This document shows, piece by piece, positions 1 to 64,000 of a DNA stretch of 64,000 nucleotides. The stretch's first letter is position 1. Each line of letters begins with the position of its first letter. The stretch comes from an uncultured Phycisphaerales bacterium. GTDB lineage: Bacteria; Planctomycetota; Phycisphaerae; Tepidisphaerales; Tepidisphaeraceae. The translations under genes and the position numbers were made by a program. The notes beneath the pieces are model-generated. The model had not been told where the DNA came from and made no database searches. It worked only from the letters and a program-made list of their open reading frames with translations. Location of the stretch: the NCBI GenBank assembly GCA_963755915.1, contig CAVWLP010000003.1:256001-320000 (forward strand). Reading direction: 5' to 3'.

Positions 1-1131
1 GGCAACAACCTCTCCGCCGACGAGCTTCGCGAGGCGGCGGATCACATTCACCACAACGGCCAACTTGCCGGCTATTATCTGAGCCCATTCGTCTGCTGGC
101 CCTCGGGCAATGAAGACCCGCTGGCGCAACCGGTCGATCAGACCGGTCTGACCTTTTCCCAAATCGCCCTGCACGACGAGCAAGGCCGGCCAATTTCGGT
201 GGAAGGAAAGGCGTACGCTCTCGACGCCACTCATCCCGGCACGTTGGAATGGATCGGCCGGCAGATTCGGCAGGCCAGGCAAATGGGCTTCGATTATTTC
301 AAGCTCGATTTCCTCTCCACCGGCGCCATGGAGGGCCGTCATTTCGATCCCCAAATTCTCTCCGGCATCGAGGCATATAACCGCGCAATGCGGTTCATCG
401 TCCAGACAATCGGGCCGGACAAGTTTATCAGCCTGTCGATCGCACCGATGTTTCCCAGCCAGTATGGCCATTCACGCCGAGTCTCCTGCGATATTTACAG
501 CCAGCTCACCGATCTGCATTGGCCGCAATTCCGCAATTTTGGATCGACCGAATATATGTTGAGCTGCGACACCTTTCTCTGGTGGATGGCGGGAAGCGTT
601 TACCCGTTCAATGATCCCGACGAGATCAACCTGACCCGATTTCAGCGCGGCAACGAGCTGCCCGAGGCGTGGGCCAAAACTCGCATTATCTCGGCGGTCG
701 TGTCCGGCGGCAATTTTCTCGATACCGATCCTTTTGACGATCCTTTTGCGGAGAAGCGCGCCGTCGAGCTGCTGACGAACCCGCGTATCGACGCCGTCGC
801 CCGGCAGGGAATTGCATTTCGCCCAGTGATTGGCTCGCTTGGCTCGCAGTGGTCGCCGAACCATACGGGCGCCGATGCCGCCGATATTTTCTATCGTGAC
901 GATTCAGGCGAACGCGGGAAAGCCGTGCTGGTCGCCATCTTCAATTTCGATTCGGATCGTGCCGTGGAAAAGAAATTTTCATTCGATGACATCGGACTGA
1001 GTTCATATCAACATCTTCACATCACCGACCTGTGGACCGGGAATACGATCGAGTGCAATGAAGGGGAACATGCCTGGAAGCTGTCGCCGGGAGAAGCGGC
1101 GTTGGTTCGGATCGCGGCCGACGGCCGATGA
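1..1131 (+). CDS. Alpha-galactosidase-like glycoside hydrolase (clan GH-D, GH27/GH36), 5' end outside window
   Basis: Frame is open from base 1 (GNNLSADELREAADHIH...). Has the GFDYFKLDFL nucleophile motif, RRVSCD acid/base region, NDPD and a C-terminal beta-sandwich (DLWTG). Confidence 0.75.
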   Translation, partial: GNNLSADELREAADHIHHNGQLAGYYLSPFVCWPSGNEDPLAQPVDQTGLTFSQIALHDEQGRPISVEGKAYALDATHPGTLEWIGRQIRQARQMGFDYFKLDFLSTGAMEGRHFDPQILSGIEAYNRAMRFIVQTIGPDKFISLSIAPMFPSQYGHSRRVSCDIYSQLTDLHWPQFRNFGSTEYMLSCDTFLWWMAGSVYPFNDPDEINLTRFQRGNELPEAWAKTRIISAVVSGGNFLDTDPFDDPFAEKRAVELLTNPRIDAVARQGIAFRPVIGSLGSQWSPNHTGADAADIFYRDDSGERGKAVLVAIFNFDSDRAVEKKFSFDDIGLSSYQHLHITDLWTGNTIECNEGEHAWKLSPGEAALVRIAADGR

Positions 1132-1141
1132 ACCCGACAAT

Positions 1142-4100
1142 TCAGATCACCGCGGCGCGGACGGGCTCGGAGGGGACATCCTCGGAAAATTCTCGCAACA
1201 GACCTGCAGCCAGCAACTGGCTGGGATCGCGCTGCAAAATATCTCGAAGCAGATCCTTGGCAATCTCATGCTCGCCTAATCCGATTTGCGCTGCGCCTCC
1301 AGAAGCATGGCATTGACCCGCTGTCGCGCCGCCAGATCATCCTCGAACAACAGCATCGCGGGCAGAGAGGTGGCGAAGTAGTCAATTTTTGGGTCGCTGG
1401 CGGCGAGTGTTTTGGCGTAGGTGAGCAGTTCTTCAAAGAGCCTTTCCGCCTCGGCCGCGCGGCCCAGCCGCTGCATCGCCATCGCGGAAAAATAGGTCAT
1501 TTCCGAGTACTGGCGGACGCTCATTTCCTGGAAATCGCCCCGCGCCTGCGCGGCGAAGAGGAAATACTTTCTCGCGGCTGATTCGTCACAGACGGCCTGG
1601 CAGGCAACACCCTGCCAGTAGTGCACGTTATTTCGGTTGGCCAGAAGATGTTTCGTTTCGCCAAGGTTAGGCGGACTCTGCAAGGCCTGTGCAAAATGGC
1701 GCCTCGCCGCATCGGGATGCTCGGACTTGAGCGCCATTTTTCCCAGGGCCAGATGCGCGTGAACAAACTGGGACAGCGCCAGACCTTCACCCCCCTCCCA
1801 AGGTTGAAATTGCCGGGAATTGAGGATTCGCAGCGATTCATCATGGCGGCCGGCAAGGTTCAGCAGCTCGCAAAATTCCACGGACAGATCATCGCGCGAC
1901 GACACAAGCTGCGGATATTTTTCCAGCTCCACCAGCCGTTTCCCCGGCGCAATGCCCAGGCGTTTGGAGAGCTGATCGCGCTCAAATAACAGCCGCGCGT
2001 CGCCGGCGCCATACTCCCAGGCACGGTCGTATGCATCGCGCGCCGCGGCAAAATCGCGGCGATGATTGAAATAGGCGATGCCGAGATTTCGCCACGTCAT
2101 CGCATTACGCGGATTAATTGCGGCGGCCTTTTCCCACATCTCGATAGCGTCGGCCCGCCGGCCGCGATCGTAATAGAGCGTGCCGAGCAGGTATGGCGCA
2201 TGGGCATCGGCGGGACTTGCCCGCATCGCCGATTGGAGAATCAATATCTCCTCGAGCCTGGCGGGAAAGCAGTAATCAATCGATCCGAATGCAGCTTCGG
2301 CAAAGTGCTTTGCCGCCATCGATGCATCGCCAAGCGACTGGCTGAAATACGCACGGTAATAATGCGCCAGGGCCTGCGCCCCGCTGAAGGGTTCGACAGA
2401 CATGTCATCGAGCATATGGATTGCTTCAGCGAAGAATCCCGCGCAGAGAGATTGATCGCCAGATCGAGTTTCACCTGTCCGTCACAGCCCAGCGGCTCGT
2501 TGACCAGCCAGCGCGCCCAGAAATCCAGCGGATCGATCCGCAGTGTCTGTCTCGCCAGAGCGTCGGCTTCCTCCGCGCGATCGAGCTTGCGGAGCACCAT
2601 GACCATCAGATCGCGGGCGTTTAGATGATCCAGCTCCGCGGCCAGCGCGCGGTCGAGGTGGTCCCGCGCGATCTCCCAGCGCTGCGCGCGACAATCGATC
2701 TCCGCCAGCGCAAAAAATGCCGGCGCACGCCAGGCTGCATTCCAGATCGATTTATAAAACGAGTCGTACGCTTCCTTCTCGCGGCCCAGATAACGCAACG
2801 TCAGACCCAGGTTGTAGAATGGTTCGCCGTCGTATGGATTTGGGTTGCGGCTGGTCAAACGACTAATCGCGGCTCGAAAATGCTGCTCGGCCTTCTCGAA
2901 CTCGCCGCGGCGCAGATGCCAGCGGCCCAGTGCGTTGTTGCATCGACTGTCCAACGGATCGCGCCGCAGCGCCTCCCGCCAATACGGCTCTGGTGAGCGG
3001 GTGGCATGCCGATATTGCTCCAGATGAAGTCCAGTCGTGAACAGCTCATCACAGCTGGCGATTTCCGCGGGCAGGGGCGACTCGGAGGCCGCGGGGGGAG
3101 CGGCGCCGGTTGGTATCGTGCCAGGCGCGAATTTCAGGATCGTGCGCGCCCCCTGCTTCAGCTCAAGCTCCAGATCATTTCTTGAGACTCCCGGCGGTAG
3201 CTGCAAATCATCCTGAATGAGCGGCTGGTCCGGCGCCAGCATCGCTGCCTGCCGCCAGAGAGTTTGCGATCCTGCACGCAAAACTGCTTCGATTTCCATT
3301 GTTGAGGTAACGCCGATGCCGATTCGGGCCCGATCACGATCGACGCGAACGCTGCATGCCGCATCAAGATTCGCCCAATCGGCCGGTCCGATCTGGCGTA
3401 TCGGGTACCAATACTGGCTGAAAGACTTGGTTTCGCCAGGCATAAGGAAAGAAAAGTCCGGCTGATTGTCGGTGTAGACGCCCGCCATGAGTTCGATATA
3501 CGGCGCTTCATCGTCGCTTAGGTTGCGATCCCACGTGTACCCGAAATCGTGATTCCCCCAGGTCCACTGTTTTTTCCCGGGCGAAATGTGATGGTCGGCG
3601 ATGTGAATGATCCCTGCGTCAGCGGCGTGATCGTACCCGCCAAAAAAATCGCCCTGCGAGCCGACGCACATATAACTTGTCGGCACAGGAATGTTCGCAT
3701 ACCAGGAAAGGTCGTTCGCAGCGTATCGATTTGCGGACGGAACGTGCCGTGACGGCAATTCGTCTTGGGGCACTCCGTCTCTCGCTCGGCTGGCGTAATC
3801 CACGCCATAATATTTCCCGTCACACAAGGGATAGCTGCTCGTAGCCCGCTTGGCGTGGTCAGCAATTCCCTGCACGTCTGCGGGAAAAAACGACTGATAC
3901 AGCTCATGCACCTTCGTCGCTGCGTTCGCCCACCACAAAAACGTCTGCACCATCGGCGTGCGGTTGTACAGTTGGACTTTCAGCTCGACGAATGATTTTC
4001 CAGGATGAAGGCAAACACCGTGCATTCCCTTCATCCGGCCAATCGGGTCGTGCTCACTCATCCAAACCGTAACGCTGCCGTCGGCATGTGATTCGATGGA

Positions 4101-4511
4101 CGTGTCCACCGGCATGAACGTGCTGGGGCGATGATGCTGTGGCCAGTTGAATTCGATCCCACCACTGATCCACGGTCCCGCCAGGCCCACCAGCGCCGGC
4201 TTGATCACGTCGTGGCGGTAGATCGCATCGTAGTCGTTGGTCTTGTCAAGGATGGCATGAATCCGTCCCCCAATCTCGGGGAGGAGCATCACCTGGATAT
4301 ATTCGTTTTCCAGGAAAATCGCCCGCCAGGCACGGTCGGATTTGCTCGTACTAACGCGATCCGTAAACGGCAGGGGATATACCTTTCCAGAGCTGCCTTG
4401 ATATACGCGCTTGTCCAGGAACATGGGCTGGCGCAAGGGTGCGTACGGTTCATAGGTCGGTATGAGGACCGACTCATTCCACACCTCAACCGCTCGCGCA
4501 TCGCTCGTCAT
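1142..4511 (-). CDS. DUF5107 + TPR-repeat protein (YphG-like), two frameshifts
   Basis: Motifs RVYQGSSGKVYPLP, GPWISGGIEFNWPQHHRP and ELMAGVYTDNQPDF, then TPRs. ORFs 2241-4592 and 1276-2415 join near 2430; a second shift near 1290 gives ...AQIGLGEHEIAKDLL...AVI*. Confidence 0.85.
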
Positions 4512-4674
4512 CGCCAACTCCTGGCCAATTCCGGCCAAATTGCCAAAGGCACAGTACTCGGCAGATGCGGGGGTGTCGTTTTCGTTTCGCATCTTAAGAT
4601 TTCATTTTTTCGTCACGTTGCGGTAAAATACGCCTTGGGGGTCGGAGCCGTTTCGCGAGGGTTGCGCGATTTCT

Positions 4675-5860
4675 ATGCGACGTCGCCCGCGTGTAATCCT
4701 GCTGATCGAGCCGGGCCTATGGCCGCGGCTGCCTGCAGGGGATTGCCGCATACGTGCGGGTCCGGGGGCCATGGTCATGCCTCCATCTGGAGCGTGGACT
4801 GGCAGAAGGGGTGCCGGCGTGGATGGAGCGGCTGCCCGCGGACGGCATTATCGCGCGCATTGAAAATGCCGCTCTCGCCACTTTTCTGCAGCACCGGCGT
4901 CTCCCCACAGTCGATTTGCGCGGCCGGTTCAACATTCCCGGTTTCGCCATGTTCGACAGCGACCATGATGCAATCGTGCGCCTGGCGGTCGAGCATTTCC
5001 TGGAGCGCGGCTTTCGCCATATCGGATTCTGCGGCTTCGCGGGATTGGACTTTTCCGACCGCCGCCGCGATGCGCTGATCCGTCTGCTGGCGAAACATGG
5101 GCTGGTTCCGCTGATGTATGAAATGACGGACGTTGCGGCCAGTGCCAGCACTGTCACCCTTGAATCGGCCGGCTCACGACATCTCAGGGAGCTGGCCGCG
5201 TGGTTGAAGCGACTGCCAAAGCCCGCTGCGATTCTGGCCTGCAACGACAGCCGCGGCCGACAGGTGCTGGACGCGTGCGCGGCCGCTGAATTAGCGGTAC
5301 CGGAGCAGATTGCGGTTGTCGGAGTAGACAACGACGAGGTGCTCTGTGATCTTTCCGACCCACCGCTCAGCAGTGTGCAGCCTGACGCCATGCGCATTGG
5401 GTTCGACGGGGCGGCGGCCCTCGATCGCATGATCCGACTGGGTAAGCCCGCGCCCTGCCGCGTGCGCCTCGTTTCACCCCGACAACTGGTCGTGCGCAGA
5501 TCCTCAGACGTGCTGGCGATAAACGATCCCGTGGTGTCGTCGGCGCTCCAGATCATTCAACGGGAGGCATGCACCGGATTGAACGTCGAAAAACTCCTCG
5601 ATCAAATGACGATTTCCCGTGCAACGCTGGAGCGGCGGTTCGAGCGATTTCTTGGCCGCTCGCCAAAAGATGAAATTCTTCGCTTGCGGCTGAACCGCGT
5701 GCGCTTACAGCTCGCAGAGAGCGAAGATACACTGGCACAGATCGCTGAGGCAACGGGATTCAGCAGCGTCGCACATCTGAGCGTGGCGTTCAAAAACGCA
5801 ACGTCGCTTTCTCCGGGCGAATTCCGGCGCCGCCACCGGCCTGCCGCCAAACAACATTGA
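4675..5860 (+). CDS. XylR-type transcriptional regulator (sugar-binding domain + AraC HTH), frameshift near 4715
   Basis: MRRRPRVILLIEPG joins YGRGCLQGIAAYV. Has VPEQIAVVGVDND and a C-terminal AraC HTH (SRATLERRF...IAEATGFSS). Confidence 0.88.
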
Positions 5861-5921
5861 CGAAAAAATATAATGCACTGACAAAGTTTCATATTGTCGC
5901 TCAATCAGCCGTTGATATCGT
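5858..5921 (+). promoter_or_regulatory. Candidate XylR/AraC-type site (TGAC at 21-bp period) followed by TTGTCG-16-TATCGT
   Basis: TGACGAAAAAAT at 5858-5869 recurs exactly on the minus strand at 4604-4615, upstream of the DUF5107 gene. Confidence 0.5.
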
Positions 5922-5939
5922 TTGAGCAGGAGCGTTGTA

Positions 5940-8139
5940 GTGAGACTTGCACATCTCGCGGCGATCATCATTTGTCTCATGGCCCGCACGGATTTATTTG
6001 CCCAGGACACTCAGCCGATTACGCAGGCGCAGGAAGCCGGCTCCATGGTGTGGAAAATCCGCACCGCCAGTTCGCTATATGAAATCGGGCTCGCCAGCGA
6101 CGGCATTGTGGTGCCGCTCTACTACGGTCCGCGGGATGGGCCGATCAACCTGCCGACGGATCGCCTCAATGTCGACGCGAAGATCGGCAGCACCATGCGG
6201 GAGGTTCCGTTCCGCGGCGGCCTCGGTGAACAGGTGCCGGCGATCGAAGTCGTCTATCCAGACGGCGTGCGGGATGCGGATTTGGTCTACGATTCCTCAT
6301 CCATTGTGCAGATCGAGAACCAGCCGGCATTGCAAATCAATCTGAAGGATGCGGCTTATGGATTGAGGGTCAGCGCCTATTACCGCGTGCTGCCCGAGCT
6401 GGATCTCATGCAGCGATGGATCGTGCTGAGCAACGGGGGCAACCGGCCGATCACGGTGGAAAACGCGCAGTCCGCGTCGTGTCAGCTCCCTGCGGGAGAA
6501 TACGAGTTGATGCATCTGGCCGGCGATTGGGCGCGTGAGTTTATGCCGCAAACGGCGCGGCTCACGCCGGGCGTTAAGACCCTGCAATCGCGAAATTTCC
6601 AATCGTTCGCCACGCCGCCCTGGATCGCGGTCTGCGCGGCCGGCGCGGACGAAACCCGCGGCGGCGTCTTTTTCGCCTCGCTCCACTACAGCGGCAACTG
6701 GCGGCTGGATATCGCTCAAAGCTTTCCAGGCGACGTGCAGATCGTCGGTGGAATCAATTTCTGGGACACCGCGCTTCAGCTCGATCCCGGCGAAACATTT
6801 ACCACGCCGAGGATGGTCATCGGGTTTTCTCCCGATGGTATCCAAGGCGCTTCGCGACGGATGCATGAATACGTGCGGCAGGATGTTCTACCGGCGAATT
6901 TTCGCAACAAAATCCGTCCCGTCATTTACAACAGTTGGTTCGCCACCACGTTCAATGTTCATGAGCAGCAACAGGTCGAGCTGGCGAAACTCGCCAGCCA
7001 AATCGGCGTGGAATTGTTCGTAGTGGACGACGGCTGGTTCAAGGGCCGGAACGACGATCACGCGGGCCTGGGGGATTGGAGCCCCGATCCAAATAAATTT
7101 CCCAACGGTCTGGGGCCGATGATCAAGCAGATCAACGATCTCGGCATGGACTTCGGCATCTGGGTTGAACCGGAAATGGTGAATCCCAACAGCGATCTTT
7201 ATCGTGCGCATCCCGACTGGGTCTTCAATTATCCCACTCGCACGCGGCACGAACAGCGGAACCAGCTCATGCTCAATTTGGCTAGGCAGGATGTCTACGA
7301 CTATCTGCTCGACGCGATGACAAAATTGCTTTCTCAAAACAACATCAAATTCATCAAGTGGGATCGGAATCGCGGCCTCAGCGAGCCGGGCTGGCCCGAT
7401 GCGGCTCCCCAGCAGCAGCGGGCGGTGCGAATTTTATACATGCAAAATCTTTACAACTTGATCGATTCGCTACGCGCACGCTTCCCGGAGGTGATGTTCG
7501 AGGACTGCTCCGGCGGCGGTGGGCGCGGACCTGGGGATGCTGCAACGCATGGATCAGATCTGGCCTAGCGACAATACCAATCCGACCGATCGCCTGTTCA
7601 TCCAATCCGGATTTCTGCGGATGTTTCCGCCCAACACCATGGTCGATTGGGTCACCGACGACAACTGGCATCACGCGGCGGTGTCGATGAAATACCGCTT
7701 TGCCGTCTCCATGGCCGGCGTGCTCGGCGTCGGAGGGGACATCGCGAAATGGAGCGAAGATGACCGCGATACTGCGAAAAAAATGATCGCCCTCTATAAG
7801 GAAATCCGTCCCATCATCCAGCAAGGAACCGTTTACCAACTCATGCTTCCTACAACCAGCGATCGCGTCGCTCTCGAGTATCTATCGGCCGATCGAGATC
7901 AGGGCGTCGTGCTGCTCTATACGATGCGCGACCCACTGGCTGGCAGCACGGACGCCGAACAGCTCACGCGCGTCCTGCGATTTGAGGGCTTGGACCCCAA
8001 TGCGTCTTACTCGATTCGAAACGCTCCCGAAGATGGCTCGCAGCAGGTCGCGTCCGGTCGGACGTTGATGAACGTCGGAATGCCCTGGCCAATCTTCAGC
8101 GATTACAATTGCGCCATCCTGCGGCTTCAGAAACAATGA
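5940..8139 (+). CDS. GH36 alpha-galactosidase with signal peptide, frameshift near 7520
   Basis: YNSW, FVVDDGWF, FGIWVEPEMVN, IKWDRNR, EDCSGGG and WPSDNT motifs. GTG start at 5940 follows AGGAG. Confidence 0.92.
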
Positions 8140-8146
8140 AATCGAC

Positions 8147-9217
8147 TCATGATGCGCCTTGCCCGTCCAATGATGGGGCAACGAGGGTGCGCTTGGCGGG
8201 TTCGGCGGGATTGGCGATGCGGCGGATCAGCCGCTCGAATGCCGCCCGGCCAATCGCTTCTGAGCCGATATCGATGCTGATAGGTTCGGGAATCAACGCG
8301 GCGCGGCGCAGATATTCGTTGGTGACCGTCGCCACCATTAGATCGCGGCCCGGGACGATCTTGTTTTGATACAGCAGCGGATAGACCTGCGCCGCCAGCA
8401 GATCGGTCGGCAGAAACAGGCCAGGTTTCGTTTCCGGCGCGATTTTTCCGGCCAGGATTTGGGCAAGCTGCTCCAGGCTGTCGCCGACGGATAAATGAGA
8501 GCCAAATGAATCCAGAACCAGCGCATCGCGGCGCCGGAGGATAAAATGCACCAGGCTGGAATCTTCTGCGGCGGCGTGCGAAAAGGCCTGGCAACGGCCC
8601 CGCATCGGTTCACGTTCCGGCTGATCGCATAAACAGAAGAATTGTCCGCAGCCGACGCCGGCGAGCTTCTGATACGCGAGGCATCCAATCGCCGCGTCGT
8701 CGGCCCACACCTGCTCAACCTTCACCGTCGAAGCCAATACCGCTGCACTGGCGATCCATACCAGCGGCACAAAATCGGCGCATCGTTGGAAGATTACTTT
8801 CGATGTTTCAGGTTCAGCCAAAACAATAGCGCCGGCGGCGCCGCGGTTTTGCAGCAGATTCGCAATGTCACAGTGCGCGGGATCCAATTCTTCCAGCAGA
8901 ACACGCATTTTCGCCTGCCGGGCGGCGCCGGTGATGCCTGCCAGGACTCCTCCCATCGCGGGTTGTTCCAACCACCGCAGGCTCTTACCAACGGCCAGAA
9001 CGGCGATCTGGTTTGGCCGGGACCCACTCGTGCGCGGGCCGATCTTCGGCCCCCGGCGCACCGTTGGCAGCGAATATCCCAACTGCTGCATCGCCGCATG
9101 GACGCGGTCGGCGGTTTCGGTGCGCACACTTCCTGGGGCGTTCAACACCCGGGAGACGGTCGCGGTAGAAACCTCAGCAATTCTCGCAACATCGACGATC
9201 GACATTGTCGCTCTCAT
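8147..9217 (-). CDS. LacI-family transcriptional regulator
   Basis: N-terminal HTH SIVDVARIAEVSTATVSRVLN followed by a periplasmic-binding-like domain. Confidence 0.9.
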   Translation of the reverse strand: MRATMSIVDVARIAEVSTATVSRVLNAPGSVRTETADRVHAAMQQLGYSLPTVRRGPKIGPRTSGSRPNQIAVLAVGKSLRWLEQPAMGGVLAGITGAARQAKMRVLLEELDPAHCDIANLLQNRGAAGAIVLAEPETSKVIFQRCADFVPLVWIASAAVLASTVKVEQVWADDAAIGCLAYQKLAGVGCGQFFCLCDQPEREPMRGRCQAFSHAAAEDSSLVHFILRRRDALVLDSFGSHLSVGDSLEQLAQILAGKIAPETKPGLFLPTDLLAAQVYPLLYQNKIVPGRDLMVATVTNEYLRRAALIPEPISIDIGSEAIGRAAFERLIRRIANPAEPAKRTLVAPSLDGQGAS

Positions 9218-9725
9218 TATCGTCGCTTTGTTACCTGATTTGGCCTCGCGATGCGACTCACTACCCCCGCCGCGGTACAGTCGATTTTCCGGCCAACTTC
9301 AGGCATCAATTCGACGATCCTTTAAAAATCTGCACTTCAAATTCGAATCCTCCGCCGCCGCTCGGAGAAACCGAGCAACTGGCGACGAGGCGAAAGTCTC
9401 AAAAAATCCGAGGTTCTCGGATGAGCAAGCCGAACGACCTGTCGGCAAAGCCAACGATCCGGCCGCGATTGACAAATTTTCAGCGGCTAACGTGTTAGTG
9501 TCCATGGCGTTGACTGCGGCACTATCTAAATCGCCACCGGTTCCGCCCTGGCAAGCACCAGAGCTTCAAACAGCATAATCTCTTTGCACCGGCAAGCCAA
9601 TGAAAATTTGAAAATTTTATATAATTTGATTTATTTTGTCATTTAGCCGGTTAGATTAATCGAACCGCGCTAAGAATTTCATTTGGAGCTTGCAGGAGGG
9701 CGCGGTGGCCTCGGAGGAGTCTTTC

Positions 9726-10622
9726 ATGTCCAACGCTTTCCGAAAAAGCGACCTGCCACGACTCGGATTTACACTCGTCGAACTCCTCGTCGTGATCGCC
9801 ATTATTGCCCTGCTGATTTCCATCTTGTTGCCGGCTCTCAACAAGGCCCGCTACCAGGCCATCGTCACCCAGTGCGAATCCAACGAGCGGCAACTCGGCG
9901 CGGCAATGATCATGTACGCCGGCGACAACAGCGGATTTCTCCCTCGCTTTGATCTGCCCACCGGGTACGGCGCGGGCAACCTCTCTGACCTGCTGGGCGA
10001 CGGCGCTGGCACCAACCTTCAAATTAGCTGCGCCACCGGCTTCTATGGTTATCTCAATTCCCTTTATAAAGTGACGCAGCCCATCTTCTTCTGCCCGGCG
10101 GGCAACACTGACACTTACAATACGATCTTCACTGAGTACAACACCGGCACTTTTCCCATGCAGGCGATTTCCTATGCCGTCTGGGTGCCGCACATCAGCG
10201 ATGGCGTAGAAGTGCCGCCCGTCTATTACAGCTATCCACCCCCCATATCTTCTGTAGCATGGTCGGGCACAGGCCCGCCCGTAGTCCCCCCCTCCGGCGC
10301 CGTTTCCAACAAGCTGATCATTATGTACAAGGCGGCGCCCATCCATGCCCCGATCAAGCTTGGCGACAAGGGGCTGACTGCAAATCCGATGCTGACCGAT
10401 GCCGTTTACCTCAGTCAAAACGTCGATTTCGCCGACCACGGCACGGCTATCAATTTCACGACCGTGCCCCAGATCAATTATCAGACGCAATACGGCGGCC
10501 ATTACCGCGGAGGAGTTTTGGAATCGGTCAACGCCTGCTATGTCGATGGGCACGTTGATCGCATCCCGGCCGCACAGGTGCAAGTGCGCTACGGAAGCCT
10601 CAATGCATGGGTTTGCCGGTGA
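9726..10622 (+). CDS. Prepilin-type N-terminal cleavage/methylation protein with H-Xn-DGHV C-terminal motif (DUF1559-like)
   Basis: [29 protein letters not shown], CxSNxRQ, FFCP and a C-terminal GHY...[10 protein letters not shown]. Confidence 0.9.
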
Positions 10623-10668
10623 ATAGTTAAATCTGCGAACAACACATTCTTGATGTGGAGGATAGAAA

Positions 10669-12900
10669 ATGAAGTCGAAAGCTTCCCAGTTCATCGTACC
10701 ATCCAAAAAGCGTGCGGCTCTAATCTGTTCCGCCGCCGCGCTGACGGCGCTCAGCGGACGGAAGGCCTGGGCCAATCCGGGAATGACGAACCTGGCGCTC
10801 GACGCGGCTGCCGGCGGCAACGCCACCGCGACAGCCACGAACTCTGACTATGGTTCGACACCCAATCTTGCCATTGCCGGCACTACAGACGGGAATTTCG
10901 GCGATGGGACGGTATGGTATGGAAACTCTCCCAGCTCTGAAGGGACAAATACCAGTCCGTCGACAACCTATAACTACACGGTCAATCTGGGACAAAACGA
11001 CTACATCGATCGCGTTCAGTTCCTGCCCCGCACCGACGCCGATCAAAACATCTTCGGCAACTTCAGTATTTCCATCTATCAGGGCGTCGCCGGCCCCGAC
11101 AACACTGTCGTCCCCGCCGCTACCCCTTCGTTCTCCGAAGACTATAACAGCGGTTATTTCGGAGATACTTTCGCCACAGCCGACCCCGGGAACTCGGCCA
11201 ATGGTGGCTCGGCCAACGGGAGCTATGGCCAGTTTGTCCGCATTACGCGGCTCGACAACAACTATTGGATGACGTTCGCTGCAATGCAAGTCGTCGGCTC
11301 ACCGGTGCCCATGCAGGACACGATAAGCAACGACCTTGCCCTGAATAAACCGGTGACGACTTCCTCACCGGCGGGATTTGGGGGCTCTATTAGCGGCGGC
11401 AACGATGGCAATATCAGCGGCGATCTCAACGCCCCCAGCTCGCCCGACTTCTGTTCTTCGACGGCCGGCGCAGGTCAATACTGGCAGGTCGATCTCGGCG
11501 CAAACACCTCGCTCTCGACTGCCGAACTATTTTGCCGCGAGAACGTGAATGAAAACACCACGAGCCAGTTCGATGTGGAAGTGTTCAACAGCTCGATGCA
11601 AGAGGTTGACTCGGTAATCGTGAACAATAACGAGTCGGCTGGAAATTTTGATCACGAGATTAATCTGAGCGGCGTTACCGGCGAGTTCATACGCCTGGCA
11701 ACGACGCAAAATCAGTATCTTTCCTTTTCGGAGTTGGAGGTGTTCGGAACTTCCCAAACGGAGCAATGGGCCTCTACGAATTCCGGCGACTGGAACAACA
11801 TCGACAACTGGAACGGCGGTACCGTGCCCAACGCCGTGGGCGCCGAGGCCGATTTCTTCGGCGCGATCTCCTCCAATCAGACTGTCTTCACCAATGCTCC
11901 TGTCACCGTGGGAACGCTCAACTTCAACAATTCAAGCACCTACGAGATCACCGGAAATGGTTCCCTCACTCTTCAGGCGACCAGCGGCAACGCCCAGGTC
12001 ATCGTTCAGCAGGGAACGCATGTGCTGGATCTCCCGGTGACGATCGCCAGCAACACGAACTTGGACGTCGCCTCCGGTGCAACCCTCGTCGTTGCCAACC
12101 CAATCACCATCAACTCCGGCAACAGCATCGCCAGCACGGGCAGTGGAACCGTCAACTTTCAGTCCATCATCACCGTCGACAGCAACGCCTCGATCGCTTT
12201 CGGGAACTCCACCTACGCCAACAAGCTTTCCGTTGCCTCCAGCGGTACAGCCTCCATTCAGGGCTCCGGCAACGTTGTTGAAGTAGACAGTCTTTCCAAC
12301 CTCGGCACCGTCGATATCACCAAAAACGAGTTGCTCATCAACTACGCCGGTCAGGGTGATCCAATTTCTTCCATCGCCCAAGAGCTCAAGAGTGGCTACA
12401 ACAACGGCGGCTGGAACGGTACGGGAATTATTTCCTCCGCCGCTCAAACCACGCAAGGTGGCTTGCGCTACGGCGTCGGCTGGGCCGACGGCGCGGATAA
12501 CGTCGTCTCCGGCCTGTCTTCCGGAGAAATCGAAGTCAAATATACGCTCCTCGGCGACGCCAACCTTGATGGCGTCGTAAATGGATCCGACTTCAGCATA
12601 CTCGCGGCGAACTTCGGGCTCGGTCATACGAACTGGGATCAGGGCAATTTCCTCTTTTCGTCTTCGGTCAACGGCGCCGATTTCGCCGCTCTGGCGGCAA
12701 ATTTCGGGCAGGGAGACAATCTCTCCGCTGTCACGGTTTCACCCGCCGACATCGCGGCCCTCGACGCCTTCGCCGCCGCCAATGGCCTGCTGGCGGATGT
12801 GCCGGAACCGGTGACACTGGGCCCGCTGGCTTTGGGTGCCTTGGCCATATTCGCGCGCGGCGCAGTCGCGCCCGCACTCATCGTCGAAATTAAAACCTAA
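10669..12900 (+). CDS. PEP-CTERM surface protein: two discoidin/F-type-lectin-like domains, beta-rich stalk, dockerin-like repeat
   Basis: Signal peptide; NLAL.KP...WQVDLG...GEFIRL...LSFSELEVFG; GDANLDG..NGSDFSILAANFG duplicated; VPEP + TM. A probable frameshift removes the Arg tail. Confidence 0.82.
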   Translation: MKSKASQFIVPSKKRAALICSAAALTALSGRKAWANPGMTNLALDAAAGGNATATATNSDYGSTPNLAIAGTTDGNFGDGTVWYGNSPSSEGTNTSPSTTYNYTVNLGQNDYIDRVQFLPRTDADQNIFGNFSISIYQGVAGPDNTVVPAATPSFSEDYNSGYFGDTFATADPGNSANGGSANGSYGQFVRITRLDNNYWMTFAAMQVVGSPVPMQDTISNDLALNKPVTTSSPAGFGGSISGGNDGNISGDLNAPSSPDFCSSTAGAGQYWQVDLGANTSLSTAELFCRENVNENTTSQFDVEVFNSSMQEVDSVIVNNNESAGNFDHEINLSGVTGEFIRLATTQNQYLSFSELEVFGTSQTEQWASTNSGDWNNIDNWNGGTVPNAVGAEADFFGAISSNQTVFTNAPVTVGTLNFNNSSTYEITGNGSLTLQATSGNAQVIVQQGTHVLDLPVTIASNTNLDVASGATLVVANPITINSGNSIASTGSGTVNFQSIITVDSNASIAFGNSTYANKLSVASSGTASIQGSGNVVEVDSLSNLGTVDITKNELLINYAGQGDPISSIAQELKSGYNNGGWNGTGIISSAAQTTQGGLRYGVGWADGADNVVSGLSSGEIEVKYTLLGDANLDGVVNGSDFSILAANFGLGHTNWDQGNFLFSSSVNGADFAALAANFGQGDNLSAVTVSPADIAALDAFAAANGLLADVPEPVTLGPLALGALAIFARGAVAPALIVEIKT

Positions 12901-12926
12901 TACCCTTGTTATGCGGAGGAAAGAAA

Positions 12927-14104
12927 ATGAAATCGAAAGCTATACAGTTCATGTCGCAATCTAGGATCCGTGTTGCGCTTATCTGCTCTTCCAGCGCTGC
13001 GGTGGCGCTCGTCGGATCGAGTAAGGCCTGGGCCGACCCGGGGATGACGAACTTGGCGCTCGACGCCGCTGCCGGCGGGATAGCCACCGCCACGGCGACG
13101 AACTCTGATTATGGAACGACGCCTGACCTCGGCATTGACGGCGATCGAGACGGGAACTTCTACGACGGCTCGGTGTACTATGGAAACTCCCCCAACGATG
13201 AGGGGACCAACACCAGTCCATCGACAACTTATTTCTACCAGGTCAACCTGGGCCAAAACGACTACATCAACCGCATTCAGTTCCTGCCGCGCACCGACAC
13301 GACGCAGAACGTCTTTGGCAACTTCAATATTTCGATCTATCCGGCCATGTCCAACGGTCAGCCGGCGGCGACTCCTTCGTACTCCCAGAACTTTAACACC
13401 GGCTATTTCGGCCCTGAATTCGCTACCGCCCTCCCCGGGGCTCCGGCCGGCGGCGTTAATGGCCAATATGTTCGCATCACCCGCCTCGACAACAACTACT
13501 GGCTCACCTTCGCTGAAATGGAAGTGATCGGCTCATCCACGCCGGTCCAGTACAATCTGAGCAACGACATCGCCCTCGGTAAACCCGTGACGTTGGATCC
13601 GGGGGATTCGGCCGGATATGGATCAACGAATGCCTCCGGCAACGACGGCGATATCAACGGTGATTTCTACGCCCCGAACCAGGGCGTCACCAACGCGGGC
13701 GGCACCCCGTCTTTTTCTCGAATAATTACGGTACCACCAATCAAGTATACTGGCAGGTCGACCTCGGCGCGGACATCCCGCTTTCCTACGCCGAACTATT
13801 TGCCCGCATGGGTTCCAATTCGACGTCCGAATTCGAAGTAGAGGTGTACGACAGTTCAATGGACCTCGTCGATACCTCGATCGTGAGCAACAACGACGTG
13901 AATGGAACGGACCCCGGTTATGATCACGAAATCGACTTTAAAGGCGTTGTCGGCGAGTACGTGCGGGTGACACCCGGCCCCGACGCTGGCTCTTCGTACC
14001 TGTCGTTTTCGGAACTTGAGGTATTTGCCGTTCCGGAGCCATCGACGTTTGTTCTCGGTGTGGCCTGTCTCGCTGGGTTCATGCACCGCCGCCGCACTCG
14101 TTGA
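12927..14104 (+). CDS. PEP-CTERM paralog with two discoidin/F-type-lectin-like domains, frameshift near 13710
   Basis: N-terminus closely matches the 10669 gene. Joins ORF 13808-14104 ending FAVPEPSTFVLGVACLAGFMHRRRTR. Confidence 0.82.
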
Positions 14105-14143
14105 AGCATTGGGTTTGCGGCACGTACCAATAGTATCTCGGCA

Positions 14144-16569
14144 ATGAAATTTTGTTTGCTCGCTCTTTTGATTTTCGCCGCGCCGTTCCGGTGTGCGGCA
14201 CAAACGATTTCTTCAGCCCCCGAAACCCTGATCTGGTTCGACGCCCAGGCTTCTAACTTCACGGAATCCACGCCATTGGGCAACGGCCGCCTCGGGGCAA
14301 TGATGTTCGGCGGCGTGGACGAAGAGCGGATCGTCCTGAACGAGAATTCAGTGTGGTCCGGTTCACGTCAAGATGCCGACCGGCCGCAGGCCTACAAGGC
14401 CTTACCAGAAATCCAGCGGTTGTTGCTCGAGGGAAAAAATTCCCAGGCCGAAGCGCTCGTTAATGCGCAGTTCGTCTGCCAGGGACCCGGGTCCAACTCC
14501 GGCACCGGCGACAGCCAATTCGGATGCTATCAAACGCTGGGAAATCTACATCTATCATTTTCGGGCGACACCAACACACCCGTCGAAAATTATCGCCGCG
14601 AATTGAATCTCAACGATGCCGTGGGACGTGTGGAATTCAATCGGGGCGGCACAACTTTCTCCCGCGAAATGTTTGTAAGTTGGCCGGATCAGGTGATGGT
14701 TTTACACCTGACCGCCGATCGCCCTCAGGCGATTTCTTTTGACGCACGGCTCGACCGGCCGGAGCGATTCGCAACCGCCGGGGACGGTGAAAACGGTTTG
14801 CTGATGACCGGTCAATTGAATGATGGCCTGGGTGGAAAAGGCATCTCCTATGCCGCTCGAATTCGCGTTTTGGCTCGTAGTGGCCAGGTATCCGTTCATG
14901 AAAATCTGTTAAGTGTCAAGAACGCCGACGAGGTAACTTTGCTGATAGCGGCGGCAACCGACTACCAGGGCTTCGCCGGCCGTCAAACCAAAGACCCTTT
15001 GACTGCAACATCAGATGATTTGAACAAAGCTGAACAGAAAATCTTACGACTCGCTGCGCACGGCGCAGCGTGGCAGACTACCAAAAGTATTTCCAGCGCG
15101 TTTCACTGCAACTCGGTCCGGGAAATTCGGCCGCGGCAACCCAGCCCACACCGAAGAGAATTGAAGCCGCGGCCGAGAGGCCGGGCGATCCAAGTTTGGC
15201 CGCCTTGTATTTCAATTTCGGCCGCTACTTGTTGATTTCCTCGTCTCGACCAGGCGGCCTACCGGCTAATTTGCAAGGCATTTGGGCCGAGGAAACTCAT
15301 ACGCCCTGGACCGGCGACTGGCACTTGGACATGAATGTCGAAATGAACTACTGGCCGGCAGAAGTCTGCAATCTTTCGGATCTGACTGAGCCATTGTTCG
15401 CCTTGATCAACTCGTTACAAGTCCCCGGCGCTAAAACAGCCCATGACTATTACAACGCACGCGGGTGGGTCGCACATGTGATAACAAATCCGTGGGGCTA
15501 TACGTCGCCCGGGGAAGCCGCATCGTGGGGTTCTTACTGTGGAGGATCGGCCTGGTTGTGCCAGCATCTCTACGATCACTATCTCTTCACCCGCGATCGG
15601 AAATTCCTGCAATGGGCTTATCCGATTCTGAAGGGCGCCGCGCGTTTCTATAGTGACGTATTGATCGAAGAACCGACACATCACTGGCTGGTGATCGCCC
15701 CGTCCAACTCACCCGAGAACCATTTTAAAACGGCCGATGGCACCGATGTGTGTATTGCTGCCGGTCCAACTATGGTTCAGCAACAGGTGCGATATCTGTT
15801 TACGGCCTGCATAGACTCAGCTCAGACGCTTGGCATCGATGAGGAATTCCAGAAGGAACTGACGGCCAAGCGCGCACGGCTGGCCCCAACGCAAATCGGT
15901 TCCGATGGACGCATCCTGGAGTGGCTGGCTGAATATAAGGAATCGGATCCCCATCATCGTCACGTTTCGCATTTATGGGGATTGTATCCCGGCAACGAAA
16001 TCTCGCCCTACTCGACTCCGCAGCTCGCAGAAGCGGCTCGCAAATCTTTGGACGTTCGCGGCGATCTACCCAACCTTGCATCGGGCGAAGGCGGAATTGG
16101 ATGGTCGCTCGCCTGCAAGGCCGCCATGCGAGCCCGGCTCGGCGAGGGGAACAATGCTTGGAGCCTGGTGCGAATGGCACTTGAACCCGCATACGGCACA
16201 CACCACGACCCCAACTCCGGCGGAGGGGTGTATGCCAATCTGTTTGATGTCTGCCCTCCATTTCAAATTGACGGAAACTTTGGAATGACTGCGGCGATTG
16301 GTGAAATGTTGGTTCAAAGCGACAACCACGTCATTTATCTGCTGCCCGCGCTCCCAGACGCTTGGAAGCAAGGGAAAGTGACCGGATTGCGGGCGCGCGG
16401 GGGCTTTGAAGTCTCCATGACCTGGAACGACGGAAAGCTTACTTCAGCAACCGTCCGGTCTGACCAGGGTGAGCCAATCCGCATCTGTTACAAAGGCTCG
16501 GCATTGGACCCTAACCTTGCAAGCGGAGAGGGCGTTACGTTGGATGGAAATCTTACCGTGAAGCCCTGA
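14144..16569 (+). CDS. GH95 alpha-L-fucosidase/alpha-L-galactosidase, frameshifted near 15050
   Basis: PLGNGRLGAM, FGRYLLISSSR, PANLQGIW, SPEN, HRHVSHL and PPFQIDGNFG motifs. Confidence 0.92.
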
Positions 16570-16599
16570 GCTTCATTCCCGGCAATGAGACTATTCCAA

Positions 16600-17631
16600 T
16601 CAGATCCGACGCGCGCGGCGGCGAAGTAAACCGCAACCACATAGTCCCAACAGGGACAAAGCAGCGGGCTCGGGGACGGAGATGTCAGAGACTATCAATG
16701 AGCTGTAATCAATCCGCTGTGTGGCGCCACGCATGCCGAAGCCAATCCCGTCGTAGGTGAGATTGGGCGTGGACGCGGCGGTGGCCGTGGAAGTGTTCCC
16801 TTCCTCAAATGTTCCCGCCGTGCCGCTACCCGAGCCAGTGTTCAAGTACAGCGAGTTGCTGATACTCAGCGAGCCATTGGCGTTGAGTGTAATCGTCAGG
16901 TCCTGAGTGTAGGTGTCCCCGAGGACTGCGATGTAATTCGCACCCGTATTCGCACCGAGCGAGGTTTGGGCAGACGCGCTACCGACACCCCCGATGACCA
17001 GATCCTGGTTGATCTGTTGGGTCGCCCCCGTCTGGGCTGCCCGCGAAAATATATAGTTACCGTTGCCGGCCGTAGAGGAAATCTGGCCGACATATCCGGC
17101 CCAGTTCTGTACGCCTCCGTCGGCTTCCGTGCCACTGGATGACAATCCGGAATTCTGCAGATTGGTGTAGGGCACCACCGAGGGAGCTGCCGAAACATTT
17201 CCGTTCGAATTGAACAAACCAAGATCGGTATAATCGCCCGTCGTCTGCAGGACGGCGCCGCTCGTGGCTACGAACGTCAGGTCTGCCTCGATGGTAGTAA
17301 CACCGGTCAAGGATAAGGTAACGGGCGTTTGCGTGAACAGCGATTCAAACTCGGCATAACCAGAGCTACTGGTGTAGTTCAGTTCCAGATCGCCCGATGC
17401 GATGCTGGCGCTGGCGCCCTTGTTGGATGCGGCATCGTAGCTGGTGGAAGTCGAGGTGACATTGCTGCTCGTCAGCGTTTGGTTGAGCGACGAACTGCCG
17501 AAGCCATCATCAAAGATAGTGTTGGCTTGGCCGTGCGATGAAGACAACGCGACAAGGCATCCCGCCGCAACTCCCACAAAGAGGTTGCCGGCCCGTTTGT
17601 CCGTACGACTCAAAAGATCCCTCGTTCTCAT
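16600..17631 (-). CDS. PEP-CTERM protein, Ser/Thr/Gly-rich, no recognised catalytic domain
   Basis: Signal peptide after MRTRDLL; C-terminal VPEPAALSLLGLCGCGLLRRRARRI. Confidence 0.85.
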   Translation of the reverse strand: MRTRDLLSRTDKRAGNLFVGVAAGCLVALSSSHGQANTIFDDGFGSSSLNQTLTSSNVTSTSTSYDAASNKGASASIASGDLELNYTSSSGYAEFESLFTQTPVTLSLTGVTTIEADLTFVATSGAVLQTTGDYTDLGLFNSNGNVSAAPSVVPYTNLQNSGLSSSGTEADGGVQNWAGYVGQISSTAGNGNYIFSRAAQTGATQQINQDLVIGGVGSASAQTSLGANTGANYIAVLGDTYTQDLTITLNANGSLSISNSLYLNTGSGSGTAGTFEEGNTSTATAASTPNLTYDGIGFGMRGATQRIDYSSLIVSDISVPEPAALSLLGLCGCGLLRRRARRI

Positions 17632-17801
17632 TTTCTCTCCTGTAAAGATGTGTCTCAAATCAAGCGAAATGCTCGAAACTTGTTTCAATCCAGAGCCCGC
17701 CATCTCCCACCTCCGATTAAGCGTCGCATCGGTTTGCATTCACGACACAATCGGCAGGAAGGAGATGCCGACTGGTTTCCTGCTGCTTATTTCATGGCCG
17801 A

Positions 17802-17864
17802 AATATACCCCTTCAAAAACCTCGCAACAGTGCTATATCGCGAACGGATAGGCCAAATTGCGTT
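17802..17864 (-). promoter_or_regulatory. Pectin-locus tandem direct-repeat site + -10 box (copy 1)
   Basis: Minus strand: AACGCAATTTGGCCTATCCG TTCGCGATATAGCACTGTTGCG ... TATATT. Confidence 0.65.
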
Positions 17865-17974
17865 TTGGCGGCGACATTGATTTTTGGAGTTTGTGACTGG
17901 AATTCTCATCGATTCCGCGACGACCTTGCGATCAAAGTCAAATTAGACGCCGCGGCCGATACTTTTCGGGATTT

Positions 17975-20448
17975 TTAAATCGATGCCCTGCGGCGGCGGG
18001 CCGCAAGCGTCAAGAGCCCTAGGCGACCAGGCCCATCGAGGCGGGTTCGGGAACATAAGTCAACGTGAGTTCGTTGTTGGCCAGGCTGAAGGTCCAATTG
18101 TTCGCGTCGGTTGGTGACAAAGTTGGAGTCCCGGCTTCCGTGCCGTTCCAGCTCATTAGGATAAATTTGGAACCGAGCGTGAGGCTGTTGTCCTGAATGA
18201 CATCCAGCAGGGAGCCGCTGGCGAAATTGACGTTGCCAGTTATGTCGATGGTGGAAAGCCCGGTTGAATTTATCTCGGCGGTCAAAGTCGAACGGGTGTT
18301 TTCCTGGTAGTTTCCGGTGATATCGATGCTTGAGTCACCGCCAACCACCTGGAAATTTCCAGTGCCGCCGGAACTGGCGCCCGTCCAGGTGTAGCCGAGC
18401 GTTAATCCGCCCTGATCGACGATGAGGGAACCGCCGGATATTTTATAGGTTCCGGTGCCGCTTCCGCTTTGGGCAAGACGGAGCCCAAGATTGGTGAGCG
18501 CGCTTTCGCCGGAATAGGTAATGGAATCGAGGGTGACCGTTCCCGCGGTTTGATTGAAAAGCGCGGTTCCACTTTCACCGACGGCCATGCAGCCGAAATT
18601 CATAGCGGCGGTTGAGCCGGTGAGATTCCATGTGGAAACGGCGTTCGTCGCCTGGCCGAGTTCAAATTCTTCCTGTCCCGCAAACGAATTGCCGTATTGT
18701 TCGACGGTTCCACCGCTTTGGTTGCCGGTATAGGTACCGGCCGCCGCGCCGATGTAGAAGTTAATGCCCACGAACGTCCCACCGCTCATGTTGAACGTAA
18801 ATTTTCCACCGGCGCCGTTTGTGCCCAATTGGAGCCCGTAGGTGCTGTCCATCTCCGGCGAAGAAGGCGTCCCCGACATATTCACCACCGACGTCCCTGA
18901 GCCGGAATCGATCACCCGGAGATCGTCCGAATCGGTCGCCTCGATGTTAAAGGTGGCCGAATCCGCGGAGTTGGGAGCCAGAATCACAATCGGCCCCAGG
19001 CCCGTCGAACCAAGATGCAGGGAACCGGTGTGAACGGTTATCGTGCCGGATGGCCACGCGCCGTTCGAATTCGTCCACGAGGCAACGTCGAGCGATGATC
19101 CGTTTTCAATAGTCAACTGGTCGTTTTGATTTCCGCTGTCGATCCTGGGGACGCTGAGCGCTCCGCCGTTGAGAATCAGCGAGCTCCCGCCGTCGAGGTG
19201 GAGCAGGCCGGTGACATTGAGCGCACCGCCGGAGCCGATTGTCAGCGTGGACGGTGTGCCACCCGTATTGGCGCCACCGGCGGCGGGGACTCCGACATCA
19301 AGCGTATCGACGTTAGCCGTGCTGGAAAGAATGACGGCGGCACTGGTCGCCGGTTCGATATAGATTCCCTGCCCCGCGGCCGGAAGGGCGCTCGAAGACC
19401 AATCCGCTGCGGTTTCCCATGTTCCATTTCCTCCCTGCCAGACGATGGGAACGAGCGGCACTGTGGGGTTCCAGCCGCTTAACACTTTCGTCGCAGACAT
19501 AAATGGCGCCGCCTGCGTAGCGGTCAATTGATACGGCCAGATCGCGGTTGAACTCCAACTGCTCGCCGAAGTATTGATCGGGTTATCGCTGGAATTCACC
19601 AATCCATAGGTGGTGAGCCGTTCAGTTGTGTAGGTTGTTCCAGCTCCAAAGCTGCCCCATCCGGCGATGTTGTTGCTGGCCAGCGTGTCATCCACAAACG
19701 CCGACATACCGAACGCAGAATTCCATGAGCGAGCCAGTGTCGTTGAACCGGAAGAGAGTGAGTTCAGTGTATCGTTGTAGAAAACGAATCCGTAGTTGCT
19801 GCTCTGCGGGGTGCTGGGCGCGGTGAAACCCGTGCCGCCGGTTGATAGCTGAGTGATCGTGTCGTTCGTGAAGAACCCCGTCGCCGAACCGTAGATAAAA
19901 TCGACGGTGCCCTGGATCGTGCTGTTGACGATATAAAACCGGCCGGTGTTTTCCGCCTGAAGCGTGTCCTGATACGCGTTAATTGCGACGTTGTTATAGA
20001 TCTGCTTATCGCCCTGGATATACAACGTATTTTGCTGCCCGGCGCTCGGGCCGCCGGTGTTGGCGAAGGTCATGTTCTCAAAGGTGAGATCATTTCCCGC
20101 GGCGGTCATCTGAACCGCACCGGCGCCGCCAGTGATGGTCACCGCGCTTGGCGTGGCGCCCATTCCCTGAAGGGTAATGTATTGCTGGCTGGAACTGATT
20201 GTGTCGGACTCATGGTATGTCCCCGGAAAAATCTGAATGTCATAGGGCGTCAGGCTGTTAAAAGGCACGGCATTTATCGCCGCCTGAATGGTCGTGTAAT
20301 TATTGCCGCTTTGCGTCTGGGCGGGATTGACCGTAAAAACGACCTGGCTGAAGGCGGCGGATGATAGAGCGGCGATCGCGACGGCAAAAGCCGATTGGGT
20401 CAATAAGCCAGCTCGTTTCCGATCGCGACGATGGAGTTTTGGGTTCAT
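17975..20448 (-). CDS. PEP-CTERM-anchored pectin methylesterase (CE8) with beta-rich stalk
   Basis: YTTIQAAINA, AYQDTL, GTVDFIYG, LARSW; ends VPEPASMGLVA. A one-base shift restores LGLLTLAARRRRASI*. Confidence 0.85.
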
Positions 20449-20502
20449 GGAATTTCGAAAAAAGGATTCTACAAATAAAGACTCGAACTTCCGGGGTTTT
20501 AA

Positions 20503-21888
20503 TCAGACGGCGATCCGCCGACCGCGCCAGCGGGCGGCGCAAAGGCAAGTCGCGACCGCCGCAATCAAGGCGGATAACGATCCGGGTTCCGGGACGGACA
20601 CGGTGTATTGAGCGTCGTATGAACTGGCGATATTGACTTTGGAGTTCACGAAAGAGACGCCGGTGGCGAAATTAATCTCCATGCCGGTCGGGGCGGTGAC
20701 GCTGTCGTTAATGAAACTGACGTTGGAAATCGGGATGTCCGGCAATCCCCAGAGGATTCCCGCGTCGGCGCCGCTTTGATTATCGACGGACGTCAGGCCG
20801 CTGATGGTGATATTTTCCCAGGTTGGCTCCTCCGACATTCCGGCTCCGCTGGGACTGCTCGCGGGAGTTGACGGCACGTTCGGATAATAGCTTTCGATGC
20901 TGACCGGCGTAGGCACGTTGGTCATGGTCAGGTTTGAATAGGTGAGGTTTTCGACAATTCCCCCGCGCCCGACGGCTGATTTCAGGCGAATGCCATTGCT
21001 TGTGCCGTTGAAGGTGCAGTTGGTGACGGTCAGGCCGTTCAGACCGATGCCACCGGCGCCACCATCGGTGAAACTGCCGATCGAACACCCGTGCCCAGAC
21101 CCGAAGATGACGTTATTGACCGTAATATTGGAGCTCAGGGTATCGCCGCCGATCGCGATATTGTCGTCGCCGTCCGAGATGCTGCTGTTCTCGATCAGCG
21201 CATTCTGGGCGGATATGTCGATTCCATCCGTGTTAGGCGAACTTGCAGTCGTATTGATGGTGACACCGTTCACCGTAACATTGGTGCAGGCATCGATGTT
21301 AATGTGGGTATTGGGCGGGTTCTCAAGCGTAACGCCGGCGACCTCGACTTCGGCACAGTTCTGAAAAGCCACCATTTGCGGCCGCGCAAAGTTGCTCGCC
21401 TCGTAAGCGGACCACCATGGAGCTCCCTGGCCGTTGATGATGCCCGTGCCGCTGACTTCCACATTGGACAGATTGGCGCCGTTGATAAAGTTCGTGTAAG
21501 TGTTGCCGGCGTTCGCTGGATAGGTTCCGTAGGGAAGCATCTGCAGCTCGCCATTTACCTCCAGATTCACGTGGCTCGCCATCGTCAGGGGGCCGGAGAG
21601 GTAGCTTCCGGCGGCGTTATCCGTACCCGAGATGACAACGGTACCTCCGCCGGCGGCCGAAGCCGCATTAATCGCATCCTGAATGGCAGTCGTGTCGTTC
21701 ATGCTGTCGTTGCCGACGGCCCCGTAGGTCGTGACGTTGAAGGTATTGCTCGAAATCGTCGGCAACGTCGGATTCGACCTGGCGCTGGCGGTCCACAGCA
21801 TCGACACGCCCAGCGCCAGCGGAAAAGCTCCACGATGGAGCGCATTGTTCAATCGAGTTACACGACGGCAGTTTTCTCGGTTGAGCAT
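20503..21888 (-). CDS. PEP-CTERM-anchored GH28 polygalacturonase-family enzyme
   Basis: NTDGID, GDDNI, GHG and RLK motifs; signal peptide; VPEPGSLSAL...RRIAV. Confidence 0.9.
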   Translation of the reverse strand: MLNRENCRRVTRLNNALHRGAFPLALGVSMLWTASARSNPTLPTISSNTFNVTTYGAVGNDSMNDTTAIQDAINAASAAGGGTVVISGTDNAAGSYLSGPLTMASHVNLEVNGELQMLPYGTYPANAGNTYTNFINGANLSNVEVSGTGIINGQGAPWWSAYEASNFARPQMVAFQNCAEVEVAGVTLENPPNTHINIDACTNVTVNGVTINTTASSPNTDGIDISAQNALIENSSISDGDDNIAIGGDTLSSNITVNNVIFGSGHGCSIGSFTDGGAGGIGLNGLTVTNCTFNGTSNGIRLKSAVGRGGIVENLTYSNLTMTNVPTPVSIESYYPNVPSTPASSPSGAGMSEEPTWENITISGLTSVDNQSGADAGILWGLPDIPISNVSFINDSVTAPTGMEINFATGVSFVNSKVNIASSYDAQYTVSVPEPGSLSALIAAVATCLCAARWRGRRIAV

Positions 21889-21991
21889 CGTTCCTTCCTC
21901 ATCGCGATCTGATCGGTTAGCGGTGCGAGTGAAAACGGGCGGTGGGCCAAGCCGATCAACAAAATTTAGGATCGTTATTCCGCGCTCGTTC

Positions 21992-22054
21992 AACTTACCC
22001 CAGGCTGATGGACGCACAAGAGCCTAAATGCGAACCGATGGGCCAGATTGCGCA
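21992..22054 (-). promoter_or_regulatory. Pectin-locus tandem direct-repeat site + -10 box (copy 2)
   Basis: Minus strand: TGCGCAATCTGGCCCATCGG TTCGCATTTAGGCTCTTGTGCG ... TAAGTT. Confidence 0.65.
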
Positions 22055-22072
22055 ATGAAGGACGTATGATGT

Positions 22073-23100
22073 TCAGGATGGAACTTTTTGCCCAGACCCG
22101 CTGGGCTGGGAGGAGGAATCTGCAGCATTTGCCCCGTGCATGCGAGGGTCCCAGCCGTCGTCTCCGCCAAGGAGATTTTCGATTGTCAGATTTGCCGCTT
22201 CATCATCGGTAAGTTCCCTCGACCATGAAACGCGCCCGCTGCGGTCTGCGCCGGGCCGGTGCAGTCGTATTCCGCGAATCGCGCCGTCTTCTCTTTGGCC
22301 GGATTCCCAAAGTTATTCCACCCAAGCGGATTGATGTGGGCGCCCATTTCGCAGCGAACATAGGCAACTGAAGCATAGTCGTACCAGGGCCGGCCCAGCT
22401 CGGCCATTTGGCCATCGCCCGTCAGCTTGCAATCGAGAAAAACGTACCCCCAAGGTTTGTTCTTATTCGTACTACCGGCCGTAACGTAACCCCCATTCTT
22501 GCTGTGAAGCTCACAATGGTCGAACACGGCCTGCGCGTTTCCAAATATGAAGTCGGTGCGGCCTTCGATATAGCAGTGATCGTAATACTGCCGCCCTCCG
22601 TTGGAGTAAAGCGTGTCCTGCCAGCCAAGGATCCGGCAATTTCGAAAAATCTGCCGGTCGCCCGTTGCCGACAGAGCCAGCGCCTGCCCGGTATCTCCGG
22701 CCGTGTTTTCGAAGGTGATGTTTTCCGCCACAAAATCATGTGGCTGAATCAGCACGCTGAAGCTGCCGGAAGTGCCCACCGCCTTTCCATTGGGTCCGAT
22801 GTGCTTCGCGTTCCAGTCGTTGGTGAGAATCGTGGTCTTGGCGTCATCGCCAAGGAAAGTCACAAAGGGTTTATCCTTGAGGAGCTTTGTCTGTCCCGTA
22901 TACGTGCCCGGTTTGATATGAATCGTCACCGGCTGCTTATTTTTCCCTGGAATCGCGTCAATTGCGGCCTGAACGGTTTGAAAATCACCGCTACCGTCGG
23001 ACGCGACAGTCAATGTTGTTCCCTCAGCGAAGGCGGTGCGCTGCCCGAGCACGCAAACCAGGCACAGCATGACAACAGAACAAATCGCCAAACTTCGCAT
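22073..23100 (-). CDS. Pectin methylesterase (CE8), secreted, frameshift near 22253
   Basis: GDFQTVQAAIDA, GQALAL, WQDTL, DFIFG and LGRPW. The shifted frame continues ADRSGRVSWSRELT...GWDP. Confidence 0.92.
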
Positions 23101-23114
23101 ATTGTGTCTTCCCT

Positions 23115-24331
23115 CTACCTCAGGGCGTCACCATTTCGCGAAAGTCCCTTTCCGTTTTTGCGATATACGTTTGGCGTCGCATTTTCTACTCGCATGAAAA
23201 CACGCCGAAATTGCCGCAGATCGGTGAAGCCGCAGGCCTGCGATATCCGGCTAAGCGTCATGTTCCTCTCCCGAAGCAATTCCTTCGCCCGCTGCACGCG
23301 AATTTCCGCAATGTATTCCGCGGGCGTTCGATTCAGGACGCTGTCGAACAATATTTCCAGTTGCCGGCGCAAACGCCCGCCGCGGTAACCAGCGCTTTCA
23401 CTCCGAACGGCTCGCCCGGATGGCTTTGCACAAATTCGACCGCCTTGGCGACCACCGGATGATCGATGACCATCACGTCGGTGGATTCGCGCTGAATAAC
23501 TCCATTGGGAGCGATCAGTTGATCGCATGACGGCCGCGGTTTTCCGTTCATCAGCTCGTCGAGCAGATGTGCGACCTGAAACCCGACTTTCCACCAGTCG
23601 CACTCAATTGTGGTCAACTTCGGCGAGCCAAATTCGCAGTCGATTTCGTTATTGTCGACGCCAATGATGCCCATTTCCTCCGGCACCTTTAGGCCCGCCT
23701 GCAGGCAGGCGTCGGCCAGCATCCGCGCTCGAGCGTCGCTAACGGCGAACACACCGATCGGCTTCGGCAGCTTCTTAATCCACTTGCACAGCCCGTAAAT
23801 CGCGTCGTCCCACAGTTGCTCGTGCATGAGCATGTTCGGGGAAATGTATCGAAACACGGACGAGGTTTTGGAGGCAAGCCGTGCGCAAAATTCCGATTCG
23901 CGCGTGATCGAATACCCGGCGCCTTCAACGCCATAAAACCCGAAATGCCGGAACCCCCGGTAGAGCAGATGTTCAGCCGCCATCCGGCCGATGGCCGCCT
24001 GATCCATCATGACCCGCGGAATTCCCGGATTCTGCACCAATGCCACGAACGTAACCACCGGTATTTTCATCCGCCGAGCGGCCTTGGCTTCCGCTTCCGT
24101 GCCGAAGGAAGTGATGATGCCGTCGCCCTGCCAGCGTCGGAGCGATCGGATCGAAAGATCGTTCGCCTCTCCGCTCGTCGTGAAGACCCAATTCCCGTGT
24201 TCATGCGCGTAATCGGCGATTCCCTGCACGACCGTGTGTAAATGGGCCAGCCGCACCGGGAAGGCAAGCGCAACCCGGCGCGGAGAATGTTTTTGCTTTG
24301 GCGCTATCCGTTTAGGAATCATGGCTTGCAA
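23115..24331 (-). CDS. XylR-type transcriptional regulator, frameshift near 23375
   Basis: KVPEEMGIIGVDN sensing domain; AraC HTH lies in ORF 23115-23603 (RRQLE...ISQACGF...FRRVF). Confidence 0.88.
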
Positions 24332-24335
24332 AATT

Positions 24336-25750
24336 CTAAGGACCTACCTGGTTTTCCAGTACAACAACTTGCCAGTGCGGGATGAACATGTGTACGGCCA
24401 AAAACGCGCAGGGGAAACCGCACCCGGCAAGAACGAACAGCAACGAGTAGTTCCCGCCGGTGTGCTGAAGATACCACCCGGCGAACTCCGCGAAGGCCAT
24501 CGAACCGATGGCGCCCGCTGCCGTGCCCAACCCCACCATCGAAGCGATGGCGCGCTTCGGATACAGGTCGGTTGTGATCGAGTAACTGTTGGCCGACCAC
24601 CCCTGCATCGCGGCCATCGCGAATCCCACCACCAGGATTGCCGGCCACATCAGCGGGATCAGACCCACAAAAGCAATCGGAATCACACAAAACGCGCAGA
24701 GCCCAAGCGAAAACTTGCGGGCGAAATGCACCGACTTTCCGTTCGAGATCAACCACGTCGCAAGCACGCCGCCCAAAATGCTCCCGATGAGCTGCATGCT
24801 GAACGCCGTGGCCAGCGGCCACCCCGCCTGCGAAATGCTTACCTTGAACCGGGAGGCAAGAAACTTCGGAAGCCAGAAAACCTGGAACCACATCACCGGC
24901 ACAACCAGCGCGGCCGATATCAGAATCCCCCAGGTCTGCGGAAAACGAAACAACTCAAACCAATGCACTCGGCCAACGTCCTCGTTGGCCGCCGAACGCG
25001 CAATCTCCGGATCGTCATCCGTCCGGATGAACGAAACGTCGGCCTCCGAAAGATAGCGAGACTTTTCCGGACGCTGGTAGAACAAAAGCCACAGCACGAT
25101 CCAGACGAATCCTAACGCGCAAGAACAATGAACGCCATCTCCCAATTCCAGGTCTTTACGATCCACGGGACGAGCAGAGGCGCAATGATGGCGCCGCTGC
25201 TCGTTCCGGTGTTAAACAAGCCCGTCGCCAGAGACCGCTCGCGGCGCGGGAACCATTCCCCGACCGTTTTCGTAGCGGCCGGAAAATTACCGGCTTCCCC
25301 AAGGCCAAGAGCGAAACGCGCCGCCGCGAATCCAAGAAGAGTCGTCGTCAACGCCGTCGCGCAAGCGGCCAGGCTCCACACCGCAATTGCGAAGATATAC
25401 CCCACCTTCAACCCACATCGATCGATGAACCAGCCCACGCCCAGCAGGCCGATCATATAGGCAAGCTGAAACGCGAAGACGAGGTGGCCGTATTCCTGCT
25501 CGTTCCAACCGAATTTTCCCTGCAGTATCGGGGCGAGGATCGCCATGACCTGCCGGTCCATGTAGTTGATCGACGTCGCCAGGAAGAGCAGCCCGCAGAT
25601 GAGCCAGCGAAAGGAAGCACCGTGAAAAAGTCTCCCGGAAGGTCGATTCCAGGCGACTCCCCGGCCCGCGGAAATTGATTTGGACGGCTCGGTGAAGGCC
25701 GAACGCGCCTGGCTCTCACTGCCTTCCTGCCGGGACGTGCGTAACATCAC
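24336..25750 (-). CDS. exuT: MFS hexuronate transporter (ExuT-like), frameshift near 25120
   Basis: RWLICGLLFLATSINYMDRQ, LGEAGNFPAA, EWFP..ERSLATGLFN and FWLPKFL. Confidence 0.8.
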
Positions 25751-25781
25751 GAACCTCGTCTTTCGATTCCGCTGATCGGAA

Positions 25782-25846
25782 ATGATACCGTCGATCCCGT
25801 TGCTCGCATAAAAGCGAGCCTGCGTACCAACGCGCTTAATTGCGCA
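25782..25846 (-). promoter_or_regulatory. Pectin-locus tandem direct-repeat site + -10 box (copy 3)
   Basis: Minus strand: TGCGCAATTAAGCGCGTTGG TACGCAGGCTCGCTTTTATGCG ... TATCAT. Confidence 0.55.
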
Positions 25847-25861
25847 GCCCTTGTTCCGGGA

Positions 25862-27313
25862 CTACGAACCGGCCGGCCTCGTCGCCGGATGATCAATGGC
25901 CAGCGTTTGTGAATCAATGTCGCTGCAATCCCGCGTCAAAAGGCCGGCCTCATCTTCCGTCTCAAACACGCAATCCTGGAAATGAACGCCGGTCGCATTT
26001 GTGCATGAAAAGCCGTGCCGGGACCGTACATGCACGTTACTGAAAGTAATGTCCGAGACAGGCATTTCGCGTAAACCGGTTATCGTGCCGGCGTCCGTCG
26101 CCCCGCGGACGGTTACGTTGGTGATCAGGATGTCCCGCAGCCGGGGAGTTGAGTCGCTCACCGGATATGTTTCGCCGGGCTTGTCCTTGCCCATGTAGAA
26201 CGTGGTAATTACGAACGGATGCGGAACGTCCTCCATAACGATGTTGTCAAACGCCACTCCCTCAATGACGCCGCCTCTTCCTCGCTGGCTTTTGATGCGG
26301 ATACCGCTGTCGGTTCCATGAAATACGCAATTGTTAACGGTGATGTTACGAACACCGCCCGACATTTCGCTGCCGATGGTCACACCACCATGACCATGGT
26401 AAGTCGTGCAGTTGGCGATGAGGATATCCTCGTCCGGCCGTCCCATCCTGCGGCCCGACTCATCTTCCCCGCTTTTCAGCGTGATGCAGTCATCCCCGTC
26501 GTCCACCCGGCAATTCAGAATCTGCACGCTTCGGCAGGATTCCGGATCAATACCATCTGTATTCGGCGAGGGAATGTGGGCTGAAATCGTTACCCCATCG
26601 ATGCGCACGCCGTCGCAAAGCAATGGATGAATATTCCATTCCGGCGAATCCAACAGAGTAACGTGCTCGACCACCACACTTGTACAGCGCAGAAACCGAA
26701 TCAACTGCGGACGGCCCAGCGGGAGGCCGGGCAGCGAGCCCACAATCTGAGGCTGCGGCGGCGCCGGCGGAGGGTCATACGTGCCGGTCGGGTCTTCGCT
26801 ACGTGCGTGCCGCTTGGCCTTCATCGCCAGTATGGGCCCCCACCACGATGCGCCCCGACCGTCAATCGTCCCGTTGCCGGTAACCGTGATGTCCGCCGCA
26901 TCATGCGCATAGATCAGCGCCGACATCCATCGTTTTTCTGGCTCCCACGGACTTTCCACCATCGGATAATCGGACGAGTTTTGGCTGGCAAGAAGCGTGG
27001 CGCCCTCGTCAATCTCCAGACAGACGTGAGACTTCAGCTCAAGCGCGCCGGTCAGATAGCGCCCGCCCGGGATAAGGACAGTGCCTCCGCCAGCCTCGAA
27101 GCATGCGGTAATCGCCTTCGAAATCGCCCCCGTGTCCAGAGTCCTGCCGTCGCCAACTGCACCGAAATCGGCAACATTCCAGATCGGCGGTCTGAGAGAA
27201 GCAGCTCGCGTGTCGGCGCAAATGCCGGCGGCGATCAGGGCGGCGATGAATAGTGAGCTTAATCCCGGCCGCGTCATAGAAGAATTCCTGGCGCCGCCAA
27301 GTCGCAGCCTCAT
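25862..27313 (-). CDS. GH28 glycoside hydrolase (exo-polygalacturonase-like)
   Basis: NTDGIDPES, GDDCITLKSG, GHGGVTIGSEMSGG and RIKS. ATG overlaps the upstream TAA (TAATG). Confidence 0.92.
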   Translation of the reverse strand: MRLRLGGARNSSMTRPGLSSLFIAALIAAGICADTRAASLRPPIWNVADFGAVGDGRTLDTGAISKAITACFEAGGGTVLIPGGRYLTGALELKSHVCLEIDEGATLLASQNSSDYPMVESPWEPEKRWMSALIYAHDAADITVTGNGTIDGRGASWWGPILAMKAKRHARSEDPTGTYDPPPAPPQPQIVGSLPGLPLGRPQLIRFLRCTSVVVEHVTLLDSPEWNIHPLLCDGVRIDGVTISAHIPSPNTDGIDPESCRSVQILNCRVDDGDDCITLKSGEDESGRRMGRPDEDILIANCTTYHGHGGVTIGSEMSGGVRNITVNNCVFHGTDSGIRIKSQRGRGGVIEGVAFDNIVMEDVPHPFVITTFYMGKDKPGETYPVSDSTPRLRDILITNVTVRGATDAGTITGLREMPVSDITFSNVHVRSRHGFSCTNATGVHFQDCVFETEDEAGLLTRDCSDIDSQTLAIDHPATRPAGS

Positions 27314-28206
27314 TAAAACAAAGGCTGGCCGTATTTATTCCAAGACGTCGCCCAGGCGCCGTTTTTCCAATATCCAACCAGGTAGTCCTTGGTTGTAAAC
27401 GAACTAAAAGCACTTCCACTGGGAGGCGAATTGTAAAGCCATGGGATATTGGTGATGTTGATGCTTCCGCCCCCTGGCATCACGAAATTATTCGGGGTCA
27501 CCAGGGCAACATGGCCGTCTGCGCATAGGACATTGGCTTGGGTTCGCTTGGTGTGGGGGAACCACATGAATGGGCACTGCTGCGATGCGGGAGCCCATGT
27601 GGCCCAGTGATTGCCAAGAAGGTAGTTTATTTCAGCGAACAGACTTATCCGCCATTGGTTGCTGTTACCGCCACCGCCTTCGGCATAAGCCTTATCGATG
27701 TCCGTCGCGAGAATCACGTTCCCCGGAATTCCGCTCACCTTTTGCACTGGCGCTGGGGCGGGCGACGTTGCGGGAATCACAATACTTCCGATATTTCCAT
27801 TGTACGTGTAGTCGCCCCAGTAATTATTCGTCCCAATGGGACCGGTTATGTCCAACGTGTGGTCCGCCGACGGGCAATAGAGATATTTGAGGACCGTCTG
27901 GTCGTTTTGGTTTGAGTTGTCGTTTGCGTTGTTGCCCCCCACCTCATTGCCGATCAATCCCGGAGACCACCAGAAAGTAAGCACGTTCGGCGTGCTCATC
28001 TCGGCAGGCAGTGCATAGCCCTGATAATCATCTGAATAAAGGACATAAAGAGCGTATATCTGCCGAAGATTCGACTGACACGCCACCGTATTCGCCTGCT
28101 CCCTCGCTTTCTGCAGCGCCGGCAGGAGAATTCCAATCAAAACGGCGATGATTCCGATGACCACAAGCAATTCGACAAGAGTAAATCCGGGTTTAGGTCT
28201 CCGCAT
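27313..28206 (-). CDS. Prepilin-type N-terminal cleavage/methylation protein with H-Xn-DGHV motif (DUF1559-like)
   Basis: [40 protein letters not shown] and PH...[10 protein letters not shown]. Confidence 0.9.
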
Positions 28207-28277
28207 ACTGTCCGCCTCGTAAAGTCATTTCGCTCCGTCCGAGAGATGGTGGGCGAATCGCGCCCAGCTACGGAGGA

Positions 28278-28341
28278 ACTATGACACGCCCTCGATATGC
28301 GCACTAGTGCTTTCTTGCGCATTGATGTGCTATTTTGCGCA
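28278..28341 (-). promoter_or_regulatory. Pectin-locus tandem direct-repeat site + -10 box (copy 4)
   Basis: Minus strand: TGCGCAAAATAGCACATCAA TGCGCAAGAAAGCACTAGTGCG ... CATAGT. Confidence 0.6.
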
Positions 28342-28421
28342 AGATATTCAGATGGTCTCCGCGCGCTCGCCCGATCGTAATTTAGTCTTTGAGATTCACG
28401 CTCCGCCGCGGCGCGACCCGC

Positions 28422-28484
28422 TTCGCAAAACGGATCATCCATTCGCAATATGGCTCTTTCGCGAACTGCGGGCGCCGCTATATT
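28422..28484 (+). promoter_or_regulatory. Pectin-locus tandem direct-repeat site + -10 box (copy 5)
   Basis: Plus strand: TTCGCAAAACGGATCATCCA TTCGCAATATGGCTCTTTCGCG ... TATATT. Confidence 0.65.
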
Positions 28485-28562
28485 TCCGGCAACACAACAG
28501 GCAATTCGGTCAAGGCGGTCGAATTCTCAAACGAGCTCATTCAACGTAATTGGAGGGTTATC

Positions 28563-31500
28563 ATGAAAGAGTCGAGCAGCGGCTTCCTCTCGGGCACTTT
28601 GAACAATTTCTCGCGGAACGCTCGGCGCACCCGCCGCTCCGCGGCAGTCCTGGCCTCGGCCACGGCCGTCAGCTTCCTCACGTTGAGGGGGCACGCGCAA
28701 ACGACCAATCTCACGTGGGACCCGGCACAGAATGCCAACAACTCCCTTCCCGCCAGCGGCGGCAGCGGAACCTGGAACACGACCCTTGCCAACTGGTCCA
28801 ACGGCACCGCGGACGTCGTCTGGGCGGACACCTCCGGAACGCTCGATAACGCCATCTTCGGCGGCACGGCCGGAACGGTTACGCAGAATGCAAACCTCGG
28901 TGCTGCCGAGGTGATCTTCCAAACACCGGGCTATTCCATCAACAGCGGTTCGAACATTCTGCTCCTGGCGACAGCAGGCACAACCATCGACACCAGCGAC
29001 ATCGGTTCCGGGTCCGCCAGCCTGGGCAACGTGGATATCGGCGCCAGCGCGGAAACCTGGAACGTCGGCTCGGCTGCTCTCGCCTTTAACGGCGCGGTTC
29101 GCGACAACGGGCAGTCCAGCACCACCCTCACCGTCAACGGAAGCGGCACGACTCAGCTCTCGGGCGGCCTCACGCTTACCAGTGGCAATTTTACGGCCAG
29201 GTGGACCGTTGCCGGCAGCGAAAACATTAACATTGCGGGACTCGTGCAGGACGGGAATACCGGCGGCAACTTCCTCACCTATGACGGCACGGGGACGCTC
29301 TCCCTGTCGGGAACATCCAATACGTTTGGGACCTCGACGTCATCAAATCTGGCCGTGGATAGCGGCGTGCTGGCCGTCGCCGCCGCCGGCTCGCTTGGAA
29401 GCTCCTCTAACCCGCTGGTACTTGGAAACAACACTGCCACCGCGACCTTCCAGGGCATTGGATCGAGCACCATCGCCGTTGCTAACCCCGTCACCCTCGG
29501 CGGCGGCGGTGGTGGTACCTCCATCATTGGCGGGTCTACGCCGCTGGTTTTCACCAACGTCACTGGCCAGGGCAGCTCCGATGATCTGAACGTAAATAAC
29601 ACCGCTTCCACCACCTTCAGCGGCAGCTTCTATCTTTCCGGCAGCGAAGGCAACCGAAGGGTCTTGATCGGCGGAACCGGCAGTCTCCTGATCAGCGCCG
29701 TCGTTAGCGATAATCCTTTGGAAGGACCGGGCATCAATCCTTCAACCCTTGCTTATCTCGGCACGGGAACGATGACCCTCACCAACGTCGACAACAATTT
29801 CTCGGGCGACCTGGCGGTCCAAAACGGCACAGTCGTCGTCACCAACGATGCAGTTCTCGGCGTCGGCAGCACTTTGTTCTTCGGCCCGGCTAGCGGCAGT
29901 ACGCCCGCGGGAGCGGGCATTTTTGAGGGTTCGGGCACTTCCACACTAACGATCGCCCACCCGGTGACGATAGATACCAGCACCGCGGATGACATCACCC
30001 TCGCCGGCACGACTCCGCTGCTGTTCACCAATACCATCACCTTCGACACCGCCAGTTCAACCACCAACACAGTCATCGTTAACGACACAGGCGGCGTCGT
30101 CTGGAATGCGCCCGTTTACCTTGCAACAGGCGGTAGCAATCGAACCACAACATTCGGCGGAGCCAACAATATCACTATCGACGGAGTCGTCGCCACCGGT
30201 ACGGTGGGCGTTACCACCACGTGTAATCTGGCCTATAGCGGAACCGGCACGATGACGCTCGCCAACGCCAACACCTACACCGGAACGAACACCGTTAACA
30301 GTGGCGTATTCGATGTCGCCAACACTTCCGGCTCCGCCACCGGAACCGGCAACGTAACATTGAATGGCGGCGTCCTCGCCAGCGGAAGCGTCGGCTCCAT
30401 TGCCGGCAATGTCATCGCCGGCAGCGGCGCGCACGCGATCGCCCCCGGCGGCGTCGGAAGCGTTGGAACACTGACTGTTGGCGGACTCACCACCAGTACG
30501 CTCACCACCCTGGACTTCGACCTCGGCACCGGCAGCGGCCTCGTCACCAATGGCGACAATCTCATCCTGGGCTCGGGACTCGTCAGCATTGCCAGCGGCA
30601 CACTCCTCACCTTTGGCGGCGCCACACCGGTTGCCGGCAATGACTACCAGCTCATTGGCGATACCAGTGGCTCCGGCGCCGTCGTCAGTCAGATCCAACT
30701 GGCGAATTTTACGCTCCCAGCAGCGCCGGCCGGCCTGGCCTACAGCCTCGCGGAAAGCGCCAACTTTATCGATCTCGATGTGATCAGCACCGGACCGGTT
30801 TCGCTCTTCTGGGATAATGCCGGCGGCAGTGGCAATGGCACCACCTGGGATACCAGCAACCAGAACTGGAACAACGGTTCAGCCGCAACGACCTACGCCG
30901 ACGGTGCGGCCGTCACCTTCAACGACACCAACGCCCTCCACTATGCCGTAACCCTCACCACCACCGTCAGTCCCGCCTCGGTGACGGTCAACAGCTCCGG
31001 CAACTACTCCATCACCGGCGGTGGTCTCATCGTCGCCACCGGCGGATTCACGAAGATGGGCACGAGCACTCTGACGCTCGGCGTTGGTCTGACCGCCAGC
31101 AGCCTGGCCATCAACGGTGGAAACGTCGTGCTTGCGAGCAACACGACCGCCAGCAGCGGCTGGACCGCCACCAATCCCGTCAGCAATATCAACGTCTCCT
31201 CGCTGACCATTGCGGCCAACAGCGTTCTGGACATCTCCAATAACCACGTGATCATCGACTACGGCGCCACCGACCCGATGTCTACCATCCTGGGCTACCT
31301 CAAGTCCGGCTTCAACAACGGCGCCTGGAACGGGACCTCTGGAATCATCTCGTCCGCCGCCCAGACCAAAACCAACGGCTTGACCTACAGCATCGGTTGG
31401 GCCGACGGAAACGACAAAACCGGGGCCGTGAAAAACCTCACCAGCGGCGAGATCGAATTGAAGTACACGCTGGTCGGCGACGCCAATCTCGACGGCACCG

Positions 31501-31811
31501 TCAACGGCTCCGACTTCTCGATCCTGGCCGCCAACTTCGGCCTCGGCGTCACCAACTGGGACCAGGGGAACTTCCTGTATGGCAGTTCGGTCAACGGCTC
31601 CGACTTCAGCGCCTTGGCGGCGAACTTCGGCCAGGGCGATAGCGGCGCTGCCGTGACGGTTACGCCCGCAGACGTGCAGGCGCTCGACGCCTTCGCGGCC
31701 GCCAACGGCCTGCCAGCGCCGACGATCGCCGCGGTGCCGGAACCTGCGAGCCTTGGCCTCTTGGCGCTGGGCGCCACCAGTTTACTGGCCCGCCGCCGGC
31801 GGTCTGAGTGA
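28563..31811 (+). CDS. Large PEP-CTERM protein with autotransporter-associated beta-strand repeats and dockerin-like repeat
   Basis: Start MKESSSG after GGAGG. Has GTGTMTL.NANTYTG-type repeats, duplicated NGSDFS.LAANFG and VPEPASLGLLALGATSLLARRRRSE. Confidence 0.88.
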   Translation: MKESSSGFLSGTLNNFSRNARRTRRSAAVLASATAVSFLTLRGHAQTTNLTWDPAQNANNSLPASGGSGTWNTTLANWSNGTADVVWADTSGTLDNAIFGGTAGTVTQNANLGAAEVIFQTPGYSINSGSNILLLATAGTTIDTSDIGSGSASLGNVDIGASAETWNVGSAALAFNGAVRDNGQSSTTLTVNGSGTTQLSGGLTLTSGNFTARWTVAGSENINIAGLVQDGNTGGNFLTYDGTGTLSLSGTSNTFGTSTSSNLAVDSGVLAVAAAGSLGSSSNPLVLGNNTATATFQGIGSSTIAVANPVTLGGGGGGTSIIGGSTPLVFTNVTGQGSSDDLNVNNTASTTFSGSFYLSGSEGNRRVLIGGTGSLLISAVVSDNPLEGPGINPSTLAYLGTGTMTLTNVDNNFSGDLAVQNGTVVVTNDAVLGVGSTLFFGPASGSTPAGAGIFEGSGTSTLTIAHPVTIDTSTADDITLAGTTPLLFTNTITFDTASSTTNTVIVNDTGGVVWNAPVYLATGGSNRTTTFGGANNITIDGVVATGTVGVTTTCNLAYSGTGTMTLANANTYTGTNTVNSGVFDVANTSGSATGTGNVTLNGGVLASGSVGSIAGNVIAGSGAHAIAPGGVGSVGTLTVGGLTTSTLTTLDFDLGTGSGLVTNGDNLILGSGLVSIASGTLLTFGGATPVAGNDYQLIGDTSGSGAVVSQIQLANFTLPAAPAGLAYSLAESANFIDLDVISTGPVSLFWDNAGGSGNGTTWDTSNQNWNNGSAATTYADGAAVTFNDTNALHYAVTLTTTVSPASVTVNSSGNYSITGGGLIVATGGFTKMGTSTLTLGVGLTASSLAINGGNVVLASNTTASSGWTATNPVSNINVSSLTIAANSVLDISNNHVIIDYGATDPMSTILGYLKSGFNNGAWNGTSGIISSAAQTKTNGLTYSIGWADGNDKTGAVKNLTSGEIELKYTLVGDANLDGTVNGSDFSILAANFGLGVTNWDQGNFLYGSSVNGSDFSALAANFGQGDSGAAVTVTPADVQALDAFAAANGLPAPTIAAVPEPASLGLLALGATSLLARRRRSE

Positions 31812-31848
31812 GTGTCGATGATCTGCACGACCAACAGGTCCTCCTCTG

Positions 31849-31891
31849 CCGACCGCGACCATCCCTCCGAGGCGCGGTCGGTTTCTTATTT
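31849..31891 (+). terminator. Probable Rho-independent terminator
   Basis: CCGACCGCG...CGCGGTCGG stem followed by TTTCTTATTT, just after the PEP-CTERM gene. Confidence 0.55.
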
Positions 31892-31975
31892 GTTTCCCGG
31901 GGAGGCTTACGTTATTCCGGCAGAAGTTCGAAGGGGATGATTCACGCTAACGCTTCGTGTGTTCGCGACACTCTG

Positions 31976-33334
31976 ATGACTCAATATCATCCACTTCTGG
32001 GCCGCGGAAACACGCTCGGCGTCTCCGTTTTAACCGTTGCCTCTTTATTGATTTGCATATGGACATCCCCGGCCCAATCCGCGTCACCGGAGCCGACGCC
32101 GCGAAACATATCACCACAGTTGCCGCAAATTCCCCACCGAATCTTCTCCGTGAGCGACTATGGCGCCGTCGGCGACGCATCCACCACGAATACAAAACAG
32201 ATCCAGAACGCAATCGATGCCGCCGAATCCGCCGGCGGCGGTGTGGTGAACCTACCCCCAGGCGTATACCTCTGCGGCCCCCTTCATCTTTCCAGCAATA
32301 TAGACCTCAACCTCGACAAAGGATCGATCCTCAGATTGCTCCCCATCGATAAATATCCCGGCCGAACCACCAATCCCCAAAATTTCCTTAGCGGCCGACG
32401 GCTTCACGACATCGCTCTCACCGGCGAAGGCACAATCGACGGCCAGGGCATTCCCTGGTGGCCCTATGCAAATGTGAAAGGAGCCCGGCGGCCCTGCATG
32501 ATCGCCATCGACGCCACCCAACGAATTCTGATCGAAAATCTAACCCTGCGAAATTCGCCGATGTTCCATATCGCCATCGGCGGTGGGTCCACCGACGTAA
32601 CCGTTCGGCACGTCACCATTCGCGCCAATCCATCCACCGATCCGGTCCATCCCGGCATGAACACCGATGCCTGCGATGTCAGCGGCCGAAACATCTTAAT
32701 CCAGGATTGCGACGTCAGCGTCGGCGATGACGACTTCACCTGCGGCGGCGGAACATCAGACGTGCTCATCACCGGCTGCACTTATGGTTGCGGCCACGGC
32801 GTCTCGATCGGCAGCCATACCGTCGGCGGCGTTTCCAACATCACCGTCCAGAATTGCACCTTTGAAAACACCGACTTTGGTATTCGCATCAAATCCGACC
32901 GCGACCGAGGCGGTTTCGTCCACGACCTTACTTACCGGAACCTCAGGTTAACCAATGTTGGTTGCCCCATTCTTATCTACGCCTCCTATGCGGCGAGCGA
33001 CGACAAATATCGCGATTTGAACGATCTCACCCCCGAAACCGCCGCCGACTACCCGGCCAAAAACGTGACGAATCGAACCCCGCTGTACCGGAACATCACC
33101 TTCACCGATATCATCGCCACCGCGCATAAAGGCCGTCGTGCCGGACTGATTTGGGGGTTGCCCGAGGCTCCCGTATCAAACCTGCTCCTTCAGAATGTGC
33201 AAATAACGGCTGATAAACCCCTGGGAATTTTTGACGCCAATAATGTTCGTCTGATCGAATGTCGCATTACCACTCCATCGGGTGTAAAAAGCGTTTCCAC
33301 AACCGGCGCGGATGTGTCAACTTCCATGAGGTGA
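31976..33334 (+). CDS. GH28 glycoside hydrolase, secreted
   Basis: NTDACD, GDDD, GHGVSIG and RIKSDRDRGG; signal peptide. Start codon uncertain. Confidence 0.9.
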   Translation: MTQYHPLLGRGNTLGVSVLTVASLLICIWTSPAQSASPEPTPRNISPQLPQIPHRIFSVSDYGAVGDASTTNTKQIQNAIDAAESAGGGVVNLPPGVYLCGPLHLSSNIDLNLDKGSILRLLPIDKYPGRTTNPQNFLSGRRLHDIALTGEGTIDGQGIPWWPYANVKGARRPCMIAIDATQRILIENLTLRNSPMFHIAIGGGSTDVTVRHVTIRANPSTDPVHPGMNTDACDVSGRNILIQDCDVSVGDDDFTCGGGTSDVLITGCTYGCGHGVSIGSHTVGGVSNITVQNCTFENTDFGIRIKSDRDRGGFVHDLTYRNLRLTNVGCPILIYASYAASDDKYRDLNDLTPETAADYPAKNVTNRTPLYRNITFTDIIATAHKGRRAGLIWGLPEAPVSNLLLQNVQITADKPLGIFDANNVRLIECRITTPSGVKSVSTTGADVSTSMR

Positions 33335-33371
33335 GGGGAATCCACTCAGAATCTTTCGCTTTGAGAAGCAT

Positions 33372-35600
33372 ATGGCTGGCAAATTGATATCTGTTGAAAA
33401 CATCAATTTTAACGCCCCGCACTCCCCGATGGGTGCATACATGAGCTTTACCACGGGTCAATTTGGAGCCCTCGGCGGAATCGGCACGCAAATCGGCAAA
33501 CCCGGGAACCAGGAAGTCTACGTCGGAGCGAAAAATGGCGGCCGCTTCGAAAGTTCGTCGCTGCGACGCCTCCCTTTCTTCACCTCCAGGCAAACTGACG
33601 CCACGAGCAACGCCAATTTTCTTGTCGAACAATCCGACTCAACAGTAAAGGACCCCGGCCGCCATATCGTCGCCTACATGGAGGATCAGATCCGCCGTGA
33701 ATATGGCTGGGCCACCGACCGATGGGTAACCCCAGACTTTACCTTCAGCATCTACACTCCATTTGGTTCGATCCCAGATCCCGCTCTTGTGCTTCCGACG
33801 CAAATGCGTTCGTCGCTGCTGCCGGCGCTCGTCGCTGAATTGGAATGCGATAACCGATTTGGAACCGAGACCAAAACGGTCTTCTTTGCCCTCGGCGTCA
33901 GCGAGCGAGGTTGGCGCCCCATCGATCCCCCCAGCACACCCCGGCGCGGATTCACCCTCCGCCAGGAAACCGGCGTAATGGCAGAGATCATCAACAAAGG
34001 CCACGGCGACGCCCCACCGCCCGATCTCTTCTGCCGCTGGACGCCTCATGAGGGCCTCCGCGAGCCTGTTCCACATCTGCTCGGCGCATGCCCCGGACTG
34101 CTCATGGAAGTGCCGCCAGGCGAACATCGCGTGCTGCGCCTCGCCATCGGCTGTTTTATCGCCGGCGTCGTCACCAGCGGTCTCTCAGGTCGCTACCTCT
34201 ACACGAGCTGTTTCAGCAGCCTGATTGATGTGCTCGAGTTCGCCCTCTCAAAAGGCGACCCCCGTCCCGCTTGTGACGCGCTCGATCAGCACCTCCTCGA
34301 ATCCGGCCTTACCACCGAGCAGCAATTTCTGATCGCCCACGCCACTCGCAGTTATTACGCCAACACCCAGCTTCTCGAAGTCGGCGGTCAGCCATGCTGG
34401 GTCGTCAATGAGGGCGAATATCGAATCATGAACACCCTCGACCTTTGCGTCGATCACATGTTCTGGGAACTCGACCAGAATTCCTGGGTCGTTCGCAACC
34501 TTCTCGATAATTTCGTTCGCCAATTTAGCTACGTTGACGGCCTCAAGTCCCCCTATTCAAACGAGATTCTTCCCGGCGGCATCAGCTTCTCGCACGACAT
34601 GGGGGCGCACAACGCTTTCAGTCCGCCCGGCAACAGCAGCTACGAGCTGCCGAATCTGAACGCCGTCTGCTTCAGCTATATGACGGCCGAGCAATTGTGC
34701 AATTGGATCCTGATGGCCGCCACCTACATCACCCAGACCGGCGACACCAACTGGGCCCGCTTCAACGACCACGTCTTCTCCGCATGCGCGGAGAGTTTGC
34801 ACCGCCGCAGTGGGCTCGGCGGAATCCCGGAATTCGACAGTTCCCGTTGCGGAACCGGCGCGGAGATTACCACCTACGACTCGCTCGACCCCTCGCTGTC
34901 GCAATCCCGCGATAGCCTCTATATGACCGTAAAATTCTGGGCGGCTTCGCTCGGCCTCGCCACTGTCTTTGGCCGCCTTCAAAACACAACCCAGGCTCAG
35001 CGCGCCTTTGCGATGGCCGATCGCATCGTAAAAACCCTCGTCCAGAAGCCCGGTCCTGACGGCGCCATCCCCGCCATTTTCGACAAACAAAGCAATGGCT
35101 ATCACTCGAGAATCCTGCCGGCCTGCGAAGGCCTTTTATATCCCTACGCCTGGGGAATCAATTTGGCCACTGAATCGCCCGAGATTTACGACCTCCTCAA
35201 GAAGCACGTTCGCGCCTTGCTCGAAGATCCCCAGCGGCGCAACTTGTTTCCCGACGGCGGAATTCGCCTCTCCTCCACATCCGACAACTCCTGGCTCAGC
35301 AAGATCGCCATATTCCAGGTCATCGCCAAACAGATCTTTCATCTGCACCAGGATCCCACCATTGCCTCGCTCTTCGATGAAGCCGACCGCGCCCACGTGA
35401 ACTGGCAGGTGAAGGGCAGCGGCTACTGGGGATGTTCCGATCAGTTCGTCAGGGGAATCGCCAAGGGAAGTCGCTGGTATCCCAGAAACATCATCGCAGC
35501 CTTATGGCTCGTCCCGGAAGACAACACCTCTGCCCGACCTTTAAAATCCGTCCGACTGCGAACCATGAAGGGGTTGCCGGTTCATCGGGCTATTCACTGA
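33372..35600 (+). CDS. GH52 beta-xylosidase
   Basis: FNAPHSPMGA, VNEGEYRIMNTLDL, SFSHDMG, EITTYDSLD, SWLSKI and SRWYPR. Confidence 0.9.
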   Translation: MAGKLISVENINFNAPHSPMGAYMSFTTGQFGALGGIGTQIGKPGNQEVYVGAKNGGRFESSSLRRLPFFTSRQTDATSNANFLVEQSDSTVKDPGRHIVAYMEDQIRREYGWATDRWVTPDFTFSIYTPFGSIPDPALVLPTQMRSSLLPALVAELECDNRFGTETKTVFFALGVSERGWRPIDPPSTPRRGFTLRQETGVMAEIINKGHGDAPPPDLFCRWTPHEGLREPVPHLLGACPGLLMEVPPGEHRVLRLAIGCFIAGVVTSGLSGRYLYTSCFSSLIDVLEFALSKGDPRPACDALDQHLLESGLTTEQQFLIAHATRSYYANTQLLEVGGQPCWVVNEGEYRIMNTLDLCVDHMFWELDQNSWVVRNLLDNFVRQFSYVDGLKSPYSNEILPGGISFSHDMGAHNAFSPPGNSSYELPNLNAVCFSYMTAEQLCNWILMAATYITQTGDTNWARFNDHVFSACAESLHRRSGLGGIPEFDSSRCGTGAEITTYDSLDPSLSQSRDSLYMTVKFWAASLGLATVFGRLQNTTQAQRAFAMADRIVKTLVQKPGPDGAIPAIFDKQSNGYHSRILPACEGLLYPYAWGINLATESPEIYDLLKKHVRALLEDPQRRNLFPDGGIRLSSTSDNSWLSKIAIFQVIAKQIFHLHQDPTIASLFDEADRAHVNWQVKGSGYWGCSDQFVRGIAKGSRWYPRNIIAALWLVPEDNTSARPLKSVRLRTMKGLPVHRAIH

Positions 35601-35623
35601 ACCGCTACGCCGCCGCCATTTCA

Positions 35624-36480
35624 TCAATGCCAGTCGCGCGGCCCTTTGGGCTTGTCACGCAGAGATTCCATGGAAATGGATCGAACGGCGGCGATCAATT
35701 CCGCCGACATCGCCGCCAGCTGCGCGATCAACGGACGAATCTCCTCAAATTGCTGCCCGCCCGCGCGGTCTTCTATTTCAAGCGCCACGGCGCCGGCCTT
35801 AGTGGAAACCGTGGAGATCATTCCCCCCAGCCTGTGACCCGACTGCGCCAGCCGGGAAGAATCGCGCGCCTGAAACGCCTCCTGCACATCCGCCAGATAT
35901 TCAGGAAGTCCAACCAGAAACTGCCTGCAAATGACGTTGAGATTCTCCTGGTCATACCCGCTGGCCGCGAGCAGAACGCCGGCGTCGATCAGGTCAGGGC
36001 CCGATCGCGCCTGCAGGTATGGCGCTGTGACCGCGTGTTGAACCGCATTCCGCAAGGCGTCCATCTTGATCGGCTTGTGAAGAAAATTGTCCATGCCGGC
36101 AGCGAGGCAGCGCTCGCGCACCGCACGGCTCGTACCCGCGGTAAGTGCGACCACCGGAAGATGCCCTCCCATCCGGCGTTCACGCTCGCGGAGCTGCTGG
36201 ATCACCTCGAACCCGTCCATTTCCGGAAGCTGAATATCCAGCAGAAGCACATCAAAGCCCCCACCGGCAGCGAGGTCAAATGCCTCACGCCCATTGGCCC
36301 GCGCTGAACCGAATGCCCCTCTCGCGTAAGAAGCCGTTCCAGCAGCCGGGCGCTGAACTCATCGTCTTCCGCGATCAGAAAGCTTAGCGGCGCAGCCGAT
36401 GGTAGCGCAAAATGTGCCGCGCCAAGATTCAGTTCCGAGCTTGCGGCCACGGATTTTGTGCGGCTCTGGCGGCTCATCAT
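35624..36480 (-). CDS. Receiver + Hpt domain protein, frameshift near 36295
   Basis: LIAEDDEFS joins DVLLLDIQLPEMDG, then KP and an Hpt-like GHRLGG. Confidence 0.72.
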
Positions 36481-36593
36481 TATCCGACCACAAAACGCGA
36501 CGTCCAATTCCCGACAATTCGGCGAAACTCGCCCGCCGATCAATTTCCAACTATATTAACAAATGTCCGCAATGGCTTCCAAGATCACCAAAA

Positions 36594-38049
36594 ATGTTAC
36601 CACGCCTATTGCTCATTGACGACGACAAGTTTGTGGTTCCCACCCAGGTCCGCCAGACCTTTCCCGCCGAGTCGTTCGCATTGGAAGTCGCCACCACCGG
36701 CGCCGCCGGATTGGAGCGGGTCCGGGCGGCGGCGCCCGATCTTATTCTTCTCGACGTCGGGCTCCCCGATCAGTCGGGATTGAAAGTCTACCAGGGCATC
36801 CGCGCCATCGACGCCCGCATTCCCGTCATTTTCATCACCATGACCAAGACGGCCGACCTGGCCATCGAAGCCATGAAACAGGGGGCGTACGACTACCTTT
36901 TTAAACCCATCGATCAGCAGCGACTCGGCACGGTGGTTCGCGAAGCCCTCGAAGTCGTGCGGCGGATGCGCGTGCCGGTCGTCCTCAGCGAGACCCAGGA
37001 ATCCCCCGAGGAAGAAGGGAGGATGGTCGGTGCATGCAAAGCAATGCTCGAGGTTTACAAGAGGATCGGCCGCGTCGCCGAGCAGGACGTAACCGTCCTC
37101 ATCACCGGCGAAAGCGGAACAGGCAAGGAACTCGTCGCCCGGGCGATCTATCAGCACAGCGTCCGCGCCAACGCACCGTTTCTTGCCCTGAACTGCGCGG
37201 CCGTTCCCGAAAACCTGCTTGAGAGCGAATTATTCGGCCACGAAAAAGGCGCCTTCACCGGCGCCGACCGCCGGCGAATCGGAAAATTCGAACAGTGCAA
37301 CGGAGGAACCATCCTCCTCGACGAAATCGGCGACATGCCGTCCCCCCTTCAGGCCAAGATTTTGCGCCTCCTCCAGGAGCAGACCTTCGAGCGCGTCGGA
37401 GGAAACGAAACCGTACACACCGATGTTCGCCTCATCGCATCCACCAACCGCGATTTGAAAGCACTCTGCGATGAAGGCAAATTCCGCGCCGACCTCTATT
37501 ACCGCCTCAGCGTCTTTAACATCCATCTCCCGCCGCTGCGCAGAGCGCACTGATGATCTCTCCCCTCTGGTGCGGTATTACCTCAAGCAGTTCAGCCGCG
37601 AATTGCGGCGCGATGTGAACCAGGTGGCCCCGGAAGCTTTGGAGCGGCTGGGCGCCTATTCATGGCCCGGCAACATCCGGGAATTGCAAAGCGTTTTGAA
37701 GCAGGCACTTTTGAAAGCCAGCGGAACCACCCTCCTGGCAAGCTTTTTGCCCGAACTGATGGATAACGCAGTTTCGCAAAGCTTGGGCCGCGCCGGATTG
37801 AGCCAATATTTCAACCTCGACGCCCTCCTGTGGCTCCGCCTCCAGCCCAATGCCGCGGATTTGTACGCCGAAGTACACAAGGAACTGGACCGATATTTTC
37901 TCGCCCGCGTTTTGGACCATGCGAAAGGCAACCGGCATTTGGCGGCGCGGCTGCTCGGAATCGCCCGACAGACGCTTCGCATCAAGCTGCGCGAGGCCGG
38001 CATCGATGCCGCCCCATTGCTTGAAACCGAAGACGACGAGCAGCCATAA
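36594..38049 (+). CDS. Sigma54-dependent response regulator (NtrC family), frameshift near 37545
   Basis: REC domain, GESGTGKE, GAFTGA, LDEIG, WPGNIREL and a Fis-type HTH. Confidence 0.93.
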
Positions 38050-38062
38050 AGATCGTCGCCGC

Positions 38063-40729
38063 CTAATCTTCTTTGGGCTGCCTGGAATATTCGATTAGCG
38101 CCGACCGCAGCTTCGCGACGGCGGCTTCCAACTCAGATAAAGCATCATTCCAACCCGCCGCACCCTGCTCGCTCGCCAATTCCTCGAGGCGCGCCACCGC
38201 TTCGTAGGCGTTTTGTGCGCCAAAGCTGCCCACCTGCGCCTTGAGTTTATGCGCCGCCGCCGCCAAAGTCTGCCGATCATTTTGTAACGCGGCATTACGA
38301 ACTTCTTCCAGCAGTCTGGGCGATTGATCCAGAAACCATTGCACCATTTGGGCCAGGATGTCCCGGTCGCCATCGATCCCGGCAAGCGCGGCCTGCGGAT
38401 CGAATATCGCGTCCGCCTTCGGCCCCACAGGGGCAGAACGTGTTTCAGATCCCCCTTTGGAAGCCAACAAACCGCTCATAACCGCCAAAAGTTCAGCCGA
38501 CTTGATCGGCTTGGCGACGTAAGCGTCCATCCCCGCGGCAATGCAGCGCTCCCGGTCTCCCTTCATCGCGTGAGCCGTCAGCGCGACGATTGGAATGTGC
38601 CTCGGCGTCTGCGCCGTCCGCTCTTTGGCCCGGATCGCCTGCGCGGTCGATAAACCGTCCATTTCCGGCATCTGCACATCCATTAGAACCAGATCAAAAG
38701 ATTCCTTTTCCAGCGCCGCCAGCGCGGCTTTTCCGTTCGACGCCATCGACACCGTGTGGCCCCACTTTCTCAGCAGGCTCCCCACCACGTCCTGGTTAAA
38801 CTCGTTGTCCTCCGCCACCAGAATCCGCAGATGGCGAGGCATGTCCGGGGCCAGATCGCCCGAAGGCGACACCGTCTGATCGTCCGACGCCAGCGTCCCC
38901 AGCGTCGTAAGGATGGCATTGAGCAATTCCGACTGCTTGAAGGGCTTGCGCAAGTAAATGTTAATCCCCAATTCGCGGCAGCGTTTCAATTCGCCCGCGC
39001 CGTCCAGTGACGAAAGCATCATGATCGTCGCGTCCGCCAGCGCCGGATCGTGCTTGATCTCCTCTGCCACGGCAAAGCCATCCATATCTGGCATCACCGA
39101 ATCCAGCAGCACCAGCGGAAACGGTTCCCCGGCGACCGCCGCCCGCTTCAGGGCTTCGATGGCATCGCGCCCTCCACTCACGCCGGTCGGCTTCATTCGC
39201 CAATTCACAAGCATCTCGGTGAGGATGTGCAAATTGGTATCGTTGTCGTCGGCAGCGAGCACGGGCATCTCTTCCAGATCGAGCCGGTCCGCCTTTGCCG
39301 GCGCGTGGGATTGCGGCTGGAGCTCGAATCGCGCCGTGAAATGAAACGCGCTTCCCCGCCCCACCTCGCTTTCAACCCAGATGCGCCCGCCCATCAGTTC
39401 CACCAGCCTCGAGGAGATCGCCAACCCCAGTCCCGTGCCTCCGAACCGCCGGGCCATCGAACTATCCGCCTGGGCGAACGCCCCGAAAATCATCCTCTGT
39501 TTGTCCAAAGGAATGCCCGGCCCGGTGTCCGTAACCGCAACGTGCAGCAGGATTTGGTTCCCGCTAGTGGACTCAACCCCGGCCTGTACCACGACCTCCC
39601 CTTTGTCCGTGAACTTGATCGCGTTGCCCACCAGATTCGTCAGAATCTGCACCAGACGCAGTACGTCGCCGCTCAGGCGCTCAGGAGTGGCCGGATCGAC
39701 GTGCAGCGCAAGCTCCAGACCTTTGCGATGCGCCTGCGGGCCGAATCCCTTGATCGTTTCGCCCATGCTTTCCCGCAGGCTGAAGTCCGTCGGTTCCAGA
39801 TCCAGACGGCCCGCTTCAATCTTGGAAAAGTCCAGGATGTCGTTGATCACGCGCAGCAGCAGGTCCGCCGACGCCTTCGCCCTTTCCAGATAATGCCGTT
39901 GCTCCGATTCAAGCTGCGTCCCCAGAGTCAGGTCCAGCATCCCGATCACCCCGTTCATCGGCGTGCGGATTTCGTGGCTCATGCTCGCCAGGAATTCGCT
40001 CTTCGCCTGGCTCGACGCCTCCGCCGCTTCCTTCGCCAGTTGAGCCTCCGCGGCGCGTTTGTGCTCGGTCAGGTCCCGCACAATTGTCGCGATCGCAACC
40101 ACTTCTCCCCCGGAATTCACGATCGGCGAAATCGAAAGCGCAACCGGAACGGAACTGCCGTCCTTTCGGGCACAAACCGTCTCAAAATGAGGCGTGCTCT
40201 GCCCCGCCTTGGCGGCGTCAAACAAAAACGAGCCCTCATTTCGCCGTTCCGAGGCCAACATAAAGTTGGCGGGTCTCCCAAGCATTTCCTCCGCCAGATA
40301 ACCGAAGAGGCCTTCCGCAGCCCCATTCCAACTCGTAACCACCCCCCGCACGTCGTTGCTGAGAATCGCTTCCCCCGACGATTCCACGATCGAGGCCAAT
40401 TCCAGCGTCCGCTGCTCCGTTCGCTTATACAAAACACACAAGAGTGCCACCGCCCAGATGCCCAGGACGGCAAATACCCGGTTGTAAACGTCCGCCCACA
40501 GGGGGCCCGGCTCGCTTAAAACACACCCCAGAATGGTCAGGATCGTACATCCGAGTGCCGCCATCCACGTCGGCCGAATACCCGGCAGCCATAAACTCGC
40601 CCCCACCACCGCTACATACAGCGCCGCCGGTGTCACCCCACGCGGAAAAGGAATGTCCAGAGAAAAAAGCAGAATCGCAAATGCGACCGACCCCCATACA
40701 ATGGCGTTCTTTTTTGACTTGTGGCTCAT
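38063..40729 (-). CDS. Hybrid sensor histidine kinase (TM-PAS-HisKA-HATPase-REC-REC-Hpt)
   Basis: [25 protein letters not shown], two receiver domains and AHKLK Hpt. Confidence 0.94.
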
Positions 40730-41029
40730 GGGTTCTCGATTCCAATTCCCAACTCCAGGTCATCACATTGACCAGCGCAGAAAAGACGCCTGAATGAAAA
40801 AATAATATTTCGAGCAGCCGCCCGCTGGATATCTGAATTAAGCGCAGGGGAGGGTACATCAACCAATAATCGGTTGCAAAAATCAATGGACGCGACGACG
40901 GCCGGATTCCTTCGCGCCTGGTACGAATTTAATCACGCCGGGTAAATTTCTTTCCCCCCACTGTGTCGAATGACAACATTTCCCTGCGAGATCCCCGCGC
41001 CGGTTGATCTTGCGCGATATCAAAGAACC

Positions 41030-41045
41030 TGGCACCGAAGTTGCT
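41030..41045 (+). promoter_or_regulatory. Sigma54 (-24/-12) promoter
   Basis: TGGCAC-CGAAG-TTGCT matches the TGGCAC-N5-TTGCW consensus, about 70 bp upstream of GGGAGG-N5-ATG at 41117. Confidence 0.75.
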
Positions 41046-41116
41046 TTAGCCCTTAGCGCAACACCAGATGCAAGCTCATCGGTGTTGTCGGCACGAGAAA
41101 CCAAAGGGAGGTCAAC

Positions 41117-41889
41117 ATGACCACGATCACACAGAAAGATCCGACCCCGCTTCATGCCCGCAAATTCGCCGAAACTTACGAAGGCACACCGGCACACTCC
41201 ACCATCCCTATGGCCTGGGGGGCTTTGGGCGCAACGGATACGTCGCCGAGCGCGATCACACAACCGTCCTCGTTCAGCAGCATCTCAACCGCCTGGCAGA
41301 AATCTCCACAGATGAAAACGCCCATCCGATCGTCCGCGAACTGATTGCCCAGGCAGCCAATCGATTGCAAGTGTTGTGTGCCTCGATGTTATTTCGCAGC
41401 TATCCCCGGCTCACCAAACCCCCGCTCAACCTTCAGCCGGATGAGCTGCTCAGCGCCGTCGTCGAGCGAATGCTGAAAGCAATGCGGGAGTTCCGACCGG
41501 ACGGTCCCCGCCAATTTTTCGCATTGGCCACTCGCCATATGCGATGGGAGCTCAACGACCTGGCACGCCGTTTGGACCATGAAAACCAGGCCCAGCCCCT
41601 CAACGATTCAGCCATGGCTGCGCCCGAACCAAGCGTTACCACCCAGGTGACTCGCAACGCCCGTCGAATACTCGACGCGATCGAAGAGCTCCCCACCGAT
41701 GAAAAGGACGTCTTCGAGCTCGTCAAAATGCAGGGAATGGCCCGGCCAAATGCTGCCGCCGTTCTCGGAATTTGCGCCAAAACCGTACAGCGCCGTCTGA
41801 ACCGCGCCCTGGTGCTGTTGTCCCAGAAGTTAGGCGATCTTCAGCCCGTGCAGGGTGAGCATCCCAGCAAATCCTACCCCTCGCAATAA
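41117..41889 (+). CDS. ECF-type sigma70 factor; N-terminus probably frameshifted
   Basis: Region 2 (QFFALATRHMRWELNDLARR) and region 4 (AIEELP...AAAVLGICAKTVQRRLNRA). The RBS-supported ATG at 41117 is out of frame with the core. Confidence 0.82.
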
Positions 41890-42031
41890 AACCTTCGCGC
41901 GCGCCCAAGTCGCCGCGTCGCGATGACGCCTCCCGCCCCCCGTACCGGGTCAGTTCACTCCCGGAACGCCCACGGCGCTGCCGTGGGGAATTCGTATTTC
42001 GACACGAAGCCCAAACTGACCCACCACCCCC

Positions 42032-43714
42032 TCAATGATGCCCGGCCATTATCGCCAGCACCTGCGCCCGACAATCGGCATCAATTCCGCCAGCGGCGCC
42101 ACCGCCGCATAAACCGTCGCCGGTGAATCAGACAGCGTCAATTCCGACGCAAACTGAAGCGTCGTCGAGCTCGTCATCACCCCCGCGATCCACCCGCTCA
42201 CCGATACAAAATTCATCCGCAAAATCTTTCGCGCAAAGCACGCCACGATAAACACCGGCGCCACCGTCACCACCGCTCCCCAAAACAGCAGCGAGACTCC
42301 CCCGCCGTCCGCCGCCCGCTGAATAAAATGATCCCCCGCCTGAAACCCTACGCACGCCAGAAATATTGCCAGCCCAAAATCCCGAAAGAGCTGGTTCGCC
42401 GCCGCTGGCATATACCAGATCACCGCCCCAAAACTCCCCAGCCGCGAAAGCCCGATCGCCGCCAGCAACGACCCCGCCGCCAATCCCATGTGCAGCGCCC
42501 CATGCAAATTCGGCAACTTCAGCGGAATGCTCCCCAGCACCACCCCCACCAGCAGCCCCAAAAAATCGGCGCCAGCTGCGCATGATCCAATTCCTCCATG
42601 GAATTCCCCAATTCCCCCTCCACCAGCTTCAGCGCCGCCTTCGGCCCGATCGCCGTCACCCGATCCGCAAACGCCAGCCGCAAATTCGCCGTCGGCACCA
42701 AATCCACCCCCGCCCGATGCACCTTCCCAATCGTCACCCCATGCCGCCGCCGAAGATTCAATTCCCGCAGCGATCTCCGCAGCGAATGATGGTGCGTCAC
42801 CACAAATTCCGCCCGGTCCAGGTCCCCCGTCACCGTGCTCAAATCCACCGCGCTGCGCCGTCCAAACGAATCCACCACCTTATCCAGCCGATCCTTCGTC
42901 CCCACCGCCCGAAAAACATCCCCCACTCTCACCACCGTCGTAGGCCGAGGAATCGTCTCCACCCCGTCGCGCAGCAGCCGCGTCAGAATCACTCCCTCCC
43001 GATCCAGCATCGGCTCGTCCCGAACACATTTCCCCGCAAATTCCGACTCCGTCACCTCAAAATCCACGAACTCGATCGGCGTCCGATTCTGCTGCTCCGC
43101 TCGCGCCAGCGCCGCCCGCTCCTCCGATATGTCGATCCGAAAGAAACTCCGCACCGCCGCCACGACGAGCATCGGCCCCACCACACCAAATGGATACGTA
43201 ATCGAATACGCCAGCCCGCTCGCCTCCGCCATGCTTTGCCCGTCCATCCCCGGCCGCGCCCGCGCAGTGCTTCCTGAGCCGCCGCCAGCCCCGGCGTCGT
43301 CGTGAACGCCCCGCAATAAAGCCCCGCCGCCGTCCCCCGCGGAATCAGCCGCGTCACCGCCAGCGCCATCACCGCCCCCAGCACAAGCGTCGCCAGCGAC
43401 AGCAGATTCAGCCTCAGCCCCTCCGACCGCAGCGAACTCGCAAACCCCGGCCCCACCTGCAGCCCGATCGCATACATAAAAATCACCAGCGCAAAATCCT
43501 CCAGAAAATTCACCACCGACGCATCGAGTTCCAATCCGCACTGCCGAAACACCAGCGCCGAAAATAAAACCCCCGCAATCCCCAGCTTGATCCCCCAAAC
43601 CCGAATCGCCCCCAGCGAAAGACCAACCGTCACGGCCAGTCCCAAAATCGCCAGGCTGTAAGCCACCGAACCCCTGAAATCCTCACTGAAAATCGCCGCA
43701 ACATTTCCCATCAT
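42032..43714 (-). CDS. AspT/YidE/YbjL-family transporter with TrkA-C domains, three frameshifts
   Basis: GIKLGIAGVLF, FMYAIGLQVGPGF, GAFTTTPGL, AYSITYPFGVVG and RDFGLAIFLACVG spread over ORFs 43052-43744, 42519-43598 and 42049-42561. Confidence 0.85.
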
Positions 43715-44016
43715 GCCCGCAAACCTACAGTCAAACCCCCGCAATGGAAAACAGCCGCCGCTAACTTTTCTTTATCCCGCCCAAACCGCCCCACTTCCCG
43801 CGTTCATTCCACGAAATCGTACTTGCGTCCGCTTCCCCAGCGCATCTGATTGACCAGCCGCCGCATGCTTCCCATCCTGCCACGTGCTTATCAAAAAACC
43901 TCTCCAAGGCGGCACAAACGGGGTCGGTAATTCATGAACAATTCATTTCTATGAATTAAAAAACACAAAGGCACCTAAATTCAAGGGGGAGATCCGCCTG
44001 CCGATGGAGACGTCCG

Positions 44017-44784
44017 GTGTTTCAAACTGTCGCAAAGAAGTTCTTACGGCGAACGGGGTTTTCCGTCCGTCGAATGACACGTTTCGAGCGCCTCCTCCAG
44101 CGCGAATTGGATCGGGGTCAACCCTTCGTCTTTGTCCAGATCGGCGCTAACGACGGAATCAGCTTCGACAAGCTTTTCCAATTCAACCGCGAAAACAAAA
44201 CCAGCGGCCTCGTCGTCGAACCCCTTTCCGATATGTTCGAGCGACTGCGCTTCAATTACCGCAGCCGCCCGTCAATCAAGCCCGTCCGTGTCGCCCTCCA
44301 TCCCACCCAACGCACCGTCAAACTTCACCGCGTCCGGCCCGATTTGGAATACACCTTGCCCCACTGGGCATCGGGAATCGGTTCCCTCGATCCAAATTGG
44401 CATGATAAATGCGGAATTGCCGACGATGCCATGATCGAGGAAGAAGTCCCCGCGATGTCATTGATGGAGCTTCTGAAAGCACACTCGATCACCCGTCTGA
44501 ATCTGCTGCAAACCGATGTCGAGGGCTTCGACGCAGAAGTGATCGGCATGATCGACTTCGACGTCATTCGACCCTCCGTCATCAAATATGAAAGCGTCCA
44601 CTGCGCCGGCCCCGATCCCGCCCTGCGCATTCTGCAAGCCCACGGGTACCAGACCCAACGCGAAGGCGACGACATGATCGCCTGGCTGCGCCACCCCACC
44701 AGCGTCTCTTTCACCAGACATGCTCCGATAGAGCCCGAACCCGACATTCTCACCCCTGCACAAACGCCCTCACTCCCCATCTGA
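44017..44784 (+). CDS. FkbM-family methyltransferase
   Basis: FVQIGANDG, LVVEP and LLQTDVEGFD. Confidence 0.85.
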   Translation: MFQTVAKKFLRRTGFSVRRMTRFERLLQRELDRGQPFVFVQIGANDGISFDKLFQFNRENKTSGLVVEPLSDMFERLRFNYRSRPSIKPVRVALHPTQRTVKLHRVRPDLEYTLPHWASGIGSLDPNWHDKCGIADDAMIEEEVPAMSLMELLKAHSITRLNLLQTDVEGFDAEVIGMIDFDVIRPSVIKYESVHCAGPDPALRILQAHGYQTQREGDDMIAWLRHPTSVSFTRHAPIEPEPDILTPAQTPSLPI

Positions 44785-44946
44785 AAGCTGCCGTCCACGC
44801 GAAGATTCGCACCACGGCCAAAAATTCTGTGCGCCGGGGACATCAAGACAAAATTGGACAGTCCGCAACAAAATGGGGCGTTTGGGTAATCTGGGTATCG
44901 CCCCTGCGTCACTTCTGCCATGATTTTACCACGATTGGTCTTTCTT

Positions 44947-44970
44947 GTGGGGCGGGCGTATTCGCCCACC
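44947..44970 (+). repeat. REP-like palindrome
   Basis: GTGGGGCGGGCGTATTCGCCCACC; a related copy GTAGCTGGGCGCGATTCGCCCACC lies on the minus strand at 28248-28271. Confidence 0.45.
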
Positions 44971-45071
44971 GTTTGGATTGCTCGCTCGCCGAGATCGCAA
45001 TCGCGCCGAACGGCAGCCCGGCCGCAATGCGCCCTGAGACTAAAACCGCGCTCTGCGTTCACTCATTTTCT

Positions 45072-45335
45072 TCACGGCTCGCGAATATACACCTGCACTG
45101 AAATCGCCCGGTTTGCAATTACCTGTTTGCCTGAAAGATCGCGCTCCATTTTGGCGGGGTCCGCTACGTCCTTTGCAGAGTCCATTACTACGAATATCAA
45201 AGACTCACATGCAGGGTGCGTGGGGTATGACTGTATGTCATCGTTGATCTGCTTTACAATCTTTTTCCAGTCACCACTTTTGTACAGCCACTTTATCTCG
45301 ACCATTACGCGTGCCGTGTTGCTGCAGAGGTCTCG
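45072..45335 (-). pseudogene. C-terminal fragment of a PD-(D/E)XK nuclease (DpnII/MboI-like REase domain)
   Basis: DLCSNTARVMVEIK...IVKQINDDIQSYPTHPACESLIFVVMD; the upstream part is replaced by hamB sequence. Confidence 0.55.
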
Positions 45336-46335
45336 ACCTGGAAGAGTAGATACCGGCCGCCGCCAAGCGATTCGCCACCTTGCGAACCCGGTCCGGCGAA
45401 CTGCAAAAGACCACCGTTGGCCCTTTTAGCCGCTTGCAAAGCTGCTCCAAGACCTCAAGTTCATCAACGTTGTCGGCCTGCTCGACCCTAATTATCTCGG
45501 AGACAACGGTCTCGAATCGCTCGTGCAAGAATTCGTAGCTGAACCGATCCGCAAAGCCGGCCGCAAGCTCTTTTACGCTCGGACCGAGCATATAGAACTG
45601 ACCGCCTTGCTTAAGCAGTTTGTAGAATGCCTGATTGAGCAGAAATGCGCGCCCGTCATCACTAACACTGCCCGACTTCGGATTCAGCTTGTAGAACTCA
45701 TCGATGACGAAGAAGTCGACATTCTTAAGCGTCTTAAATTGAAGAACCCTTTCCTGCGTAAGGACATATATATTCTTTTTACCGGGTGCTTGGCCGAGAT
45801 GGGTAATAATCCGGAACTCGTTCCGAAACTTTCTGCTGAGTCGGCGACGCGTCTCATCAATTAGGGCGATGGTGGGGACCACGACGACAATGTTTGTGAA
45901 CTTCCGCGTGGCGATGATGGCGTCGATAACAAGACTTTTCCCAAAGCTCGTCGGGGCGCTCAGGATGACATTCTTTCCTGCGGTGAGCTCGCGATACACT
46001 CGCGCCTGCGCCTGATGGAACACAATATCCGGCGACATGTGGTCTGGCCGATGAAACTCGTACGCCATTTGATCGCCGATTCCCAGACTGGAGCGATCGA
46101 CATAGGGAAAAAGGCCCACCTCTCGTGTGACCGCGGCAAGCATTGGGGCAACGGCATCAAGCTGCTTTTTGCGGTCCAGAGCCCGCAAAACAAGTTCGCG
46201 CGAAACTGGCCTGTCCGGCGCTCTTGAGACTACCGCCATTATCCCCTTCATGATTGTGAAGGCATTCTCAGCCGTCGTAGCTCGTCTCCTTAGCAAACGC
46301 CGAATGGCGTCCGCCCTTAAGCGATCTTTTGCCAT
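45271..46335 (-). pseudogene. hamB: Hachiman HamB-like SF2 helicase, 3'-truncated
   Basis: SAPTSFGKS, VPTIALIDE, TQER, IDEFYK and PTVVFC; the ORF stops before motifs V/VI. Overlaps a hamA-like gene. Confidence 0.75.
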
Positions 46336-46902
46336 GTCCTGAGCGCCTCGTCGAATGAGTTGATCAAGCGTGACTTACTTGCCATGGGCAATAGAATGAG
46401 GTGGATTTTCAGCTTTTTGGGCGGTGGTAGTCCGCGGAAAAACTCGTATTGGGACAGCACCTCCGCAAGAAGGGCCTCCTTGAAGCGCGCGTTGACGGAG
46501 TTGTGTCCCCGAACCGCTCGGCTCTTGTAAGTCAGGAGCACAGGGATGACGACCGCGTCAAAGACCTGATCAAGTGACGTGTTCGGATCCAGCAGCTTTT
46601 TCAGCTTCTTGTAGAAGGGCAGCGTTTCATCAAGCTTGTTAGTAATTGCAGCGAACTCGGTCCGAAGGTAGTTCCTCTGGCTATGTGCGCGGAGTTCAGC
46701 ACAAACGTCTCGCGCAGCCCTTCGCAGCGATGAATAAAATTTGACTTCGCCCAACCACAATTCGAGTTGGGTCTTCGTTCCGACAACGTGAACCGAATCA
46801 AACCCCTTGACAGTGTCATTGGGGGTGTCCTTGTAGAAGAACTTGCTTATGGCGGGGATCGTACCAAACTCCTGCCGCAGAATTATGTGGAGAAGCAGTT
46901 CC
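46317..46902 (-). pseudogene. hamA: Hachiman HamA (DUF1837)-like, 5'-truncated
   Basis: ELLLHIIL...PAISKFFYKD...VKGFDSVHVV...LWLGEVKFY. Upstream of about 46902 the frame reads as unrelated repeat-rich sequence. Confidence 0.75.
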
Positions 46903-47283
46903 CGCCCCAGGACGGCCCGACCCCGGCTGATCCCGAACCCCGGACACGTAAACCCTGTCCGCCGCCGGGCAAACCGCGCACGCGATATTTCCTTCGCGCC
47001 CTTCGCGTTTCCGCGGTTAATTCCTTTGCTCGGATCAAACGCAGCGCCGCCGGTCTGGAATCGAGTCCTGAAATTCCGCAACCCCGCATCTCTAAAAAAA
47101 CACGCTTGAATACAAACAGTGCCAATCCCCAAATAACTCCCCCATCTTGCCCATCTTTCCCATCTTGTTGCGGACTGTTACCTTTTGTACCGACGCCCCT
47201 TTGCGGCGAAAACATTCCGCCCTCGTTAAAATCAAAACCCTGCCGGGCTAAGAAGATGACCTGAACCAGAATGGAAGTCCCCG

Positions 47284-48054
47284 ATGGTCTCCCTCGATCG
47301 CCTCACCAAAACCTTCGGCTCGCAGATCGCCGTCGACGAAATCTCCTTCGACGTGCCTCCCGGCCAGATCGTCGGCTTCCTCGGCCCCAACGGCGCGGGA
47401 AAATCCACCACACTCAAAATGCTCACCGGCATGCTCCAGCCCACCCGCGGGACCGCCAAAATCTGCGGGTTCGACCTGCTCACCAATCCCATCGACGTCA
47501 AACGCAACGTCGGCTTCGTCCCCGAATCCGGCGCGGTCTTCGAATCCCTCTCCGGCCTGGAATATCTGGAAATGATCGCCGCCCTCTACGGCATCCCCCG
47601 CACCGCCGCCCGCGAGCGCATCCGGCAGTTCATCGCCTTCTTCGATCTCAGCTTCGAAACCCTCACCGAAAAACTCCTCGGCGCGTATTCCAAGGGAATG
47701 CGCCGCAAGGTCGTCATCACCGCCGCCCTGCTCCACAATCCGCCGGTCGTCTTCTTCGACGAGCCGCTCGACGGCCTCGACGCCAACGCCGCCGTCGGGT
47801 TCAAGGCCCTCATCCAGACCCTGGCCCGCGAAGGCAAAACCATCGTCTACAGCTCCCACATCCTCGACGTCGTCGAGCGCGTCTGCCATCGCGTCATCAT
47901 CATCGACAAGGGCAAGCTCCTGCTCGACGGCAAGCCGGACGAGCTGGTCGCCTCCCACAACTCCGGCACGCTCGAGCGTCTCTTCACCCAACTGACCGGC
48001 GGCACCGAACTCGAACAGCGCGCCGAGGACTTCGCAAAGACTTTCCGACCCTAA
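47284..48054 (+). CDS. ABC transporter ATP-binding protein (exporter type)
   Basis: GPNGAGKST, YSKGM, FFDEP and SSH. Confidence 0.93.
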   Translation: MVSLDRLTKTFGSQIAVDEISFDVPPGQIVGFLGPNGAGKSTTLKMLTGMLQPTRGTAKICGFDLLTNPIDVKRNVGFVPESGAVFESLSGLEYLEMIAALYGIPRTAARERIRQFIAFFDLSFETLTEKLLGAYSKGMRRKVVITAALLHNPPVVFFDEPLDGLDANAAVGFKALIQTLAREGKTIVYSSHILDVVERVCHRVIIIDKGKLLLDGKPDELVASHNSGTLERLFTQLTGGTELEQRAEDFAKTFRP

Positions 48055-48063
48055 GTAACTCCA

Positions 48064-49707
48064 ATGACCGACACTGCTTTGAGCGAAACCGCCCCACCCA
48101 CTGACAAAACACTGCGCCGCCTATTTCTCACCCTCTTCCTTCGCGGCCGCAGCTCGCGCGGGCTCCAGAAACAAACCGCTCCCAAATCCATCGGCGAAAA
48201 GCTTTCCCTCACGCTCCTGTTCTACGCCCTCTTCGGCCTGCTGGCCCTGTCCTTCATCACCCAGCCGATCTTCGCCCTTTCGGTTTACCTGCACTCGATG
48301 AGCTTCATGTTCCTGGGGATGTTCGTCGCCGCCTCGGCCGGTGAAGTGCTTTTCAACAAGGAGGAAGCCGACATTCTCCTGCATCGTCCCGCCTCCTCCT
48401 CGGCGATGCTCTGGGCGAAAATCCGCGTGCTGATCGAAATCTCGCTCTGGATGGCCGGGGCATTCAATCTCGTCGGCCTTTTCGCCGGCGTGTTCGCCCG
48501 CAACGGCACCTGGTGGTTTCCGCTGGCCCACGCGCTTTCGACAGTGCTCGAAGCCCTTTTCTGCGCCAGCTTCGTCGTGGTGATCTACCAGCTATGTTTC
48601 CGCTGGTTTGGCCGGCAGCGACTTGAAGGACTCATCACCACTCTTCAGGTGGCCGTCTCCATCGGGGCGGTGCTCAGCAGCCAGGTGCTTTCGCAAATGA
48701 TGGCGCGCGGCGGCCGGATGCTCGTCATCGACCAGCACTCCTGGTGGATCGGCCTGCTTCCCCCGGCGTGGTTTGCAGGCATCGACGACGCCCTCGCCGG
48801 CAGCGGAGCTCGAAGCTCCTGGATCCTGGCGTTTTGCGCCGTCGCCGCCACCGCTGTCACAATGTGGATGGCCTTCGGCAAACTGGTTCACGATTACGAA
48901 TCGGGCATGCAGAGCCTCTCCGAGACCGTCTCCAAAAAACGCAAATCGCGCGAGGGGCGCCGCTGGATTGAGCGTCTCGTCGATTTGCCGCCGCTGCGCT
49001 GGTGGCTGCGCGATCCGGTGGAGCGGGCGTCATTTCTGCTCGTTGCCGCCTATCTCCTGCGCGACCGCGACGTCAAGCTGCGCGTCTATCCCGGCCTGGC
49101 GCCGTTCATGGCGATTCCGATCATGTTCATGTTTCAGGGCCACGGGGCAGGTCACGGGGCAAAGGACCCATGGTTCGGCGGATTTCGGATCACTTTCATC
49201 GCCGCCTACGTCGGCCTCGTGCCATTGCTGGGGGTGAGCATGCTGCAATATTCCCAGCAGTGGCAGGCATCCGACATTTTCCGCGCCGCGCCGATTTTCG
49301 GCCCCGCGCCTCTTTGCAACGGCGCGCGGCGGGCCGTGCTATTTTTCCTCACGCTGCCGCTGCTGGTCATCTTCGCGGCCCTCATCTGGTTGCCGGGGCA
49401 CGACCCCGCGCAATTGCTGATGCTCATTCCGGGCGTCATCGCGATTCCGATCTACTCGCTGGTGCCGACGATCGGCGGCGGTGGAATTCCCCTCTCCCAG
49501 CCAACTGAAGAGGCGAAATCCGCCGGCCGCGGGCTGACAATGATCGTGGCCAGTTTCACTTCGTTGGCGTTGGGCGGGTTGGCACTGATATCGTGGAACC
49601 TGGGGTTCTTCTGGTGGCTCGTGGCGATCGAATCTCTCGTGGCCGGCACTCTGTACGTCCTGCTGCGACGATCGCTCGCGCGGGCGATGTGGCAGTCGAT
49701 GGAATAA
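48064..49707 (+). CDS. ABC exporter permease-like multi-pass membrane protein
   Basis: Many hydrophobic segments; lies 9 bp downstream of the ATPase gene. Confidence 0.75.
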   Translation: MTDTALSETAPPTDKTLRRLFLTLFLRGRSSRGLQKQTAPKSIGEKLSLTLLFYALFGLLALSFITQPIFALSVYLHSMSFMFLGMFVAASAGEVLFNKEEADILLHRPASSSAMLWAKIRVLIEISLWMAGAFNLVGLFAGVFARNGTWWFPLAHALSTVLEALFCASFVVVIYQLCFRWFGRQRLEGLITTLQVAVSIGAVLSSQVLSQMMARGGRMLVIDQHSWWIGLLPPAWFAGIDDALAGSGARSSWILAFCAVAATAVTMWMAFGKLVHDYESGMQSLSETVSKKRKSREGRRWIERLVDLPPLRWWLRDPVERASFLLVAAYLLRDRDVKLRVYPGLAPFMAIPIMFMFQGHGAGHGAKDPWFGGFRITFIAAYVGLVPLLGVSMLQYSQQWQASDIFRAAPIFGPAPLCNGARRAVLFFLTLPLLVIFAALIWLPGHDPAQLLMLIPGVIAIPIYSLVPTIGGGGIPLSQPTEEAKSAGRGLTMIVASFTSLALGGLALISWNLGFFWWLVAIESLVAGTLYVLLRRSLARAMWQSME

Positions 49708-49719
49708 TCCGGCGAAAAT

Positions 49720-50250
49720 TCACGCCGTCTCAAATCCCGGCGCCACGTGGGACCAGTTTCCGCCGTTGTAGTTCGCCAGGCCGCAGATAGCGTCGAATTT
49801 GAGGATCTCCCGGCGCAGATCGTTGAGGGCGCCGTCCGAATTCTGGTCCTTTTCGGCGCGAAGCGCCAGCAGGAAGGCGCTGAGCTTGTCGAACAGCACG
49901 TCGAGCTGGCTGTTCTCCTCGACGCGGAGCCAGAATTTCGCCTTGAAGTGCTCGACGCTGAAATTGAGGATTTCGTCCTGGGCCATGGTGACGACCTTGA
50001 GGATGCGGTCGCGGTCGTGATTCACGAGGGCCTGGTCGGCGGGCTCGGTGGCCAGGCGCTTGCGGATGCGGGCGATCGAGGAGAGCGAGCAATAGGCCCG
50101 GGCCAGCGGCTCGCGGATTTTCATCAGGTTGGAAAACCGCCAGCTATTTTTCGACCAGCGGTAGACGAAGAGAAAGACGACCAGGATCTGTCCAAGCGCC
50201 AGCAGCGCCTGGACGGTGATGGTGATGGCAAATGTTGCGGTGGAGTTCAT
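49720..50250 (-). CDS. Hypothetical protein with N-terminal TM helix
   Basis: MNSTATFAITITVQALLALGQILVVFLFVY after GAGAGG; GC3-rich codons. Confidence 0.65.
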   Translation of the reverse strand: MNSTATFAITITVQALLALGQILVVFLFVYRWSKNSWRFSNLMKIREPLARAYCSLSSIARIRKRLATEPADQALVNHDRDRILKVVTMAQDEILNFSVEHFKAKFWLRVEENSQLDVLFDKLSAFLLALRAEKDQNSDGALNDLRREILKFDAICGLANYNGGNWSHVAPGFETA

Positions 50251-50361
50251 TCGAATTCCTCTCGTGATGGGCGGCCGGCGCCCATCGCGCTGGCCGCGGC
50301 GAAGGAACATTGTAGTATGTTATCAAGGAAAGCCGCTGCACCAGTTGGTAAGGAGAAGTTC

Positions 50362-50634
50362 ATGGCAAAGAAAAAGAAGGTGGTCAAGAAGACCCCCAAG
50401 AAGGTTTCCCCAAAGAAAGCCAAAAAGCTGAAGAAAAGCGCGCCCAAGCCGAAATCGAAGCCCAAAAAGTTCGCTTCCGCCGCGGCGGCTCCCGCGCCGG
50501 TGATCACGCACGAAATGATCGCCAAGCGGGCGTACGAGCTCTGGCTGAAAAAGAGCCACGGGGCGCATTCGAACAACTCGGTTCAAAACTGGCTAGAAGC
50601 CGAGGCGGAATTACGGACGGGTGGGAAGAAATAG
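50362..50634 (+). CDS. DUF2934-domain protein with Lys-rich (histone H1-like) N-terminus
   Basis: MAKKKKVVKKTPKKVSPKKAKK...ITHEMIAKRAYELW...NWLEAEAEL; AAGGAG RBS. Confidence 0.8.
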   Translation: MAKKKKVVKKTPKKVSPKKAKKLKKSAPKPKSKPKKFASAAAAPAPVITHEMIAKRAYELWLKKSHGAHSNNSVQNWLEAEAELRTGGKK

Positions 50635-50691
50635 GCGCGTGTCCGGATGGGACTAAACGCCGTTGGTGGCGTTTGTGTCAGGCCGGGAAAT

Positions 50692-51794
50692 TCAAAAATC
50701 TGAAGCGATCGCGCTGCGTTCACCGACGCACAGATGCCTGGGATTTCGTCGCTGGCGCTTGGGAAGCAGGCTGGCCGGCCGTTCTCGGCCCGCGCCGGCG
50801 GCGACGATCATCGCGACGCCGAGCAATCCGGCCGCTCCCTTCCAGAGCAGCGCGTTTCCTGGTTGAGCCGCATCGCAACCCCGTTGGCGACCTGCGCCAG
50901 TGCGGCCGCGTCCGAGATCAGGAGCTTCTCCATGAAATCGACCGACTGCCCGGCCGAGGCAAAGACGCCCGGACGCTGAAGGATTTCTCTGAATGCGATC
51001 AGCTCGGTATTGATCCCCAAAATCCCGTCGGACCATGACAAATCCGGCGGATCGTGCGAGACATTTCTTTCGGTCGAAGTCGAGGCGATCGCCGGCGTTG
51101 GGGCGTTGATGACGGCCGAGGCAACACTTGCTCCGCCCCCGGCTGCGGAAGCGTGGGCAATACCCGATTGGTCGGCCTGCGGAAGCGTAACCGCCGGGTG
51201 AGGCGCGATTGCGTTGGATTGCGTCTGATTCACCGAAACGGCGGGCGTAGTATTTGCCGCGGCCGCAACGACAACCGCAGGCGGAGCCGGGAGTGGGGGC
51301 GGGGTCGGCATTGCCGGATCATCATCGGCCCTGCGGTAGTCCGCGCGTGCCGTGATAAGCACTGCCCCCCATGATTTGCCGCCGCCGTTCGATGCGGTCG
51401 CATAGACGCCGTCTCCCATCGACGAACTCGCCTGGGAACTCGCCTGGACGAGCATGAAGTTCATCGGCTGACCGTCCGGATGCGACCATGGCCCGATTGA
51501 CGACGCCCCCTCGGCCCTGGTCCAGTCGACAGTCACCGATTTCGTATCGGTTGGTGGCACATCGGCAGGTTTCGAGGAGACAGCATTGCCGCTGGATGAT
51601 GCAACTTCATCCGCGGCACGAACGACGAAAGCGGAAACTCCCGGCGTGGAATCGGTCCGTACCTCCAGCGCCCGCTGCGCGTCATACAGCCCGGCGGACA
51701 GCAGCGTCCTTGTCTCCAGGCCTTCGAGCAATGCGCGGCCGTCGCGACGCGGCCTCTTTCTTGTTTGCTCAAGCTCCAGATGTTCAGATGGCAT
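50692..51794 (-). CDS. Hypothetical protein with LEPR-xLL-like leader and C-terminal TM, frameshift near 50852
   Basis: LEGLETRTLLS, a Pro/Ala-rich linker, then a shifted frame LLWKGAAGLLGVAMIVAAG. Confidence 0.6.
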
Positions 51795-51811
51795 GGAACC
51801 TCCGCATCTCA

Positions 51812-53365
51812 CTACTCATTTTTTGCAGCCAATTTGTTTGACAACAGGGCCTCGGCATTTGGACGGACCGTGGGGAGCCTGACGATGAACGTCGTCCCCG
51901 CGCCCGGGACGCTGGTGAAGGAGATATCGCCCCCATGCGCGGCGGTGATGCTCTTGCAGATCGCCAGCCCCAGCCCGGACCCGCCGGTGCCGCCGTTGCG
52001 GGACTTGTCGGCGCGGAAAAATCGCTGGAAGATCCGCGGCTGATCCTCCTGCGGAATACCGCTTCCGGTGTCGGTGACCTTTACAACCGCCATTTCGTCT
52101 TCGCGTGAAACGCCGATCTTCACGCTCCCGCCGTCGCGGTTGTACTGGATCGCGTTGCCGATCAGGTTCGTCATCAGACGCAGAAAGTGGTTCCGATCGG
52201 CTTCGATCTGCACCGCGGGGCCTTGCGCGCTGAGGGTTATGGACCGGCGTTTGGCAATTGGAACCAGCAGCGAAATGCAATCCTCGACTGCATTGACCAC
52301 GTCAAACCGGCAATATTCCAGGTTGAGTGCGTCGGCATCGGCGCGGGCCAAAAGCAGCAGCGAATCCACCAGCGCGTTCATTCGCCGGGAGGCGCGGAGA
52401 TTCGACTCGATGGTTTGCCGATATTCCTGGGTCGAGCGCTCGCGGGAAAGGGCCAGCTCGCTGCCGGCGTGGATGATGGCCAGCGGTGTGCGCAGCTCGT
52501 GGGAAGCATCGGCGGTGAACTGCGTCTGCCGGCGAAATGCCGATTCGAGGCGATCGAAGGTGTTGTTCAGGGTATGCGCCAGCGAACCGAGTTCGCTTTG
52601 AACCTCCGACCCATCGATCCGTAGCGACAAATCCGAAGCCGAAATCGCGCGGGCCGTCTCACTAATCAAGCGAATGGGCCGCAGCACGCGCTGCGAAAGG
52701 GCGAACCCGCCGAATAGTCCGATTATCATGACCAATCCGCCCGCGCCGGCGAGGCTCCAGCGCAGGTCGGCGAGGGCCGCCTGTTCGTGAGTGATCGAGC
52801 GGCCCACCAGGATCGTCGAGCCCGCGGGACCGGGCAGGATGATTTCGCGAACGTCATCGCGCTGGCGGAACTCAGGCGCCGGGCCTTGCGAAATCGTCGA
52901 AACGCTGGCGACGAACGGAACCGGCGCCGCCGGGCATGCGAGCGATTGACGAACGATTGAGCCGTCCGGTCCCCAGACGATGAAATAAGGCTGCTGAGAA
53001 TCGTCCCAGCCGAGGCGGCGAAGACAGTCCTGCGGAATCGCCCGGAGCTGCGCCAGCGGCGAGACCGGCGGTGTAGGGTTTATCAGGTCGGTTTCTGGCG
53101 GGGCATCGGTAGCGGTGCCCGGCGAGAAATCGGTCTGGCGAAGCGTTGCCATTGCCAGTTGCTGGCTTGGTACGGAATTCTGAAGATGCGATCCGGGAAT
53201 AGCGAGGGCGGAAAAAACGCGAGCTGCGCCGGCGAGCTCGCCGTCGATTTCGGTGTAGGTTGTCCGCGAAGCGGAATAGTAGAGCACCGCTCCCAAGCTG
53301 GAGACGGCCACAAACAATATGGCCGCATGCCAGAGCTGGAGGGTCCAACGGATCGACTTGAACAT
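51812..53365 (-). CDS. Sensor histidine kinase (TM-HAMP-HisKA-HATPase)
   Basis: FTADASHELRTPL, NAIQYN and GGSGLGLAI. Confidence 0.93.
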   Translation of the reverse strand: MFKSIRWTLQLWHAAILFVAVSSLGAVLYYSASRTTYTEIDGELAGAARVFSALAIPGSHLQNSVPSQQLAMATLRQTDFSPGTATDAPPETDLINPTPPVSPLAQLRAIPQDCLRRLGWDDSQQPYFIVWGPDGSIVRQSLACPAAPVPFVASVSTISQGPAPEFRQRDDVREIILPGPAGSTILVGRSITHEQAALADLRWSLAGAGGLVMIIGLFGGFALSQRVLRPIRLISETARAISASDLSLRIDGSEVQSELGSLAHTLNNTFDRLESAFRRQTQFTADASHELRTPLAIIHAGSELALSRERSTQEYRQTIESNLRASRRMNALVDSLLLLARADADALNLEYCRFDVVNAVEDCISLLVPIAKRRSITLSAQGPAVQIEADRNHFLRLMTNLIGNAIQYNRDGGSVKIGVSREDEMAVVKVTDTGSGIPQEDQPRIFQRFFRADKSRNGGTGGSGLGLAICKSITAAHGGDISFTSVPGAGTTFIVRLPTVRPNAEALLSNKLAAKNE

Positions 53366-53368
53366 GGT

Positions 53369-54064
53369 CTATAGTTGCGTCGGCGGCTGCTTCTCAGCCG
53401 CGCAGAGTCCTTCCCCTACCAGATAACCCTGCCCGCGTCGGGTGACGATGAATTCCTTGCCGAGCTTTTTCCGCACGTTGGAAACGTGCACGTCGACAAG
53501 ATTGGACAAACTATCGTCCTCCTCGTCAAACAAATGTTCGTAAATCATGTTGCGGGCAACCAATTCACCCCGATGCAGGGCCAAAAGTTGCACCAATGAG
53601 TATTCGCGGGGGGTTAAAAATATCTGCTGGCCGGACTTAAAAACGGTCCGCTTGGAGGTGTCAACCTGGATTTCGCCAACGCTGATGACCGGATCGGCCT
53701 TGCCGGCGGCGCGGCGCACCAAGGCCCGCAGACGGGCGAGAAGCTCGTCCAGCTCGAAGGGTTTTTTGACGTAATCATCCGCCCCCAGGTCCAGTCCAGA
53801 AACGCGGTCGTGAACGGCATCGCGAGCTGTAAGTACCAGCACCGGAACGGTTTGCCCCTCTTTGCGAAGCTGGCGGAGCACCTCCCAGCCGTCCATGACG
53901 GGGAGCATGAGGTCCAGCACAATGGCGTCGTAATGTCCGCTGGAGGCTTTATAGAGGGCCTCCTTGCCGTTGGTGGCCGAATCGACGGCATACCCTTCTT
54001 CCCGAAGTGATTGTGAGAGCACGTCTAACAGATCAGTCTCATCCTCAACAACGAGCACGCGCAT
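53369..54064 (-). CDS. OmpR-family response regulator
   Basis: MRVLVVEDE, LDLMLP, GADDYVKKPF and winged HTH (VHVSNVRKK, TRRGQGY). Confidence 0.94.
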   Translation of the reverse strand: MRVLVVEDETDLLDVLSQSLREEGYAVDSATNGKEALYKASSGHYDAIVLDLMLPVMDGWEVLRQLRKEGQTVPVLVLTARDAVHDRVSGLDLGADDYVKKPFELDELLARLRALVRRAAGKADPVISVGEIQVDTSKRTVFKSGQQIFLTPREYSLVQLLALHRGELVARNMIYEHLFDEEDDSLSNLVDVHVSNVRKKLGKEFIVTRRGQGYLVGEGLCAAEKQPPTQL

Positions 54065-54138
54065 TTGATTTACCTGCCACTGTAAATGGTTGAACAAATG
54101 GAGTGGTTACACAACCGGCCATCATGATTACAAAAGCC

Positions 54139-54170
54139 AACCTTAAGATGGCGTGAAGAACCTTAAGATT
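54139..54170. promoter_or_regulatory. Direct repeat AACCTTAAGAT x2, candidate OmpR-family binding site
   Basis: Copies at 54139-54149 and 54159-54169 with a degenerate middle unit GTGAAG at 10-bp period, upstream of the regulator. Confidence 0.55.
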
Positions 54171-54174
54171 CGCC

Positions 54175-55338
54175 CTAGATGGCCGCCAATAGGGCGGAAT
54201 TGAGGGCTTCGTCGCTTAGCACGACGGGGTTGAAGTGCATGCTGGTGGTTTTTCGGGCCAGGGAAACTATTTCAGGGATGTGACCAGGACCGAGTCCGAA
54301 GTCCTTTAGCGGGGGGATTTTGAGGGTGCGAATCAACTTGAGCGTCCATTGAAAACAGGCGTCGATTGCCTCCTCGGGGTCGGGCGTCCGCTGGTCGGGC
54401 AGCCGGCGGCCTATCTGCGCGTATCGACGTAAGCTTTCGGTGGAATTGGCGGCGCGCAGGGCCTTTACGTTGGCGGCTATTACGTAGGGCAGAAGCGCGG
54501 CGCAGATGGTGCCGTGGGGGATGGGGAAATTGGCGCCGAGGGCGGCGGCGAAACCGTGAACGGCGCCGAGGCCGGCGCTGGTGAGGGTTTGGCCGCTGAG
54601 AAGCGCTGCCAGGGCCATGGCTTCGCGAGCCTTGAGATCGTTGCCGTTGAAGTAGGCGGCCTGGATATTTTCAGCGGCGAGGGGGATGCCGGTGAGGGCG
54701 AGGGAATCGGTGATGGGGGAGGCGGCGATGGAAGTATAGGATTCGATGAGTTGACAGAGGGCATCCATGCCGGAACTGGCCGTGACAGCGGGAGGGACGG
54801 TGACGCCCAATTCCGGATCGACGAGAGCGGCGCGGGCCAGGAGAAGCTCGCCGCGGATGCTGGCCTTGAATCGCTTTTCGGGCAGTCCGATGACGGCGTT
54901 GCGGGTGACCTCGGCGCCGGTGCCGGCGGTGGTGGGAATCGCCGTCCAGGGGGCGGCTTGGCGGGTGATTTTCTGGCCTTTGCCGACGACTTCCATGTAA
55001 TCAGTGGCCAAGCCGCCGTTGGTGAGCAATGCCGCGACGGCTTTGGCGGCGTCGATGGCGCTGCCGCCGCCGAGGCCGATGACCGAATCACAATTCTTTT
55101 GGCGTGCCTGCTCGACGGCGGCGTCGATTTGATCGGCGGTCGGCTCGCCGCGCTGGCGGAGGATCGTGGGTGAGAGTTTTGAATGAGACAGGTGGGCAAT
55201 GAGACGATCAAGGACGGCGTCGCTGTTGTGAATAACGAGCGGCGCCCGGCCGAGTGAAGCGGCGACATCGCCGGCGGTGCTGATTTTCCCGCGGCCGAAA
55301 ATGATGCGGTTGACGCCGAAGAATTCAAACGCCTGCAT
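54175..55338 (-). CDS. Iron-containing alcohol dehydrogenase
   Basis: GLGGGSAIDAAK, IPTTAGTGAE, GAVHGFA and IPHG. Confidence 0.9.
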   Translation of the reverse strand: MQAFEFFGVNRIIFGRGKISTAGDVAASLGRAPLVIHNSDAVLDRLIAHLSHSKLSPTILRQRGEPTADQIDAAVEQARQKNCDSVIGLGGGSAIDAAKAVAALLTNGGLATDYMEVVGKGQKITRQAAPWTAIPTTAGTGAEVTRNAVIGLPEKRFKASIRGELLLARAALVDPELGVTVPPAVTASSGMDALCQLIESYTSIAASPITDSLALTGIPLAAENIQAAYFNGNDLKAREAMALAALLSGQTLTSAGLGAVHGFAAALGANFPIPHGTICAALLPYVIAANVKALRAANSTESLRRYAQIGRRLPDQRTPDPEEAIDACFQWTLKLIRTLKIPPLKDFGLGPGHIPEIVSLARKTTSMHFNPVVLSDEALNSALLAAI

Positions 55339-55639
55339 CGGCTTGGTTTCCGAAAAAGATCGATTTGTGCTTTACGCCCTGGCGAGGCTGGGCCATCCAG
55401 TCAGACACCGCTTCCTTCCACCGCAAATAGTGCGGGGTCTGCTGGTGTGACGTGAAATCGTCTTTGGATTTGTAGACCTCATAGAGAAAAAACCGGCCCG
55501 GCTCGGCCTCTGCCTGGGATAGGTCGAAGCGAATATTGTTCGGCTCCAGCCGGGTGTTGCGGGCGTTATCGAGCGTAGCGGCGATGAATTGTTCGGTGAA
55601 CTGCGGTTTGACGAAGATTGTAACGGCGACGATGAACAT
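55325..55639 (-). CDS. ABM-fold protein (LsrG-like)
   Basis: EPNNIRFD...FFLYEVY...HQQTPHYLRWK. Confidence 0.8.
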   Translation of the reverse strand: MFIVAVTIFVKPQFTEQFIAATLDNARNTRLEPNNIRFDLSQAEAEPGRFFLYEVYKSKDDFTSHQQTPHYLRWKEAVSDWMAQPRQGVKHKSIFFGNQADAGV

Positions 55640-55660
55640 GGTGACCCAAAGGATACCGCG

Positions 55661-57917
55661 TCACACGGCATTTCCAATCTTCGCCGGCTTCATTCGGATT
55701 CTTGAAGTATTCACGACCCTCCCCGTCAGCACGATAAACGCCGGGAGCAGCAATGGCCGGACGATGAACGTGTCCACCAGCATGCCCAGGGCAAATGCAA
55801 ATCCGAGCTGAACCAGCAGCTTGATGTCCCCCGCCATGATGCTTCCCAGAGTGGCGGCCATGATGAGGCCGCAGGATGAAATCACCGGGCCGGTGAAGAT
55901 CAGGGCGCGCTCGATGGCTTCCTTTGGGGGGCGCGTCCTTGCTTCCTGTTCGTAGCGCAGGGCGAAAAAAATGCTGTAGTCCTGCCCGACCGCGACGAGC
56001 ACGATGTAGAGGAGCATCTGGACTTTCCATTCCAACTCGTGGGCCCCCAGCGCCTGAAAGACCCAGAGGGTGATGCCGAGCGTGGTGAGATAGCTGAGCG
56101 CGGTGGCGGCGAGGATGAAGATCGCCAGCGGGATATCGCGCAGAGTGAGCGAGACAACGATCGTAATTACGATCAGCGTGAGGGCGACGATCCGATTGAA
56201 ATCGTTGTGGGTGACGGCGGCAATGTCGATCATCTCTGCAGAGGCGCCGGTGAGATGGATGTCACCATCAAAATGAGCGGAAGCCGCGGTCTGCCGGACG
56301 GCGGCGGCGATATTTTTTACGGCGTGCAGGGCCTGATTTGAGAGCGGCGCGACCGTCAGGATCACGCTTAGACGCATCGCGCGGTTGTCGGGACTGATAA
56401 ACTGGCTGGTGATTTTCTCGTGACCAAGCAAAACCATCGCGGCGTTTTGGGCTGAATCGACGTGATAACCCAGCGGAGCCACGAGCGAGCGGACGTTATC
56501 CACATCTCCGATCGCGCGGATCGAAACGACGAACTGACTGCACAATTCGGCCCATGCGTCGGGCGAGATCGGCTGGCGTGCAACGGCCAGAACCGTCACC
56601 GGCGCGGTTTCGCCCGTGGGCCAGTGGCGCCGGGCCATCTCCAGGCCGCGCGCCGCCTGGTAGTTGGATTTCAGACTGGTGAGCGAATCGTAGCTCCACG
56701 GAATATTCAATCCCTGGATGGCCGGGAAGACGAGCAAACCGAGCGTCGAGACGAGAATGATCCGCGGGTGATGCACGACAAATCGGGAAATCGCGGCCCA
56801 GGCGCGCCAGCGATGCATTGCACCGTCCGACGAGACTTTCAAAACTTTCGCCGGCCAAAACGCCCGTGGACCCACAATTGCCAGCAGCGCCGGAACGAGA
56901 GTGGCCGCGGCAAGAGCCGCGATAACCAGCGCGAGCATCACGGCCGGCCCGGCGTGGCGGAATATGCTGAAGCGCGAAGCAGAGCATTGCCAGGCCGGAG
57001 ATCGTCATCACCGCCGAGGATGCGATCGTCCAGAGGCTGTGATCAAGCGATGAAGTAATCGCCTCAATATGGGTATGCCCCTCGCCGAGGAATTCGCGAT
57101 ATCGGCTCATGAACAGCAGCGAATAATCGACGCCGCCGCCGTAGAGCAGGACAAAGGTAAAGATCTCCTCGGCGGTTCCGCTGTGAACGCCGAAGGCTTC
57201 GCCGAGTGTGAGCAATTTCAGGGCGATTACTGCGGCCACGCTGATACCCGCCAGGGGGATCGCCGCTGCACACGGTGCGCGGTAGACCAGCAGCAAAATG
57301 ACGATCACGGAAATCAGCGTGACGAGAAGCGTTTTCTGGTGGCTGCGCTGGGTGGCGATCGCGTAGTCGTATCCGAACCCGGCCGAGCCGGTCACCGCGG
57401 CGGATAGTCTGGGAGGAAGAGATCTGCGCCAGGACGACGTTCTGAACGTGCCGAGCCACGCGCGCGGCCTGCTTGGTGATGTAGTTGAATGGCAGACTGA
57501 TCGAAATAATCGCCGCATGTCCATCCGGGCTGATCAGCGGATTGGCGTTGCCGGCGACGGCGATGCCGCCGGCGTCATGATGGAAATCTGCCTTAGCTCC
57601 TCCGCGGAAATATCCCCATCCCGTGGCTGCGCAATCTCCTGGCCGATGCTTTCGACCCTGGCAAGATCATCCGCTGTCAGGGGAGAATCCGTTCGCTCAA
57701 ATACAACGGCAACCGTGCTCAGCGCCGCGTTGCCGCCGAAATGCTTGGACATCTCTGCCAAGGCGACGTGGATTGCCGTATCGGACGGCAGGAGATCTGT
57801 TGATTCTCCCACCGTTGAATCTGCCGGATGGACAAAACATCCGAGACCAGCCGCAACCGCTATCCATAGCGACACGACGAGCCAGCGAAGTTGGTAAATT
57901 CGTCGTCCGAGGGACAC
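55661..57917 (-). CDS. MMPL-family (RND-related) transporter, two frameshifts
   Basis: GVDYSLLFMSRYRE, AVGQDYSIFF, TGPVISSCGLIMA and DTFIVRPLLLPA across three ORFs. Confidence 0.85.
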
Positions 57918-58248
57918 GGGAGAATGCCGAATGAATTCGTCGGCTCACTCGATATCGGCATTTTAGAGCAAATCACCTTCAGTTGCGCGAGGAGTCGGGA
58001 ATCCCCAATGTGTCACACCTTACTCACTTTTTCTCACTTTTTCCCACTTTTTCGCGTTTTGGGAGGGGGAGAGGATTGACCTGGTGATTTCGAGAGGGGC
58101 TGATGTCCCACCATGTCTCGTTTTATCCCGATTTTGAGAATTTTTTCCGAGTGCCGGGGTAGCGGGGAGCGTTGAAGATGGAAAGCAGAATGGTCATGAG
58201 GATGAGCGCTGAATGCGTCATGTGATCGATTGGAAAGAGTGTGCATCT

Positions 58249-59325
58249 TGCTCTGTCTCAATCCTCATAGGTTGAGGATAAGCATGACGTTGTGGGTAAC
58301 GGCTCTGAGCAAAAGATCCCTCTTCCGCCCCCAGGCGGTCCGGGAACGGCACGCTGAACCCAGATTACGTTTCACCATGCTGTTTACCGTCTCACTCTGC
58401 CAGCGTTGACAATAACGCTTATGGTCCGGCAGTCCCCGCTTCAGCCGTCGTGACATCAGACGGCGGTAGCGAGTCGTCGGTTCGCGATTCCACAGCCAGC
58501 CCCGTCGGGCGGGGATGATCGAGCGAACCTTCAGGACCTCTCTTGCCAAGCGGTGATTGGCCTCTGAATCGAAACCCGCATCCGCCAGCACCACGCGCGG
58601 ACGCATTCGAGAACAGGCACGCGACAACAGCGGTGCAAAGTGGGCATGATCGGTTCCCAGGCCAGTGGTCGCTTGTGCCGCAACGATCAAATGGGATGCG
58701 GCCTGAACCGCCAGCGAAAGCTTGGGCAATTGTTTGGCGGTTGCAGATCGGCGTCGATTCACTCGCTGGGGCGTCGGGTTGGGCTGGAATTTCAGAGCAT
58801 TTTCGTTGCGTCTCTTCTCAAAATACCGACTGACGTGATGGTGTTCAAACCAACTGGAATCCAGCGTAATCAGATGGAAAAGATCATTGCCAACCGACTT
58901 GCCTACTTTTTTTTCTTGCGACGTTGCGCCTGCTTGGCCACAGCGATGGACAGGTCCAGCATCGTTTCGACCAGCCGGGGTTTGACCAGCCGATGAAACG
59001 CCCGACACAGCGTGTTGTGATCCGGCACTTTTTTCAGGCCGATGTCCTGACACCACTGCGGACAATCCTCCAGAAGCGCCACCAGCCCGCGATAACTCTT
59101 TTTCTGATGCTCACGTAAAACCAGACAGGCAAACAACTGGGGATCAGTAAAATCTTTGCGGCTGAACTTCGAGCGACCCTTCAGACAGGCCAATCCCAAT
59201 GCATAAGCCGCATTCAGTACCTTCCGTGGCGATTTGCAGGTCTCCATCCTGCATGATGTAACAACTCAACGCCGAATGCGCAAATTTCTGCAAGGTCGCT
59301 TCGCGTCGAGGATTGAGACAGAGCA
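58249..59325 (-). mobile_element. Insertion sequence, 1077 bp, IS5-family-like
   Basis: Perfect 18-bp IR TGCTCTGTCTCAATCCTC (58249-58266 / 59308-59325) and perfect 9-bp TSD TGTGCATCT (58240-58248 / 59326-59334). Confidence 0.92.
58265..59247 (-). CDS. DDE transposase split by a -1 frameshift at an A8 run (58907-58914)
   Basis: VPDHNTLCRAF, LDSSWFE, LADAGFD and YCQRWQSETVNSMVK. Confidence 0.88.
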
Positions 59326-59453
59326 TGTGCATCTATATACAGGTCCAAAGGGTGTACGTTTTGGACCTATTTTTGAAAAATCGGGGAATTTTTTGTTGGC
59401 GATTGTTGAGAATGCAAAGAATCTGACAAGGCGGCAATGAATGAGGCGTGCGG

Positions 59454-60335
59454 TCACGCCGCGCGGTCGTCGCGGGTCCATTTGTGGCGCAGTTGGCGGG
59501 CGGCTCGGTTGAAAGAAATCGTGAAGCGGATCAGGAGATAAAGCGACCAGAGTATGAACAGCACGCCTGCGGTCGCCATGACCAGCGCCAGCATCAGCGC
59601 GACATCAGATCTTTCCCACCAAAAATCGCCGAGCCCGAACATGCGGTGGTATATATTGATAAAACCAATTGCGAAGACATAGCAGACGGCGAGCGAAGCC
59701 CCAACTCCGACAATCAGGCAATGTTCGGCCAGATGCGCACTGCGCGCCCGAACCGCCAGCCCGCGCAAACGCAGAAACACCAGCAGCGGCAGCAAAAATA
59801 AACCGGCGAACAGAAGCCATATCAGGGTCAGGTTCACATCCGGATAGTCGACACGATAATGCCGCGGGTGGTACGGTAGCACATACACCCATTCCAAAGC
59901 CGCAGCGGCCACTAGAAAAAACGGAAGGATACGAAGCAGTCTCCGCAACCACCGATCCGCAACGTCCGCCGGCGCGTAACCCTCCCGGCGGGTCAGCAGA
60001 AGAACGCCGAACAAAAGTATAAGCACAGCAAGATCCAACCCCCACGCGCCAAAATTGGGGTAATGCAGCGACAGGATGCTGGCAGAGTGCCCCACATCGT
60101 TCGCCACAAACAGCGTCCAGAGCACCATCGTGACAATCGCCAGCAGTATAAGATTCGACCCCCTTGCAATCGTCCTGAGCCATTTCGGCCGCGTGTTGTG
60201 CAGCTCATCCGTCACCCGCCGGCTGCGTTCCGCCAGCAGCCCGCATTCGGGGCAGGGCTGGTCGTCGGCAATGCCGCGCAGGTCGTAGCCGCAGCGGTAG
60301 CATTGGCCGGAGGATTCTGTTGGCGTCTGGCTCAC
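59454..60335 (-). CDS. Membrane protein with N-terminal zinc-ribbon
   Basis: CYRCGYDLRG...CPECG followed by about 6 hydrophobic segments. Confidence 0.75.
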   Translation of the reverse strand: MSQTPTESSGQCYRCGYDLRGIADDQPCPECGLLAERSRRVTDELHNTRPKWLRTIARGSNLILLAIVTMVLWTLFVANDVGHSASILSLHYPNFGAWGLDLAVLILLFGVLLLTRREGYAPADVADRWLRRLLRILPFFLVAAAALEWVYVLPYHPRHYRVDYPDVNLTLIWLLFAGLFLLPLLVFLRLRGLAVRARSAHLAEHCLIVGVGASLAVCYVFAIGFINIYHRMFGLGDFWWERSDVALMLALVMATAGVLFILWSLYLLIRFTISFNRAARQLRHKWTRDDRAA

Positions 60336-60792
60336 CTTTGATAAGACGGATTATATCGCTTTACTTCCGCGCATTTTCGGCTCGCGCGGTACTGGGGGAG
60401 AGGGGAAGCGGACGCAGTCCGCGCGGGGTGAAGACTGCCGGTGTGCGAGATTTTTTCAGCCTCAAATCTCCCGGAGTAGCGTTTGTCATTACTCACATTC
60501 ATTGGGGTGAAACGGCTGGAGTTACATCGGAAAAGACGGAGGAGTGTTTTCGGTTGTGGCCTGTGTGACGGGAAGATTCGTTGGCTCGAATATCACGGGC
60601 GGTTCCGCCGGGCGCGCACATGGCTGGCCTGGTGACGGTCGGGGCGGCCTTGGGGTGTTGGGCGGGAAAGCGCCGTGCGGTTCGACACAGCTCACCGAAA
60701 TCAAGCACGGCGGCTACACGGGGAGAAGGTGGGGGCGGCCTTAGGCCTGAGCTTCGTGGAGTTCCCGGCGAGGGGAGAGTGCCGAACAATGG

Positions 60793-61461
60793 CTAGGATT
60801 TGATCCCCATCGCCTGAAAGAAACTTTCGGCCAAAATCTCCGACGGTTGGGCAAATATCAATTTCGCCCCGGCATCCCGAAGTTCTTCGGCCTTATGCGT
60901 CGTGGTTACCGCCACCGGCAGCATCCCCGCCGCGACGGCGGCTGCTATTCCTGTGGGGGCATCCTCGATCACGGCGCAATCGCTCGGATCGACAGCCAGG
61001 CGTTTTGCGGCGATCAGAAATACATCGGGCGCGGGCTTGCCGCGGTGAACTTCTGAGCCGTTTACCGTTGCGTCGAAAAACGATCGCAATTTCCCCGCAT
61101 CGAGCACCAGGTTTACATTCTCCGGGGGGGCCGAGGAACCTACGGCGATCCGAATCCCCCGCGCTTTCAGATCCTTCAAAACATCTGCAATGCCCGGCGC
61201 GAGGGGAACATTGGCGCGAATGATGTCGCGAAACGCCGCCTCTTTGGCCTCGGCAATTTCATCCGACTCGGCGGGCGGAATCTGCGGCCCAAAGAGAATC
61301 CGGATGCAATCGCGATTCACCCGCCCGAAACAGGAGAGAAATGTCTCGTACTTCAGCTCGACGCCGCGCGGTTTGGCGGCCGCCAGCCAGCTTTGCCAGT
61401 GGGCGGCTTCGGTGAGGACGATGACGCCATCCATGTCGAAAATCACGGCCTTGGGTGGCAT
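60793..61461 (-). CDS. HAD-family phosphatase (subfamily IA)
   Basis: FDMDGV, GSS, KPAPDVF and IEDA. Confidence 0.9.
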   Translation of the reverse strand: MPPKAVIFDMDGVIVLTEAAHWQSWLAAAKPRGVELKYETFLSCFGRVNRDCIRILFGPQIPPAESDEIAEAKEAAFRDIIRANVPLAPGIADVLKDLKARGIRIAVGSSAPPENVNLVLDAGKLRSFFDATVNGSEVHRGKPAPDVFLIAAKRLAVDPSDCAVIEDAPTGIAAAVAAGMLPVAVTTTHKAEELRDAGAKLIFAQPSEILAESFFQAMGIKS

Positions 61462-61467
61462 CGCGAA

Positions 61468-62175
61468 TTACCGCTTTTCCTGGCCGTAATAGGCTTTGGC
61501 TCCGTGCTTGCGGAGGAAATGTTTATCGAGCAAGTCCTGGGGAATCGGGCTGAGGTTGGGATTCAGGGCCAGGGTGTGAAGGGCCATGTGGGCGGAAAAC
61601 TCCAGGACGATGGCATTTTCGACCGCTTTTTCGGCGGTCGCGCCCCAGGCAAAGGGGGCATGGCTGGCGATGAGTACGCCGGGGACGTTTGCCGGGTCGA
61701 TCTTGCCGCCGCGGAAACGCTCTACGATGGCCTTGCCGGTGTTCAGCTCGTAGTCGCTCTCGATTTCCGCGGGCGTAAGCTGGCGAGTCACCGGGATGGC
61801 GCCATAGAAGTTGTCGGCGTGGGTGGTGCCGAAGCAGGGGATTTCGCGATTTGCCTGGGCGAAACAGGTGCCGTAGAGGGAGTGGGTGTGGGCGACGCCG
61901 CCGAGGGATTCGAACTGCTGGTAAAGGAGCAGATGCGTCGGGGTATCCGACGACGGCTTGGTCGTGCCGTCAACGATCTCGCCGGTGGCGATGGAAAGGA
62001 CGACGATGTCGTTGGGCTGAAGCTTGTCGTACGGGACGCCGCTGGGCTTGATGGCCATCACGCCTTCTTTGCGATCGGCGGCGCTGGCGTTGCCCCAGGT
62101 CAGGGTAACCAGTCCCGCTTCCACCAGCGCGAGGTTGGCGCGAAGGACCCGCTTTTTGAGTTCGTCGTATGGCAT
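61468..62175 (-). CDS. araD: L-ribulose-5-phosphate 4-epimerase
   Basis: TWGNAS, IKPSGV, PSSDTPTH, HTHS, GTTHAD and RKHG..AYYGQ. Confidence 0.95.
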   Translation of the reverse strand: MPYDELKKRVLRANLALVEAGLVTLTWGNASAADRKEGVMAIKPSGVPYDKLQPNDIVVLSIATGEIVDGTTKPSSDTPTHLLLYQQFESLGGVAHTHSLYGTCFAQANREIPCFGTTHADNFYGAIPVTRQLTPAEIESDYELNTGKAIVERFRGGKIDPANVPGVLIASHAPFAWGATAEKAVENAIVLEFSAHMALHTLALNPNLSPIPQDLLDKHFLRKHGAKAYYGQEKR

Positions 62176-62185
62176 TGTGACCCGA

Positions 62186-63715
62186 TTATACCTGCCCCAG
62201 CCCCTGAGCGAGATGATAGTACACTTCGTTCGAACGGAGCATCTGCAGGAACAACGGCAACTTGGTTTGGCCGTCGATCCGAACCAGCTCCACCCCGGCA
62301 ATATCCGCGAACGACTGCATATGCTCCATGTTCACGGCATAGCTGTAGGCGGTGTGATGGGCGCCGCCGGCGTAAATCCATGCGGCGCACGCGGTCTTGA
62401 AATCCGGCCGGCATTTCCAAACCGCCCGGGCCACCGGCAGCTTGGGCAACGGATGGGGCGGGACGATGGCGTCGACCTCATTGACGATCAGGCGAAACCG
62501 ATTCCCCAGATCGATCAGCGATGCGTTAATCGCCGCTCCCGCCGGGGCGTCGAACACCAATCGCACCGGGTCGGCCTTGCCGCCGATTCCCAGGGGATGA
62601 ATCTCGAGCGACGGCTTTCCCGCCGCGATCGAGGAGCAGACTTCCAGCATATGCGCACCCAGCACCAGCGGCTGGCTGGGATCGAGATGATAGGTGTAAT
62701 CCTCCATGAACGACGTCCCACCCTCCATCCCGTGCGCCATTGTCTTGAGCGATCGCAGCAACGCACAGGTTTTCCAATCTCCCTCGGCTCCAAATCCATA
62801 CCCGTCGTTCATGAGCCGTTGCACTGCCAGCCCCGGCAACTGCTTCAAGCCATGCAGATCTTCAAACGTCGTGGTGAAGCCTTTAAAATTTCCCTGCTCC
62901 AGAAACGCCCGCAGGCCCAGCTCGATCCTGGCGCCGTCGCGAAGCGATTCGTGGCGGGCGCCGCCGGAGCGCAGCTCGGCTGCTACCGCGTATTGCGATT
63001 CATAGTCTTTGCATAGCGAGGTAATCGCGCCGTCGCCGACTTCATTGACATACCTGACCACGTCTCCCACGCCATAGCCATTGACCGCAAACCCGAAGCG
63101 GTTTTCCGCGGCGACTTTGTCTCCGTCCGTGACGGCGACGAATCGCATATTGTCGCCGATGCGGGCGAATCGAGCGCCCTGCAAATCATTCCACCCCGCG
63201 GCGGCGCACGACCAGGTGGCGATCTGGGTCTGCACGTCGGGATCTGTCCAGTGGCCGACGACGACCTTGCGATTCAGCCGCATTCGCGTGTGCATGAACC
63301 CCGCCTCGCGATCCCCATGCGCGGACTGGTTGAGGTTCATGAAATCCATGTCGATCGTCGCCCACGGCAGATCGCGATTGAACTGTGTATGCAAATGCAG
63401 CATCGGCTTGCGAAGCGCCCTCAGGCCGCCGATCCACATCTTGGAGGGGGAGAAGGTGTGCATCCAAAGGACGACGCCCACGCATTTGGGAGAGGAGCTG
63501 GCCTCGGTGCAAATGGCGCGAATATCCTCCGGCGTCGTCTGGACGCCCCGCTCGACGACGCGGATGGGAATGCGTTTCGAATCGTTCAAACCGCGCACGA
63601 CGCTGCCGGCGTCGGCGGCAACCTGCTTGAGCGTTTCCGGGCCATATAGATGCTGGCTTCCGGTGAGAAACCAGAGTTCGAGTTCCTTAAAGGGGTCTTT
63701 CACAGAGCTGGGCAT
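62186..63715 (-). CDS. araA: L-arabinose isomerase
   Basis: [42 protein letters not shown] and GGAHH. Confidence 0.96.
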
Positions 63716-63735
63716 TGGGACTTCCCGCAAAATCT

Positions 63736-64000
63736 TTATGCGACGCCGCGCACTTTGTCGCGGATCGCCAGCAGTTCTTTCATGACATCCGAGAGATCGG
63801 CCTTTTGGCCGGCGATGCCGAAGGCATCATGCAGCCGCCGATAGAGCCGATAGAGTTTTTCGTAGGTGGCGGCGCGCCTGGGGTCCGGATCAAACGGCTT
63901 TTCGTTGACAGCGGTCATCGCGTCAATGGCTTCCTGGAAATTGTCGTATCCCCCCTGCCCTTTTCCCGCGACAACGCTGGCCGCCACTGCTGATCCGAGG
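63736..64000 (-). CDS. araB: Ribulokinase C-terminus (start outside window)
   Basis: FGGY-kinase tail [16 protein letters not shown]...VMKELL, directly upstream of araA. Confidence 0.8.

What the first reader, a model, noticed from the sequence alone, without database searches (positions are those of the whole stretch)
17802..28484. Five-promoter regulon motif linking pilin-like, PEP-CTERM, enzyme and transporter genes
Seen: five copies (17802-17864, 21992-22054, 25782-25846 and 28278-28341 on minus; 28422-28484 on plus) of a 20-bp tandem repeat, roughly TKCGCAWWWWRGCHCWT. Each second unit ends in GCG at the -35 position and is followed by a -10-like hexamer (TATATT, TAAGTT, TATCAT, CATAGT, TATATT). 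Total span is 63-65 bp and every copy points toward its gene. Known: this is the layout of AraC-family class II activation. Inference: the XylR at 23115-24331 co-activates the whole set, which is sequence-level evidence that the prepilin-like and non-catalytic PEP-CTERM proteins belong to the pectin system.
Basis: partly seen in the sequence, partly recalled or inferred. Interest (0 to 1): 0.8.

Follow-up and report, generated by a model that had tools for sequence, protein, structure and literature searches.

The report
Shared operator of a pectin locus
Five promoters in one pectin-degrading gene cluster of an uncultured Verrucomicrobia-like bacterium carry the same two-part DNA signal, most likely the docking site of the sugar-sensing regulator encoded in that cluster; the control logic is ordinary, but it ties pilin-like and surface-anchored proteins of unknown role to pectin use.

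Summary
Each site has two asymmetric units (about T-K-CGCAA-wwwr-GC-n-C) 20 bp apart. A GTGCG-like block follows, then a -10-like hexamer 35-37 nt after the second CGCA. All five sites point at their genes.

The tandem form occurs nowhere else in the 6.63 Mb genome. In leave-one-out scans, 4 of 5 left-out sites were the best untrained hit genome-wide. A motif finder given no prior pattern recovered all five in register.

A metagenome contig encodes an 87% identical, intact regulator and carries the motif at 3-4 promoters, while four-fold degenerate sites are only 45-56% identical.

The architecture matches what is published for E. coli XylR: about 37 bp, two direct repeats, next to a poor -35. 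The embedded regulator aligns over its full length to XylR. Binding and activation are inferred, not shown. The regulator gene also carries a 1-nt frameshift in this assembly, probably a long-read error.

A paralogous pectin locus with a different XylR paralog lacks the motif, so this is a local operon set, not a genome-wide pectin regulon.

Verdict: a new member of a known kind, of moderate interest.

The parts
17802..17864 (-). Operator/promoter 1: two 20-bp units, TTGCG block, TATATT. Drives the PEP-CTERM lectin-like gene.
   Evidence: 37.9 bits; left out: 26.9, best non-training hit
21992..22054 (-). Operator/promoter 2: two units, GTGCG, TAAGTT. Drives GH28 and the CE8-like 809-aa gene.
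   Evidence: (42.8 bits). It is 36 of 42 identical to L068:3924, against 45-56% identity at four-fold sites.
25782..25846 (-). Operator/promoter 3, the weakest (second unit degenerate): ATGCG, TATCAT. Drives the MFS, XylR-type regulator and CE8 genes, so the regulator would be autoregulated.
   Evidence: 32.3 bits; left out: 16.9, third non-training. The L068 counterpart keeps the unit A core and TATCAT (26 of 42).
28278..28341 (-). Operator/promoter 4: GTGCG, CATAGT. Drives the prepilin-type gene and GH28. Divergent from site 5.
   Evidence: 42.4 bits; left out: 30.2
28422..28484 (+). Operator/promoter 5: TCGCG, TATATT. Drives the PATR/PEP-CTERM 1082-aa gene, GH28 and GH52.
   Evidence: 44.7 bits; left out: 33.3
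23115..24331 (-). XylR-type regulator: periplasmic-binding-protein-like sensor plus AraC-type DNA-binding domain. The likely ATG is at 24322. It is split into two frames by a 1-nt deletion near 23372.
   Evidence: Pfam Peripla_BP_3, PBP1_XylR, HTH_18, HTH_AraC. Frames. One-base gap against L068. The intact L068 ortholog aligns to E. coli XylR 4FE4/4FE7 over residues 73-446, E 4e-44.
24336..25747 (-). MFS transporter of the anion:cation symporter type (galactonate/hexuronate-transporter subfamily). Split by a 1-nt deletion near 25120.
   Evidence: Pfam MFS_1. NCBIfam TIGR00893 on both halves.. Start codon.
22186..23100 (-). CE8 pectinesterase, 14 nt after the regulator stop (same transcription unit as site 3, inferred)
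   Evidence: Pfam Pectinesterase, E 5e-59
20503..21888 (-). GH28 polygalacturonase-family gene. The ATG at 21888 and its Shine-Dalgarno sequence are conserved in L068.
18019..20448 (-). 809-aa protein with a pectinesterase-like N-terminal domain. The 82% ortholog in L068 ends in PEP-CTERM and has its own operator copy.
16600..17703 (-). PEP-CTERM protein with a predicted L-type-lectin-like beta-sandwich. The start is at 17703 or 17631.
   Evidence: Pfam PEP-CTERM. AlphaFold2 model pLDDT 66, pTM 0.68. Foldseek PDB top hits are legume lectins and the ERGIC-53 carbohydrate-recognition domain, E about 5e-8, TM by target 0.42-0.52. Atlas leads.
25862..27313 (-). GH28 gene. Its start coincides with the stop codon of the prepilin-type gene.
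27313..28206 (-). Prepilin-type N-terminal methylation-motif protein, 297 aa, of the large planctomycete/verrucomicrobial pseudopilin-like family
   Evidence: Pfam N_methyl E 1.7e-7; PF07596 only sub-threshold (E 0.027, 14.9 bits against a cut-off of 23.3). Atlas neighbours carry N_methyl and PF07596. At least 7,327 relatives at E<=1e-8 among 8,000 scored.
28563..31811 (+). 1082-aa PATR (autotransporter-type beta-strand repeat) protein ending in PEP-CTERM
31808..33334 (+). GH28 gene overlapping the PATR gene stop (same unit, inferred)
33372..35600 (+). GH52 gene, 38 nt downstream (same unit, inferred). This is the end of the cluster.

Best explanation
The five elements are activator-dependent promoters of one local regulon of five transcription units and 12 genes:
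- the PEP-CTERM lectin-like gene;
- GH28 and the CE8-like gene;
- MFS, the XylR-type regulator and CE8;
- the pseudopilin-like gene and GH28;
- the PATR/PEP-CTERM gene, GH28 and GH52.

Each promoter has an operator of two asymmetric 20-bp units in direct repeat. Each unit has a CGCA(A) box and a GC-n-C box about one helical turn apart. This is the footprint expected of one AraC-type DNA-binding domain with its two helix-turn-helix motifs. If the -10-like hexamer is the true -10, the units cover about -69 to -53 and -49 to -33. The proximal unit then takes the place of a -35 element.

The XylR-type protein encoded in the MFS-regulator-CE8 unit most likely binds as a dimer, one DNA-binding domain per unit. 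A pectin-derived sugar bound to its periplasmic-binding-protein-like domain would allow it to recruit RNA polymerase. This would induce enzymes, transporter, surface proteins and the regulator itself.

Shown: the motif, its uniqueness, its geometry, its conservation with the regulator, and the regulator's domain architecture. Inferred: binding, the sign of regulation, the inducer, the transcription start sites and the operon boundaries.
For: The motif is real and locus-specific.

Similarity among sites is confined to the units, the GTGCG block and the -10. Flank identity is 0.21-0.23.

The -10-like hexamer lies at a fixed distance, and no canonical -35/-10 pair is found in the five intergenic regions.

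The units are asymmetric, with conserved positions on one side only. They repeat directly at 20 bp in 8 of 9 sites and at 21 bp in 1 of 9.

E. coli XylR binds about 37-bp sites made of two direct repeats next to the -35 of promoters with poor -35/-10. Two of those promoters are divergent (PMC3561964, passages). Sites 4 and 5 here are divergent too.

The regulator has the XylR architecture. It is the only transcription factor gene in the cluster.

Contig L068 has an intact regulator with 86.5% amino-acid identity. The window-trained matrix scores 38.7, 31.1 and 22.4 bits there, before a GH28, a CE8-like PEP-CTERM gene and a GH43, and there is a partial site before the MFS gene. The other 112 loci scanned (113 loci, 1.19 Mb in all) reach at most 22.3 bits, apart from L001, the window's own copy of site 2.

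Operator 2 is 36 of 42 identical to its L068 counterpart, with changes at low-information positions. Four-fold degenerate sites are 45-56% identical.

The second recognition helix of the regulator (FTDLRQFRRVF) is identical in L068 and different in all 8 intact paralogs of this genome.

The paralogous pectin locus, which has a different XylR paralog, has no copy of the motif.
Against: No binding, expression or start-site data exist.

The regulator ORF is frameshifted in the assembly inside its DNA-binding domain. If the frameshift is real, the motif would be orphaned in this strain.

Only one comparator genome exists, so conservation rests on two sequences. The whole site-2 intergenic region is fairly conserved, at about 70%.

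The genome has 11 XylR-type genes at E<=1e-30, so another paralog cannot be excluded.

Site 3 is weak in both genomes.

The E. coli paper reports one XylR dimer binding two separate operators. The one-domain-per-unit stoichiometry assumed here is therefore not certain.
Confidence: 0.65

Rival explanations
1. The operator is real, but a different transcription factor binds it: another of the XylR-type paralogs (for example the one at window 4754-5860) or a factor of another family encoded elsewhere.
For: There are 11 XylR-type matches in the genome at E<=1e-30. One more lies in the window beside a GH36 gene. The local regulator is frameshifted as assembled.
Against: The motif occurs only around the embedded regulator and moves with its ortholog in L068. 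The recognition helix differs in every intact paralog. The paralog at 4754-5860 sits in an alpha-galactosidase context. The other GH28 loci with their own paralogs lack the motif.
Confidence: 0.15
2. The same operator is a repressor site: a protein sitting over the -35 region blocks RNA polymerase until an inducer releases it.
For: The proximal unit overlaps the place where a -35 would lie. Sequence alone cannot give the sign of regulation.
Against: None of the five promoters has a recognisable -35 or scores as a sigma-70 promoter. That is typical of activator dependence. The characterised protein of this architecture, E. coli XylR, is an activator that does not bind DNA without sugar (PMC3561964, passages).
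Confidence: 0.1
3. The junction of the two units (GGCnC ... TTCGCA) is a sigma-54 -24/-12 promoter served by the NtrC-type response regulator at 36399-37553.
For: Sites 1 and 2 read TGGCC-N-TTCGC, loosely like TGGCAC-N5-TTGC (consensus recalled). A sigma-54 activator gene lies 1 kb beyond the cluster.
Against: The G that would make the -24 GG is present in only 5 of 10 units (position +8). The GG-to-GC distance is one base longer than in the consensus. A well-placed -10-like hexamer follows every site instead.
Confidence: 0.02
4. The copies are relics of promoter duplication, or chance matches, with no current function.
For: The cluster holds three GH28 paralogs, so duplication has occurred.
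Against: Flanks are at random identity (0.21-0.23) while unit positions are kept. The motif precedes unrelated genes: a lectin-like protein, the MFS transporter, the pseudopilin-like protein and the PATR protein. In L068 it precedes a GH43. It is conserved against near-saturated synonymous divergence. It is unique in 6.6 Mb.
Confidence: 0.03

Closest known systems
E. coli XylR and its IA/IF operators at xylAB and xylFGH
   Same: The regulator has the same two-domain architecture and a full-length alignment (E 4e-44 for the L068 ortholog). The operators are about 37-40 bp, made of two direct repeats, beside a poor -35. A divergent promoter pair is present. Control is local, over a sugar uptake and utilisation locus (PMC3561964, passages).
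   Different: Sensor-domain identity to the nearest genomic relatives is only about 30-37%. The unit sequence is T-K-CGCAA-N4-GC-n-C, against the A/T-rich gaAa-a-a-AAT. There are five operators rather than two. The targets are pectin enzymes, an anion-type MFS transporter and surface proteins, so the inducer is unlikely to be xylose (inference). The organism is Verrucomicrobia-like.
AraC at araBAD I1-I2 and XylS at Pm
   Same: Two direct-repeat half-sites at a period of about 21 bp spanning roughly -70 to -35. The proximal one overlaps the -35. One DNA-binding domain with two helix-turn-helix motifs binds each half-site.
   Different: The sensor domain is of another fold (cupin-type in AraC). 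The period here is 20 bp rather than 21. An extra conserved GTGCG block follows the proximal unit.
Bacteroidota polysaccharide utilisation loci with SusC/SusD and hybrid two-component or SusR regulators (recalled)
   Same: One substrate-specific cluster joins degradative enzymes, surface glycan-binding proteins, an importer and its own sensor-regulator.
   Different: No SusC/SusD-type hit appeared among the cluster proteins scanned. Surface proteins carry PEP-CTERM anchors. A pseudopilin-like protein is included. The regulator is a cytoplasmic XylR-type protein.

Membership tests
AraC/XylS-family direct-repeat operator at an activator-dependent promoter | Asymmetric unit of about 17-20 bp with two conserved boxes roughly one helical turn apart | tested here: met
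   CGCA at +0..+3 and GC at +9..+10, with C at +12. There is no conservation 5' of T(-2).
AraC/XylS-family direct-repeat operator at an activator-dependent promoter | Two units in direct repeat at a period of about two helical turns | tested here: met
   20 bp in all 5 window sites and 3 of 4 L068 sites; 21 bp in 1
AraC/XylS-family direct-repeat operator at an activator-dependent promoter | Proximal unit abuts or overlaps a weak -35, with the -10 at fixed distance | tested here: met
   The -10-like hexamer lies at +35 to +37. No canonical promoter scores in these regions. The start sites are not mapped, so the numbering is inferred.
AraC/XylS-family direct-repeat operator at an activator-dependent promoter | Bound by an AraC-family protein that raises transcription | not testable with these tools
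   No RNA holder was listed.
XylR-type regulators (LacI/PBP-like sensor fused to an AraC DNA-binding domain) | N-terminal periplasmic-binding-protein-like domain plus C-terminal double helix-turn-helix, aligned over the whole length of E. coli XylR | tested here: met
   Pfam Peripla_BP_3, PBP1_XylR (26.8 bits, just under the cut-off of 27), HTH_18 and HTH_AraC. PDB 4FE4/4FE7 E 4e-44 over residues 73-446 of the L068 ortholog.
XylR-type regulators (LacI/PBP-like sensor fused to an AraC DNA-binding domain) | Intact reading frame | tested here: not met
   The window copy has a 1-nt deletion near 23372 relative to L068. It is intact in L068. Four genes in 26 kb are split in this 3-contig, 81%-complete assembly, so an assembly error is likely.
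XylR-type regulators (LacI/PBP-like sensor fused to an AraC DNA-binding domain) | Xylose as effector | not tested
   The context is pectin (GH28, CE8, an anion-type MFS transporter), which suggests another sugar.
Sigma-54 promoter | Invariant GG and GC spaced as in TGGCAC-N5-TTGC (consensus recalled) | tested here: not met
   G at the GG position in 5 of 10 units; the spacing is one base too long.
PF07596 (DUF1559/SBP_bac_10) pseudopilin-like proteins | Pfam score above the gathering cut-off | tested here: not met
   14.9 bits against 23.3, first 20 profile positions only. N_methyl is met. The language-model neighbours carry PF07596 in 27-42% of members.

The most novel reading that the evidence does not exclude
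This is a SusC/D-independent polysaccharide utilisation locus of Verrucomicrobia-type bacteria. Its substrate capture and uptake apparatus would be built from PEP-CTERM-anchored lectin-like and beta-strand-repeat proteins plus a substrate-dedicated pseudopilin-like protein. All of these are switched on with the enzymes by one XylR-type sugar sensor.

Support beyond the motif:
- The two closest full-length paralogs of this pseudopilin, among 61 matches in the genome, lie inside or beside the other two large GH28 clusters.
- Seven of 11 XylR-type genes have a prepilin-type gene within 10 kb, against a mean of 1.7 for random placement (P about 4e-4). Paralogs and CAZyme islands are not independent, so this is only indicative.

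If true, it would give a first functional handle on the very large pseudopilin-like and PEP-CTERM families of this group of bacteria.
Probability: 0.35. Interest if true: 0.65.

Novelty: new member of a known kind. Interest (0 to 1): 0.4.

Why it matters
Transcription-factor operators are almost uncharted in Verrucomicrobia-like bacteria. Two full-text searches found no paper on such a motif (Verrucomicrobia/AraC/pectin/PEP-CTERM; Planctomycetes/Verrucomicrobia/regulon/AraC). Those searches cover only the held open-access library.

This case gives a clean, testable operator-regulator pair. It also gives sequence-level grounds to treat a pseudopilin-like protein, a lectin-like PEP-CTERM protein and a PATR/PEP-CTERM protein as parts of a pectin system. 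In one paper read, PF07596 proteins are called a family of solute-binding proteins, and no function is given in the passages read (PMC2754498, passages).

The regulatory logic itself is textbook AraC/XylR, so the gain is annotation and a functional lead, not a new mechanism.

Tried and rejected
RNA evidence: no RNA holder was listed for window 20400-28700, so start sites and co-induction could not be examined.

Earlier notes of this scan: none for this genome.

Orthologs of the regulator: no match above 36% identity in 40 relatives (tally includes G014) or above 35% in the species-representative genome collection (47 loci). Only one close ortholog turned up among 46 metagenome loci.

Exact-pattern scan of 401 genomes of the class (includes G014): 43 have a match. 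G000 has 3, all in the locus. The only other genome with 3 has identical copies of a 10-bp tandem repeat. The hits elsewhere are mostly G+C-rich, look unlike the operator, and occur alongside hits to the reversed control pattern.

Analogous tandem operators around the other XylR paralogs: the lag-20/21 self-similarity screen and the seed-count screen recovered the known motif but gave only marginal signals elsewhere. In the paralogous pectin locus, the de novo aligner scored slightly above shuffles (40.6 against 36.9-38.3; 48.0 against 43.4-43.8). It pointed to an A/T-rich rAAAyCGrAA-like repeat. This is suggestive but not established.

Extra regulon members: the weak candidates at C3:579137(-), C3:380331(+) and C2:2107992(+) score 16-26 bits. 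They precede unrelated or uninformative genes, apart from C2:2107992, which lies about 390 nt upstream of two GH16-PATR genes, the second ending in PEP-CTERM. They are not counted as members. Single units scoring 14 bits or more number 105 genome-wide and are scattered.

Rfam: no match at E<=0.1 in 16000-36000.

UxaC (PF02614): not found in this 81%-complete genome, so no link to a cytoplasmic hexuronate pathway could be drawn.

The sigma-54 reading was rejected (see rivals).

Supplementary files of papers were not consulted.

Full report
OBSERVATION

Aligned on the CGCA core, each reads CGCA-N16-CGCR-N14-CG.

From the ten units, C-G-C at +0..+2 and G at +9 are invariant. T at -2, A at +3 and C at +10 occur in 9 of 10 units, and C at +12 in 8 of 10. 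Positions +4 to +8 are A/T-rich.

After the second unit comes a (G/T)TGCG-like block at +15..+19. A -10-like hexamer then begins 35, 35, 37, 36 and 35 nt after the second CGCA: TATATT, TAAGTT, TATCAT, CATAGT, TATATT.

All five sites face the adjacent gene. The likely start codons lie about 30 to 165 nt beyond the hexamers.

IS IT MORE THAN CHANCE?

A position weight matrix of the ten units was scanned as a tandem (spacing 19-21) over both strands of the whole 6,626,754-base genome. It gave seven hits of 22 bits or more. The five sites scored 32.3-44.7; two unrelated places scored 23.8 and 22.3.

That matrix is trained on its own sites, so I repeated the scan leaving one site out each time. Sites 1, 2, 4 and 5 were each the best non-training hit in the genome. 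Site 3 has a degenerate second unit and ranked third among non-training hits.

A motif finder given only the five upstream regions and a 62-nt width returned the five sites in register. Its information content was 56.3, against 39.5-40.0 for three shuffles.

Pairwise identity among the sites is 0.64-0.65 in the units and 0.76 in the GTGCG block. It is 0.21-0.23 in the flanks. The copies are therefore not recent promoter duplicates.

TANNNT at offset 35-37 is found in 6 of 8 sites (five here, three in L068). The background is 0.0037 per position.

An exact core pattern searched in 401 genomes of the same class found three hits in this genome, all in the locus. Elsewhere it found only scattered, mostly G+C-rich matches alongside hits to the reversed control (the tally includes the unpublished genome G014, and nothing specific rests on it).

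THE GENES

The window is G000:C3:256001-320000. Family scans give this order:
- GH95 (14144-16569, split);
- PEP-CTERM protein (16600-17703, minus), preceded by site 1;
- CE8-like 809-aa protein and GH28 (18019-21888, minus), preceded by site 2;
- CE8, XylR-type regulator and MFS transporter of the galactonate/hexuronate subfamily (22186-25747, minus), preceded by site 3;
- GH28 and a prepilin-type protein (25862-28206, minus), preceded by site 4;
- site 5, then a PATR/PEP-CTERM 1082-aa protein, GH28 and GH52 (28563-35600, plus).

Gaps of 14 nt, or overlaps, between genes within each group suggest five transcription units (inference). Beyond 35.6 kb the genes are unrelated: a sigma-54 activator, a hybrid kinase and an ECF sigma factor.

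The PEP-CTERM protein folds, at moderate confidence (pLDDT 66, pTM 0.68, 16-sequence alignment), into a beta-sandwich. Its best PDB matches are L-type lectins. It is better described as lectin-like than merely non-catalytic.

The prepilin-type protein belongs to a very large family (at least 7,327 relatives at E<=1e-8 among the 8,000 scored). It reaches PF07596 only below the cut-off.

THE REGULATOR

As assembled, the regulator is in two frames (332 and 162 aa). Alignment with the ortholog on L068 shows a single missing base near 23372, in the first helix-turn-helix. The MFS gene likewise lacks one base near 25120.

GH95 and a GH36 gene upstream are also split. The assembly has three contigs but only 81% marker completeness. 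Long-read indel errors are therefore the likeliest cause, though this is not proven.

The intact L068 protein aligns to E. coli XylR (PDB 4FE4/4FE7) over residues 73-446 with E 4e-44.

COMPARATIVE EVIDENCE

No ortholog above 36-37% identity was found in 40 relatives or among the 47 loci returned from the species-representative collection.

Among 46 metagenome loci, one contig (L068, 11.5 kb) encodes a regulator 86.5% identical over 319 residues. The matrix trained only on the window scores 38.7 bits before a CE8-like PEP-CTERM gene, 31.1 before the GH28 ortholog and 22.4 (21-bp spacing) before a GH43 gene that the window lacks. A partial site with the same TATCAT hexamer precedes the MFS gene.

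In all, 113 loci totalling 1.19 Mb were scanned. Apart from L068 and L001, the window's own copy of site 2 (42.8 bits), none exceeds 22.3 bits.

Four-fold degenerate sites in five gene pairs are 45-56% identical. Operator 2 is 36 of 42 identical, with the changes at weakly informative positions. The 40 nt upstream are 26 of 40 identical, and the spacer 10 of 17. Operator 3 is less conserved (26 of 42).

The motif thus follows the regulator even where gene order has changed. This rests on a single comparator.

SPECIFICITY

The genome has 11 XylR-type matches at E<=1e-30 and 18 GH28 matches.

A second locus at C2:3752591-3770694 holds the same families. These are a CE8-like protein (76% identical), the PATR/PEP-CTERM protein (67%), the pseudopilin (57-73%), MFS (45-50%), CE8 (46%), several GH28 genes and a XylR paralog (35%). 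It has no copy of the motif.

The second recognition helix of the DNA-binding domain is identical between the window regulator and L068. It differs in all eight intact paralogs.

Together this argues that the motif tracks this regulator, not pectin genes in general.

MECHANISM

The E. coli XylR paper (PMC3561964; passages read) states the following. XylR binds about 37-bp sites, each of two direct repeats. The sites lie next to the -35 of promoters with poor -35 and -10 elements. The two operons are divergent. Binding needs the sugar.

The present sites have the same size, repeat structure, position and (for sites 4 and 5) divergent arrangement. No canonical sigma-70 promoter scores in the five intergenic regions.

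I therefore read them as activator-dependent promoters. The dimeric regulator would place one double helix-turn-helix domain on each 20-bp unit. The CGCA box and the GC-n-C box would lie in successive major grooves. The proximal unit would stand in for the -35.

Site 3, which drives the regulator's own unit, is the weakest in both genomes. That would fit a basal, partly regulator-independent expression (speculation).

The stoichiometry is uncertain, because the E. coli work reports one dimer bridging two operators. The role of the GTGCG block is unexplained.

RIVALS

Another paralog, or an unrelated factor, may be the binder (0.15). The site may act as a repressor operator (0.10). A sigma-54 reading fails on GG conservation and spacing (0.02). 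A relic or chance origin is contradicted by the flank-versus-unit contrast and by conservation (0.03).

COMPARISON AND NOVELTY

This works like E. coli XylR, and the regulator is a member of that architecture. The operator sequence, the regulated substrate system and the phylum are new. I found no description in two full-text searches of the held library.

It is a new member of a known kind.

The more interesting by-product is functional. A pseudopilin-like protein and two PEP-CTERM surface proteins share the operator with pectinases. The closest paralogs of the pseudopilin sit in or beside the other GH28 clusters. Seven of 11 XylR-type genes have a prepilin-type neighbour within 10 kb (not independent events).

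VERDICT

Interest is 0.4.

Noticed in passing
window 5922-8139, 14144-16569, 23115-24331, 24336-25750: Four genes (GH36, GH95, the XylR-type regulator, MFS) are each split into two overlapping frames. For the last two, the cause is a single missing base relative to L068 (near 23372 and 25120). The assembly has 3 contigs but 81% completeness. This looks like long-read indel error, which would affect gene calls genome-wide.
   Followed up: partly
window about 21945-21975 (minus strand), leader of the GH28 gene: A block in the 5' leader (TAAATTTTGTTGATCGGCTTGG) is 22 of 22 identical to L068. It is more conserved than the operator, while four-fold sites are 45-56% identical. A GATCGG...CCGATC long-range stem is predicted in both, but two sequences give no covariation. 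There is no Rfam match. Its role is unexplained.
   Followed up: partly
G000:C2:3752591-3770694 (outside the window): This is a paralogous pectin locus with the same gene families and its own XylR paralog, but without this motif. It has a weak, unconfirmed A/T-rich tandem candidate (rAAAyCGrAA-like) before four of its genes.
   Followed up: partly
window +15..+19 after each second unit (e.g. 22017-22013, 28304-28300): A conserved (G/T)TGCG block follows the proximal unit in 8 of 9 sites. It is 18 nt, not 20, from the second CGCA. It may be a partial third box or a polymerase contact. Unexplained.
   Followed up: no
window 4754-5860 (+) and 8147-9217 (-): A second XylR-type regulator sits beside a GH36 alpha-galactosidase gene, and a LacI-family regulator lies nearby. 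A prepilin-type gene is at about 9756. This is a separate sugar system.
   Followed up: no
G000:C2:2107992 (+), locus L146: A weak tandem look-alike (21-bp spacing, 16-22 bits, GGGGTATGAGT hexamer region) lies about 390 nt upstream of two GH16-PATR genes; the second ends in PEP-CTERM. It may be a site of a related regulator, or chance.
   Followed up: partly
window 45271-47132 (-): A HamA-domain gene (E 9.5e-39) lies next to a DEAD/DEAH helicase gene. This pairing resembles the Hachiman anti-phage system (the system name is recalled).
   Followed up: no
window 36399-41889: A sigma-54 activator with a receiver domain (384 aa, no DNA-binding domain seen, possibly truncated), a hybrid histidine kinase with Hpt, and an ECF-type sigma factor lie directly after the pectin cluster.
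   Followed up: no
whole genome G000: There are 61 matches to the prepilin-type protein, mostly to its N-terminal 60-70 residues, and 21 matches to PF07596. Seven of 11 XylR-type genes have such a gene within 10 kb.
   Followed up: partly
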